DNA of 64,000 bases from Macrostomum lignano (GCA_002269645.1 NIVC01003293.1:1-64000); one strand, 5' to 3'; counted from the first letter of the stretch, positions 1 through 64,000 are shown. The notes: generated by a model not told the origin, from the letters alone. Numbers and translations: made by a program.

Positions 1-690
1 TACCTGTCTCTTGGTTGTGGCACTACCTGTCTCTTGGTTGTGCACCACCTGTCTCTTGGTTGTGCACTACCTGTCTCTTGGTTGTGCACTACCTGTCTCT
101 TGGTTGTGCACTACCTGTCTCTTGTTGTGCACTACCTGTCTCTTGGTTGTGCACTACCTGTCTCTTGGTTGTGCACTACCTGTCTCTTGGTTGTGCACTA
201 CCTGTCTCTTGGTTGTGCACTACCTGTCTCTTGTTTGTGCACCGCCTGTCTCTTGGTTGTGCACTGCCTGTCTCTTGGTTGTGCACTACCTGTCTCTTGG
301 TTGTGCACTACCTGTCTCTTGGTTGTGCACTACCTGTCTCTTGGTTGTGCACCTGCCTGTCTCTTGGTTGTGCACTACCTGTCTCTTGTTGTGCACCGCC
401 TGTCTCTTGGTTGTGCACCGCCTGTCTCTTGGTTGTGCACTACCTGTCTCTTGGTTGTGCACTACCTGTCTCTTGGTTGTGCACTACCTGACCGCCTGTC
501 TCTTGGTTGTGCACTACCTGTCTCTTGTTTGTGCACTACCTGTCTCTTGGTTGTGCACTACCTGTCTCTTGTTTGTGCACTACCTGTCTCTTGGTTGTGC
601 ACTACCTGTCTCTTGGTTGTGGCACTACTCTGTCTCTTGGTTGTGCACTACCTGTCTCTTACTACCTGGTTGTGCACCGCCTGTCCCATA
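1..690. repeat. 22-bp minisatellite (TACCTGTCTCTTGGTTGTGCAC)n
   Basis: About 30 tandem copies; runs off the window start. Confidence 0.98.
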
Positions 691-1352
691 GCTATTAATG
701 AAGCATTTTGCAATCTATATTCATATAGCTATCGTTAGCAGCCAAATGAGGAAGAATTACAGTAGGTTTACACGAGAAATAATTGATGGTAACTGCGGTA
801 TATGCATATGCAGAGCATAGATATTGATTGTTTAGTTTACTTAGTGTCGGTTGACCTTTCAAAGTAGACGGTATGTAAGTTAAGTTTCGGTAGAAGTTTA
901 GAAGTTAAGCATTTTCAAAAATCAGAAATGACAAACTCTAATAGAAGAAACAATCAAGAAGTGCAACAGAGGGGCTTTATGATACACATGAATATTTTTA
1001 CTGGTTATTTTTGCTAGCCCACTTTTTAGGTGAAACTAAATATTAAGCTCATTGACAAACTTTTTAGACAGAACAAAGCCCTGAAAAGGCATCAGCTATA
1101 GCACTCACTTCATGCTAGTGAAAGTTTTTTGAATTATGTATTCGAAGTATGTAGTTTTGATTGATGACTCTGATTGCAATGCTATCGCATTTTGATCAGT
1201 AGCTAATATATGTGCCAGCAAAGTATACAATGCTGGCACGCCCTCCCCAATAGGTCTTATCAGGCATTTATTGTCATACTGCATAACACCTGATCTCAAT
1301 TAGAGGCAAAGATGAGTCATCAAGTTTTCCTATGCAGCTCTAAGCTCGACTG

Positions 1353-1455
1353 TCAGCCCAGATTGGCGTCCTCTCCCTCCTCATCGCAGCCTTCCTCAGA
1401 ATTTGCCGAATTCGGTCCGTAGACTAATTCGCTGATGCTGGCGGATCGTCTGCAG
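1353..1455 (-). CDS. GPCR putative terminal exon (CRRSASISELVYGPNSANSEEGCDEEGEDANLG*)
   Basis: Reached through a 44-nt GC-AG intron (CG|gcaagt...ctacag|C). Gives a post-helix-8 Cys and an acidic tail; stop at 1353-1355. Confidence 0.45.
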
Positions 1456-4400
1456 CTGTAGCAGCAGCAGCAGCAGCAACAACAACAAGCCAGACTTGCC
1501 GCCGACGGATGCTGGCGTCAACCAGCAGGAAGAACAGTGGATAGGCCGCGCAAGTGGCGTAGGCTATCCACTTCATATCGGCGACGCTTCTTGCGGACGG
1601 GCCGAGTCCCTCCCGGCAGGCGGTGACGCTGTCGCAGAGGCAGTAGAGCAGAATGCCCAGACTGTGCGGCGACCAGAGCACCAGGCTGACCGCGAATGCG
1701 CACAGGTTTAATTGGCAGGCGGATTTCTCGCTGCGCAGCATCCGACGCCAGGAATTGTTGACCAGTTGACGTCTGCGACGCTTCTGCTTCTGATCAGATG
1801 CTTGGCTGTGGCGATGCTGCTGCTGATGCTGAATCTGAATTGCGTCGTCCTCGTCGTAGGAGAATGCCGATGCTGGAATCTCCATCGGAGTTTGAGCTTG
1901 TTGTTGATTTAGCAGAGCTTGACTATGCACTGGACAGGTTGTCATAGCAACTGGGAGGAGCTCCTTTGGGATTGGGAAACCTCTGGGACTCAGTGTCAAA
2001 CTGGCGCCGCTCTCGCCGCCATTGTTCTTCGCGGCTCCGCTAGACTTGAAAGTGTGACAGCTGCGACTCGACGGCACATTGCAGGCCGGGCCACCGCCGT
2101 GAGACTCCTCCGGCGCCTCGGGTATCGGGGTCATTCGGTACAGCTCGTAGGCGCTGGTCGCGTCCCGGCTTAGCGAGCTGCTGCTACCGCCGCCGTTTCC
2201 TCCACCGTAGGCCAGCAGCGTCTCCCTTGTGCAGTCTCTCGGTACCGAAGTGCTATGAATTGTTGCCGAGGACGAGGATGATGATGAAGGTAGTAGTGAG
2301 AGCGTAGGACGGCGCTGACCGAGAGTTTGCGCTCTCTGATGCTGATGACGGTAGCTGTCCGTTTCTGAAATGCAGGTGACATCAAGGACTCGACAGCTGC
2401 CGCCACCTCCGCCGCCAATGGATGACGCCGATTCCAGTTCGGACTGCTGCTTGTGATAGGACCTGCAATTGCAATTTTTGCGTATTACGATGTTCGGTCA
2501 TTCTCAGATATCTCTATCTCTGAAATTTATTTCGAAGAAGGCCTTTTTGGTATTCAAATATGTTTTCTGTTAGTTCTTTCGTAGTATCTAGAAGTCGAAT
2601 TCAATAAGCCGGACGGAGGATTACTTCTGGGAGGTTTACGAGCTAAAGAATTTTTTGCGTCTAAAAACCTTGCGTGTGTATTCTGAACTCAAAAGTCTTC
2701 TGTAGCATCTGGACACAGCCTTCTGTGTGAGCTCAGAAGTCTTCTGTAGCATCTGGACACAGCCTTCTGTGTGAGCTCAGTATTCTACACAAAAATTCTG
2801 CGCATTTCTTGCAGACTGTCAGACTCTGTCAAACTGAATTCAGCAACCTCCATGCACTGTACTCACCTGATGAGCTCGCTGACCAACTCGAGATCTTGCT
2901 GTCCCCTGACCGAAGCCAGCTGACAGAAACCCAGACACAGCATCAGCAGGCTGGCTAAACAGGGCACCCCGTACGACATGCAGGCTCGCAGGATGACAAA
3001 GTTCGGATCGCGGTGCAGGCAGACTCCCGCGGAGCTGTCAAACAAATTCTCGTGCCGTTTGCTGATGGCGAACTCGGCCGTAGTCTGGATGAAGCTGACG
3101 CTCCAAGGTGCGCCAAGTTTTAGGCAGGTCGAGCCGCGAGTCGTAGAGTAAGCGTAGCGAATTGGATACCGGAGCCTCAGCCAGGTGTCAATGGTGGAGC
3201 CGAGGCAGTGCAGGAACACCAGGTTGCACAGGAACGTGTCCATGTAGATCCAGGCGATGCACAGGGTGTTCATCAGACTGGCGTGGCCCCTGCCTGTGTA
3301 GGTATTTAATAACTTCATGGGTTTGATGGCGAGAGGACAACGCCAAGAAGTCTGCATAACTAAATTCCTAAATTATTTGAGAATAGGTACTGTTAATCTT
3401 CATTTTGACGCCGCAGGCACTCATTTTGGCTCTACAGGTACAAAAGACTGACAGGGCTGGATGTCAGAGAGTGACAAATTTTAGTGTCAGAGAGTGACAA
3501 ATTTTGGTGTCAGAGAGTGACAACTTTTGGTGTCAGAGAGTGACAACTTTGTGTCATAGAGTGACAAATTCTGGTGTCTAAGAGTGACAAATTCTGGTGT
3601 CATAGAGTGACAAATCTGGTGTCATAGAGTGACAAATTCTGGTGTCGAGTGACAAATTCTGGTGTCGAGTGACAAATTCTGGTGTCGAGTGACAAATTCT
3701 GGTGTCGAGTGACAAATTCTGGTGTCGAGTGACAAATTCTGGTGTCAGAGAGTGACAAATTTTAGTGTCAGAGATCGACAAATTTTGGTGTCAGAGAGTG
3801 ACAAATTCTGGTGTTAGAGATCGACAAATTTTGGTGTCAGAGATCGACAAATTTTGGTGTCAGAGAGTGACAAATTTTGGTGTCAGAGATCGACAAATTC
3901 TGGTGTCAGAGAGTGACAAATTTTGGTGTCAGAGAGTGACAAATTTTAGTGTCAGAGATCGACAAATTTTGGTGTCAGAGAGTGACAAATTTTGGTGTCA
4001 GAGATCGACAAATTTTGATGTCAGAGAGTGACAAATTTTGGTGTCAGAGATCGACAAATTTTGATGTCAGAGAGTGACAAATTGGTGTCAGAGATGACAA
4101 ATTGGTGTCAGAGAGTGACAAATTTTGGTGTCAGAGAGTGACAAATTTTGGTGTCAGAGATCGACAAATTTTGGTGTCAGAGAGTGACAAATTTTGGTGT
4201 CAGAGATCGACAAATTTTGGTGTCAGAGAGTGACAAATTTTGGTGTCAGAGATCGACAAATTTTGAGTGTGACATTTTAGTGTCAGAGATCGACAAATGG
4301 TGTCAGAGAGTGACAAACCTACTAGCTACTAAATCGCTCACATCAGATAGGAATTTACTGCATTCTCTCAATGGAGCCAGACCGGATAGATAAGTTAGAC

Positions 4401-7400
4401 CAGCTCTTAGCTAGATTAGTTAGTCAAATAAGCCCCGGCCTAGGAGTGTGAGACTGTCGGTTTATATCGATTTGAAATTGAAACATTAGCTTTGGGCACG
4501 GGATTGCAAAGTCAATCGTATAGAGTAGACTGCAGGGTGTAATTAGGGGCTTGGGGGATTATGATGGCCGGGAGAGATTCGGAATTCTCTTCCATCCACC
4601 CCCTTCCTCACGCAGGCCCCACACTCATTTAATTAGTTGGGGTCACGTGGCTCTTCGAGCTTAACAACTAACTGTTCTAACACCCACCGGTTCTGGGCAG
4701 AGTCAAAGCTATCGGATTCCGAATCGCTCAGGGATTTGGGATTGTAGAGGCAGGATCAGAGCCAGATGGTCCCGCGGTCGGTGTATCCTCATTCTCACTC
4801 CCGCTCCTCCGCTCATTCACCACCGCTCTGACATACCGCTGGGGTCCCTAGTGATTCATGAAAGCACGGCACAGCCACCCGACCACATTCATCGGGCTCA
4901 ATTTCCCCCTAGGGATTAAGACCCGGCCGCCCGCATCCCCTTTCTGCTTTAATCTCCGTCCAAGTCGCCTTTGCAGTCTCAATTTGCTCTGTTCTGCTCG
5001 GCAAATGCTGGAATTGCAGTGTACGCTGGAATGACTTGACATGAGACATACAACCTATGGCACACATTATTATATGTGTATGCTGTTTTATGAGATGCTA
5101 TAGGCACAGCTTTCTGCTGTCATATATATATTGTACTACAATAATATAACTTGTACGTCCAACATTGCTTATTAATTATAGGCTAGGCCAAGCAAGAACA
5201 GTGTGCTCCATCCATTGATTGGATTTTATTGATTTGATTTATTTTTTTAAGGACTTCATGATTTATTTACAGGTTTCATCTGGTCACTGGAGGTACAAAT
5301 AGGTCACTGGAGGTCACAATGAGTCACTGGATATCCCAATGAGTCACTGGATATCCCAATGAGTCACTGGATATCCCAATGAGTCACTGGACATCCCAAT
5401 GAGTCACTAGAGGTCACAATAGATTACAGAAGAGCCCATCAGATCGCTTGAAGTTTAAATGGTTAATATTCGGTTTCAATTATGTCTGGTTAATAAAGTT
5501 TCAAACTTTTAGACCCAAACCTGGATCCTTTCTGCCTGTCTCGCATCAAGAAATATACGCTGGATCATCAAGTCTTATAATTGGTCTGCCTTAAAAATCG
5601 AACATCAGAATAATTGCGCTCGAATAAAAAATTGCCGAAATTTTGGATTTCCTCTATTCACTTTTGGAAGAATTTGAAGAAGGTCTGGGAGTCTGGGGAG
5701 CAATAACTGCGAACTTGAAAAGAGAAAAAACATCGTCTTCCCCAAGTGCGAGGAGGTTCGGGCGGGGGATGCACCAGAATGAGATTGAATGCCTGGGAGG
5801 GATTTTTCAACCTTAATTCTCCCTTTACCCTCTGCCACCCCGTGCCTGTCGCTCCGAAGAAACCCCCAGCATCCAAGCCCCCAGGAGCACTTGACTGATC
5901 ATCGTCTGCTTTTGGGCAGATGAAGCTTGAAGCAAGCGAAGTCTTGCTTGGCTTGTCTCGTCCTAGCAGAGGGCGGAGCAGGCCGTGAGGGACGAGAGTG
6001 AAGAGTGAAGTGAAGGCACGAAACTCACCAGCCAGTTGGGCCGCCTAGGAGAGAACTTGAAGCTAAACGTGCAATCTGGAGAGTGGAAACTATGAGAGAG
6101 CAAGTTTTCAATTTCTATCTCTAGGGAGTTGTCTTGAAGATCGAACTCAAGGTTGTGTTACCAATTTATGATCCCTTTGCGTGCAGCTTTACATCATCCT
6201 AGCTATGTAGGGCCAGACGCTATAAACTAGTAGACGGTGCTGTAATTTGATAGTTCAGGCTGCTAAAAAAGCAGGTCCACAGCACAAGAAGAGATTCTGT
6301 AGAGAGGCCGCGGATGCTTCATTATTAAGGGCACTTGCTGACAGGAAACCGCGCGGGAGTATCGGGATTTATCTCTTGAGCATAGTTCGTGCTGTGTATC
6401 TATGCCGCGCTTCTATCTGAGTTCTCTCTGACATTGAGACAACTCTGAGCTTGATTCAGCTTATATTCCGCTGGGGTCGCAGACTCGTCACTTGGAAACT
6501 GGTTGGAAAATTTTTCTATGTCTTTTTTAGCACCGGGTGCTTTAGCACCGGGTGCTTTAGCACCGGGTGCTTTAGCACCGGTTGATTTGGCACCGGGGGA
6601 TTTAGCACCGGGGGATTTAGCACCGGTTGATTTAGCACCGGGGGCTTTAGCACCGGGAGTTTTAGCACCGGTTGATTTAATACCGGGGGCTTTAGCTCCG
6701 GTTGATTTAGCACCGGTTGATTTAGCACCGGGGGCTTTAGCACCGGTTGATTTACCACCGGGGGCTTTAGCACCGGGGGCTTCAGCACCGGTTCATTTAG
6801 CACCGGTTCATTTAGCACCGGTTCATTTAGCACCGGGGGCTTTAGCACCGGTTCATTTAGCACCGGGGGCTTTAGCACCGGTTCATTTAGCACCGGGGGC
6901 TTTAGCACCGGGAGTTTTAGCACCGGTTGATTTAATACCGGGGGCTTTAGCTCCGGTTGATTTAGCACCGGTTGATTTAGCACCGGGGGCTTTAGCACCG
7001 GTTGGTTTACCACCGGGGGCTTTAGCACCGGGGGCTTTAGCACTGGGGGCTTTAGCACCGGTTCATTTAGCACCGGGGGCTTTAGCATCGGTTCATTTAG
7101 CACCGGGGGCTTTAGCACCGGGAGTTTTAGCACCGGTTGATTTAATACCGGGGGCTTTAGCTCCGGTTGATTTAGCACCGGTTGATTTAGCACCGGGGGC
7201 TTTAGCACCGGTTGATTTAGCACCGGGGGCTTTAGCACCGGGGGCTTTAGCACCGGTTCATTTAGCACCGGGGGCTTTAGCACCGGTTCATTTAGCACCG
7301 GGGGCTTTAGCACCGGTTCATTTAGCACCGGGGGATTTAGCACCGGGGATTTAGCACCGGGGATTTAGCACCGGGGATTTAGCACCGGGGGATTTAGCAC

Positions 7401-10400
7401 CGGTTGATTTAGCACCGGTTCATTTAGCACCGGTTCATTTAGCACCGGTTGATTTGGCACCGGGGATTTAGCACCGGGGGATTTAGCACCGTTGATTTAG
7501 CACCGGGGGCTTTAGCACCGGGAGTTTTAGCACCGGTTGATTTAATACCGGGGCTTTAGCTCCGGTTGATTTAGCACCGGTTGATTTAGCACCGGGGGCT
7601 TTAGCACCGGTTGATTTACCACCGGGGGCTTTAGCACCGGGGGCTTCAGCACCGGTTCATTTAGCACCGGTTCATTTAGCACCGGGGGCTTTAGCACCGG
7701 TTCATTTAGCACCGGGGGCTTTAGCACCGGTTCATTTAGCACCGGGGGCTTTAGCACCGGTTCATTTAGCACTGGGGCTTTAGCACCGGGAGTTTTAGCA
7801 CCGGTTGATTTAATACCGGGGCTTTAGCTCCGGTTGATTTAGCACCGGTTGATTTAGCACCGGGGGCTTTAGCACCGGTTGGTTTACCACCGGGGGCTTT
7901 AGCACCGGGGGCTTTAGCACTGGGGGCTTTAGCACCGGTTCATTTAGCACCGGGGGCTTTAGCATCGGTTCATTTAGCACCGGGGGCTTTAGCACCGGGA
8001 GTTTTAGCACCGGTTGATTTAATACCGGGGGCTTTAGCTCCGGTTGATTTAGCACCGGTTGATTTAGCACCGGGGGCTTTAGCACCGGTTGATTTAGCAC
8101 CGGGGGCTTTAGCACCGGGGGCTTTAGCACCGGTTCATTTAGCACCGGGGGCTTTAGCACCGGGGATTTAGCACCGGGGGATTTAGCACCGGGGATTTAG
8201 CACCGGGGGATTTAGCACCGGTTGATTTAGCACCGGTTCATTTAGCACCGGTTCATTTAGCACCGGGGGATTTAGCACCGGGGATTCAGCACCGGGAGAT
8301 TCAGTACCGGGGGATTCAGCACCGGGGGATTCAGCACCGGGGGCTTCAGCACCGGGGGCTTTAGCGAGGAGAGTGACTGATTGCAGTTGAATCCGCCAAC
8401 TCCAGTGTAGAGGGGCAGAGAAGCCTCTCTGTCTTCGCTTCTTTCTTGAGGTCGTGTGACGCACAAAAAATTGCAAAACTCAACGAGGCGTGAAAAGGAG
8501 AGCCTCCATCCACCACCGGAAGCTGTGAGCTATCTAGCTAGCTATTAGATGAAGGCTCAAAATAAAAAATTCCTCGGGAATTGATCTTGCCCTGTCACTG
8601 CGCTCTGGCCTCGAGGCTTCAAATCTGCAGTGACCCCAGCTTCATCCTCGTTCCCAGCTTCTTTTTTTATTTTCCAGCTGCTCTTGTTCACCCCCTCTCC
8701 TAAAGTGAGATTCGTCATCCCTGCTGCTGGAGCAACAGAAGTTGGCGTGACTGATTGCCCAGACTGCTCAATGCTACTCAGCTATGCACGATCTGCCAAC
8801 CCAAGCAAGATCTTTTCAATTCTTTGCTGGTCTCGTCTCTTCTGGAAGCTTTCCAATGCACAGTCTATCATAAGAGTGACATTTTTTGTAGCAAAAATGG
8901 ACAGGAGAGTGACATCTTTGTAGTTTGGAAGGATTGAGGAGAGTGACACTTTTGTAGTTCAGTAGGATTTAGAAGAGTGACATTTTTATTTTTAGTATGA
9001 CTGAGGAGAGTGACACTTTTGTAGTTTCGTAGGATTAAGAAGAGTGAAATTTTTGTTATTTAGTAGGACTGAGGAGAGTGACATTTTAGTAGTTTAGTAG
9101 GATTTAGAAGATTGACATTCTTTAGTTTAGTAGGACTGAGGAGAGTGACATTTTTGTAGTTTAGTAGGATTTAAAAGAGTGACATTCTTTAGTTTAGTAG
9201 GACTGAGGAGAGTGACATTTTTATAGTTTGGAAGGATTAAGGAGAGTGACATTTTTGTAGTTTAGTAGGATTTAGAAGAGTGACATTTTTGTTGTTTAGT
9301 ATGACTGAGGAGAGTGGGATTTTTGTAGTTTGGAAGGATTTAGAAGAGTGACTTTTTTGTTATTTAGTAGGACTGAGGAGAGTGACATTTTAGTAGTTTA
9401 GTAGGATTTAGAAGATTGACATTCTTTAGTTTAGTAGGACTGAGGAGAGTGACATTTTTATAGTTTGGAAGGATTAAGGAGAGTGACATTTTTGTAGTTT
9501 AGTAGGATTTAGAAGAGTGACATTTTTGTTGTTTAGTATGACTGAGGAGAGTGGGATTTTTGTAGTTTGGAAGGATTTAGAAGAGTGACTTTTTTGTTCC
9601 TTAGTATGATTGAGGAGAGCGACATATTTTTAGTTTAGTAGGACTGAAGAGAGTGACATTTTTGTAGTTTGGAAGGATTGAGGAGAGTGACATTTCTGTA
9701 GTTTAGTAGGATTGAGGAGAGTGACATTTTTGTAGTTTGGAAGGATTGAGGAGAGTGACATTTCTGTAGTTTAGTAGGATTGAGGAGAGTGACATTTTTG
9801 TAGTTTAGTAGGATTGAGGAGAGTGACATTTTTGTAGTTTAGTAGAATTGAGGAGAGTGACATTTTTTAATTCGGAAGGACTGGAGAGTGAGTCTATAAG
9901 TCTCTCTATATAGGAGCTGACTGACACAGACCAGTCTGTTTCAATTTCCATTAGTGTACAAGTAAGTTATAATACTGATATCAAGTCTGTCAATTCTTTT
10001 AAGCTCCTCCAAAGTTCTTCAATAAAATCCAACTCAGATTAAGTTGATCTATCCCTGTAAGCCCCAAAGTAGCAATATAATTAATTGGTACAAAGCAAAC
10101 CATATAACTAATGAAAGTATTGATTTTTCGAGGCTCCAGGATCTCTCTCTCTCTCTCTCTCTCTCTCGGTCCGTCTGTCTGAACAAATCTAAATTCTCGG
10201 TTGACTGGCCATTCCAATTCCAAAATAATCTTGTTGTGATCCGTTCGGGCCCAGCTAGGGGAACTCAGGGGGGGGGGTTCGGAACTTCGATTTCTTTACT
10301 GCAACTTGTAGATGCTTCAACAAAATACGTTAGTTACGACATATAATAATGCATATGAATTTGATTCCCAATATAGACCAAATGAGCCAAGTTGCCACCG

Positions 10401-10468
10401 GTATGTAACAGTTTATATTTTGCCGGAAACTTCGCCACAAATGAGCTACCAGCCGCGATAATAAGGCT

Positions 10469-10503
<35 letters not shown>

Positions 10504-11766
10504 TCTCTAAATACCTTTTGGTGAAGCTACCAAGTGCGCTCAATAATGTTATAGTGTAGCACTCTGCCTCGCTACTACTATTAGTCTAATTTGCATGCCA
10601 TTGAGAATTGAACGCTGTAGTAGCGCGGGACTAACGACCCGAGTTCAGTGTGTAATCCTATCAGGCCTGTTATATTACATATTTGGGATGCTTACTTGGT
10701 CCGTTAGTAAAGAAAGTCCTCATATACTACATCTGAGAGACGACAAGTATGTGCATCGGATCTGGCGGCAACAAGCTCTAACAACTGGGTAAGTTTCGCC
10801 CTTACTTGCAGGATAAGCCGCTGAATGAAGCATCCTCTTGAGCAATCCAATCAATTTTAGTTGAGTTCTTCAAGCTCATGCTATTGGCGATGAATCATGC
10901 TTGTTGCCATGGTCGTGATTTTATTTTTGATCATAACACAGCTTTTAGTTTGAGGGGAATGCCAGTGTCATGAACGACGAATCAAGGACCCAAATCAGGG
11001 GCGCCGAATCATGAGCGCCAAGTCAGATGCGTCGAACCACGGGCGCCGAATCAAGGGCCGAATTAGGGGCGCCAAGTCGTGGGCGCCAAATCAGAGGCAC
11101 CGAAGCAGAGGCGCCAAATCAGGGGCGCCAAATTAGGCGCGCCAAATCAGAGGCGCCGAATCAAGGGCGCCAAATCAAGGGCGCTGAATCAAGGGCGCCG
11201 AATAAAGGGCGCCGAATCAAAGGCGCCGAATTCGGGGCGCCAAATCAGAGGCGCCAAATCAGAGGCGCCGAATTAGGGGCACAAAATCATGGGCGCCAGA
11301 TCAGGAGCGCCGAATCTTCGGCTCCGAATCATTGGCGCCGAATTCGGGGCGCCAGATCAATAAAATCAATCAATCAAGCCCAAATCAACTCAAATTATGC
11401 ATATAATGAGGGGCAAAATTAATAGCACCAACAAGACAATGTCTGAAAGTGGCTGTGAGAAAAAACTACAAGTTCAAAAGGCTGGTTGGAAACCACGCTC
11501 TCACCAATGACTTCTTGAAGAACTCCAGGCGGAAAGCAGAGCAGAGTCTGCAACAACATCGCCCAGCAAATCGAGCTGACATAATTATAAGTGACAGCTG
11601 ACAGACGCTTGTCTCTTTTCAGGCCTGACAACACTAAACTGTTCAATATGAGGGAGCACAGAACTACAACTGTACAGCCGATGAACTGTGGGGTCAGTGG
11701 CAGGAGCAGGTATTCGGAAATCCTGTAGCCTAGCAAGTTGTCTGTTGAGACTGTTGAGTTAGTCAT
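1353..11766 (-). CDS. Rhodopsin-class (class A) aminergic-like GPCR, whole gene; exons 11505-11766, 2867-3293, 1500-2462 and probably 1353-1455 (about 584 aa)
   Basis: Seven TM segments with class A landmarks: N1.50 (ILNSLV), P2.59, C3.25/W3.28/D3.32/C3.36 (CIAWIYMDTFLC), W4.50, ECL2 Cys, P5.50, E6.30, W6.48-x-P6.50, W7.40/Y7.43/P7.50. Long ICL3. GT-AG introns are phase-consistent (1 and 2). Confidence 0.9.
1500..2462 (-). CDS. GPCR exon 3 (long ICL3, TM6, TM7)
   Basis: Acceptor ttgcag|G at 2462; the frame stays open into the tracked ORF 1424-2134 (EKSACQL...VLWSPHS...KWIAYATCAAYPLFF). The 3' boundary is uncertain: putative GC donor at 1499, otherwise stop at 1424. Confidence 0.85.
2867..3293 (-). 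CDS. GPCR exon 2 (TM3-TM5)
   Basis: Acceptor tacacag|GC (phase 1); donor AG|gtgagt (phase 2); encodes CIAWIYMDTFLC...IDTWLRLRYP...APWSVS...VCLHRDP...YGVP. Confidence 0.9.
3460..4317. repeat. 20-23-bp minisatellite (GAGAGTGACAAATTTTGGTGTCA)n
   Basis: Tandem copies in GPCR intron 1. Confidence 0.97.
5283..5420. repeat. 20-bp minisatellite (GTCACTGGATATCCCAATGA)n
   Basis: About 7 copies. Confidence 0.9.
6528..8365. repeat. 15-bp minisatellite (TTAGCACCGGGGGCT)n with higher-order structure
   Basis: About 120 copies; source of the LAPGA and PPVLK ORFs. Confidence 0.98.
8870..9870. repeat. About 34-bp minisatellite (GAGGAGAGTGACATTTTTGTAGTTTAGTAGGATT)n
   Basis: About 30 diverged copies. Confidence 0.96.
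10985..11360. repeat. About 20-bp GC-rich minisatellite (GGCGCCAAATCAGAG-type)
   Basis: Degenerate tandem copies. Confidence 0.92.
11505..11766 (-). CDS. GPCR exon 1 (N-terminus, TM1, TM2)
   Basis: ATG at 11766 (MTNSTV, N-glycosylation sequon); TM1 CTVVVLCSLILNSLVL; TM2 YVSSICWAMLLQTLLCFPP; phase-1 donor G|gtgaga at 11504. Confidence 0.85.
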
Positions 11767-12159
11767 GACAGTGTTTTGGTTCGCGGTTCTCCAAGTCAAG
11801 TTTCGGTCGGGGATGTTATTATGTGATGAGGGCCGGGGCCAGCCTCCCGGCTAATGCTGGCTCATATAGCACCCTTCATCATCAACAGCCAACGAAAAGC
11901 TTCTCCCACTTTGCTTTCTCGTCCCCAGATCCCGGTTTTCTCGTCTCTCTCCCCCCTCTGCAGCCAAGGAGAACTAGCTGGTGATCTACAATCTGGAGTG
12001 AAGTTTTGCTATAAAGAAATTATACTTATAGCAATGAAAGACTTAGGAGGCATTTGAATGACCTTCTGCTGGAAGAGCTGAATATTCATGCTAACTTGGC
12101 AGCCATTTTTCCACGCTGTACAACGCTTTTAAATCATTACGCGCGTATTATTCAATTCT

Positions 12160-14835
12160 TCATCATTAAATCATTATTCAGAGCTTCGAAATCATTATTA
12201 TTCAACTCTTCGAAATCATTATTATTCACTCTTCGAAATCATTATTATTCACTCTTCGAAATCATTATTATTCAACTCTTCGAAATCACTATTATTCAAC
12301 TCTTCGAAATCATTATTATTCACTCTTCGAAATCATTATTATTCAACTCTTCGAAATCATTATTATTCACTCTTCGAAATCATTATTATTCACTCTTCGA
12401 AATCATTATTATTCACTCTTCGAAATCATTATTATTCACTCTTCGAAATAACTATTATTCACCATTTGAAATCATTATTATTCAACTCTTCGAAATCATT
12501 ATTATTCACTCTTCGAAATCATTATTATTCACTCTTCGAAATAACTATTATTCACTCTTCGAAATCATTATTATTCACTCTTCGAAATAACTATTATTCA
12601 CCATTTGAAATCATTATTATTCACTCTTCGAAATCATTATTATTCACTCTTCGAAATCACTATTATTCAACTCTTCGAAATCATTATTATTCACTCTTCG
12701 AAATCATTATTATTCACTCTTCGAAATAACTATTATTCACCATTTGAAATCATTATTATTCACTCTTCGAAATCATTATTATTCAACTCTTCGAAATCAC
12801 TATTATTCAACTCTTCGAAATCATTATTATTCAACTCTTCGAAATCACTATTATTCAACTCTTCGAAATCATTATTATTCACTCTTCGAAATCATTATTA
12901 TTCACTCTTCGAAATCATTATTATTCAACTCTTCGAAATCACTATTATTCAACTCTTCGAAATCATTATTATTCAACTCTTCGAAATCACTATTATTCAA
13001 CTCTTCGAAATCATTATTATTCACTCTTCGAAATCATTATTATTCAACTCTTCGAAATCATTATTATTCACTCTTCGAAATCACTATTATTCAACTCTTC
13101 GAAATCATTATTATTCACTCTTCGAAATCATTATTATTCAACTCTTCGAAATCATTATTATTCAACTCTTCGAAATCATTATTATTCAACTCTTCGAAAT
13201 CATTATTATTCACTCTTCGAAATAACTATTATTCACCATTTGAAATCATTATTATTCACTCTTCGAAATCATTATTATTCAACTCTTCGAAATCATTATT
13301 TATTCACTCTTCGAAATCATTATTATTCACTCTTCGAAATCATTATTATTCACTCTTCGAAATCATTATTATTCACTCTTCGAAATCATTATTATTCACT
13401 CTTCGAAATCATTATTATTCAACTCTTCGAAATCATTATTATTCACTCTTCGAAATAACTATTATTCACCATTTGAAATCATTATTATTCACTCTTCGAA
13501 ATCATTATTATTCACTCTTCGAAATCATTATTATTTAACTCTTCGAAATCATTATTATTCAACTCTTCGAAATCACTATTATTCAACTCTTCGAAATCAT
13601 TATTATTCACTCTTCGAAATAACTATTATTCACCATTTGAAATCATTATTATTCAACTCTTCGAAATCATTATTATTCACTCTTCGAAATCATTATTATT
13701 CACTCTTCGAAATCATTATTATTCAACTCTTCGAAATCATTATTATTCACTCTTCGAAATAACTATTATTCACCATTTGAAATCATTATTATTCACTCTT
13801 CGAAATCATTATTATTCACTCTTCGAAATCATTATTATTTAACTCTTCGAAATCATTATTATTCAACTCTTCGAAATCATTATTATTCAACTCTTCGAAA
13901 TCATTATTATTCACTCTTCGAAATAACTATTATTCACCATTTGAAATCATTATTATTCACTCTTCGAAATCATTATTATTCACTCTTCGAAATCACTATT
14001 ATTTAACTCTTCGAAATCATTATTATTCAACTCTTCGAAATCACTATTATTCAACTCTTCGAAATCATTATTATTCAACTCTTCGAAATCATTATTATTC
14101 ACTCTTCGAAATCATTATTATTCACTCTTCGAAATCATTATTATTCACTCTTCGAAATCACTATTATTCACCATTTGAAATCATTATTATTCAACTCTTC
14201 GAAATCATTATTATTCACTCTTCGAAATCACTATTATTCAACTCTTCGAAATCATTATTATTCACTCTTCGAAATCATTATTATTCACTCTTCGAAATCA
14301 CTATTATTCACTCTTCGAAATCATTATTATTCACTCTTCGAAATCATTATTATTCACTCTTCGAAATCACTATTATTCACCATTTGAAATCATTATTATT
14401 CACCATTTGAAATCATTATTATTCACCATTTGAAATCATTATTATTCACCATTTGAAATCATTATTATTCAACTCTTCGAAATCATTATTATTCAACTCT
14501 TCGAAATCACTATTATTCAACTCTTCGAAATCATTATTATTCACTCTTCGAAATCATTATTATTCACTCTTCGAAATCATTATTATTCAACTCTTCGAAA
14601 TCATTATTATTCAACTCTTCGAAATCATTATTATTCACTCTTCGAAATCATTATTATTCACTCTTCGAAATAATTATTATTTAACTCTTCGAAATCATTA
14701 TTCATAGCTTCGAAATCATTATTCATAGCTTCGAAATCATTATTCATAGCTTCGAAATCATTATTCATAGCTTCGAAATCATTATTCATAGCTTCGAAAT
14801 CATTATTCATAGCTTCGAAATCATTATTCAGAGCT
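12160..14835. repeat. 23/24-bp minisatellite (CACTCTTCGAAATCATTATTATT)n, 2.7 kb, ending in a 21-bp variant
   Basis: More than 110 copies. Confidence 0.98.
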
Positions 14836-15589
14836 TCGAAGTCATCATTAGCTTTCCACTCCACATTACTACTCGTACATCTCGATGGCCTGGTCTCCAT
14901 CTCTGTAACTCCATCTCCAAGCGGCCAATCTCCATGTGCCGCATGTATTGGTGTTGGAAACCTTCTACCCATGCCTATGCCAAGTCCAAGCTGGCTCTGC
15001 GTGAAAAAGTGACAGCGCAATACTTTGAAGCTATTGGTCAAGCAGTGCCAGCAAGGAATGAATTATATGCCAGGAGAGAAAGAGATTAGGTGAGGGAAGG
15101 GGAGAGAGGGAGAGAAGGGGGAAGAAGATGGGCGCAGTCAAAAGACCGATGGCTACGAAGGGGAAAATAGAATGACCCGATCCTTATTCCACGGCAGAGA
15201 ATTAACGGGGCGAAGAATGAAAAAAGAGAGAAAGAAGAAAAGTGGAAAAAGCATAAATTGCAACTATAAGCACCGTGCCAGCCCCCCCCCAGCAGCCTTG
15301 TTTCTTGTGTCCAACTACCCCTGCGTTCCTCTGTCAGATGCCGAACGGATAGACAGGAAACTGAAGTCATATTCTGCCGCAGTTTGGTTGCTTCAGAGAT
15401 AAGACATCCTTTCGTGCGTGCTTGCGCAGTCCTTCTCCTCTATCTGCCATTTGCCCTGAACACGTTGCTGCTTTTGTTTAATCACAGAAGAAGAATTTGT
15501 GTTTCACTTTGGAACTGTTCTGCACTTATCAGAATATGATTTATGAGCGTCTGCAGTAAAACTGCGGATCTTTAATCCTCTTGCTGGCT

Positions 15590-16270
15590 GTGACCACTAA
15601 CTCACGGCTTTCACTGTCATTTGTGTGACTTGTGTTCACCAAATCACTCCCTTCACAGTGATTTGTGTCCACTAACTCAAGTCTTTCTTTGACATTTGTG
15701 TCCACCAACTCACTCCCTTCACTGTGATGTGTGTCCAACAACTCACGTCTTTCTCTGTCATTTGTGTCCACCAACTCCCTCCCTTCACTATGCTTTGTGT
15801 CCACCAACTCAAGTCTTTCTCTGTCATTTGTGTCCACCAACTCACTCCCTTCATTGTGATGTGTGTCCATTAACTCACGTCTTTCTCTGTGATTTGTGTC
15901 CACCAACTCAAGTCTTTCTCTGTCATTTGTGTCCACCAACTCACTCCCTTCATTGTGATGTGTGTCCATTAACTCACGTCTTTCTCTGTGATTTGTGTCC
16001 ACCAACTCAAGTCTTTCTCTGTCATTTGTGTCCACCAACTTAAGTCTTTCTCTGTCATTTGTGTCCACCAACTCACTCCCTTCACTGTGATGTGTGTCCA
16101 CTAACTCACGTCTTTGTCTGTGATTTGTGTCCACCAACTCAAGTCTTTCTCTGTCATTTGTGTCCTTTAACTCACTCTTTCACTATATTTTTTCACCAAC
16201 TCACTCCCTTGACTGTGGCTTATGTCCAGCAAGTCACTCCCTTCACTGCAATTCGTGTCCACTATCTACT
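15590..16270. repeat. 33-bp minisatellite with recurring variant units
   Basis: Minus-strand translation is ELVDTNHRERR-type 11-mers. Confidence 0.93.
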
Positions 16271-16659
16271 CACTTCTCTTATAGCTTCCAAGTAAGATTT
16301 ATAAAACATTATTCTACGCAAAAGAAACATGATTTCTTCTATTTTTGTTGGAAAAGCAGAAAGTTAACACGCAATGTTCCGCTTCGCTGCGGCAATATGA
16401 CTGCTGGCATAAAATAACAATGCAACTGTCAGTTGGGAAATCGCTAAAGCGCATCTTAGGGAGCGGGACCACCTGCTGGGTTCTATTGCGTAACTAATTT
16501 TGACAGCTCTATCTTAGCTGTAATTGCTGGCTTTAAAGGTTGACGAGTGTTAAGGTAAATGCTGTAGAAGAAGTATAGAATCTGCATGTGTTGAAGGCTC
16601 CTTGCAATGAAACGAATCGAGGGATTGATAGCTGTGTCTTTTTGTATCTGTTCGATATC

Positions 16660-17180
16660 TGTGTCTTTTCTGTTTTACCTGCGTACAGCTGTGTCCTTGT
16701 GTCTGCTGTCTCGTGTCTCGTGTCTCTGTGTCTGTGTACGTGTATTTATGTCTCACTGTATTAGTGAATGTCTGTGTGTGTCTCACTGTCTTAGTGTGTG
16801 TGTGTGTGTGTCTCACTTTCTTAGTGTATGTCTGTGTGTGTGTGTCACTGTCTTAGTGTATGTCTGAGTGAGTGAGTGAGTGAGTGAGTGAGTGAGTGAG
16901 TGAGTGAGTGAGTGATTGTACTGTCTTAGTATTTGTGTGTGTGTCTCACTTTCTTAGTGTATGTCTGTGTGTGTGTCACTGTCTTAGTGTATGTCTGTGT
17001 GTGTGTGTCACTGTCTTAGTGTATGTCCGTGTCTGTGTGTCTCAATGCCCTTCTGTGCCTGATGTCAATGTGTTACAGCGTCTCAGTGTCCGTGTCTCAG
17101 TGTCTTTTTTCTGATATCAATGTGTCTCTGTCTGTGTCTGTCTTGATGTGTCTCAGTGCTTGTCTCTTGATTGATGTCAC
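16660..17180. repeat. TG-rich low-complexity sequence plus (GAGT)n microsatellite
   Basis: (TG)n tracts; (GAGT)n at 16865-16913. Confidence 0.9.
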
Positions 17181-17774
17181 TATGTCCCTACATGTGTGTT
17201 CCGGCATCGCTGCAGTCTTTCACTCTCGCATTGTTTCCATGTCTTTAGTAAATATTTCATGAGTGGAGTTCATGTCTGAAAGCTAGGCCCTGCTGTGGTC
17301 TAGCTGTGTCTCTCGTGAAAAAAAATAGTAAAACTGCTCATGCATCTCCGTGACTGAGCAAACAGTCTCAACAGAGCTATTCTACATCAATTTATGCCAG
17401 CTCATATGCAGCCAAACGCTGCTTTTCTTAGTCACGAAATCTCAATAAGAGAAAGTTTTGTGCATTCTAAATTTCGTAGGCTTTTTATCTACGAGCGCTT
17501 TTTTTGCTCGTAGCTCGTAGGCTATTTTTGCGTATAGCATTCCACACATGAGATGGCATCAGTATAGTGAATTCCAATCGGCAAAAACTACGGTAGGAAA
17601 TTTTTGGTTTATACTTCTTTTAGAATTGAAGAAAATTTTAAATGCTTCTATTTAATGCTATTGCTAAAAGCATTTTAAAGATTTTATGAAATAGGTTTTC
17701 CGATCGTAACAGGTCACGACGTTGACACTTTATTTAAATCTTCTACAGCGCTATAAGAAGTAGTATAAATTGCC

Positions 17775-18325
17775 TGCCTGTGGCGCCAAAATGAGTGTCT
17801 GCCTGCGAAGCCAAAATGAGTGTCTGCATGCGGAGCCAAAATGAGTGTCTGCCTGCGGAGCCAAAATGAGTGTCTGCCTGCGAAGCCAAAATGAGTGTCT
17901 GCCTGCGGAGCCAAAATGAGTGTCTGCCTGCAGCGCCAAAATGAGTGCCTGTCTGCGGCGCCAAAGGAGTGCCTGTCTACGGTACCAAAACGAGTTCCTG
18001 CGGCGCCAAAATGAGTGCCTGCCTGCGGCGCCAAAATGAGTGCCTGCCTACGGCGCCAAAGTGAGTGCCTGCCTACGACGCCAAAATGAGTGCCTGCGGC
18101 GCCAAAACGAGTGCCTGTGGCGCTAAAAAGAGTGCTTGCGGCGTCAAAATAAGTGTCTGCCTGCATCGCCAAAATGAGTGCCTGCGGCGCCAAAATGAGT
18201 GCCTGCAGCCTGCGGCGCCAAAATGCAAAATGACTGCCTGACTACGGTGCCAAAATGAATGCCTATGGCGCCAAAATGAGTGTCTTCGGCGCCAAAATGA
18301 GTGCCTGTCTACGGTGCCAAAATGC
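17775..18325. repeat. About 25-bp minisatellite (GCCAAAATGAGTGTCTGCCTGCGGA)n
   Basis: About 22 diverged copies. Confidence 0.95.
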
Positions 18326-19297
18326 GTGCTAGCAACACCGATTCTCAAAATAATGTACAAGTGGGAATTTAGTCATGTACATGTAGAATTCTTGGCTTTG
18401 TCCGTCCCACCATAAAATCCATGGCGACGCCCCTGTAAGCTATTAAGTTATAATTAATTGATGTAGCTAATATTATAATATACTCAATACACACAGAAAG
18501 AAATAATCACATAATGTACGTACTCTACTACTGATAGTATGTAAATCAGTATATGCAATTGACTTAATGTAGCTATTTTTTCTGAGGGGACAAACGTTGT
18601 CTTTATTATGAACAATAAAGAAAAGAAATAAAATTATTTAAACCATTATTTAACCAATTTAAATCGGGATTTAAACTACGAGTATAAAATAAGAAGTTAC
18701 CTCATACTATTATATGGTAGCTGGGGGTATACTTATTTAAATATATTTTATAAAATTCTAGACAATAAACAACCTGACTAGAGATTAATTTTTTCAGCCT
18801 TTTATTAATAGAAAATAAATATACATTTTAGAAAATATAAGCTATGGTACAGATAATTACCAATATTGATAATTATCAATATTATCAATATTAGTTACAA
18901 TATTGATCTGATTAGTTTTATAATATAAATAAGAATATAATAGAATTGTCAAATAATAGAAAAAGTTATATTATTTACTATATAAGAAAAAATACTTAAA
19001 TAATAAATAAATAATAGTCATAGAAATTTACTAAAATTATGTTTTCTATAGATTGTTTTGTTAAAATGGGTTATTAAGGACACATATTTTGAATGGTTCA
19101 ATTTAACAACAGGACGCATCTTGCAAAATGTAATTACACAGGCGATGGTTTGGTAAATATATATTATGGAAAAATATTAGGACTATTAGACGTTATTTGT
19201 GGAATATTGGTTCGCTTAATAGTTGATTCTTGTACTGTACTCAAAGTTTTTAAATATTGGCAAGCCGTAAACGGCCGTGACCCTTGTGATTCACGTA

Positions 19298-19625
19298 ACC
19301 TGGAAACCCAGTCAGAGATTCCTGGAAAACCAGCTAGAGATCCCTGGAAACCCAGTTAGAGATCCCTGGAAACCCAGTTGGAGATTCCTGGAAACACATT
19401 TAGATATTCCTGGAAACCCAGTTAGAGATTCCTGGAAACCCAGCTAGAGATCCCTGGAAACCCAGCTAGAGATTCCTGGAAACCCAGCTAAAGATTCCTG
19501 GAAACACATTTAAATATTCCTGGAAACCCAGCTATAGAGATCCCTGGAAACCCAGCTAGAGATTCTTGGAAACCCAGCTAGAGATCCCTGGAAACCCAGT
19601 TAGAGATTCCTGGAAACACAGTGAG
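19298..19625. repeat. 22-bp minisatellite (CCTGGAAACCCAGCTAGAGATT)n
   Basis: About 15 copies just 3' of the LAMP stop codon. Confidence 0.95.
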
Positions 19626-19751
19626 AGATCAAAGCCAAAGCCAAAGCCAAAGTCAAAGCCAAACCCGACTATCTTGAAAACCATAAAAAACGTCTATGTA
19701 GCGATCCCTAAAATCCCGTCCTAATTCTCTCTCCCAGAAGCTCCTCGCCGG

Positions 19752-19903
19752 TCACTCAACGCTGGAATAGGCGGAGCTCTTGTTCAACCGAGTGGCCAAG
19801 AAGCCGCACACGATAACTAACACGCAGACGGCCAGAATGCCTGAGATCACCATAATAACTGTGCTTCTGGCCTGCTTATCGGAGTCTGCCTCGCATAGGA
19901 ATG
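19752..19903 (-). CDS. LAMP exon 5 (final Cys, TM helix, cytosolic tail)
   Basis: Acceptor atttgcag|CA; FLCEADSDKQARSTVIMVISGILAVCVLVIVCGFLATRLNKSSAYSSVE*. Confidence 0.88.
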
Positions 19904-20369
19904 CTGCAAATTTTACGAGTACACTTGTTGCTGTATTATTAAGGCAATGCCACTCTCTAAAAGGATGATTCTTTGAGTTAAAAATCCAAATACCTTGCGT
20001 TCTAACCCTCCTATTCTCACTCTCAAATGTCTGTCTCTCCTCTACCCATCTCCCACTGCCAATCGCTCCCCTATCTTAGTCGCCCACCATCTCACTTTCT
20101 CACTCTCCTATTTCATTCTCTCCTAATCTCATTCCCTCTCCATCTCACTCTCTCCCTATCTCATACTCTCTCCATCTGACTCTCTCTACCCATCTCATAT
20201 TCACCCCATCTGAATCTGTCTCCTAATCTCGTAGTCTCTCCATCTCACTCTCTCTCTTATCTCACTCTCTTGCTATCTCACTCTCTCCCCATCTCACCCC
20301 ACCTATCTCACTGTCTTCCCATCTTACTCTTCTCCCTAATCTCATTTTCGCTCCATCCCACTCTCTCCT

Positions 20370-20432
<63 letters not shown>

Positions 20433-23400
20433 CTCCCTCTCTCTCTCTCTCTCCTAATCTCTCTACCCATATCACTCGCTTTTTCTCTTTGTTTCACTGA
20501 AAATCATCTTATCATCAGATCAATTTCCTGTCTATTATAAACGATTGTGCTTTTCTCCAACACTCACGTCCTTCCAGCAACCCGCCCTTCGGTGCGGTGG
20601 ACTTGAACACGTCAATCAGAACTTTAGAAAACGTAACTGTGGCGCACGGAGGTGGAGTCTTCTTCTTCAAGGAAGTCTTATGCGGTTGAAGCTCCGAACT
20701 GTCCGTCTGATGGAGTTGGACGAACTCTGAAGATTCGCACTTGAAGGTCAGGCCGAGAGGCGAGGCGAAAAGGAAGGTTCGACCTTTGCTGACGAATGTT
20801 ATTACGGGATCGACGCCTAGAATTCGAAAGTAGGAAGAATATTTACGCCCGTATAATTAGAATTGATTACACCTGCCTAATAGGGAGATGTGCAACCGAA
20901 AGCTGTTCAGTCCAAAAACTGGGGGTCGCCACACACACACCCTTAATTACCCCAGCTAATGCTGGCACAAAATTGTTCCTAGTGGGCCGAGTATCGAACC
21001 AACGACCTTTCAGTCGTGAGTCGATGCTCTAACCATGCACTAGGTTGCAGCCCCGTTTCTAAAGAGAGAAGAAAATCATTTTAGTTAATTGGCTGAATAC
21101 TCATCATCAAAACCTCCACGATTCTTCAGCTGGAGCCGCTACCCACCCCACCCCCACGATCCTTCAACTGCAGCGGGCTACCCACCCCCACGGCCCCACC
21201 CCCAACCCCCATGATCCTTCAACTGGAGCGGGCTACACAGCCCCAACCCCCCTGATCCTTCAACTGTAGCGGGCTACCCACCCCACGGCCCTACCCCCAA
21301 CCCCCATGATCCTTCAACTGGAGCGGGCTACCCAGCCCCAACCCCATGATCCTTCAACTGGAGCGGGCTACCCAGCCCCAACCCCCATGATCCTTCAACT
21401 GGAGCGGGCTACCCAGCCCCAACCCCCATGATTCTTCAACTGAGCGGGCTACCCACCCCACGGCACCACCCCAACCCCATGATCCTTCAACTGGAGCGGG
21501 CTACCCAGCCCCAACCCCCATGATCCTTCAACTGGAGCGGGCTACCCAGCCCCAACCCCCATGATCCTTCAACTGGAGCGGGCTACCCAGCCCCAACCCC
21601 CATGATCCTTCAACTGGAGCGGGCTACCCAGCCCCAACCCACATTATTCTTCAACTGGAGCGGGCTACCCAGCCCCAACCCACATTATTCTTCAACTGGA
21701 GCGGGCTTACCCACCCCCAAACCCCCATGATCCTTCAACTGGAGCGGGCTACCCAGCCCCAACCCCCACGACTCTTCAACTGGAGCGGGCTACCCAGCCC
21801 CAACCCACATTATTCTTCAACTGGAGCGGGCTACCCAGCCCCAACCCACATTATTCTTCAACTGGAGCGGGCTACCCAGCCCCAACCCACATTATTCTTC
21901 AACTGGAGCGGGCTTACCCACCCCAAACCCCCATGATCCTTCAACTGGAGCGGGCTACCCAGCCCCAACCCCCACGACTCTTCAACTGGAGCGGGCTACC
22001 CAGCCCCAACCCCCACGACTCTTCAACTGGAGCGGGCTACCCAGCCCCAACCCCCACGACTCTTCAACTGGAGCGGGCTACCCAGCCCCAACCCCCACGA
22101 CTCTTCAACTGCCCACCCCAACCCCAACAATTTTTCAGCTGGAGCGACGCTACTCATGCCCAAATGATAAGTAATAAAAAAATTAATTGCAACTCCCCAC
22201 CTGGCCCAATGCTGGCGTTCGCAAAGACAGGATCTCCCAAATCGACAATCAGCGTCAGTCGGTTGATGAAATTGTAGGCAGCAATAGACTGAAATTAGGA
22301 TTTTTTGGATAATTACTGTTGTATAAAGCTTTCTCCAATTAGCGCATGAACAGTATTTAAACTATTTACTTACAGTCATAATTTGCGGACTGTAAAAGTT
22401 CTGAAGTGAAAATAGCAGACAAGTAGATTTATTTTATATCGTTATGCTCTTAGAAAATCGCAAGAAGATGAAAAAGTATCTGCCTATTAAAAACTGAAGC
22501 CAAATTTAATACATCCTCAATATCCTTTCTACACCACCTGTGTCTATTATCAATAGTACACCACCCGAACCCATTAGTACACCAGTTAGAACACCACCCG
22601 AACCCATTAGTACACCATTTAGAACACCACCTGAACCCATTAGTACACCATTTAGAACACCACCCGAACCCATTAGTACACCATTTAGAACACCACCCGA
22701 ACCCATTAGTACACCATTTAGAACACCACCCGAACCCATTAGTACACCATTTAGAACACCACCCGAACTTATTAGTACACCATTTAGAACACCACCCGAA
22801 CCCCAGTGAGCGCAAACTGTCGCAGCTATCAGGTGCACCTCCTGTCTGAAGTCAAATCTCAGCCGGAATCTTCCAGAATTCCAGGTCAGCAGCACCCAAG
22901 CGGTTTCATTTCCGCAGCGACCGCTAATCTTAGTTGTTTCATTGGCAGTCGGACTTCTCAGTTCCGGCATGGTAACAGTTGCTAGGCAGTCGGAGGTGAA
23001 GTTAGCGCACCTGTAGCGCACATTGACGCTCAGAGATAGATCGGCGCTTACGCATTCTGTGCCATTTCGAGCTGACAGACTGAAGTAACACTCGGCATTG
23101 CTGCAGCTGATGCTGGTTGCTGTGGAGGCAAAAGTTATTAATAAATAGCTTATTAAAATAGTTAGTATCTGTGGATAATCATGATCATAGATATGACAGT
23201 TGCAATTCACAGCCATTGTGGGCCAACCCCCAAGGCACAGAGACATGCCTGACCGATTAGAAAGTCAGGACCTCTGTACACCCTGTGTGAGCGTCTGTAT
23301 GAGTTGCTTGCCTGCGTACAGCATTGGCGCGCTTGTGTGTGCTCAGTTTTCAAGGGCATCTTGTCAATCTTGTCAAACTTACCGCTAATCAATGAAATTG

Positions 23401-23446
23401 CTTGAACAACAAAAGCAGACACGAGCACAAAAACAGCAAAAGACAT
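19752..23446 (-). CDS. LAMP-family lysosome-associated membrane glycoprotein with a single LAMP domain; exons 23383-23446, 22839-23119, 22201-22288, 20568-20783, 19752-19903 (266 aa)
   Basis: Signal peptide MSFAVFVLVSAFVVQAIS. LAMP-fold motifs NGTECVSADLSLSVNVRY, SGRCGNETAWVLLTW..FRLRFDF, FASPLGLTFKCES, VTFSKVLIDVF, FLCEAD. TM helix and short tail ending AYSSVE* (Yxx-hydrophobic sorting motif). Exon lengths sum to 801 nt with consistent phases. Confidence 0.88.
19990..20480. repeat. CT-rich low-complexity sequence and (CT)n in LAMP intron 4
   Basis: Polypyrimidine tract with (CT)n at 20374-20452. Confidence 0.88.
20568..20783 (-). CDS. LAMP exon 4
   Basis: GRTFLFASPLGLTFKCES...ATVTFSKVLIDVF...; frame requires the AAG acceptor at 20784; donor C|gtgagt. 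Confidence 0.8.
20861..21054 (-). mobile_element. tRNA-derived SINE, family A (shortened copy) in LAMP intron 3
   Basis: Head GGGGCTG...TGGTTAGAGC...CTCACGACTGAAAGGTCGTTGGTTCGATAC (A/B boxes); body matches 55296-55600. Confidence 0.8.
21120..22130. repeat. About 41-bp minisatellite (CCCCCATGATCCTTCAACTGGAGCGGGCTACCCAGCCCCAA)n in LAMP intron 3
   Basis: About 24 copies. Confidence 0.96.
22201..22288 (-). CDS. LAMP exon 3 (SIAAYNFINRLTLIVDLGDPVFANASIGP)
   Basis: Acceptor aatttcag|TCT; donor G|gtgggg. Confidence 0.8.
22552..22805. repeat. 33-bp minisatellite in LAMP intron 2
   Basis: About 7.5 copies; translates as STPFRTPPEPI / GSGGVLNGVLM. Confidence 0.95.
22839..23119 (-). CDS. LAMP exon 2
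   Basis: Acceptor ttttgcctccacag|CA; conserved Cys pair; donor GAG|gtgcac. Confidence 0.85.
23383..23446 (-). CDS. LAMP exon 1 (signal peptide)
   Basis: ATG at 23446, hydrophobic stretch, phase-1 donor G|gtaagt. Confidence 0.8.
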
Positions 23447-24252
23447 TTTTTTAAATGACTATCAAGGAATTTCAATTTTTAAAACAAATTGTTTGATTTT
23501 TTTATAATTTTGCAAAGTCGGGAGGCAGTCCTGTTGTCTCTGCAGCAATCAAGCCAATGCCCCCTGAGGCCCTGCGCGAGTGTTGCGTCGCTCTGCCAAT
23601 GCCCAGCCGGGCCTGTTTTATCAGCAGTTTTTCCGCGTGTGCAGACTGCAGGTTTATCATTGCTGTCCCAGCCTCCCTGGGGGCCGCGGGGTTGGGTTGG
23701 GTGAGAAAAGATGAGGGGAAGAGAGGGGGAAAGAGTGAAGCAAAGTGAGGCTGGCCAGGTTTAAGGACATCGAGATGAAGCATCTGAGAAGGGAAACTAG
23801 GAATTCATGTAAAGTGGCTCGCTTAGCAGGTAAAATAAAGAGAAATCCGAAAATCAACATGTGGTTTTTTCGACGCGTTTCGCACACCAAGGTGCATCGT
23901 CAGGTATATTGTTTGAAACGAAAGGTGCGAGTAAGCGAATTTATAAATTATTTGTCAATAAAAATTATGTAGCTGGTGAGTAAGTATTTTGTATGTACAA
24001 AGTAGTAGGAGGTTGAAAGTCCGTAGGGCGGGGCGAAGACCAATGGGCAGAAAACAAAATATAATTGAATGAGCACATGGTTACAACAAGGTCAGTGCAA
24101 GGTCAGTGCTCTCTCACTCAGAATACACGGAGAACATGACCTGCACCACTGTGTTGGAGTTGTGCATTAAGGGTGGGCGACTGGTTTTTTATGTACACAG
24201 GCTTCTAAGATCTTGAGCTTGTGATCAGATGGGCATTGATCGATGATTTTAA

Positions 24253-24944
24253 CCTTAAGAAGTCGGGAAGGTCGCTTTCGACCACTTACAACTCCCCAGC
24301 GCAGTCGGTTCAAAATATCTATGGCCAGCGCTCAAATTCTCTACCCACCGTTCCAGTCGGCTATGGGTCGAACTCGACCAAAAATAGAAGTAAAGCAAAC
24401 AAACTTTTCAAAAACAGTAACAACAGTAACAAACCAGCAAACATAGCGGGAAAGTTTCATTCAAATTTCAAAAGCATTCAAAGCTTTCTAACACCTTAGA
24501 AACCTTAGATAATGGTTCTTTAATTATTGTGCCACGTGCCAAAGCAGTTCAGAAGACACAGTGGTGGGACGCCAGGACACTGCGAGCAGACGTATACTGT
24601 TTTTTTTTGACACTGTCGGCATCGACGCCTCGGTCGATTTTGCCCAACAACCTGGCCCGACTTGCTTGGAATGTGCCCGGCTGCGGCGGGTGCTCGACCG
24701 ACCCGAACCGAAACGCAACGTCTGCCTGGCCCAGATTGTTAAATCAAATTCTTGATCGCAACTTCCAGGAAGCTGAGGAAGCTCTTTGTTCCTCCAACAT
24801 TATGATAAACGATCCAAGCATTGCGAACTAGAAGCAGGATGATGTGAAAACCGAGCTTCTGAAACCATTTCTGCGTCTTCCTGTTCGGATGGTACGGCTG
24901 GAGTCCACTGTCCAGGCGATCTACGCCGCCCATAAAAGACGTTA
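24253..24944 (-). mobile_element. piggyBac DNA transposon, 3' remnant (transposase C-terminus, Cys-rich domain, one TIR with TTAA)
   Basis: MGGVDRLD...RKTQKWFQKLGFHIILLLVRNAWIVY, then RRRCRQCQKK / TVYVCSQCPGVPPLCLLNCFGTWH (frameshifted). End TTAA(24249-24252)CCTTAAGAAGTCGGG, with subterminal GGTCG-N4-CGACC motifs near 24269 and 24367. Confidence 0.85.
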
Positions 24945-25660
24945 CTCCCTGGTTCTAGTGTGCAGGTGTCTTTTGGTCTTCCCCACGTAGGAGACGCTCT
25001 GGTCAACAGAGCAGTTGAAACAGTAGACAGCACCTGCGCGCAGAGCACGGGGTACACGTGACTTTAACCGACCGACAAAGCTGCCAACTTTGGAAGAGCG
25101 GAAAATAACGCAAAAAATTTGGCTGTTGAAAAAGTTGTGGAATAATTTGCAAATCCTGTTTTTGAAGGTGAGAGAAAGAATGGCCAAAGAAAGGGAGAAT
25201 GAGGGTTGGTTCACTAAGGTCAATGTGGTCAGGTTTGCAAACTTCTTGGTGATTCACTCTTTCAGAAATGAATTTGTGGATGTTGTGGTGGATGAAGGCT
25301 GATGGGTAACCGTTTTGTTGGAGCATTTTGGTCAGGAACCTGATTTCTTGGTCAAAGTTGATCCAGGAGTTGCAGACGGTGTAGGCTCTGTGAAGCAAGC
25401 ATCTGATCAGACCAGATTTCCACTGTCTGGGGCACACGGCATGAAAGTTGAGAATGAGATTGGTGAAGGTTTTTTTGCGGAAAACTTTGGTGGAAAGGTT
25501 CCCACCGCTGAGATCGATGTCAAGGTCAAGGAACGTAGGTTTATGGTCAGTAGCAATCTCATTGGTGAACTTAATATTGTCATGGGTGGAATTGATAGCC
25601 TGGAAGAAATGGTCAAGTTTGTTCTTGCTTTCTTGGTCAAGTGGTCAAGTTTGTTCTTAA
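24945..25660 (-). mobile_element. Penelope-like retroelement fragment (RT C-terminus/thumb plus N-terminal half of GIY-YIG)
   Basis: NSTHDNIKFTNE...PTFLDLDI...TKVFRKKT...WKSGLIRCLLHRAYTVCNS...LQQNGYP, then after one frameshift AVYCFNC...YVGKTKRHLHTRTRE. Confidence 0.88.
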
Positions 25661-25669
25661 AACAAGGAA

Positions 25670-25710
<41 letters not shown>

Positions 25711-25747
25711 CAGTTGTTCAGTTAGTTAGTTAGTTAGTTAGTTAGTC

Positions 25748-25826
<79 letters not shown>

Positions 25827-26207
25827 CAGTTAGTTAGTCAGTTAGTTAGTCAGTTAGTTAGTTAGTCAGTTAGTTAGTTAGTAGATAGCGAGAAAGAGCG
25901 AGCGAAGCGAGCTCTTTCGAGCTTGCTTCCCGCAGCCAATCAAGCTGAAAGCACGCACACAAGATCACCGGAAACGATTAAGGCAGCTGGAAAGCCAATG
26001 GGCGCGGTAAGCGCTTTTATCCAGAGGAACTACCTGCTGGAACCAGCCATGCCGAACGAAAATCAGACTACTCAAGTAGTGCAAAAGAGTGCGAGCAACT
26101 ACCGAGAAATCTAATTTTCGTAACCGCTCCGGTGCAGGTCCAGGCAAAGTCAGTTAGTTAGTCAGTTAGTTAGTTAGTCAGTTAGTTAGTTAGTCAGTTA
26201 GTTAGTC

Positions 26208-26242
<35 letters not shown>

Positions 26243-26259
26243 CAGTTAGTTAGTTAGTC

Positions 26260-26339
<80 letters not shown>

Positions 26340-26368
26340 GGTTAGTTAGTTAGTCAGTTAGTTAGTTG

Positions 26369-26414
<46 letters not shown>

Positions 26415-26431
26415 CAGTTAGTTAGTTAGTC

Positions 26432-26519
<88 letters not shown>

Positions 26520-26548
26520 GGTTAGTTAGTTAGTCAGTTAGTTAGTTG

Positions 26549-26582
<34 letters not shown>

Positions 26583-26583
26583 C

Positions 26584-26657
<74 letters not shown>

Positions 26658-26747
26658 AGAGTTAGTTAGTTAGTTAGTCAGTTAGTCAGTTAGTTAGTTA
26701 GTCAGTTAGTTAGTTAGTCAGTTAGTTAGTTAGTTAGTTAGTTAGTC

Positions 26748-26778
<31 letters not shown>

Positions 26779-26795
26779 CAGTTAGTTAGTTAGTC

Positions 26796-26831
<36 letters not shown>

Positions 26832-26832
26832 G

Positions 26833-26877
<45 letters not shown>

Positions 26878-26878
26878 C

Positions 26879-26926
<48 letters not shown>

Positions 26927-26971
26927 CAGTTAGTTAGTCAGTTAGTTAGTCAGTTAGTTAGTTAGTTAGTC

Positions 26972-27010
<39 letters not shown>

Positions 27011-27011
27011 C

Positions 27012-27049
<38 letters not shown>

Positions 27050-27050
27050 G
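25670..27050. repeat. (TTAG)n microsatellite interrupted by a 270-bp unique island (about 25882-26150)
   Basis: Directly visible. Confidence 0.97.
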
Positions 27051-30000
27051 CAGAGATAGTCCACTCCAGATAACAATATTCCCAGTGATCCATGTCTCTC
27101 AGGCTGCATAAAAGGTTTTATTTTCCACACACCCCATCCCCTGAGTCTGCAGCTGAGCGCACCGGAATGCGAAATGGGATTCACAGCCTAAAGGCCAAAA
27201 AAGCCCCTCAATAAATTCTGTCATTCTCCCATCCAAATCCACCAACTCAGCATTGCATTGGTGCTGCATGCAGGGTGCGCAGACTCTGAAAGTATGGACA
27301 AGGAAAAATATTAGCTAAAGCCCTTAGAGTCCACGGCAATAGTGTATCTATCACAATGCACTGATATCTCTGTCACCACTCATCCCCATATTTCAACCCC
27401 ACCCCACCGGTAGCAACGTTAAAAATCCTATAAAAAATTATAGAAAAGCCTTACCCAACTACTCGCAAGACCAACGGACCTCGTCTACATTCTGTGTTTT
27501 TTGGTGTTTGAGAGTTCATTATTGATTTTCCTGACTGAAATTCTCGTCACGGGGATGAGCACCTTGTCTCTGCCTTCCTCTTTTCAGGCATGCGCATGTG
27601 TAAATTCACCCTTAGTACTCAAGCCTACATCAATTTGAAAGCGATAAATGCGTGGCTGCATGACTGCGGAACTACGGAGAAATTTATTTATGATGTAACC
27701 ACGCTCTGGTCGCGGGATAGGGCAGGGGAACTTTTTCGAAAGTGCCTCCTATCGCCGTGCACCCCCTGCACAGAGCTGTCGAGACTCGGCCAGGTCTTCG
27801 ACCAGGCCTGGAGACTCCCGCTCTGCTGCACCCCCCCCCCTGCTGCCTTGGCTCTGTCTCCCCTGCCGCCACGCTTCCCCCTCCCTCTTTGTACCTCCCC
27901 CTCTACCCTATCTCCTCTGCGCGCCGCCCTATTCTTCATGTACTCCTCCTGTCTCCCCTCTTTTCGCCCCTTTTCGCCCTATTCTCCTGCTCTGTCCCCC
28001 CTTTTTCTGTGTCTACTTACAGTATTTTGTGCGCTCACCGCCACCCCATCCCTTCTCAAACTCCCAAACGGTGACGCAAGTCGTGTGACCTCTTCTTCCC
28101 CTCGATGACTCATCGATGACTCATCCCCCTCTTTTGCGCAACCTTTTATCATGCTATTGTTCTCCGCCCCAAATTTCTCATGCGACACCCACCCCACCTC
28201 CGCTTCTATTGTTCTCGTTTTTGATTCTTTTGTTCTCTTTACCCCCACCAATTATCACATTTTCTCCAATGTTTGCTTTTCTATTGTTCTCGATTCTCCC
28301 CAATTATCCCCGATTTCCAATTCCTTTGTTCTCGACCCCAGCCCCATTGTTCTCAATGTTTGCTTGCGCAACACTTTTGCGACCTCCCGCTGCACCAATT
28401 ATCCCCCCACCCCACCTCCGGATTGCGCAATTCTCCCATTTCTCATGTTGCTATGCCGTTCTCATGCTTCTCATCATGACTCATTCTGACGGAATATAGC
28501 CGTCAGCATATTTACTTCTGCGGCTTCTTCTCAAGCGTCCTATTGTGGACTTGCTGTCAGACCTAGATCTGACCTATTCGTCTATAGGACGAACCTCTGC
28601 CGGTCCGCGGTCTGATACCGCCCAGTCACCTTAGCTCCCAAGTGAGCTCGCCTATCGGCCAGCGGTCTGATACCGCCCAGCATCATCAGCATCGCCTGAT
28701 CTACACCAGCGCCTCGTCGCTTCAGCGCATCGCCGCTTCACTGTCTGCCTGACTGCAGCCTACAGCCGCCCTCGGCCACTCCGCCTCTCTCTCTCTGTGC
28801 AGCTGCCGGTAAGTTCCTGTTACTAATTTGTGCTCTAATCGCCTTTGCTTATCCGGGGTTTGCCTATTTTCCATTGCTTGATTAGAGAGCTGAGCCAATT
28901 GTGATACCGTCTTATTTGCTGTATTTATTCAATAGTGAAGCCGCCTAATTGCCTGATTATTTTGCCTAAGGGCCTAATTATTAACTATTAACTAACCTCA
29001 TCATTATCCACTCTTTCACCATCATTTCACTCATGGCTTGCTAAGCCTTTCTCCCGGGGTGGCAAAGCATAAGGAAGTTGGGTAAGCTAATGGCCTCTCC
29101 CCGTGCAAAGCCCGCCTGTGAGCGCGTGCTGCGGGGCCGTGTGTGCGTGCAGTAGAGGGAATTAGCGAGTCTTGGCACAGAATGGCAGCAGGGAGGTTGC
29201 AACCCCATGCTGACGCGTCCCTTCGCCCTGAGCAATCTAAACTATAGACAGTACATGTTCGTCTCATACTACTCTTAGTAATCAAAGTCGCAAGTTAGCC
29301 TCGCTCACAGCCACAAAGGATCCCCTGCTGAGAAATCCTCCAGATTGAGCCCAGAGTTCCCGATCGTGCCCCAAGCAGAGTCCCTGTACTCGGCTGCATG
29401 TGTCTCCCCTGTTAGCCTAAATCTCCTGGTAACCATCCCAGGCGGGGCTCTAGCCTCGAGAGGTCTGGTAGTGAGATCCAGGTGTGCCAGGTCACATAGA
29501 GTGGTGGCAGCCACTCGGTCATACTATGACCGAGTGACCAACTATTGCACCTTGGCTACAGGTGGGGTCCATGTGGGTCCTTGGCCCTCTGGTCACGAAG
29601 CGCTACCAAAGCTATCAATCATGTGGGCGGGACAGTCTGGTGCTGGAGGTCCGTCAGGCCATTGCCCGGTCATAGGCAGCCTACGGTCATTGCCCCCTCT
29701 GGTCATGCGTTCGTCTCTCAACGGAGCGGACAGGCGACAAGGGCGGTTACATCATTTATCTAATTTACTGTGCTGGGCTCGGAATGAACTCTGCAACCTC
29801 TCCTATCAGAGTTTTGGCAACTTACAATTCCACAACTTTTATTTAAACTTTTTCAAAGTTTGTACACCATTTTTAAAGTTTGTACACTATCTTTAAAGTT
29901 TGTACATCTCATTCAAAGTTTGTACATCTCATTCAAAGTTTGTACTCATTCAAAGTTTTTAGATCCCATTCAAAGTTTGTTCATCTTCAAAGTTTTTACA

Positions 30001-30342
30001 CCTACAAAGTTTTTAAACATCCTTAAACATAGTAATGTTTGTACACCTCCTTCAGAGTTTGTGCATCTTCAAAGTATGTACGTTATCTTTGAAAGTTGTA
30101 CATTTATTTCTTTAAAATCATTATAGAATATTATAACAAGTCTACTGCATAGTAACGATTTATTATAAAAGATTTTCAAATCGAATTGAGTGAAATAATT
30201 CATGTATTTTCATCGTACATACTGTACTACACTTGTATTAGATTTTGCGTACTACAGTACCAATACAATACATTCGAGTGTTTTTAAGATCAAAAGTCCA
30301 AGAGATTCGCTTGAAATTCTAAAGCAATTGTCAGTTTTATGT

Positions 30343-30888
30343 CTACATCGATCTGTTTAGCGGCTGCACAAAATCGTGCATAAATATGCTTTCGGTGAGC
30401 TGCAGAAACTGCACAGAATCTGCTCGACGAACTTGCGAAGTTGAAGAACTGCTGTGAAAAGGCGCCGATGTCAGGAGCACCTGAGCCTGACCAAGCCGCA
30501 AGCCAGCGATGAGGTTTAATCCGCTAGCAACCATTGGCGATGTGATCTGCTTCATCAGCTTGTACTCCAGCCACATCTGCTACTGAGCTGGAAAATCTTT
30601 CATCGCTGAAGTTCGAACGCTTGGCAGATCTTTGCCAGACACCGGGTCGGCTTTAAACGGAGCGCAGATCATTGAGAAGCTGGCGGTAGACTTCAAAGAG
30701 CAGGCTAACTGGCACAGTTCCCGAAGAGCAGTTGAGTCCATCTGAGAGGTGATTAAACACACCTGGGTGTGCTCATCGGATAGCCAGCGAAATAGCAGCG
30801 ACTTCAGCATCGGCCAAACGTAATCTGCCGTTGGCTGCACCGAAGGAATTTTGGCGCGTTCGATTCGCGAGTCCAGAGCCTGGCCCTG
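30343..30888 (-). CDS. Unidentified protein, probable exon B (frame interrupted by one TAG at 30580-30582)
   Basis: Acceptor ccaccttccag after the intronic (TTAG)n. The phase-0 frame joins tracked ORFs 30580-30840 and 30343-30576 across a single stop. The reading frame is not certain. Confidence 0.4.
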
Positions 30889-30921
30889 CCACTGGAAGGT
30901 GGGTGATTGATAGATGTTCTA

Positions 30922-31410
<489 letters not shown>

Positions 31411-31449
31411 CTATCAATAAACTGTTACTGCCAGGACTGAAATGCTTAC

Positions 31450-31997
31450 CAGACCATCAGGAACCCCGCCAGCGATCTGCCTGTCGTCTCCATATCGGTC
31501 ACCCGATGATGCGCGCAGCGGCAGACTCAGATCTATTCTATCTTCGTCCGCAAACTCATCGCCGTACCAGTCGGCGGTGTCCTTGAACCCGTCGTAGGCT
31601 CTCAACAACTTCAGAAATCGTTTTTTAATCCATTGCAGCACGTGCGGACCAGAAATTTCTAGTAGGCCGGTAGATAAATTTAAACAAATGGTGACGTCAT
31701 CGACACGGATTAGCAGCCGATCGGCGCCCGTCTCGCTATCCCGGCCGCGGTGATAGTGCACTCTGTCTGTGGGATAATTATCTTTATGCTGCAGTACCTT
31801 GATCCAGAACATGGCCAAAGCTACTGAGCCATTGGCTTCCAAGGATTTGATGGCCACCCAGTTAGTTTGCAGGTCGACTCGAACTCCTAAGCCAGTTTTC
31901 TCGCCAACAAATCGTTTCACATAGTCATCCAGGTACTGGAAGCTCAACTTCTGAGGGCTTCTGGCTCTGGTGTAATGACTCATCTCTTTTGATGTAG
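31450..31997 (-). CDS. Unidentified protein, exon A
   Basis: Non-repetitive 189-aa ORF (ATG at 31983) with acceptor atatttcag at 31998 and donor CTG|gtaagc at 31449; globular-looking sequence (TICLNLSTGLLEISGPHVLQWIKKRFLKLL). Confidence 0.7.
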
Positions 31998-34069
31998 CTG
32001 AAATATTAAACCAATCATTTTATAAAGAAGTTCTTTTTCTGCTAATTTTAAAATAAACAGAAATTCGAATTAAAGCATTGACTTCAAGTTTAGAAGCTTT
32101 TTTAAGATAGATTTATTACTTTTGTTACAATTTTTTGATAGTTTGTTTGTATTATCTTATTAAAAACATGACATAAAACTTTATTTCTAAAATATCAATA
32201 CAAAATTATATAAATGACTATTTTGTTAGGCTAAATCAGGACAAGCCAAACTATAACAAGGACTATAACATAGCACTAGCCAATTTTTCTCAACGCTCAC
32301 TATTTATGAAAACATTGAAATATTTATTCTTAAGACCCAAGCTTACAACAAATTGTTAATTGTACCTTTGCTCTATTTTAAATATGAAAGAAAGCATATG
32401 AAAGAAAGCATATTATGTACATAATACCTGTGAAGTTTAATTACTGTCGTGTGTTTGAAAATACGCAAGCTATGGTTGACAGTTGACGGATTGACACAAA
32501 AAATGGACACAAGAATACGGTAAGCACTTATCAATAATGCCAGAATACTAATAAAGTTTAATTTTTGTATTTATAATAGATACCGTCGCTAAAAAGTATA
32601 ACAAAACTAATCATTTTCATTGACGAGAATAAGCGGAAAACAGAATGTCAATGCTACCTATGTGATGCTCGTAAATCTTTTAGTTGAAAGTATATACTGT
32701 ACTTTTATTCCGAAAGTTTTGATGAAACATCTACACCAAGATATTACTTCCGAGAGTAACTTTTGATGGTATTAAACGTACGTGCATGTGTTCGAACGCA
32801 TCGCTGTATAAATGTATTGCAAATGGAACTTTAAAAGGTTTTGCATGTTTTTACTTAACAGAGAATAGTTCTCCTCATGTCACAAGCAAAATGATAGAAG
32901 CAAGACGAAAATACTTTGGATCAGATTTTAGAAGTCACAAAAACTATATTTATTTTATAGCTAAATGTATTTCTGCTGAATGATTTTGAGTCTGTATCAA
33001 ACTGAATGAATGATATTTATTAATTAGATTAAAATGAGTGAAATAACTAGACTATAAAACTGTATATTATAGTTTAGACTTTTTCTCAGAAAATGGAAAT
33101 AAATTGAGCGAAATGAAAATTATTTTTGAGTACAAGACGTTGTGCGTTTATTCGCTAATACTAATCTGCATATGTATAATAGTAGGATGACAGTCTAATT
33201 TAGGCTAAATTATTGAAACAAACAAAATAAAATACTTTAATGTGTCTTTGCAGTAGGTGCAAATCGCAAAGAAAGCTTAGCCAATTAGAGCTATTAAGTG
33301 TGCAGCACACGGTGTGACTTCCAACAAAAACAAAAGTGCACATGACAAAATCGATGCTGTAAAAAATCAGGTCCGGCGATGCGCAAAAAATTTCTCGAAT
33401 TAACCAATGGAAATAAAAAAACGCTAAACCAATAAAAAGTCAGGACAACTCGTATAATTCTCAATAGTTCTTTGAATGAAATCGAGCTATAATAACGCAG
33501 GAATGTTTTAAGTAAGAAGCATTTTGGTAGCAAATATAGCTTAGCTTAAAGACTAGTATTAGGCGACTAAAATAGGAAAAAAAAGGACGATTTAACGGCA
33601 ATTTTGAGGGTGTGTTTAGAAAATTGCAATTTGTAAAAATCGAAATCAATTGAGTACGAAACGAAATATTACTACTCAGTTACTAGGCTTGAGTTAGTAG
33701 TGTGAGTAGAAAATAGTGCGAAATCAATCATTTTTATGGGCGTGAGAATAAATTAATAAATCTTCTCGCGTAAAGTGCGAAATTTTTGTTGTTACTAAAA
33801 AATTGAAGAGATCAAAGGCTCGGTAAAATTAGATTGGAATGTATAGTATTTTTCATGCTTTAAATGATTACAGTATTAATAGTAAGTGTAAAAACCGCTA
33901 TATATATGAACTAAAGCAAAAAAAACTAACTTTCAATTGAGCTGCGTTGCGCCATTCGAAAATGAAACAAAATACCAATGCTAATTAAAACAAAAGTATA
34001 TAGGATTTTAATTGGACGAAGACAGATGTATGCATAGTAGGTGGGACTGGCATAGCTACGAGGACCACC

Positions 34070-34760
34070 ACCCCACTGGCATAGATAATTCAACTGGGTG
34101 GACACCCCACTGGCATAGATAATTCAACTGGGTGGACACCTCACTGGCATAGATATTCAACTGGGTGGACACCCCACTGGCATAGATAATTCAACTGGGT
34201 GGACACCCCACTGGCATAGATATTCAACTGGGTGGACACCCCACTGGCATAGATAATTCAACTGGGTGGACACCTCACTGGCATAGATATTCAACTGGGT
34301 GGACACCCCACTGGCATAGATAATTCAACTGGGTGGACACCCACTGGCATAGATAATTCAACTGGGTGGACACCCCACTGGCATAGATAATTCAACTGGG
34401 TGGACACCCACTGGCATAGATAATTCAACTGGGTGGACACCCACTGGCATAGATAATTCAACTGGGTGGACACCTCACTGGCATAGATAATTCAACTGGG
34501 TGGACACCTCACTGGCATAGATAATTCAACTGGGTGGACACCTCACTGGCATAGATAATTCAACTGGGTGGACACCCCACTGGCATAGATAATTCAACTG
34601 GGTGGACACCCCACTGGCATAGATAATTCAACTGGGTGGACACCCCACTGGCATAGATAATTCAACTGGGTGGACACCCCACTGGCATAGATAATTCAAC
34701 TGGGTGGACACCCCACTGGCATAGATAATTCAACTGGGTGGACACCCCACTGGCATAGAT
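34070..34760. repeat. 34-bp minisatellite (CCACTGGCATAGATAATTCAACTGGGTGGACACC)n
   Basis: About 20 highly similar copies downstream of the spectrin stop. Confidence 0.97.
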
Positions 34761-34887
34761 ACCTCACCTGGGTCGAACCCCATAATTTAAAAAATTGCAC
34801 TTTTACAGTTAACTAAAACAAAATATGTAAAAGCGATAGAAAAGCCAAACAGCTGTTGTCAGTTAATTATTTACTCGTAAAAATCCG

Positions 34888-35188
34888 CTACTTATGGAAG
34901 AGTCTTCCTGTCCCAGCGGCTGCCTGAGATCCTCTACCGCTAGCAGCGTTAATCTTGCGCACCCAATCGTTGCGTTCCGACTCCATTCTCGGTTGGAACA
35001 GGTACTCGCATCCGTTCGCTAGTTTCAGTCTGAACACAAACAGTCGCTTAGTGTAGTCTGCGGCTGGGGCGCAGCTGGCGCCACTCAGGTCTAGCGGCGC
35101 CTCGCGATGGAATGTGTCCTCGGGTCTGTCTCGAGCGATGCGCTGGTCTTTGTAGAAGCGCAGCTGGCCAGAGTCGAGAATCACGTGA
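34888..35188 (-). CDS. beta-Spec: beta-spectrin exon 17 (PH domain, stop)
   Basis: [16 protein letters not shown]...[23 protein letters not shown]...NDWVRKI...RLFHK*. Confidence 0.96.
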
Positions 35189-38100
35189 CTGTGGGTAGGT
35201 TTTAGAAGGTTCTTTGTGCGTCATTTTTTGTCATTGTGTGTCCTTATGTGTCTTTGTGTGTCCTTATGCGTCCTTGTGTGTCCTTGCGTCCTTGTGAATC
35301 CTTGCGTCCTTGTGTGTCCTTGTGTGTCCTTTTGTGTCATTGTGTGTCCTTGTGTGTCCTTGTATGTCCTTGTGTGTCCTTGTGTGTCCTTGTGTGTCCT
35401 TGTATGTCCTTGTGTGTCCTTGTGTGTCCTTGTGTGTCCTTGTGTGTCCTTGTGTGTCCTTGTATGTGCTTGTGCCATGTGTGTCCCTATGTGTTCTGAT
35501 GTGTCTTTTTGTGTCCTTGTGTGTCCTTGTGTGTCATTGTGTCTCCTTGCATGTTATTTTGTGTCATTGTGTGTCCTAGTACGTCCTTGTGCGTCCCTAT
35601 ATGCTCTTATGTGTCCTTGTGTGACCTTGTGTGTCCTTGTATGTTATTTTGTGTCATTGTGTGTCATGTGTGTGTCCCTATGTGTTCTGATGTGTCTTTT
35701 TGTGTCCTTGAGTGTCCTTGTGTGTCATTGTGTCTCCTTGCATGTTATTTTGTGTCATTGTGTGTCCTTGTATGTCCTTGTGCGTCCCTATATGCTCTTA
35801 TGTGTCCTTGTGTGACCTTGTGTGTCCTTGTATGTTATTTTGTGTCCTTGTGTATCCTTGTGTGTTCTTGCGTGTCAGTTTGTCTTTTTTTGTGCTCGGT
35901 AAAACAGGCCCAGGCATATTTGTCGTTGTGCGTCTTTCTGTGTCTTTTGTGTTCTTTGTGTGTCCTTGCGTGCCCCGAGTGTCCCACATATCTACATTGT
36001 CTCGTGTCTTTTGTTCCCTATGCCTGCTGTCAAATATCATATAAAAACTGGGTCCAATCCAATTGAAACTCACAGCTGTTGCCAGCTCCGATGCTGGGCC
36101 TTCCTGCCGCCCTGATCCCACTCCTGCTTGCGCCACAGACCGCCCTCCATCCGTGCCGCAGCCGCCTGTTGCTGAGCTCCTGCCATTGAAGTATCAGCCA
36201 AAGCCATCCGCTCCTGCTCATAGCTTTGAGGAATCTTCTCTTCTCTTTCTTTAACAGGCGAAAGCGGAGGAGGCGGCGGAGGAGGTGGCGGAGGCCGCAA
36301 CGACCGCGACTGCTGCGACTGCGGCTTTGGCTTCGGCGGCGGCGGCGGCGGCGGTGGCGGCGGAAGCTGAGGCACTGCTGCATCAACCGCCTCGCGTCGC
36401 TTTCTAGCGGCTGTCTCTAGCAGCAGCTTCGAGTTCGAGCTGGCGTCTTCAACGAGCTGTCGCTCCTCAAGTCCGGTGAGCTTCTCCAACGCTTTGAACC
36501 GGTTCGCCTGTCCTCTAGCTGCCCTCTCGAACGCCTCGTGCTGCCGAATCAGCGCCAGCGTCTCGTCCAGACTGTCGCCGAGCCGACCTATCTTCAGTTG
36601 CGGCTCGTGCGTCATCAGCCAGGCCTCGGCGCTGGCCGCGTCTCTGGCGAACTGGTGTACACCCAGCATGAGCTGCAGCCGCTGCCATACCAGCTCCCAG
36701 CTGTCAGCCAGGTCGAATCTTTGCCCAGCCAGCTCAGCCATGGTGTCCCGCACCAGCTGAGTCTCCCGATGCCGTCGTTGAACCAGCGATTTCGCCAAAT
36801 TCGACGTTATGGCAAAATTCTCTTCTCGGGCATCGATTTCTGCTTTCAAACTTTTGTGCTCATTGATTCGCAGTTCCACCCCGGCTAGATCCCAGGTCCC
36901 AATCGATGACATCTCCTCGCTGACTGTAGACATCCATCTAGACAAATCTCTAGCCATGCGTAGGAATCGCTGCAGCTCCGTAGCCTCATCCAGAGCCAGC
37001 TTCCGGTCACGACAGCGCCTCATCAGCCGGTTCCAGGCCTCCACCACCTGATTGCGAAGGTCGCTAATCTGCCGCTCCCGCTCGCCAGCGTACGCCGGTC
37101 GCAGCTCGCTAGCCTCGTTGTCAATCGAACGAACAGCCGATTCTAAGCCAATCAAATCTCGCTCAAATACTGCGTGCTGACGAGAGGCCGACAGAGGTGA
37201 CGAATCGTCGCCGCCAATCATCGACGCTGATTTCTCGTCGATACGATCGAGAACGTCGCTACAGTCGCTCAGGTAGCGGTGGTAGGCCAGTGCAGCTGAC
37301 AGGAGCTGGCCGCGGGTGTCCAGCAACTCAAGCAGGTCGGCCCACGACTCGTTGACTCGATCGCGCCAGCTGGCCACGATGGGGCTGGCCTGGTGACCAG
37401 AATCGATCAGACTGTCTGCGAAGGTGTTCGCTTCGTGCACCTGTTTGGTTGTTTGAGTTTGTCTGATTATTAGCAAACTGTTATCTCATGTAGCGTCCGA
37501 TACTCATTGTAGGATGTCATTAAATTCAAATCACAAAAATCCTAAAGAATATCTCGTAGAAAGCTCTAGGAGAGATCATAGGAGTGTCCCATTGGAAAGA
37601 TCCCAGGATAATCCCATCAAGGGAAATCCTCGTTGAATCCCATCAGATATAGCCTAGGAGGATCCCATCAAGGATATCCTAGGAGGATCCCATCAAGGAT
37701 ATCCTAGGAGGATCCCATCAAGGATATCCTAGGAGGATCCCATCAAGGATATCCTAGGAGGATCCCATCAAGGATATCCTAGGAGGATCCCATCCTCCTT
37801 TCAAACTTTTGTGCTCATTGATTCGCAGTTCCACCCCGGCTAGATCCCAGGTCCCAATCGATGACATCTCCTCGCTGACTTTCCCTTCCTCCATCAAGGA
37901 TATCTTAGGGGAATCCCATCAAGAATAACCTAGGGGAATCACACCAATGATATCCCAGGGGAATCACATCAAGGATATCCTAGGGGAATCACACCAAGAA
38001 AACCCTAGGGGAATAACATCAAGGATATCCCAGGGGAATCACATCAAGAAAACTCTAGGGGAATCACATCAAGGATATCCTAGGGGAATCACACCAAGAA

Positions 38101-41100
38101 AACCCTAGGGGAATCACATCAAGGATATCCCAGGGGAATCACATCAAGGATATTGCAGGGGAATCACATCAAGAATATCCCATCAAGGAAATCCTAAGGG
38201 AATCCCATTTAGGATAACCCAGGGGAATCCCATCAAGGATATCCTAGGGAAATTTCATTAGGTATATCTAAGGAAATCCCATCAGGGTATTTATTACAGG
38301 AGAATAAATTTCAGGAAATCCCGGCAGCGCTACGATCGAACCCACCAGCTCAGCTCCCGCAGTTTCCGTCTCCTTAGCGAAGCTCCGAAATCGGTCGTCA
38401 ATGACCGCGCAATGATCAAAATCCTCGCCAATCTGATTGCTCTGAGCCGCGACGGTGCGCACTCGAATCCAGGCATCCAGATCGTCAACCAGTCTGCTCA
38501 GCTGACACAGACGCAGCTTCTCAAGCAGCCAGACTCGTTTCTCGGCAATCATCTCTTTGAGAGTAGCGTACAATCGGTCTAGCCTACTCTGGCCCTGCTC
38601 AACCAGTTCTCTACCAATTGTAGACGATTCTAAAAGGTCGCGAGCTCGAATCCCCAGCTGACTAATTATATCGCGACCGTATTGTTCAACGTCGGATTCT
38701 AGATTGTCGTTTCGACGGATAGACTTGGCGATGGAGGCCTCCGAGGCGCCGGAGGCGGCGGTGGCGGCAGCTTGTGGCGAATCAGGCGCGGTGGCAGCGA
38801 GCCCGGCAGCGCAGAGCAGCTCCCGTTCGGCCAGCCAGAGTTCAGCTTCGTGAGCATCATTCAACCAGCCGTGCACTGATTCGCTGCGGTCCAGCAGGTC
38901 CGATCTAACAGTCAGAGATTCGTCCAGCCGGTTCCAAGTCGATTTCAACTGTCCGGCACTGTCCGAGTAGCGCTTGGCTGATTCGCTTGGCTGCCCAGCT
39001 TCGTTTGCCGCTTCATCAGCGGAGGCCAGAATCTTCAGCATCCTTGGCCGCCTGGCCGCAATCTCGGCCGTTAGCGTCTGGTGCCGGCGCTTGAGTTGAG
39101 TCACGGTTAGAAGAGAATCGCCCGCGTCCTTGGAGCTGGCCATGGCGAGTCGCTCGACGGCCCAGGCGATTTCTTCGTCCAGACTGAGTAGTATCTGAGG
39201 GATATTGTTTTAGTTTTCTTGGGATGAGTGAGAGAAATGGTAAGGAAAATTGGAACCCTACTTGATATGTACTTTATCATTAGGGGAAGCCTTGGGCAAT
39301 CTAAATAAGGGATATCCTCAGGGGGATTCAGTTAATGGAACTCCCAGGGAAATCCATTCAAGGGAGATCCCAGGGAAATCCATTCAAAGGGAGATCCCAG
39401 GGAAATCCATTCAAAGGGAGATCCAAGGGAATTCATTCAATGGTGATCCCGGAAATCCATTTTAGGGAGATCCCAGGGAAATCCATTCAAGAGAGACCCC
39501 ATGAAATCCATTCAAAGGGAGATCCCAGGGAAATCCATTCAAGGGAGATCCCGGGGAAATCCATTCAAGGGAGATCCTAGGGAAATCCATTTAAGAGAGA
39601 TCCAAGGGAAATCAATTCAAAGGAGATTCCAGGGAAATGCATTCTAGGGAGACTATGATAATCCAGTTAAGAAGCGGTAGAGATCCATGTGTTTACGTTA
39701 TTACCTGTCTCAGCCTCCGCCGCTTCATCAAATCGGCCTTGATCTTGTCAACTGGTTCGCGTAGCTGCACAAAAGTCTGCTTCAAAGTGGAGTGAGTCTT
39801 CTCAAACACTGCCTCCCGCTCAGGGTGCCGTTCGATCAAACGAGCCCGATGCTCGTCCAGGTCCTCGAGCTGTTGCTGGCGGTCCAGCATCTCCTGCTCC
39901 TGAGCTTCGATGCCTCGCAGAAGCACGTCTACATCAGTCAGGGTGACCACTTGCTCCTCGTCAAGGGACATCTGGCTGATCAGCTTCTCCATCCAGGCGT
40001 TGACGTCTTGAGCAGTACTGTTAAAAATAGCCTCTCTGTTTACTTCTAGAAGTTCTTGGCCTTTCTGTTGCACCAGATCTTCCAACATGGACCATTTAGA
40101 TGTCAGGGCGCTCATCTCTTGTTGGATCTGTCAAACGATTTTGAGAGTATGCTATGATGCTTTAACACCCTGTCAGAATATGACATGTAGGATGAATAAG
40201 ACAGGTGAGATATACAAGAAATTCGGGTCACATTAGACATTTAGGACACATGGGACACATTAGCCAACTCGAAATCTAGGACAAATTAGACACTTGAGAT
40301 GCATTAGAAACATGGGAAACATTAAACATTTGAGACACATTAGACATTTAGGACACATTATGGACTCGGGACACAGTAGACACTTGGGACACAATAGACA
40401 CTTGGGACACATTAGACACTTAAGACACATTAGACACTTAAGACACATTATACACTTAGAACACATTAGACACTTAAGACTCATTAGACTCTTGGGACAC
40501 ATTAGGCACCTCAGACACATTGGAATATTTTATTTAGATTTAAACTGAATAAGACAAAGTTCATTATTAAATGAACTCACCTCATCCCGGTGCTCGGGCA
40601 GCTGAGAAATCAGCTGCTCAGCGTGCAAAATCACAGTGCTCAGTCTCTCCTTGTTGGCCGCTATCTCGCGTTCAAAATTTCGATGACGATTGTACCTGCG
40701 GTCAAGATTGTTTACGTGGTAAATTTAGTGATTGGTGAGGATTTAAGATTTAGCAGCTTATGGGTTAGGGCTTGACGTTTAATAACTAACACCCATTTTA
40801 GGAGTGTGGGTGCCGTAGCCCAGTGGTCTGGCGCGGCGCTCTAATGTGCCAGCGGCCCAGGCTCGATTCCAAGTTCAGTCACATTAATTTGGGGCTTCAA
40901 TTAACGCCCAGCTTGAGGACCAACCCCAAAGGCGCAGTGAAGTGTACATGCCTAACGATAAATAAAGTTAGGGCCGCTGTACACTCCTGTGTGAGTGTGT
41001 GCCTGTGCGTATGACTGCGTACGTATCCGCGCCCTTGTGTGCCTGCTGCCCTCTGATTCTACGTAAGAAGCTGAATTAGGAGTGACGCCTAATGACACCC

Positions 41101-44100
41101 ATTATGTATTAGAGGTTGACGCCTAATGACACCCATTAGGTATTAGAGGTTGACAGGTTGACGCCTAATGAAACCCATTAGAGATTAGAAGTGGACGCCT
41201 AATGACACCATTTAGGGATTAGAGGTTGACGCTTAATGACACCCATTAGGTATAAGAGGTGGACGCCGAATGACACCCATTAGGGATTAAAGGTAAACGC
41301 CTAATGACACCCATTTAGGGATTAGAGGTTGACGCTTAATGACACCCATTAGGTATAAGAGGTGGACGCCGAATGACACCCATTAGGGATTAGAGGTTGA
41401 CGCCTAATGACACCCATTTGGGATTAGAGGTTGATGCCTAATGACACCCATCAGTGATTAGAGGTTGACGCCTAATGACACGCATTAGGTATTAGAGGTT
41501 GATGCCTAATGACACCAATCAGTGATTAGAGGTGGACGCCTAATGACACGCATTAGGGATTAGAGGTTGACACCTAATGACACCCAGTTGGGATTAGAGG
41601 TTGACGCCTAATGACACGCATTAAGGATTAGGGGTTGACGCCTAATGACAGGGATTGAAGTTTGATGAGTGACGTTAGTTAGAATATCAATGATAAATAG
41701 TAAGTCGGATTAGGGGTTCGGCGCTTCTAATGACGTATATCCAAGATTGTGCTCTCAATTCCCAGCTAATTTCTCCTCAACTCACCTCCCAGCTAAATTC
41801 CCGGCAGCATCTCTGCTAGGGTCAGCGGCTTCATCGGCGGCAGCCGCTGCCATTGCCAGCCGATCGTCGATCCATTCAGCCAGGTCGCCCACCTCCTGTC
41901 GAAGCTGCTGCAGTTGAGCCAGACCCCGAAGCTTATCTAGCAGCTCTGCGGCTCTGTTAGAATTGGCGAGGCGTCTGCGTCGAATCGAGTCGAGTTTCTG
42001 AACGACTTTATCGCGTCCCCCCAAACAGCGGCGCTGCTGCTGGGATGCTTCGACATCCGATGTTGCTCCGTCCGCACTGGCGGCAGCATCCTGATCCTCG
42101 AGCAGGCGCTGACCAGTCTCGTCTAGCAATTCGAGCTTCTGCTCGGCGTTACGCATCGAAGCGATGAAAGCTTCGCATTTGTGCACCAGCCTATCGGCAT
42201 GTTCGGCCTGGAATAAACATAAATATAAGATTTTATACGATTGACAATACTTTAAACAGTGGGATAGTAGTATAACGTAGTTTTGTTGTTAAATTCAGTA
42301 ACAAAAATGAAAAAAATAATGAAAATGTCGAACTTTTGTGACTGAAAGACAGCGGAGAGGCAGATTCAAGGACTGAGTGAGGAGAGCGGAGAGGCAGATT
42401 CAAGGACTGAGTGAGGAGAGCGGAGAGGCAGATTCAAGGACTGAGTGAGGAGAGCGGAGAGGCAGATTCAAGGACTGAGTGAGGAGAGCGCACAGGCAGA
42501 TTCAAAGACTGAGTGAGGAGAGCGGAGAGGCAGATTCAAGTCCTGAGTGAGGAGAGCGGAGAGGCAGATTCAAGTCCTGAGTGAGGAGAGCGGAGAGGCA
42601 GATTCAAGGACTGAGTGAGGAGAGCGCACAGGCAGATTCAAGGACTGAGTGAGGAGAGCGGAGAGGCAGATTCAAAGACTGCAACTGCACTAACAGAGCT
42701 GGGCATCTCCTGTTTAGCCAGAAAGCTCTCCTGCCGGATCAGAAGCAGTTCGCACTGGGCCGCATCTCTCAGGAACAGGTGCAAGCTCAGCGCATTCGAC
42801 AGAGTTAACCGTTTCGCTTGCCACATCTGAGCCAGGCTGTGCCAACCATCCGATATGGCGCTGAGTCTCTGATCCAGCAGGATGTACTGCGGGTCAGTTT
42901 GACCTTCGGAGCAGATCTGCCTGCCGTAGCTGATAAGACTGTCGAACTCGTTTGAGTAGCCGTTGATCTCCTGTTTCAGGCTGTGATGCTCCATCAGTAG
43001 TTTTTCAGCATCTGCTAGATCTCTTGGGATGGACTCTGTAGCGATGGCCGTCTGAGTGGTGCTTAGCCACATCTGAAATTTGTGTACATTGGGTGAGGAT
43101 TGCCCAGTGTACATTGGATGAGGATTGCCCAGTGTACATTGGATGAGGATTGGCCAGTGTACATTGGATGAGGATTGGCCAGTGTACATTGGGTGTGGAT
43201 TGCCCAGTGTACATTGGATGAGGATTGGCCAGTGTACATTTGGTGAGGGTTGGCCAGAGTACATTGGGTGTGAATTTCCCAGTGTACATTGGGTGAGGAT
43301 TGGCCAGAGTACATTGGGTGAGGATTGGCCAGAGTACATTGGGTGTGAATTGCCCAGTGTACATTGGGTGAGGATTGGCCAGTGTACATCGGGTGAGGAT
43401 TGGCCAGTGTACATCAGGTGAGGATTGGCCAGTGTACATTGGGTGTGGATTGGCCAGTGTACATCAGGTGAGGATTGGCCAGTGTACATCCGGTGAGGAT
43501 TGGTCAGTGTACATCCGGTGAGGATTGGCCAGTGTACATTGGGTGTGGATTGGCCAGTGTACATCAGGTGAGGATTGGCCAGTGTACATCCGGTGAGGAT
43601 TGGTCAGTGTACATCCGGTGAGGATTGGCCAGTGTACATTGGGTGTGGATTGCCCAGTATACATTGGATGAGGATTGGCCAGTGTACATTTGGTGAGGAT
43701 TGGCCAGTGTACATTTGGCGAGGATTGGTCAGTGTACATTGGGTGAGGATTGGCCAGTGTACATTGGGTGAGGATTGGTCAGTGTACATTGGGTGAGATT
43801 GGCCAGTGTACATTGGTGTGGATTGCCAGTGTACATTGGTGAGGATTGGCCAGAGTACATTGGGAGAGGATTGGCCAGAGTACACTGGGTGTGAATTGCC
43901 CAGTGTACATTGGGTGAGGATTGGTCAGTGTACATTGGGTGAGGATTGGCCAGTGTTCATTGGGTGAGGATTGGCCAGTGTACATCAGGTGAGGATTGGC
44001 CAGTGTACATCGGGTGAGGATTGGCCAGTGTACATCGGGTGAGGATTGGCCAGTGTACATTGAGTGAGGATTGGCCAGTGTACATTGGGTGTGAATTCCC

Positions 44101-47100
44101 AAGTGTATATTGAATCTAAATTGATGCTTGCAATTATAATTAGGTAAAGCCGCTTAGCACATTTTCAAACATGTACATTTACAGTGGCGTTATCCTAATG
44201 TACATTAAGAGTTGTTTATCAAGTATTTGCATTTGTATTTGTATCTGTATTGTATTTGTTTTCATAATAACAGCTAACACATTCTTCTTATGCTACTGAA
44301 TTGAAAGAAGAGAAACTTATAAAAAAATCACCCAACCTGAAAGTGATCCAAATCCTGCAGAAATTTCTGCAACTCAGAGGACGCTTCGAGTCTACTAAGA
44401 CGTCTATCGCGTTGGTCGCACAACTGACGCCACAGATCGGCAAGACGATTGCGCTGTTCGGTCAGCCTCTCAGCTTCATCTGGTAGACAGTCAATCAGTC
44501 TGTCGTATTCGTCATCAAGACTGCTCAGTCGAGCTTCAATTGCCAGCATATCGGCGTTAAGTCGTTGCAATCGACGCTGCAGCTGTACAAATCCGGCAAG
44601 GTTGTCGCCCAGCCGATCTGTGGAGCCAATCAGGTTGGACTTGTCCTCAATCCAGGCTGCGGTCTCACGGCACGCCACCAGATAGGCGTTCAAATCGTAG
44701 GCGGAATTGATTTGAAATCTGCGGCAATCGGTCAAGTCGACTAGGCGAGACCAATGCGAGTTGAGCGAGGCGAGTAGACCTGCGATCTCTTCGCTATCGG
44801 GTGTTCGATGCTCTGCAGCTGAGGATGTTATATGAATAAAATGTTTTGTAGATTTTCAGTTCGTCAGACTTTCAGAATTGTTATGAATAACAGTTTTTTC
44901 AACCTGTGGCGCAACGCCTTCGGGGGCATCGCATCCCACAAAGCGGCTTCTTTCTAATCATCAGGCATGTACACTCTCTGTGCCTTGGGGGCTGGTACTT
45001 ATGCCTGTGATGACCATCTACAAGTAGTTTATTCCAAAGTACTATAAAAAATAAAATGAAAATCTACGAAATCTGCTACCAGATTCTCTGAAACTACGCG
45101 GGTGCCGTAGCCCAGTGGTATAGCTCGGCGCTCTGATGTGCCAGCGGCCCAGGCTCGATTCCAAGTGCAGTCACATTAATTTGGAGCTAAATTGGAACCT
45201 CAGCTTGGCTCTGCTCGTGCAATTAACGCACAGCCTGAGGGCCAACCCCCAAAGGCACAGTGAAGTGTACATGCCTAACGATAAATAAAGTTAGGACCGC
45301 TGTGCACTAGTAGAGATCTCCTAAAATACAGTATAAGCAAACTACTAGAAGTAGAACGATAAAAATATGTAAAACGCGATTATAACCTATTCTTAGCAGT
45401 ATAACGAAACCAGCGAATCACTATTCCATTGTGCGAAGAACCCCACCTGTCAAATGATAAAATTGCTTTCTTGACCTCATAAAAAACCGGTTTGAGCTCT
45501 GGGCCGACTCAAATTGGGTACAAATATAAGTAAAAAATCCGAGCTGAAATCTCAGACTCAGGGCGGCCTCAAGAGATCTTGAGCTTTGCTAGAGCAGCTA
45601 AACGAGGCTACGTCTCCGAGGGAGAAGTAAACCAATTGGTAAGCTTTTGTCGAAATCTTTGGATAGGATCTGCGGACGATTTTGATACTCGGAATTAGAC
45701 AATTATTGATAGATTGATAAAACTGATTTCACGACACTGATTTCATTATTTCTAGAAGAAGACGCCCTTTTGGAGGATCTCGTTATTGTTATAGAATTGA
45801 TTTTATTATTAAGGCGCATCATTATCATTCCTACTATTTCGAAGGCTATTTATAATAAAAAACGATTATCTTATTACATTTTACCTAGTTGCTAAATTTG
45901 GAACTCCTGGATCACTACTACTACAAAGACTTTGCGCGCTACTAACCGCAGTAGAAAAATTCGGATATATCTCTTAAATTTTCGCGACGCTCTTTAAATT
46001 AAACAATTCTTCCGTCTTCCTAACTTAACTAGGAATGTCTTCCGACTTACCTGATTGGCTGCTCTAACTTGGAAGAACGAAGAAGTAGCCTTAGTTGAGT
46101 AAAAACCTCCGCTAGAACTCACCCGATGCCCGACGCTATTCAATTCGTCCAATTTGTTAGCATTCGCAGCCAATTCAGCTTCAAACGAATCAAATCGATG
46201 CTTGACAGCTTCTAATTCGTCGATATCCACGCTTGGCAGCAGGCGATCCAACAGTCGCTCCCGTTCAAGCATCCACGCTAGCAGTCGATCAGCCTGTTGG
46301 CACAGCCGACGCTTAGCTAGAGTGTCGTCTAGGCGCTGTCGCTGCAGTCTTGACAGCTCCAGCAGTCGGGCGTACCTCTCCTCGATGGTGTCCAATCGTT
46401 GCTGAGTTGTCGGACAGTCGCGGTCGACTTGGCTGAGACCGGCGGCCAGAGAGTGCAGAGTGTCCAGCTCCGTTCGATTGGCGGCGATGTCGGCGTGAAG
46501 ATCTCTCAGTTTCCTGTCGCTGTCCAGGAGGCTCTGCAGATCCGCAGCGGTGTTTTCGCACAGGCGAAGAGCTTCAACTAGCCAAGCGTCGGCTTCGTCG
46601 CAGTCGCAGAGGAACCGGTGAAAGTCCAAGGCCTTCGGGGGGGGGTGGAGATTTGAGAGGCTGTGAAAATGAGCATCTGGGGGGCTGCCTCAACAACTAG
46701 GGATCTGGGATCTGGGCCCAGCAACTGACACTCTGGGAGGCTGGCCCAGCAACTGACACTCTGGGAGGCTGGCCCAGCAACTGACACTCTGGGAGGCTGG
46801 CCCAGCAACTGAGGACTGGGAGGCTGGCCCAGCAACTGAGGATCTGGGAGGCTGGCCCAGCAACTGAGGATCTGGGAGGTTTGCAACCAAAATCTTAGGG
46901 ATCTGGGAGGTTTGCAATCAAAATCTGAGGGATTTGGGAAGTCTACAGCCCATCAGACGCGCACCTGCAGCAGGCGCGCCTTCCTAGCAGCGGCTCGGTC
47001 GACCAGCTGATCCCAGAGTGCGTTGAGCCGATCGATGCGGTCCAGGATGAGATTAGATCCGGGACGCCCGCGTCTGCCATCAGCTCGCCCGCTCAATCTG

Positions 47101-47432
47101 GCAGCTGCAACGACTCCGCCTGGCGGAAACCTCATCCTCACGGAGCGATGCTTCCCTAGCAACAGCTGAGCGGACGGCAGATCTCGGCCAATATCCGGAC
47201 AGGACATGAGCTGATCGATCTCACGCAGCCACTGCTCAGATTCGTCCATCTCCCAGGCGAACAGCCACAGCTGCCGGCTGTCAATCAGTCGATAGCGGCG
47301 CTCATCTCGGCGCTGTTCGAGCTGGCCAAATGCTTCGCGAACGATCGCCACTCGTTCGCGATTTCGTCTCGAGTGGCGGGTCTGAGATGAAGGGGAGCGT
47401 GAGGGAGGGGCTCAGCTTGTGGCAGTCAATAA

Positions 47433-47497
<65 letters not shown>

Positions 47498-47498
47498 G

Positions 47499-47557
<59 letters not shown>

Positions 47558-47633
47558 GTCAATCAATCAGTCAATCAATCAATCAATCAATCAATCAGTC
47601 AATCAGTCAACCAATCAATAAATCAATCAATCG

Positions 47634-47673
<40 letters not shown>

Positions 47674-47798
47674 GTCAATCAGTCAATCAATCAATCAATC
47701 AATCAATTAATCAATCAGTCAATCAGTCAACCAATCAATAAATCAATCAATCGATCGATCAAGCAATCAATCAATCAATCAATCAATCAGTCAATCAG

Positions 47799-47845
<47 letters not shown>

Positions 47846-47881
47846 GTCAATCAGTCAACCAATCAATAAATCAATCAATCG

Positions 47882-47913
<32 letters not shown>

Positions 47914-50900
47914 GTCAATCAGTCAATCAATCGATCATTTCGCTCACCTGTAATCTCCTATCTCATCAGGCAGTTGTCCATCAGCGAACGCCAGAGCGGC
48001 CTCGCAGGCGGAGTCCACCCGGCCACCCAGTACGCCAATGTCGGCCTCCAAAAGGGCGTGCTTTTCCAACAGGTCATCAACGCTGAGCAGGTGGCGGCCG
48101 TAATTCTCCGACTGTATTCGACGTGTGAAGTCTTCGATGGCGTCCAGACAGTGCAGCAGCTCCTTGAAATGGGCGTTCGGGTTAACGGACTGACTGACTG
48201 ACTGACTGACTAACCAACTAACTAGCTAACTGACTAACTAACTAGCTAACTAACTCACTAACTCACTAACTAACTAACTAGCTAACTGACTAACTGACTA
48301 ACTAACCAACTCACTAACTAACTCACTAACTAACTAACTCACTAACTCACTAACTCACTAACTAACTGACAAACTAACTGACTAACTGACTAACTAACCA
48401 ACTCACTCACTAACTCACTAACTAGCTAACTGACTAACTGACTAACTAACCAACTCACTCACTAACTCACTAACTAGCTAACTGACTAACTGACTAACTA
48501 ACCAACTCACTAACTAACTCACTGACTAACAGACTAACTAACTCCCTAACTAACTAACTGACTAACTAACCAACTCACTAACTAACTGACTAACTAACTG
48601 ACTAACTAACTGACGAACTAACTAACTAACCAACTCACTAACTAACTAACTAACTAGCTAACTGCCTAACCGACTAACTAACCAACTCACTACTCACTAA
48701 CTAACTAGCTAACTAACTAACTAACCAACTCACTAACTAACTGACTAACTAACTGACTAACTAACTCACTAACCAAGTCACTAACTCACTAACTCACTAA
48801 CTAGCTAACTGACTAACTAACTAACTAACCAACTCACTAACTAACCAACTCACCAACTCACTAACTAACCAACTCACTAACTAACAAACTCACCAACTCA
48901 CTAACTAACCAACTCACCAACTCACTAACCAACTCACCAACTCACTAACCAACTCACTAACCAACTCACCAACTCACCAACCAACTCACCAACTCACTAA
49001 CCAACTCACCAACTCACTAACCAACTCACTAACCAACTCACTAACCAACTCACCAACTCACTAACCAACTCACTAACCAACTCACTAACCAACTCACCAA
49101 CTCACTAACCAACTCACTAACCAACTCACTAACCAACTCACTAACCAACTCACCTGATACACCAACTGCAGCTGCAGTGTCAAGTCCAAGCGCATTCGCC
49201 GGCCCCTCAGCAGGGCCAGCAGCTGCTCCCACAATCGGAGCACACTGTCTTTGCGTTCCAGAATTCTGGCCACGTCATGGTAGGACTCGGCCTGCAGCTC
49301 GGCTGAGAGGCGGACCTGTAAGATGAAGTTAATTATGATTTATTGAATCGGAATTTAAATTGGTATAGCATTAGACATTCTACTAGTTAATATAATCAGT
49401 CAAATTCAACGGGTTGTGGCCACTGAGTGCATTATGAAATTCCCCTAAGCGAGAAATTTCCCAAAAAAATTAACTTTGAGATGCAGACAAATTCTCATTT
49501 TGAAAACATCATTAGCTGCCTTTCGGAAGCAGAAATTTCCCCTCCAAGAAGCACAGAAATTCTCTCAAAGAAAATGAGATATGCCTATTCGACACAAAGA
49601 GAAATTCTGCTTTGAGAAACTGTGAAATTCCCCATATGAAAAAAATAAAAGTTCCAGTCTAAGAAACTGAAAAATCCCCCTTTGAAGGGTGAGAAATGCC
49701 AATCTGAGGATCAGAGAAATTCCCCTTTGTAAAGTGAGAAATGCCCCTCGGAGAATCGGACAAATTCCCCTTTGTGAAGTGAGAAATGTCCCTCTGAGAA
49801 TCAGAGAAATTCCTCTTTGTGAAGTGAGAGATTCCCCATTGAGAATCAGAGAAATTCCCCTTAAAGAAACAGAAGAATTCCCTTTTTAGACGCAGAGAAA
49901 TCCCTCTGGTAGGCTAAATTGTGGCCAAACAAATAGATATTCAGCAAACAAAAGCCAATGAACAACAACGTCACTTACCACAGCCGTAACCCTTTCCTCA
50001 TACGCAAATATATCAGTTTCAATTGCTTCGTGCTTGCAAGTGGCCGCCCGAACCGCAGGCAAATCTTTGCCAAAATTATCCTGCCCAATTAGGCTCTGAT
50101 TTTCCCTTAGCCAAGCTTCCCGCATGTCCGCTTTGCGATCGAACCGATTGGCCAGCTGTTCGAGCCGCCGCTGTCGCATCAGCTCCTCGTGCAGGGCGAT
50201 GTCTCTGGCGTGCTCCGCTCCTTCAAGACGGTGCCAAGCTTCGTCTACTCTGGCTAAAAGGCCAAGTTCTCTGGGTAGGTGCGGTTTCTGGTTATTGGCT
50301 CGCAGTCTCTGTTGTATAGTGAATAGCTGCACTTCCAGATTGCCTTTCTCCGTGAACTTTGGCGGCTTCTCTACCGCTCGATAGGTTCCGAATGCCTGCG
50401 TATGCATTGTAGGATTGGCAGGTCACTGAACGGCTTTCAATGAATTTGGTAGGTCACTGGGAGTTGGTAGATCACTGGGAGTTGGTAGGTCACTGGGAGT
50501 CGGTAGATCACTGGGAGTTGGTAGGTCACTGGGAGTTGGTAGGTCATTGGGAGTTGGTAGATCACTGGGAGTTGGTAGGTCACTGGGAGTCGGTAGATCA
50601 CTGGGAGTTGGTAGGTCACTGAGAGTTTGTAGGTCACTGGGAGTTGGTAGGTCACTGGGAGTTTGTAGATCACTGGGAGTTGGTAGGTCACTGGGAGTTG
50701 GTAGGTCATTGGGAGTTGGTAGGTCACTGGGAGTTGGTAGGTCACTGGGAGTTGGTAGGTCACTGGGAGTTGGTAGGTCACTGGGAGTTGGTAGGTCACT
50801 GGGAGTTGGTAGGTCACTGGGAGTTGGTAGGTCACTGGGAGTTGGTAGGTCACTGGGAGTTGGTAGGTCACTGGGAGTTGGTAGGTCACTGGGAGTTGGT

Positions 50901-53900
50901 AGGTCACTGGGAGTTGGTAGGTCACTGGGAGTTGGTAGGTCACTGGGAGTTGGTAGGTCATTGGGAGTTGGTAGGTCACTGGGAGTTGGTAGGTCACTGG
51001 GAGTTGGTAGGTCACTGGGAGTTGGTAGGTCACTGAGAAGTGGGAAGGTCATTGGGAGTTGGTAGGTCACTGGGAGTTGGTAGGTCACTGGGAGTTGGTA
51101 GGTCACTGGGAGTCGGTAGGTCACTGGGAGTTGGTAGGTCACTGGGAGTTGGTAGGTCACTGAGAAGTGGGAAGGTCATTGGGAGTTGGTAGGTCATTGG
51201 GAGTTGGTAGGTCCCTGGGAGTTGGTAGGTCACTGGGAGTTGGTAGGTCATTGGGAGTTGGTAGGTCATTGGGAGTTGGTAGGTCACTGGGAGTTGGTAG
51301 GTCACTGGGAGTTGGTAGGTCACTGGGAGTTGGTAGGTCACTGGGAGTTGGTAGGTCACTGGGAGTTGGTAGGTCACTGGGAGTTGGTAGGTCACTGGGA
51401 ATTGGTAGGTCACTGGGAGTTGGTAGGTCACTGGGAGTTTGTAGATCACTGGGAGTTGGTAGGTCACTGGGAGTTTGTAGGTCACTGAAGAGCTGACAAA
51501 GGATTGGTAGGTCACTGAAGATCTGACAAAGGATTGGTAGGTCACTGAAGATCTGACAAAGGATTGGTAGGTCACTGAAGATCTGACAAAGGATTGGTAG
51601 GTCACTGAAGATCTGACAAAGGATTGGTAGGTCACTGAAGATCTGACAAAGGATTTTTAGGTCACTGAAGATCTGATAAAGGATTGGTAGGTCACTGGAG
51701 AATAAAGCAGAAACTCACTTGCAATTGAGTCTGAACACCGGCTACAGAATTGGCGAGCTGTCGATCATTCAACAGCTCAATAGTCTGTTCAATCCATTTA
51801 ATCAAACTGGTTGACAATTGCTCATATTGTCCAATCAATTCGCTAATGTCTTGAGCCTGTTGCAGTACCCGACTTAATCGTTTAGCGGATACGGACTCAG
51901 ATTTTGCCTTGGAGAAGTAGTGATAATAAGTAACCACGTACGTCATTATCGATTTCTCGTCAGGCTGATCGACGTTCACATCTGGTCAAATTTTAGGATA
52001 AGGAGCGCTAAATTCAGGACAAGCGGCGCCAAGTTAAGGATAAGTGGCGCCAAATTCAGGATAACTGACGCTAAATTCAGGATAATTAGCGCCGAATTCA
52101 GGATTAGTGGCGCCAAATTCAGGATAATTAGCGCCAAATTCAGGATTAGTGGCGCCAAATTCAGGATAAGTGGCGCCAACTCTTGGATAATTGGCGCCAA
52201 GTTCAGGATAATTAGCGCCAATTTAGGATAATTAGCGCCAATTTAGGATAATTAGCGCCAAATTCAGGATTAGTGGCGCCAAATTCAGGATAATTAGCGC
52301 CAAATTCAGGATTAGGGGTGCCAAATTCAGGATAATTAGCGCCAAATTCAGGATTAGTGGCGCCAAATTCAGGATAATTAGCGCCAAATTCAGGATAATT
52401 AGCGCCAAATTCAGGATAATTAGCGCCAAATTCAGCACAATTAGCGCCAAATTCAGGATAATTAGCGCCAAATTAAGGATAATTAGCGCCAAATTCAGGC
52501 TAAGTGACGCTAGCAATATCAGACTAAAAAATAAGTTCAACAACTGTTCTAGCCGCTCACCTTCGGGATCCAGCAGCTGAGCAAGGCCGAGTTTCTCGTC
52601 GGCCACTTGAAACGCGTTAGTCAAATTAGCCATGGGCTCCGATTTGTTTAACGCATTGAAGTCTACCAGATCCGGCCTGTTAAATAGAAGAATTCACTCT
52701 CATTATACTCACTGGGAGGTGTACTTAAATAGTAACACATATTGGTTCGTCTCGAAGGCGCTTTTGACTGACTCTCATTCTATAAAAGTAAGTACTCGTA
52801 AGTCTCATCTAAACTGCGCAGATACTCTGTCTGCAGTTGCCAAGCTGGCAAATAGGCTAGCTAAATACGTAGATAAGGACTGGCTAAGGTTGAAAGAGCA
52901 CTGCCCTTGCTACAGTATTTGTACAAATAGCTTATGTACAGTAATCTTCTCTTTCTCATTGTAAAAATGTAAAAATGTGTAAGCTACTCATAGTAGCTTT
53001 TCTTTACTTAGAGAAATGTAAGTTATAATATTGGTTTTATTATTTTTAACTGATATAGTATAAAACTACTTTTTAAACTACTGTTAGTAGGCTATTCTTA
53101 GCTTTAGAATACGAGATGAAAATCTCATAATTTTTTTGTTAAAATCATGCTTTTGAAATTTTCTCTTAAACGGCCCAATAAAATATTTGTATCAACTACT
53201 TTTAGTAGTTTATTTACTCTATAGAATATGAGACATCTTGCAAAAGTTTTGTTAAAATGCTGGTTTTTAAATATTATCTTTAAAGTGATCGGGTAAATCA
53301 CTTGTGTAAACTACTAAAAGTAGTTTAATTTTAAATTTAAAAAATATTGAATAAAAGTATTGCAAAATTTAGGCAATTCTTTTATTTTTAGCTTATTTTA
53401 ACGGCGCAATAAAGTGGGTAAAAATTAATCTACAACTTCTGAAAACTTCAAAGCCTTCAAAACATGCTTTCTTAGAACTAAATGCTCACATCGACGATAA
53501 CGATAAGTTGGTTATTTAATAAAAAATTGATTTGAACTGGTGTTGCTATGCAGCAAAGCTAATATACCTGAGCCAATGAGCTAGCTAATTAAGCTACCTG
53601 CAGGTCTACCTAGGTGGTAATTCTAAACTTATGGTCAACTTTTCCAATCTCTCTTTCCCCTCTTCATTCTTTATTTATTTCTCACGCATTCACACGCCAC
53701 AGGGTGAGGGAACAGGTAGGCATTTTAGCTACAAAGCAAAGTCGCGCGAATGTTTTGCGTCTCAATTTCTAACCAAGAAAGGAAACACGAAGATCAAGTA
53801 TAGCTATTTTACTTTTTCCTGCCTTTTTTCTGGAATTAGAAGCTAGATCTCAGCGCTAACGCAAGTTTCCCTTGGTAGCATAAATAGCATAATGTATTCA

Positions 53901-56043
53901 CTTCAGGCCGGGATTCCAGTTGGCTAGAGTAAGTGTTTGATATTTTCCACTTTATATTTGGAGCGAAGCTTTAATTTCATGCAATTTTTTGGCAACTAGT
54001 GTCGATTTTGGTAACCATGTTGATGCCCATCCGGAGGGTCTTACGAAGACTCTCAAGTATCACCTTTGTGAGTCATTCGATAAACCGCTAATTCACAGCA
54101 TTGCCCTTAAATGAGTTCGTAGCTTAATTCTTCCACAATGCACTCATACAGTGGGCACATAAATCAACCTACAAGGAGCTCATACAGCACCCTACAATGA
54201 GCTCATACATACATCACCCTACAATGAGCTCATACATCACCCTACAATGAGCTCATACATCACCCTACAATGAGCTCATACAACACCCTACAATGAGCTC
54301 ATACATCACCCTACAATGAGCTCATACATCACCCTACAATGAGCTCATACATCACCCTACAATGAGCTCATACATCACCCTACAATGAGTTCATACATCA
54401 CCCTACAATGAGTTCATAAATCACCCTACAATGAGCTCATACATCACCCTACAATGAGCTCATACATCACCCTACAATGAGCTCACACATCACCCTACAA
54501 TGAGCTCATACAACACCCTACAATGAGCTCACACATCACCCTACAATGAGCTCATACATCACCCTACAATGAGCTCACACATCACCCTACAATGAGCTCA
54601 CACATCACCCTACAATGAGCTCATACATCACCCTACAATGAGCTCACACATCACCCTACAATGAGCTCATACATCACCCTACAATGAGCTCATACAACAC
54701 CCCATAAAACTTCAGCCAGCAGTCCCCGCTCACCTGTGCCTGTGAATGATGGCATTAAACGCCAGTCCGTCTTGCCAGCTGTTAGTAAAATTCCTCACAT
54801 TCACATTGGCATAGCCGGCAGTTTTCATCTGGCACCACAACAGCAGGGCGTCTTTAGCCTGCCGACTGTCCGACTGCGATGGAGCAACAAATTCTGCCAA
54901 CGTTGTCAACGTCACGGATCTGCACTCGTCCTCCGGTTGTTCTTGAACATCCTCTAGCACGCTTTGAATCTGGAACCGCAGTATAATAGTCCAGATCAGG
55001 CCCAGGGTCAGCCTGGCATTGCCATCAACAATGTCGTGCGCGCCGAGATTCTCCAGGTGAACGCATTGCTCAGTCAAGTAGCACAATGATTTATCAACAT
55101 TCTCCAGACAGTGAATTCGCATTCGACCGCGAGTTGGTCGAGGCAGTCGATCGCCGGTCAGCGACTCGAGTAGTTTGAGCAGTACCTGACAAGACAGTTG
55201 TATTTAGACAAGTTAATTTCAATTTCGGAAAGGAATTCTAGCGTAGGATGTTTTTCAGTACAGTATAACAAAATAATCAGAGACATAAATATATAGGGGC
55301 TTGTAGCCTAGAGGTCTAGAGAGCGTCGGGCTCACGACTGAAAGGTCGGGGGTTCGATTCTCGACCCGCTCGGAACAATTTATGTTTTTAAGCAAGACAC
55401 TTAACTCTGCATTGCTTCAGTTAAATGGGTGCCAGCATTAGCTGGGGTAATTGAAGGTGTGTGTGGCGAGCCCCCAGTCTTTGGACTGAACAGCCGTACG
55501 CAGCCTTCAGATGCGCCGCGCAATAGCTGCGGCTGAGCTGTCGGTTGCACATCTGGCCATCAGGGCAGGTGTAATCAATAATTGTATTATTATTATTATT
55601 ATTTATATAGTAACTAGTTTTATTGAACTATTGAGGTAAAATATCGCGTCAATTTCGCAACAACCTCTGATAAAACCTCTCATAAGCGCCAAGATCGATA
55701 CGAATAGAGTTGTTAAATGTAATATGGAAATGAATTACATTAAACCTACCTTTCCATCTCGCAATTCCAGATAGAGATCTTGAACATAAAAGTCAAACCG
55801 TGCAACATGAAGGTTGAGCCATTTAGTAAATGTCTTCTTTTGCACCGCTTCTCTCTCTTCAGCCAGAGCTTTAATACGCGACCGCTCGTACAGCTTAGCG
55901 CTCAGATTCTCCGTTTGAAGCTGATGGTAGGCCTGGTGCTCGGCTTCTTCGCTAAAATCGGCCGAAGCGAAGCCGGTATCGCGTGAGGCCAGAAGTTCCG
56001 GGTTCCAGTGGATGCTTCTGTAGTTGTCCTGTAGTTCTACCAT
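34888..56043 (-). CDS. beta-Spec: Conventional beta-spectrin (beta-G / SPTBN1-like), whole gene, 17 coding exons, about 2,395 aa
   Basis: [25 protein letters not shown] (CH1), [14 protein letters not shown] (CH2), 17 spectrin repeats collinear with vertebrate beta-II spectrin, C-terminal PH domain. Exons sum to 7,183 nt; adding 5 inferred 1-bp deletions gives 7,188 nt. Confidence 0.97.
35212..36020. repeat. About 10-bp TGTGTGTCCT-type degenerate array (spectrin intron 16)
   Basis: Source of the Cys/Val-rich spurious ORFs. Confidence 0.93.
36074..37440 (-). CDS. beta-Spec: beta-spectrin exon 16 (repeats 14-17, Pro-rich linker, start of PH)
   Basis: [13 protein letters not shown]...[14 protein letters not shown]...[23 protein letters not shown]; donor CT|gtgagt. 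Confidence 0.96.
37600..38265. repeat. 25-bp minisatellite (AGGATCCCATCAAGGATATCCTAGG)n (intron 15)
   Basis: Interrupted by an 83-bp exon copy at 37798-37880. Confidence 0.95.
38346..39194 (-). CDS. beta-Spec: beta-spectrin exon 15 (repeats 12-14)
   Basis: [15 protein letters not shown]...[13 protein letters not shown]...[27 protein letters not shown]; donor CTG|gtgggt. Confidence 0.93.
39300..39650. repeat. About 27-bp minisatellite (CAGGGAAATCCATTCAAAGGGAGATCC)n (intron 14)
   Basis: About 12 copies. Confidence 0.93.
39705..40127 (-). CDS. beta-Spec: beta-spectrin exon 14 (repeats 10-11)
   Basis: [35 protein letters not shown]...; donor CAG|gtaata. Confidence 0.92.
40228..40525. repeat. 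9/18-bp minisatellite GACACATTAGACACTT (intron 13)
   Basis: Degenerate tandem copies. Confidence 0.9.
40581..40695 (-). CDS. beta-Spec: beta-spectrin exon 13 (repeat 10); absent from the ORF track
   Basis: [39 protein letters not shown]; cgcag| and |gtgagt. Confidence 0.92.
40808..40984 (+). mobile_element. tRNA-like SINE, family B, in spectrin intron 12
   Basis: GGGTGCCGTAGCCCAGTGG...GGCTCGATTCC head; closely similar to 45100-45306. Confidence 0.75.
41075..41655. repeat. 34-bp minisatellite (GACGCCTAATGACACCCATTAGGGATTAGAGGTT)n (intron 12)
   Basis: About 16 copies; each has a 7-bp stem CCTAATG/CATTAGG. Confidence 0.95.
41786..42207 (-). CDS. beta-Spec: beta-spectrin exon 12 (repeats 9-10)
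   Basis: [18 protein letters not shown]...[13 protein letters not shown]; donor AG|gtgagt. Confidence 0.92.
42345..42680. repeat. 34-bp minisatellite (GCGGAGAGGCAGATTCAAGGACTGAGTGAGGAGA)n (intron 11)
   Basis: About 10 copies, starting a few bases after the donor. Confidence 0.96.
42695..43072 (-). CDS. beta-Spec: beta-spectrin exon 11 (repeats 8-9)
   Basis: [36 protein letters not shown]...[13 protein letters not shown]; donor TCT|gttagt. Confidence 0.94.
43081..44110. repeat. 25-bp minisatellite (GTACATTGGGTGAGGATTGGCCAGT)n (intron 10)
   Basis: About 41 copies, ending 8 nt from the acceptor. Confidence 0.97.
44337..44818 (-). CDS. beta-Spec: beta-spectrin exon 10 (repeats 6-8), with one apparent 1-bp deletion near 44800
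   Basis: LQSIEH[P][19 protein letters not shown]...[12 protein letters not shown]...[15 protein letters not shown]...[12 protein letters not shown]. Confidence 0.92.
45100..45306 (+). mobile_element. tRNA-like SINE, family B, in spectrin intron 9
   Basis: Same head and same 3' part (CAGTGAAGTGTACATGCCTAACGATAAATAAAGTTAGG) as 40808-40984, with an internal insertion of about 30 bp. Confidence 0.75.
46123..46632 (-). CDS. beta-Spec: beta-spectrin exon 9 (repeats 5-6)
   Basis: [18 protein letters not shown]...[15 protein letters not shown]; AAG acceptor; donor CGG|gtgagt. Confidence 0.92.
46690..46940. repeat. 28-bp minisatellite (CTGGGAGGCTGGCCCAGCAACTGACACT)n (intron 8)
   Basis: About 8 copies. 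Confidence 0.9.
46965..47381 (-). CDS. beta-Spec: beta-spectrin exon 8 (repeats 3-4), containing four apparent 1-bp deletions
   Basis: RPATRDEI[R][10 protein letters not shown]...[10 protein letters not shown]...[14 protein letters not shown]; homology is restored only after adding single bases near 47360, 47139, 47090 and 47062. Confidence 0.88.
47425..47938. repeat. (TCAA)n microsatellite (intron 7)
   Basis: Directly visible. Confidence 0.97.
47948..48162 (-). CDS. beta-Spec: beta-spectrin exon 7 (repeat 3); absent from the ORF track
   Basis: [42 protein letters not shown]; AAG acceptor, with an in-frame CAG alternative 27 nt upstream; donor AG|gtgagc. Confidence 0.9.
48188..49153. repeat. 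(CTAA)n grading into (CCAACTCACTAA)n (intron 6)
   Basis: Fills almost the whole intron and begins at the donor. Confidence 0.97.
49154..49315 (-). CDS. beta-Spec: beta-spectrin exon 6 (end of repeat 2); absent from the ORF track
   Basis: [54 protein letters not shown]; tacag| and |gtgagt. Confidence 0.93.
49690..49885. repeat. About 45-bp degenerate tandem repeat (intron 5)
   Basis: About 4 copies ([13 protein letters not shown] in translation). Confidence 0.8.
49979..50395 (-). CDS. beta-Spec: beta-spectrin exon 5 (repeats 1-2)
   Basis: [28 protein letters not shown]...[12 protein letters not shown]; donor GTG|gtaagt. Confidence 0.96.
50420..51700. repeat. 18-bp array (GGTCACTGGGAGTTGGTA)n followed by a 30-bp array (GGTCACTGAAGATCTGACAAAGGATTGGTA)n (intron 4)
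   Basis: Unit switch at about 51485. Confidence 0.97.
51719..51981 (-). CDS. beta-Spec: beta-spectrin exon 4 (end of CH2, start of repeat 1)
   Basis: [25 protein letters not shown]; donor CAA|gtgagt. Confidence 0.96.
51995..52505. repeat. 21-bp minisatellite (AGGATAATTAGCGCCAAATTC)n (intron 3)
   Basis: About 24 copies. Confidence 0.96.
52561..52676 (-). CDS. beta-Spec: beta-spectrin exon 3 (CH2)
   Basis: [39 protein letters not shown]; phases 2/1. Confidence 0.96.
54180..54702. repeat. 23-bp minisatellite (CATCACCCTACAATGAGCTCATA)n (intron 2)
   Basis: About 22 copies, starting about 30 nt after the donor. Confidence 0.97.
54734..55185 (-). CDS. beta-Spec: beta-spectrin exon 2 (CH1 to CH2)
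   Basis: gtcag|GTA ([30 protein letters not shown]); donor AG|gtgagc. Confidence 0.96.
55296..55600 (+). mobile_element. tRNA-derived SINE, family A, in spectrin intron 1
   Basis: A/B-box head (GGTTCGATTC), shared body GTGCCAGCATTAGCTGGGGTAATT...GGACTGAACAGC...GGTTGCACATCT...GGCAGGTGTAATCAA, (TAT)n tail. Confidence 0.82.
55750..56043 (-). CDS. beta-Spec: beta-spectrin coding exon 1 (N-terminus, start of CH1)
   Basis: ATG at 56043 (MVELQDNY); donor AAG|gtaggt; 5'-UTR acceptor at 56146. Confidence 0.92.
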
Positions 56044-57357
56044 TTTTTTAATATTCAGGAACTTGGTCGGGACTTGAGCAAGACTGTCTCCTAAATGAGA
56101 TTCCAAGCAGTTGCCTGATCAGCGAGGAACCCCAATGCTGCTAGGCTGAAAATAAAGAAGTATTTGAAAAAGATATAAGCTTGATTCCTAAAAACAGTCT
56201 GGGGTTTTTCTTTACATAACTAAAAATAATATATTTAATATTTGGATATGTTTATGAATAAAATAAAATGCTTTATACACAGAATTTTTCGAAACAACTA
56301 AGACAATTCAGAAATTACAAAGTATTTCATCATTTATTTAAAACATTAACAATGTTTTTAAAGCTATCAATTTAATTAAAACTGCAGTAAGCAATTGCTC
56401 AACACAATAACTGTATAGAAAATTACTACTTAAACATTATAATTTATTAAGAAATTACCTTTAAACAATTTAACTTATATTCACTGTCAAAAAGCAAACC
56501 AACAGATGCTATTAGGAATAGCTGGCACAAAATAATGACAAATCTATCTGCTTATTGTAATATCTTTTTACTTATATAGCTATTAGTGTTAACAACATTT
56601 TTACAATACTGGGATTACAAAAAATCATTTGAAATCGTTCGAATACTTTTGAATGGATTGTTAGGCTTTAAACTAAGGATTACTGTCCAAGTACAGAGTT
56701 AAACATGAGCTAAAACACTCGATCACTTAACAAGCTCAATATTAAATTGTATTTGCAGCTCAAAATCAACTGAATTACAACTAAAATGTAAACATCGCAT
56801 GAAAAATATATTTAGAAAGTCGGAAAAGTAAATTGAAAGCAGTAACTTGGCATTGTCAATGAAAATGCTGTGCAGCGGTCTCTTACTGGTCTCCACGATA
56901 ATTTTTAACCTTTTCAAGAAATACGTTACCTTTAAATCACCGCCACACGAAAATACAAGCTGTTAAATCACTTTTTTCGTTTTTTACGATTATTATTTTA
57001 TCAAAAGCGACTTCAAAATTTTTATTTATGATAGACGTGATCCTAAAAACGGCAAAAACAGTTACAAAATCCTCTTTTTATATTATAGAAAAATAAACCA
57101 AGGACTTTGCTAGTCTAATTTTGTTGTAAATACTGTATCCTAATAACATTTTTCCCGGTAAAAGGCATAATAAAAGGCTTCATTGTAAAAGGCATGAATA
57201 TCGGCTGTTTTATTAGGAGCTAGCCATTACTTAAGTTTCTGCTAATCCACCGACTAAAAACTTATATTACAACAATGCACAAAGGCTATCCAGCAGTTCA
57301 GAAACTCGCATGATTGCATTATAAATGTAGATTTCTGGGGCTTTGTACGTTGGTTAC

Positions 57358-58921
57358 TAGGGGTGTTCGGGGTTAGGTCGGGGTTCGGGGTCGGGATTAG
57401 GGGTCGGGGTTCGGGGTCCCGATGAATGTTCGGGATGGGGTTCGCGTTCCCGATAAATTTTCGGGATCGGGGTTCGGGACGGGATTTTGGACCGGGATTT
57501 CGGGGTTTTCGGGGTTTCGCAAATTTTCTGAATTCCCATAGAACTACGAAAAAATCCTTATGAATTAGAATGTCGTCCGCTATGGTCTGCGGCAATTTCT
57601 TTCTTCTGATGTTGACGGCGTCGATCGATCCATTCGGAGGCGTCTTATGGAGCAGCTGAACAAGCTACACATTTGAGTGCAAAGACTTCAACATCTTGTT
57701 CTACAAGACCGCTGCTTTTCTAGACAATACCATCGCCGCATCGCCTCATCTAAACCTGGGTGACATGGTGGACATCCAAAACCATCTCAAGAGTGAGGTC
57801 ATCTGGAGCCTTGAGCAAGAGCTTTCTGGACAAGATGGCGCTGCTGCTGCCAGCAGCGCAAATACAATGGCCGCTACCGAGGAGATGCACGATAATGTCA
57901 TTTCGGGTACTGAAGAGAGCTCTGGATGCAAGTTTTTGCAGTTCTGCAGATTATCTGGAATTACCACTCAGGAGTGCAATGCGACTGCGAGTGCATCGAA
58001 CTCCGGCGCCAGAGGAGACGCGAGGAAGAAGGAAGCGAGGCGCAGAGCAGCTGATCAGCTTTCTCTGTACAGGAGTCTGGCGCAGCAGAATTTTCAGGTA
58101 GCAGTCAGCGAATTCTGGAAGCAGAACTCCGCTAATCTTCCAGAGCTGGCAGAGCTCGCTAAGCTTCACCTCACCAGCTGATCGCTCAGCAAGTTAATGT
58201 TCTTGCGAGACAAATTCGATTAGCTGTATGCCATATTCGTTGAGCCAGAGACTGTAAAGTGACTCGCGTTCTATTCTATTATCACTTGGTAGTCTGATCA
58301 TTTTGATTAGATGACATGAGAATTCAGACTATTTTAGTGTTTACTAGCGTCAACGTGCATCGATGGCAATGCCACCAAAGACTAAGTAAACGAGATTAAG
58401 AAAAAGAGAGATTGATTCTTGATTGATAAGATAGCTTCTATCTCTGCAGAGAAAGAGGCACATGATGTTTCACACATCAAACACAGCAAAATTGTTGCTC
58501 AATGAACACAACCGTTGAGTTCTTAAGTTCGTTAGTTCGTATTTCGTATTCGTAATCGATGGAATTGAATAATATACTGAATAAATAGTGGTTTTCGAAC
58601 CTTGAGTTCACTATTTGATTCACTATTGGAAAAAGAAAACAAAAGAAATGCAACCTGCCTTAAATTAATTTCACATTAATTTTAAGTTGAACTGAAACAG
58701 GCTAATAGTCGTAAGTAGCCGTCATTGCCCGTCAATACCACTTTTTATTTCATGCTATTGCTTACTTCAGCGTTATCGGGGTTCGGGGTCGGGATTAGGG
58801 TTCGGGACGGGGTTCGGGGTTCCCGATAAATGTTCGGGACGGGGTTCGGGATTCCCGAAAGATATTTTCGGGATCGGGGTTAACCCCGAACCCCGAAAAA
58901 ATGCCATCCCAAACACCCCTA
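57358..58921 (+). mobile_element. Internally deleted hAT-superfamily DNA transposon (1,564 bp)
   Basis: TIRs TAGGGGTGTTCGGGGT / TAGGGGTGTTTGGGAT (14/16 match); subterminal CGGGGT/CGGGAT arrays; transposase remnant YKTAAFLD...EFWKQNSANLPELAELAKLHL (hAT C-terminal dimerisation region); flanking direct repeat GTTAC. Confidence 0.85.
57690..58181 (+). pseudogene. hAT transposase C-terminal remnant
   Basis: Lacks the N-terminal and catalytic core, and stops before the SxxxER motif. Confidence 0.75.
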
Positions 58922-60199
58922 GTTACTACCAACACAATTCAGATGTCGAACTGTTGATGTAACAATATATTGCAAGTTTTTTGCTTCTCGTTTACGACTT
59001 AAATGAATTATAATCATCACACTGCCTGGGCAAATTGGCAAGCAAACGACCTGCTGGCAAATTATCCCTAAATTCTACCCCAAACACTTTTTCACGGACA
59101 ACTTACGTAGTAGTTCGTGCACTTTTCTATTTTTGCGATGTAAAATTTATATGTACGAGAGTAAATATGTCGTACGCGTACATCATAAAACAAATTAAAA
59201 TCTGTTAAATGCAATTCTTAACTGTACAGCTACTCAAGCTACATAAAAGTTCCCTGCAATTATGATCTTTCAACTACAATCTGCTACTCGTACATGTTAG
59301 TTATGGTTAGGTTTAAAAAAACTTATTTTAATTTTATCTGCTTAGATGCGGCACAGGGATTTAAAAAGCATTCAAATATCATTAAATAATTTCGCAGGTT
59401 AGTGAGTCGAGCGAGCAAGGTAAATATAATTCCATAATTATTATTCGTCATGGGACGCCAGAATATCTCAATTAGATTGCTGTCACTGTTGCTCGCTGCG
59501 TTATACACGACTCAAACAGCTAACCCGCCCACGCACAATAAAATTGCAGCCATTCATCTCGTCTGAAAGAGAGCAAGAGAGAAGTGCTTTTGCCTCTTTT
59601 TTGTGCAATTGCTTCAATTAAATGGGCGCCGCCCACATATGCCTGCTCTAGTTTTTTTGACTAATTTTTCCACCAACACAAGCGTAGCAAGAGCCGAAGA
59701 GCACCAACAACTTTTTCAGCGGCGGAATGGTTTCATCAATTAAAAAGAAAAGCCAAAATTTAAGCAATAATGATGTATGAATTGCCTGCACAGTTCCCAT
59801 AGATTCAAATTTCATAGGTTGAAAATTTGCTTGCTTTAAAAGTTCAAAATTTATCCCATCTCTAACACTGGATCAGACCATCCGCAGCCTAGAGGAAAGC
59901 CAATTAATTTTTTGACGTACTGATGGCATTGGTGGGCGCGGTGGTGTGATCCCATAGTCGATAGATCCTGCCTTTTTATCCACCCACGCTAACGCTCGAT
60001 CTACATGTACGAGTATATTGCTATAGCAACAGCGGCCCCGCCCACGCGGAAATATTTCTGCCAAATAATTTAAACTGCTTTAAATTACATTTAAGCTAAT
60101 AGTTCATATTATATAGCTAATAAAAATTGATTATTTGCTGTATATTGAAAAACTATCCCTGAGTTTTATATCTACACCCTCCACTATCCTTCGATCTAT

Positions 60200-62655
60200 C
60201 CCTCTCGATCTGATCCTTCGGTCTTCAACCTCCCTGATCCTTTGATCTATACCCTCTCTGATCATTAGATCTACACCCTCCTAATTCTTTGATATACACC
60301 CTCCCTGATCTACACCCTCCCTGATCTACACCCTCCCTGATCTACACTCTCCCTGATCTACACCCTCCCTGATCTACACTCTCCCTGATCTACACCCTCC
60401 CTGATCTACACTCTCCCTTGATCTACACTCTCCCTTGATCTACACTCTCCCTTGATCTACACTCTCCCTTGATCTACACTCTCCCTGATCTACACCCTGC
60501 TGATCTACACTCTCCCTGATCTACACTCTCCCTGATCTACACCCTCCCTGATCTACACCCTCCCTGATCTACACTCTCCCTTGATCTACACCCTCCCTGA
60601 TCTACACTCTCCCTTGATCTACACTCTCCCTGATCTACACCCTGCTGATCTACACTCTCCCTGATCTACACTCTCCCTGATCTACACCCTCCCTGATCTA
60701 CACCCTCCCTGATCTACACCCTCCCTGATCTACACTCTCCCTTGATCTACGGTACACCCTCCCTGATCTACACTCTCCCTGATCTGCACTCTCCCTGATC
60801 TACACTCTCCCTGATCTACACTCTCCCTGATCTACACTCTCCCTGATCTACACTCTCCCTGATTTACACTCTCCCTGATCTACACTCTCCCTGATCTACA
60901 CTCTCCCTGATCTACACTCTCCCTGATCTACACTCTCCCTGATCTACACCCTCCCTGATCTACACCCTCCCTGATCTACACCCTCCCTGATCTACACCCT
61001 CCCTGATCTACACTCTCCCTTGATCTACACTCTCCCTGATCTACACTCTCCCTGATCTACACTCTCCCTTGATCTACATTCTCCCTGATCTACACTCTCC
61101 CTTGATCTACACTCTCCCTTGATCTACATTCTCCATTGATCTACACTCTCCCTTGATCTACACCGTCCTTGATCTACACTCTCCCAGATCTACATCTCTC
61201 TGATCTACACTCTCCCTGATCTACACTCTCCCTGATCTACACTCTCCCTGATCTACACTCTCCCTTGATCTACACTCTCCCTTGATCTACATTCTCCATT
61301 GATCTACACTCTCCCTGATCTACACCCTCCCTGATCTACACCCTCCCTGATCTACACTCTCCCTTGATCTACACTCTCCCTTGATCTACACTCTCCCTGA
61401 TCTACACCCTGCTGATCTACACTCTCCCAGATCTACACCTCTCTGATCTACACCCTCCTTGATCTACACTCTCCCTGATCTACACTCTCCCTGATCTACA
61501 CTCTCCCTGATCTACACCCTGCTGATCTACACTCTCCCAGATCTACACCTCTCTGATCTACACCCTCCTTGATCTACACTCTCCCTTGATCTACACTCTC
61601 CCTTGATCTACATTCTCCATTGATCTACACTCTCCCTTGATCTACACCGTCCTTGATCTACACCGTCCTTGATCTACACTCTCCCAGATCTACACCCTGC
61701 TGATCTACACTCTCTCTTGATCTACACTCTCCCTGATCTACACCCTCCTTGATCTACACTCTCCCTGATCTACACCCTGCTGATCTACACTCTCCCAGAT
61801 CTACACCTCTCTGATCTACACTCTCCCTGATCTACACCCTCCCTGATCTACACCCTCCTTGATCTACACTCTCCCTGATCTACACCCTGCTGATCTACAC
61901 TCTCCCAGATCTACACTCTCCCTGATCTACACCCTCCCTGATCTACACTCTCCCTGATCTACACTCTCCCTGATCTACACCCTGCTGATCTACACTCTCC
62001 CTTGATCTACACTCTCCCTGATCTACACTCTCCCTGATCTACACCCTCCCTTGATCTACACTCTCCCTGATCTACACTCTCCCTGATCTACACCCTCCCT
62101 GATCTACACCCTCCCTGATCTACACCTCTCTGATCTACACTCTCCCTGATCTACACCCTCCTTGATCTACACTCTCCCTGATCTACACCCTGCTGATCTA
62201 CACTCTCCCAGATCTACACCTCTCTGATCTACACTCTCCCTGATCTACACCCTGCTGATCTACACTCTCCCAGATCTACACCTCTCTGATCTACACCCTC
62301 CCTGATCTACACCCTCCTTGATCTACACTCTCCCTGATCTACACCCTTCTGATCTACACTCTCCCAGATCTACACCTCTCTGATCTACACCCTCCCTGAT
62401 CTACACTCTCCCTGATCTACACCCTCCCTGATCTACACCCTGCTGATCTACACTCTCCCTTGATCTACACTCTCCCTGATCTACACTCTCCCTGATCTAC
62501 ACCCTCCCTGATCTACACCCTCCCTGATCTACACCTCTCTGATCTACACTCTCCCTGATCTACACCCTCCCTGATCTACACCCTCCCTGATCTACACCCT
62601 CCCTGATCTACACTCTCCCTGATCTACACCCTCCTTGATCTACACCCTCCCTGAT
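60200..62655. repeat. 16/17-bp minisatellite (GATCTACACTCTCCCT)n, about 2.4 kb
   Basis: About 145 copies. Confidence 0.98.
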
Positions 62656-64000
62656 AAATAAAAAATTAAATCTTTGACTCCAAGTAAAAAAACAGCTCTC
62701 TTTAAAATTAACGAGCATGTCAGTAAAACAAGTTTTTGCGTAACGGCTACCTGTTTACTGAATGCTTTAATATTAACCTAAACGAGAAGTTTAAATGTGA
62801 GGCTGTAAGAAAACATATCTGTTCACTTTGTACACCGATGCTTTTTTAACACCCTGGGAATTCCCGTGGAAAGCTAAGCTTAAATTAGCTTGAAGTACAT
62901 TAGCTCGTTGGGCGAAAGGGGTACGGGCCGCGAGTCACGTGATCTGATTCGGTCTTTTTGTATCCTTTACTTCCTCTTAACCTTTCTACGAACTAGCTAA
63001 AAGCGGCAAGGCAGGAAAGCAAGGAAACACGCCGATCCAAGCAGTATCACGTGAATGTTGAAGTTGAATCGTTTTAGAATCACATGTAGATGAACTGCGC
63101 AGATTTTGTTAAGGTGTTTAGTTTTCATAATTCAATCTAGCAATACAGTTCATTCGGCTCTTTTAGAAGCAGAAATTATACGGAAGTGCGTGATAAAGTA
63201 AATTTTCAAATTGATGATCACCAGCTCGCAAGTCAGAAGAGAAAAACCTGCTGATGTTTTTTGGGCCATAAACCCTCACATACCAGTAAGTGCCGAAATG
63301 TGCAACTGTTAGCTCGCAATAACAAAAACACCCGATCCCCACAGATCTTGTGGTGGTCCCAGAAGAAATTTTCTATTTTAGAATCAGAGCTTAGGGACCA
63401 ACTTTAAACTTTTAGCTGCTTGATTTTTAGAAAAATTTTGTCCCTGTGACCTCACGTACTTTGCGGGGCTTTTATGAATAATAACCACAATAATAATAAT
63501 ATTTATAGAACATACCAATTTTGAATTTGTTTGGTTCCGCTTTCCTACTCGTTTAAAGTTCATGAACAGGTTGCTGTATTTTTTACAATTAAATAAAATA
63601 AAATTATTGTGTTACAACTGGGGTGAGCAAAATGTTTGGCCTAAAGGCCCAGATAAAGATCCTAGCTAATGGCCAGGTGAGAGAGGAAATCGAGGAGAGA
63701 AGAGAAAGAAGATAAAAAGATAGAGAGAGAGAGAAGATGAGAGGATAGAGAAAAGAAGGGGGAGAGAGGAGAGAAGGGAGCTGAGAAGAGACAAGCCTTA
63801 AGCGGACCGGATTGCTATTGTGAAGTTTCAAAGGACCTGAGGGCCGGATAGAGAGGCTTCGCGGGCCGTGGGCTTGCAGACTATTGTGTTGAAAGAAACA
63901 AATCAAGTAAATTCTGTTTTAAAGTGTTTATGCTGTGTTCAGAATTTGACTAGAAATAATCATAGATATATTTGTTTTAAATAGCAATCATTATCATCAT

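What the first reader, a model, noticed from the sequence alone, without database searches (positions are those of the whole stretch)
1353..11766. Aminergic-type GPCR with an intact amine pocket but all activation microswitches lost (candidate decoy, scavenger or non-G-protein amine receptor)
Seen, by aligning the spliced protein to class A numbering: the orthosteric amine-binding set is present (C3.25, W3.28, D3.32, C3.36, W6.48, W7.40, Y7.43, ECL2 Cys). The signalling machinery is replaced throughout: D2.50->M, S3.39->V (Na+ site), DRY->DTW (R3.50->T), Y5.58->L, F6.44->S (PIF), NPxxY->YPLFF (N7.49->Y, Y7.53->F). The reading frame is intact and the roughly 330-aa ICL3 is Ser/Thr-rich. Established: D3.32 with W7.40/Y7.43 is the hallmark of biogenic-amine receptors; R3.50, Y5.58, Y7.53 and D2.50 are needed for canonical G-protein activation; DRY alteration characterises atypical (scavenger) chemokine receptors. 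Inference: random decay would not spare the ligand pocket while removing six switch positions, so this may be an amine-binding receptor that scavenges ligand, signals through arrestin, or acts as a heterodimer modulator.
Basis: partly seen in the sequence, partly recalled or inferred. Interest (0 to 1): 0.75.

Follow-up and report, generated by a model that had tools for sequence, protein, structure and literature searches.

The report
Switch-less serotonin-type receptor family member
This flatworm gene encodes an intact relative of serotonin-type receptors, from an old and conserved family that replaced the usual G-protein "on-switch" residues with its own conserved set, so it is a working but unconventional receptor rather than a decaying one.

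Summary
A three-exon gene on the minus strand (CDS 11766-11505, 3293-2867, 2462-1424; 575 aa) encodes a class A receptor. It has C3.25, W3.28, D3.32, C3.36, W6.48, W7.40 and Y7.43. It has M2.50, V3.39, D-T-W for DRY, L5.58, S6.44 and YPLFF for NPxxY.

These are not private losses. An exhaustive protein search found a family with the same pattern in Macrostomum, planarians (GCR085), flukes, a tapeworm, a nemertean and annelids. The family is monophyletic (NJ bootstrap 200/200), and its best-scoring solved relatives are 5-HT2A/2C. Two non-flatworm members give dN/dS of 0.03 in the TM core.

The family carries its own conserved residues:
- R3.53, in all members.
- E6.30, in 68 of 68.
- K/R7.39 paired with D/E3.32 and Y7.43; all three change together in the planarian clade.
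- R5.42, in flatworms.
- A CPxHG island in ICL3, which reads CPVHS here.

So the "amine pocket" has been remodelled with two cationic side chains, and F6.51/F6.52 are H/S. Binding of a plain monoamine is doubtful.

Most likely this is a functional receptor with a non-canonical mechanism and an unknown ligand. The decoy and arrestin roles are untested. Members were already catalogued as "Rho-x" or "Amine-1", but I found no paper describing the family.

The parts
11505..11766 (-). Coding exon 1. Encodes the N-terminus (with an NST glycosylation sequon), TM1 (N1.50, codon 11643-11641), ICL1 and TM2 (M2.50, codon 11559-11557; 'CFPPG'). Ends at donor G|GTGAGA, phase 1.
   Evidence: N-termini of family members map here by tblastn. 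P0102, a related N-terminal exon product, is 43% identical.
3294..11504 (-). Intron 1, about 8.2 kb. Mostly minisatellite arrays: a 23-bp unit at 3462-4270, a 15-bp unit x123 at 6526-8365, a 34-bp unit at 8903-9867, and a 14/42-bp unit at 10978-11353.
   Evidence: No further exon similar to family proteins was found in it.
2867..3293 (-). Coding exon 2. Encodes ECL1, TM3, TM4, ECL2, TM5 and the start of ICL3. TM3 carries C3.25, W3.28, D3.32 (3240-3238), C3.36-N3.37, V3.39, D-T-W (3189-3181) and R3.53 (3177-3175). TM4 carries P4.49-W4.50 and Q4.56. ECL2 carries the Cys and D-x-N5.37-F. TM5 carries R5.42 (2988-2986), S5.46, P5.50 and L5.58. A less likely alternative acceptor lies at 3359.
   Evidence: The acceptor at 3293 is supported by the 19-22 aa spacing from the TM2 proline to C3.25 in homologues. 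It is also supported by an intron of the same phase splitting a Gly codon (G|GC) in L001/L002.
2463..2866 (-). Intron 2, 404 nt (GTGAGT...TTGCAG), lying inside ICL3.
1424..2462 (-). Coding exon 3. Encodes the rest of ICL3 (Ser/Gly/Gln-rich, with the CPVHS island at 1936-1922), TM6, ECL3, TM7, helix 8, an Ala/Val-rich tail and the stop codon TAG (1426-1424). TM6 carries E6.30 (1729-1727), S6.44 and W-S-P-H-S (1675-1661). ECL3 has a Cys pair. TM7 carries K7.39-W7.40 (1573-1568), Y7.43 and YPLFF (1543-1529).

Best explanation
Identity. The locus is an intact, selected gene for a member of an old spiralian family of class A receptors. The family derives from the biogenic-amine stock, and 5-HT2 receptors are its best-scoring canonical relatives. 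The whole family has given up the canonical activation network: D2.50 and the Na+ site, PIF, R3.50, in most members Y5.58, and NPxxY. It keeps a different conserved set instead.

Proposed working (inferred, not shown):
1. In the pocket, D3.32 is held by the family-specific K7.39 together with Y7.43, forming an internal salt-bridge triad. R5.42 adds a second cationic group. The site therefore no longer suits a plain cationic monoamine. It would better fit a zwitterionic or acidic amine-derived small molecule, or it may hold no ligand at all.
2. On the cytoplasmic side, the D3.49-R3.50 pair and the R3.50-E6.30 lock are replaced by R3.53. R3.53 sits one helical turn lower, at i+4 from D3.49, and could pair with the invariant E6.30. 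The polar and water core is replaced by hydrophobic residues (M2.50, V3.39, Y7.49, F7.53, L5.58).
3. Coupling is therefore unlikely to use the classical R3.50/Y5.58/Y7.53 route to G proteins. Output probably goes through the long Ser-rich ICL3 and its conserved CPxH(G/S) island, by phosphorylation, arrestin or another docking partner.

What is shown: gene integrity, family membership, the conservation and covariation pattern, purifying selection in the family, and a confident 7TM aminergic fold. What is inferred: the salt bridges, the ligand class and the transducer.
For: Gene integrity and fold:
- The spliced ORF is intact and splice sites are canonical.
- With ICL3 removed, Pfam 7tm_1 scores 48.4 bits against a cut-off of 30.5.
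- The AlphaFold2 model has pLDDT 90.6 and pTM 0.88. The best Foldseek matches are 5-HT2A and alpha1A receptors.

Family:
- An exhaustive phmmer search gave 171 hits. About 45 representatives share the switch-less pattern. All the others are canonical, mostly 5-HT2-type, with DRY, NPxxY and D2.50.
- Named members come from Macrostomum lignano, Schmidtea (GCR085), Fasciola, Paragonimus, Clonorchis, Schistosoma, Schistocephalus, Tubulanus, Capitella and Owenia.
- Family monophyly has NJ bootstrap 200/200.
- The family profile against PDB sequences scores 164 bits for 5-HT2A, 154 for 5-HT2C, 117 for 5-HT2B and 108 for D2.

Family-specific conserved residues:
- R/K3.53 is present in all family sequences, against 2 of 98 canonical ones.
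- E6.30 is present in 68 of 68.
- K/R7.39 occurs in 36 of 38 family sequences, against 1 of 69 canonical ones.
- L3.41, P4.49, Q4.56 and N5.37 are each conserved in 96% or more.

Covariation: the only two members with N3.32 (planarian GCR085 and P0005) have E or H at 7.39 and F at 7.43.

Selection and other support:
- dN/dS is 0.033 in the TM core and 0.20 in ICL3 between two members, at dS of about 0.45.
- The ICL3 island CPxHG is present in 22 of the 24 flatworm members listed, and reads CPVHS here.
- The phase-1 intron before TM3 is conserved.
- The planarian member is transcribed (PMC4862687 S3 Data).
Against: - There is no transcript, ligand or signalling evidence for this gene or for any family member.
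- dN/dS could not be measured for this gene itself, because no DNA of the Macrostomum relative P0001 is on record.
- The 3.32-7.39 and 3.53-6.30 contacts are inferred from positions and covariation, not from coordinates.
- Covariation rests on a single clade, so it is one evolutionary event.
- A conserved R3.53 with E6.30 could equally mean that G-protein coupling is retained.
- NJ did not resolve the sister group: family plus 5-HT2 scored 13/200, and family plus a catecholamine/5-HT1-like set scored 57/200.
- Annelid-type members have G5.42, several of them keep Y5.58, and many keep Y7.53. The nemertean keeps NPFIY and Y5.58. The degree of 'switch loss' therefore varies within the family.
Confidence: 0.5

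Rival explanations
1. The protein still binds a classical monoamine through D3.32/W7.40/Y7.43 but cannot activate G proteins. It acts as a scavenger or decoy, or as an arrestin-only receptor, by analogy with atypical chemokine receptors.
For: D3.32, W6.48, W7.40, Y7.43 and S5.46 are present. R3.50, Y5.58, Y7.53 and D2.50 are absent. The long Ser-rich ICL3 could be phosphorylated. The family is under purifying selection.
Against: K7.39 and R5.42 place two positive charges next to the site that binds the amine. F6.51 and F6.52, which are aromatic ligand contacts in 97% of the canonical relatives, are H and S here. In some clades 3.32 is E or N. The cytoplasmic face carries newly conserved residues (R3.53, E6.30), which a pure sink would not obviously need. 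Nothing ties the family to ligand clearance.
Confidence: 0.2
2. It is still a G-protein-coupled receptor. The arginine has simply moved one turn down (R3.53) and takes over the roles of R3.50. The family then signals conventionally in response to an unidentified ligand.
For: R/K3.53 is invariant in the family and almost absent from canonical relatives (2 of 98). D3.49 is kept at i-4 from it. E6.30 is invariant. Some members keep Y5.58, Y7.53 or NPxxY.
Against: In this gene, D2.50, S3.39, I3.40, F6.44, Y5.58, N7.49 and Y7.53 are all replaced as well. The whole relay from pocket to G-protein site is therefore missing, not only R3.50. I know of no precedent for 3.53 substituting for 3.50.
Confidence: 0.25
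3. It is a ligand-independent accessory subunit. Its self-satisfied pocket (D3.32-K7.39) makes it a constitutive partner or chaperone that modulates canonical amine receptors or other membrane proteins.
For: The internal charge triad and its covariation. Hydrophobic filling of the core. A conserved ICL3 docking-like island.
Against: The extracellular disulfides, W6.48, the aromatic residue at 6.51 in most members, and N5.37/D(ECL2) are strongly conserved. That conservation is easier to explain if something binds in the pocket.
Confidence: 0.15
4. It is a pseudogene or a gene-model artefact.
For: No transcript evidence for this locus. Pfam 7tm_1 falls below its cut-off for the unedited 597-aa model (28.9 against 30.5 bits). 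The first intron is 8.2 kb and full of repeats.
Against: 1,725 coding nt lie open across three exons with canonical splice sites. All family-invariant residues are kept. It is 74% identical to a Macrostomum lignano protein. An intron position is shared with distant members. The AF2 model is confident. 7tm_1 scores 48.4 bits once ICL3 is removed.
Confidence: 0.03

Closest known systems
5-HT2 receptors (vertebrate 5-HT2A/2B/2C and invertebrate 5-HT2-type)
   Same: They are the best-scoring relatives, both for the single protein (E 1e-16) and for the family profile (164 and 154 bits against 108 for D2). They share the aminergic 7TM fold, the C3.25-ECL2 disulfide, an ECL3 Cys pair, 'C-x3-D-x-N-F' before TM5, D3.32, C3.36, W6.48, W7.40 and Y7.43.
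   Different: This gene has no D2.50, S3.39, I3.40, R3.50, Y5.58, F6.44, F6.51/F6.52, N7.49 or Y7.53. It has gained R3.53, P4.49, Q4.56, R5.42 and K7.39. A sister-group relation to 5-HT2 was not resolved by NJ.
Catalogued but undescribed family members: Schmidtea GCR085 ('Rho-x', PMC4862687; mk4.012231.01.01 in PMC3261222), Fasciola hepatica BN1106_s1278B000107 / D915_002765 ('Amine-1', 'Oct'; PMC6114109), Tubulanus 'alpha-2Db adrenergic receptor-like' XP_074655310.1, Capitella CAPTEDRAFT_212628
   Same: They belong to the same monophyletic family and carry the same signature. The Fasciola supplement even lists its motifs as MSVAT / DTY / SIALWAP / YLIGY.
   Different: Identity to the query is only 28-34% outside Macrostomum. 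The planarian clade has N3.32 with E/H7.39 and F7.43. One trematode clade has E3.32. None of these papers discusses the group or its motif pattern.
Atypical chemokine receptors and C5aR2 (decoy or arrestin-biased class A receptors with an altered DRY). Comparison from established knowledge; not tested here.
   Same: They are natural class A receptors with an altered DRY region that are conserved and functional without classical G-protein signalling. This is a possible functional analogy.
   Different: They belong to a different branch of class A and have peptide or protein ligands. Most still keep much of the remaining switch network. No homology beyond the superfamily, and no scavenging evidence here.
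Schistosome SmGPR clade of amine receptors (PMC3289605)
   Same: A flatworm-lineage, divergent, amine-type receptor clade with an unusual pocket.
   Different: The pattern is the inverse. SmGPRs keep DRY, FxxCWxxFF and NPxxY, and most have N3.32. They respond to histamine or dopamine in functional assays.
Flatworm-specific orphan rhodopsins (PROF1/Srfb, fwRhods, Rho-L)
   Same: They are divergent rhodopsin-like orphans listed in the same flatworm repertoires.
   Different: Those groups are defined by lacking non-flatworm homologues. This family has annelid and nemertean members and clear aminergic similarity. The Fasciola member was placed in 'Amine-1', not among the fwRhods.

Membership tests
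Class A (rhodopsin-like) GPCR | Seven-helix fold and a match to the 7tm_1 profile | tested here: met
   AF2 gives pLDDT 90.6 with 7 TM helices plus helix 8. Foldseek against PDB returns aminergic receptors at probability 1.00. 7tm_1 scores 48.4 bits against a cut-off of 30.5 for the ICL3-deleted protein. The unedited 597-aa model scored only 28.9 bits.
Class A (rhodopsin-like) GPCR | Reference residues N1.50, D2.50, R3.50, W4.50, P5.50, P6.50, P7.50 | tested here: not met
   N1.50, W4.50, P5.50, P6.50 and P7.50 are present. D2.50 is M and R3.50 is T. The fold is met but the canonical switch set is not.
Class A (rhodopsin-like) GPCR | TM3-ECL2 disulfide (C3.25-C45.50) | tested here: met
   Both cysteines are present and invariant in the family.
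Biogenic-amine receptors | D3.32 together with W7.40 and Y7.43 | tested here: met
   aa 106, 528 and 531 of the 575-aa model. 36 of 38 family sequences have D/E3.32 with Y7.43.
Biogenic-amine receptors | Aromatic cluster F6.44-x3-W6.48-x-P-F6.51-F6.52 | tested here: not met
   The query reads S-LVL-W-S-P-H-S. F6.44, F6.51 and F6.52 are 97-100% conserved in the canonical relatives.
Biogenic-amine receptors | Activation by a monoamine | not testable with these tools
   Needs a binding or signalling assay. The conserved K7.39 and R5.42 argue against a plain cationic ligand (inference).
5-HT2 subfamily | Closest sequence or profile similarity is to 5-HT2 receptors | tested here: met
5-HT2 subfamily | Phylogenetic placement inside or sister to 5-HT2 | tested here: inconclusive
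   NJ support for family plus 5-HT2 was 13/200. For family plus another amine group it was 57/200. An ML tree with broad sampling is needed.
5-HT2 subfamily | 5-HT contact residues (V3.33, T3.37, G5.42/S5.43, F6.51/F6.52) and Gq coupling through DRY/NPxxY | tested here: not met
   The query has T3.33, N3.37, R5.42/A5.43 and H6.51/S6.52, and has no R3.50, Y5.58 or Y7.53.
Switch-less spiralian amine-like family (defined here) | D3.49-x-[YFW]-L-R3.53; P4.49-W4.50; Q4.56; D-x-N5.37-F; E6.30; W6.48-x-P; [KR]7.39-W7.40-x-x-Y7.43; no D2.50, R3.50 or F6.44 | tested here: met
   The query carries every element and falls inside the clade with 200/200 support.
Atypical / decoy receptors (ACKR-like in function) | Ligand binding and internalisation without G-protein signalling | not testable with these tools
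   Only the altered DRY region is shared. No homology to the chemokine-receptor branch.
PROF1 / fwRhod flatworm-specific orphans | No homologues outside Platyhelminthes | tested here: not met
   Nemertean and annelid members exist. The Fasciola member is listed as Amine-1.

The most novel reading that the evidence does not exclude
The family may be a 'self-liganded' offshoot of amine receptors. In this reading, the lysine at 7.39 occupies the D3.32 amine site as an internal counter-ion, an opsin-like arrangement built on an aminergic scaffold. The receptor would then sense a zwitterionic or acidic amine precursor or metabolite, for example an aromatic amino acid, 5-HTP, L-DOPA or a kynurenine-type compound. 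The ligand's carboxylate would displace the K7.39/R5.42 pair. Signalling would be independent of G proteins, through the conserved CPxHG island of ICL3. This would amount to a new activation logic for class A receptors, conserved across Spiralia.
Probability: 0.15. Interest if true: 0.85.

Novelty: new variant of a known kind. Interest (0 to 1): 0.6.

Why it matters
R3.50, D2.50 and NPxxY are the most conserved functional residues of class A receptors. Natural families that dispense with all of them yet stay under strong selection are rare and informative. They show either an alternative way to couple a 7TM pocket to the cell, or a non-signalling use of the fold.

This family is found in free-living and parasitic flatworms (Fasciola, Schistosoma, Clonorchis, Paragonimus, tapeworms), annelids and a nemertean. 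Existing GPCR inventories list its members as ordinary "amine" or "unclustered" receptors.

Recognising the signature (R3.53/E6.30, the D3.32-K7.39-Y7.43 triad, R5.42, CPxHG) gives concrete mutants and assays. It also warns against predicting serotonin, octopamine or dopamine pharmacology for these genes in anthelmintic target lists. Macrostomum and planarians are tractable for in situ hybridisation and RNAi.

Tried and rejected
- The word-indexed homologue search with the full 597-aa protein returned nothing, probably because low-complexity ICL3 words swamped the candidates. With exon 2 alone it returned only the Macrostomum fragment P0001. With the family alignment it returned 14 hits. The exhaustive representative search did the real work.
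P0001 is not on record with DNA. I therefore could not compute dN/dS for this gene, and measured it on two other family members instead.
- I first built a 597-aa model using the most upstream acceptor (3359). It gives a 44-aa stretch from the TM2 proline to C3.25, against 19-22 aa in all relatives. I rejected it in favour of the acceptor at 3293. In the 597-aa model, part of the extra segment had aligned to the end of 5-HT2A TM2. I take that to be a chance extension.
I repeated it with full-length ids.
- The first two tree scripts failed, one on a missing id and one on the time limit. A faster NJ run gave family monophyly but no resolved sister group.
- Membership in PROF1/fwRhod/Rho-L and in the SmGPR clade was considered and rejected.
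- Literature searches for a description of the family or of amine-like receptors lacking DRY/NPxxY in flatworms or spiralians found only repertoire tables. The library is limited to open-access papers, so a description elsewhere cannot be excluded.
- The S. mansoni orthologue's identifier could not be recovered from the Zamanian 2011 supplements.

Full report
**1. What is in the window**

The finding lies on the minus strand. ORF listing and direct reading of the sequence give three coding exons with canonical GT-AG boundaries:
- Exon 1 runs 11766..11505, with the ATG at 11766 and donor G|GTGAGA in phase 1.
- Exon 2 ends at 2867 (CAG|GTGAGT).
- Exon 3 runs 2462..1424, with acceptor ttgcag|G and stop TAG at 1426-1424.

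Two phase-1 acceptors are possible for exon 2, at 3359 (tttag|TT) and at 3293 (tacacag|GC). I first used 3359, which gives 597 aa.

Homologues have 19-22 residues between the TM2 proline and C3.25. The 3293 acceptor gives 21 ('PPGVLQEVIGRGHASLMNTLC'), whereas 3359 gives 44. Two genomic contigs that carry distant family members also have an intron at the same place. That intron is in the same phase and splits the same Gly codon (G|GC), 9-11 residues before C3.25.

I therefore prefer CDS 11766..11505 + 3293..2867 + 2462..1424. This is 1,728 nt including the stop, or 575 aa. None of the residues under discussion depends on this choice.

Intron 1 (about 8.2 kb) is almost entirely minisatellite arrays and contains no further exon similar to family proteins.

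**2. Check of the observation**

HMMER alignments to human 5-HT2C/2A and a 29-sequence family alignment fix the Ballesteros-Weinstein numbering without gaps in the helices.
- Pocket set: C3.25, W3.28, D3.32, C3.36, the ECL2 Cys, W6.48, W7.40 and Y7.43.
- Switch positions: M2.50, V3.39, D-T-W at 3.49-3.51, L5.58, S6.44 and Y-P-L-F-F at 7.49-7.53.

Corrections:
- ICL3 is about 258 aa, not about 330. S+T is 21.7% there against 15.6% elsewhere.
- The pocket list was selective. The query also has T3.33, N3.37, F3.40, R5.42, A5.43, H6.51, S6.52 and K7.39.

The unedited 597-aa protein scores just below the Pfam 7tm_1 cut-off (28.9 against 30.5 bits). The revised protein with ICL3 removed scores 48.4 bits.

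AlphaFold2 on that construct, with a 45-sequence alignment, gives pLDDT 90.6 and pTM 0.88, with seven helices plus helix 8. Foldseek against the PDB returns 5-HT2A, alpha1A, D2/D3 and beta1 receptors.

**3. The pattern belongs to a family, not to this gene**

The exhaustive phmmer search of 1.84 billion representatives gave 171 hits. I tabulated 37 BW positions in the best 150, and they split cleanly into two sets.

About 45 representatives lack R3.50, having T/A/S/V/E/C/G/I instead; only P0021 has E-R-F. They also lack D2.50, F6.44 and N7.49; only the nemertean has NPFIY. They keep C3.25, D/E3.32, C3.36, D3.49, W4.50, the ECL2 Cys, P5.50, E6.30, W6.48, P6.50, W7.40 and Y7.43.

All the remaining hits are canonical, overwhelmingly 5-HT2-type, with DRY, D2.50, FxxxWxPFF and NPxxY.

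Named members of the switch-less set:
- Macrostomum lignano A0A1I8GR39 (P0001), 74% identical to the query over 113 aa.
- Schmidtea mediterranea GCR085.
- Fasciola hepatica D915_002765 (also BN1106_s1278B000107) and F. gigantica.
- Paragonimus heterotremus and Clonorchis sinensis.
- Several Schistosoma species.
- The tapeworm Schistocephalus solidus.
- The nemertean Tubulanus polymorphus, auto-named 'alpha-2Db adrenergic receptor-like'.
- The annelids Capitella teleta and Owenia fusiformis.

The closest relative suggests the window comes from a macrostomid flatworm, either a paralogue or a sister species of M. lignano. This is not proven.

A neighbour-joining tree on 207 conserved columns supports monophyly of the family in 200 of 200 bootstraps. 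The flatworm members group in 158 of 200 and an annelid-type clade in 194 of 200.

The sister group is not resolved by this crude method. Family plus 5-HT2 scored 13/200, and family plus a catecholamine/5-HT1-like set scored 57/200.

By profile score, however, 5-HT2A (164 bits) and 5-HT2C (154) stand well above 5-HT2B (117), D2 (108), 5-HT1A (100) and the rest.

**4. The family is under selection and has its own conserved residues**

I retrieved DNA for two non-flatworm members (Logan contigs L001 and L002, 89% identical in protein). Nei-Gojobori analysis gave:
- dN/dS = 0.033 over 194 codons of TM3-5 plus TM6-H8 (dS 0.42).
- dN/dS = 0.20 over 195 codons of ICL3 (dS 0.53).

This measures constraint in the family, not in the query gene.

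Comparing column conservation between 24 family and 32 canonical sequences, and across all sequences held, gives a family signature that is absent from canonical relatives:
- L3.41 in 100%.
- L3.52.
- R3.53: R or K in every family sequence, against 2 of 98 canonical ones.
- P4.49 in 96%.
- Q4.56 in 96%.
- D-x-N5.37-F, with N5.37 invariant.
- E6.30 in 68 of 68.
- K/R7.39: 36 of 38 family sequences, against 1 of 69 canonical ones.

R5.42 is present in flatworm and nemertean members, and G5.42 in the annelid type (36 R against 45 G, counting near-identical cluster members).

The only two family sequences with N3.32 are planarian GCR085 and P0005. They have E or H at 7.39 and F at 7.43, so all three positions change together. 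A trematode clade with E3.32 keeps K7.39 and Y7.43.

In ICL3, which is otherwise unalignable, 22 of the 24 flatworm members listed carry a CPxHG island. The query has CPVHS at aa 406-410.

**5.

The proposed test gives the predicted result: relatives keep D3.32/W7.40/Y7.43, lack DRY/NPxxY, and have dN/dS below 1. Three points change the picture.

1. The replacement is ancient and family-wide. It predates at least the split of flatworms, nemerteans and annelids.
2. The cytoplasmic face is not simply stripped. An invariant arginine appears one helical turn below the usual one (R3.53). It is at i+4 from the retained D3.49 and within reach of the invariant E6.30. I read this as a relocated D-R/E lock, which is inference.
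3. The pocket is not an intact amine pocket. A lysine or arginine at 7.39 faces 3.32 and co-varies with it and with Y7.43. R5.42 adds a second positive charge. In this gene the two TM6 phenylalanines that contact amine ligands are H and S.

A cationic monoamine would meet two cationic side chains and a carboxylate that is probably already paired. From general knowledge, basic residues at 7.39 are typical of receptors for carboxylate or phosphate ligands. That makes a zwitterionic or acidic amine-derived ligand, or no ligand, at least as plausible as 5-HT or dopamine.

**6. Most likely mechanism and rivals**

I commit to the following, at about 0.5. This is a functional receptor-like protein of a conserved switch-less family, and:
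- D3.32 is held in an internal triad with K7.39 and Y7.43.
- The hydrophobic core (M2.50, V3.39, Y7.49, F7.53, L5.58) cannot run the canonical Na+/water-mediated relay.
- Output, if any, goes through a non-canonical cytoplasmic surface (R3.53/E6.30, the Ser-rich ICL3 and the CPxH(G/S) island) rather than classical G-protein activation.

Rivals:
- Retained G-protein coupling through the shifted arginine, 0.25.
- A ligand-independent accessory subunit, 0.15.
- A pseudogene or artefact, 0.03.

Only assays can separate these. The mutants and readouts are listed under next steps.

**7. Relation to what is known**

Members of the family already sit in published inventories:
- Planarian GCR085 was left unclustered ('Rho-x', best human hit a dopamine receptor, E 9e-20). 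It is a single exon and transcribed, with a maximum RPKM of 1193. The Asex/Sex column of one earlier RNA-seq dataset gives it a fold-change of -5.76, which I read as enrichment in the sexual strain (PMC4862687 S3 Data).
- It also appears in a list of transcripts up-regulated in BaCl2-adapted planarian heads (PMC6881696), and as mk4.012231.01.01 in PMC3261222.
- The Fasciola member is listed as 'Amine-1 / Oct', with its motifs recorded as MSVAT / DTY / SIALWAP / YLIGY in a supplementary table. It is not discussed in the text (PMC6114109).

Recent surveys of flatworm 5-HT receptors recognise only 5-HT1- and 5-HT7-type receptors carrying DRY (PMC13020818, PMC5823469).

The family is not PROF1, fwRhod or Rho-L, because it has non-flatworm members. 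It shows the inverse pattern of the schistosome SmGPR clade, which keeps DRY/NPxxY and mostly has N3.32 (PMC3289605).

Atypical chemokine receptors and C5aR2 are a functional analogy only.

I found no paper that describes this family or its signature. The searchable library is limited to open-access papers, so this absence is not proof.

**8. Verdict**

I rate the finding as a new variant of a known kind, namely a conserved, switch-less offshoot of amine-type class A receptors that has been catalogued but not characterised. Interest is 0.6: it is unusual enough to interest GPCR specialists and flatworm pharmacologists, and it is directly testable, but nothing functional is yet known.

Noticed in passing
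window 36070-56106, minus strand: A large beta-spectrin-type gene lies upstream of the receptor gene on the same strand (at higher window coordinates). A calponin-homology domain exon sits at 54730-55122, and many spectrin-repeat exons follow (for example 36070-37476, 38268-39143, 45994-46629, 49886-50407). Its introns are filled with minisatellites.
   Followed up: partly
whole window, e.g. 1-660, 12184-14828, 21195-22111, 34069-34782, 43082-44112, 50446-51487, 60290-62655: Minisatellite density is extraordinary. TRF reports 49 rows scoring 200 or more, with units of 14-45 bp and up to about 150 copies, in nearly every intron and intergenic stretch. These arrays create long spurious ORFs in all frames.
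   Followed up: partly
window 25670-27049, 30921-31413, 47426-47937, 48189-49150: Long tetranucleotide arrays occur at four sites. Three read as the same motif family on one strand or the other: (TTAG)n/(AGTT)n and (ACTA)n. The fourth is (TCAA)n.
   Followed up: no
window 1451-1495, minus strand: The receptor's C-terminal tail 'VWLVVVAAAAAATAA' is encoded by a GTT/GCT trinucleotide run. The query lacks the post-helix-8 cysteine that 79% of family members have.
   Followed up: no
window 1922-1936 (aa 406-410); family proteins P0003-P0045: A short conserved island, CPxHG (CPVHS in the query), sits in the middle of the otherwise unalignable ICL3 of flatworm members. Non-flatworm members instead share 'SCTLLLR'. 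Neither island has a known function.
   Followed up: partly
L001 about 120-135 and L002 about 80-95, compared with window 3293: A phase-1 intron splitting a Gly codon (G|GC) just before TM3 is shared between the query and two distant non-flatworm family members. Planarian GCR085 is reported as single-exon.
   Followed up: partly
P0009 (Schmidtea GCR085) and P0005: The planarian clade of the family changed D3.32 to N, K7.39 to E/H and Y7.43 to F together, while keeping R5.42. This is the main evidence that the three positions interact.
   Followed up: yes
window 31414-31983 and 22506-23246, minus strand: Two ATG-initiated ORFs of 189 and 246 aa have no Pfam match. The second runs into a 33-bp repeat array. 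It is unknown whether either is a real exon or gene.
   Followed up: partly
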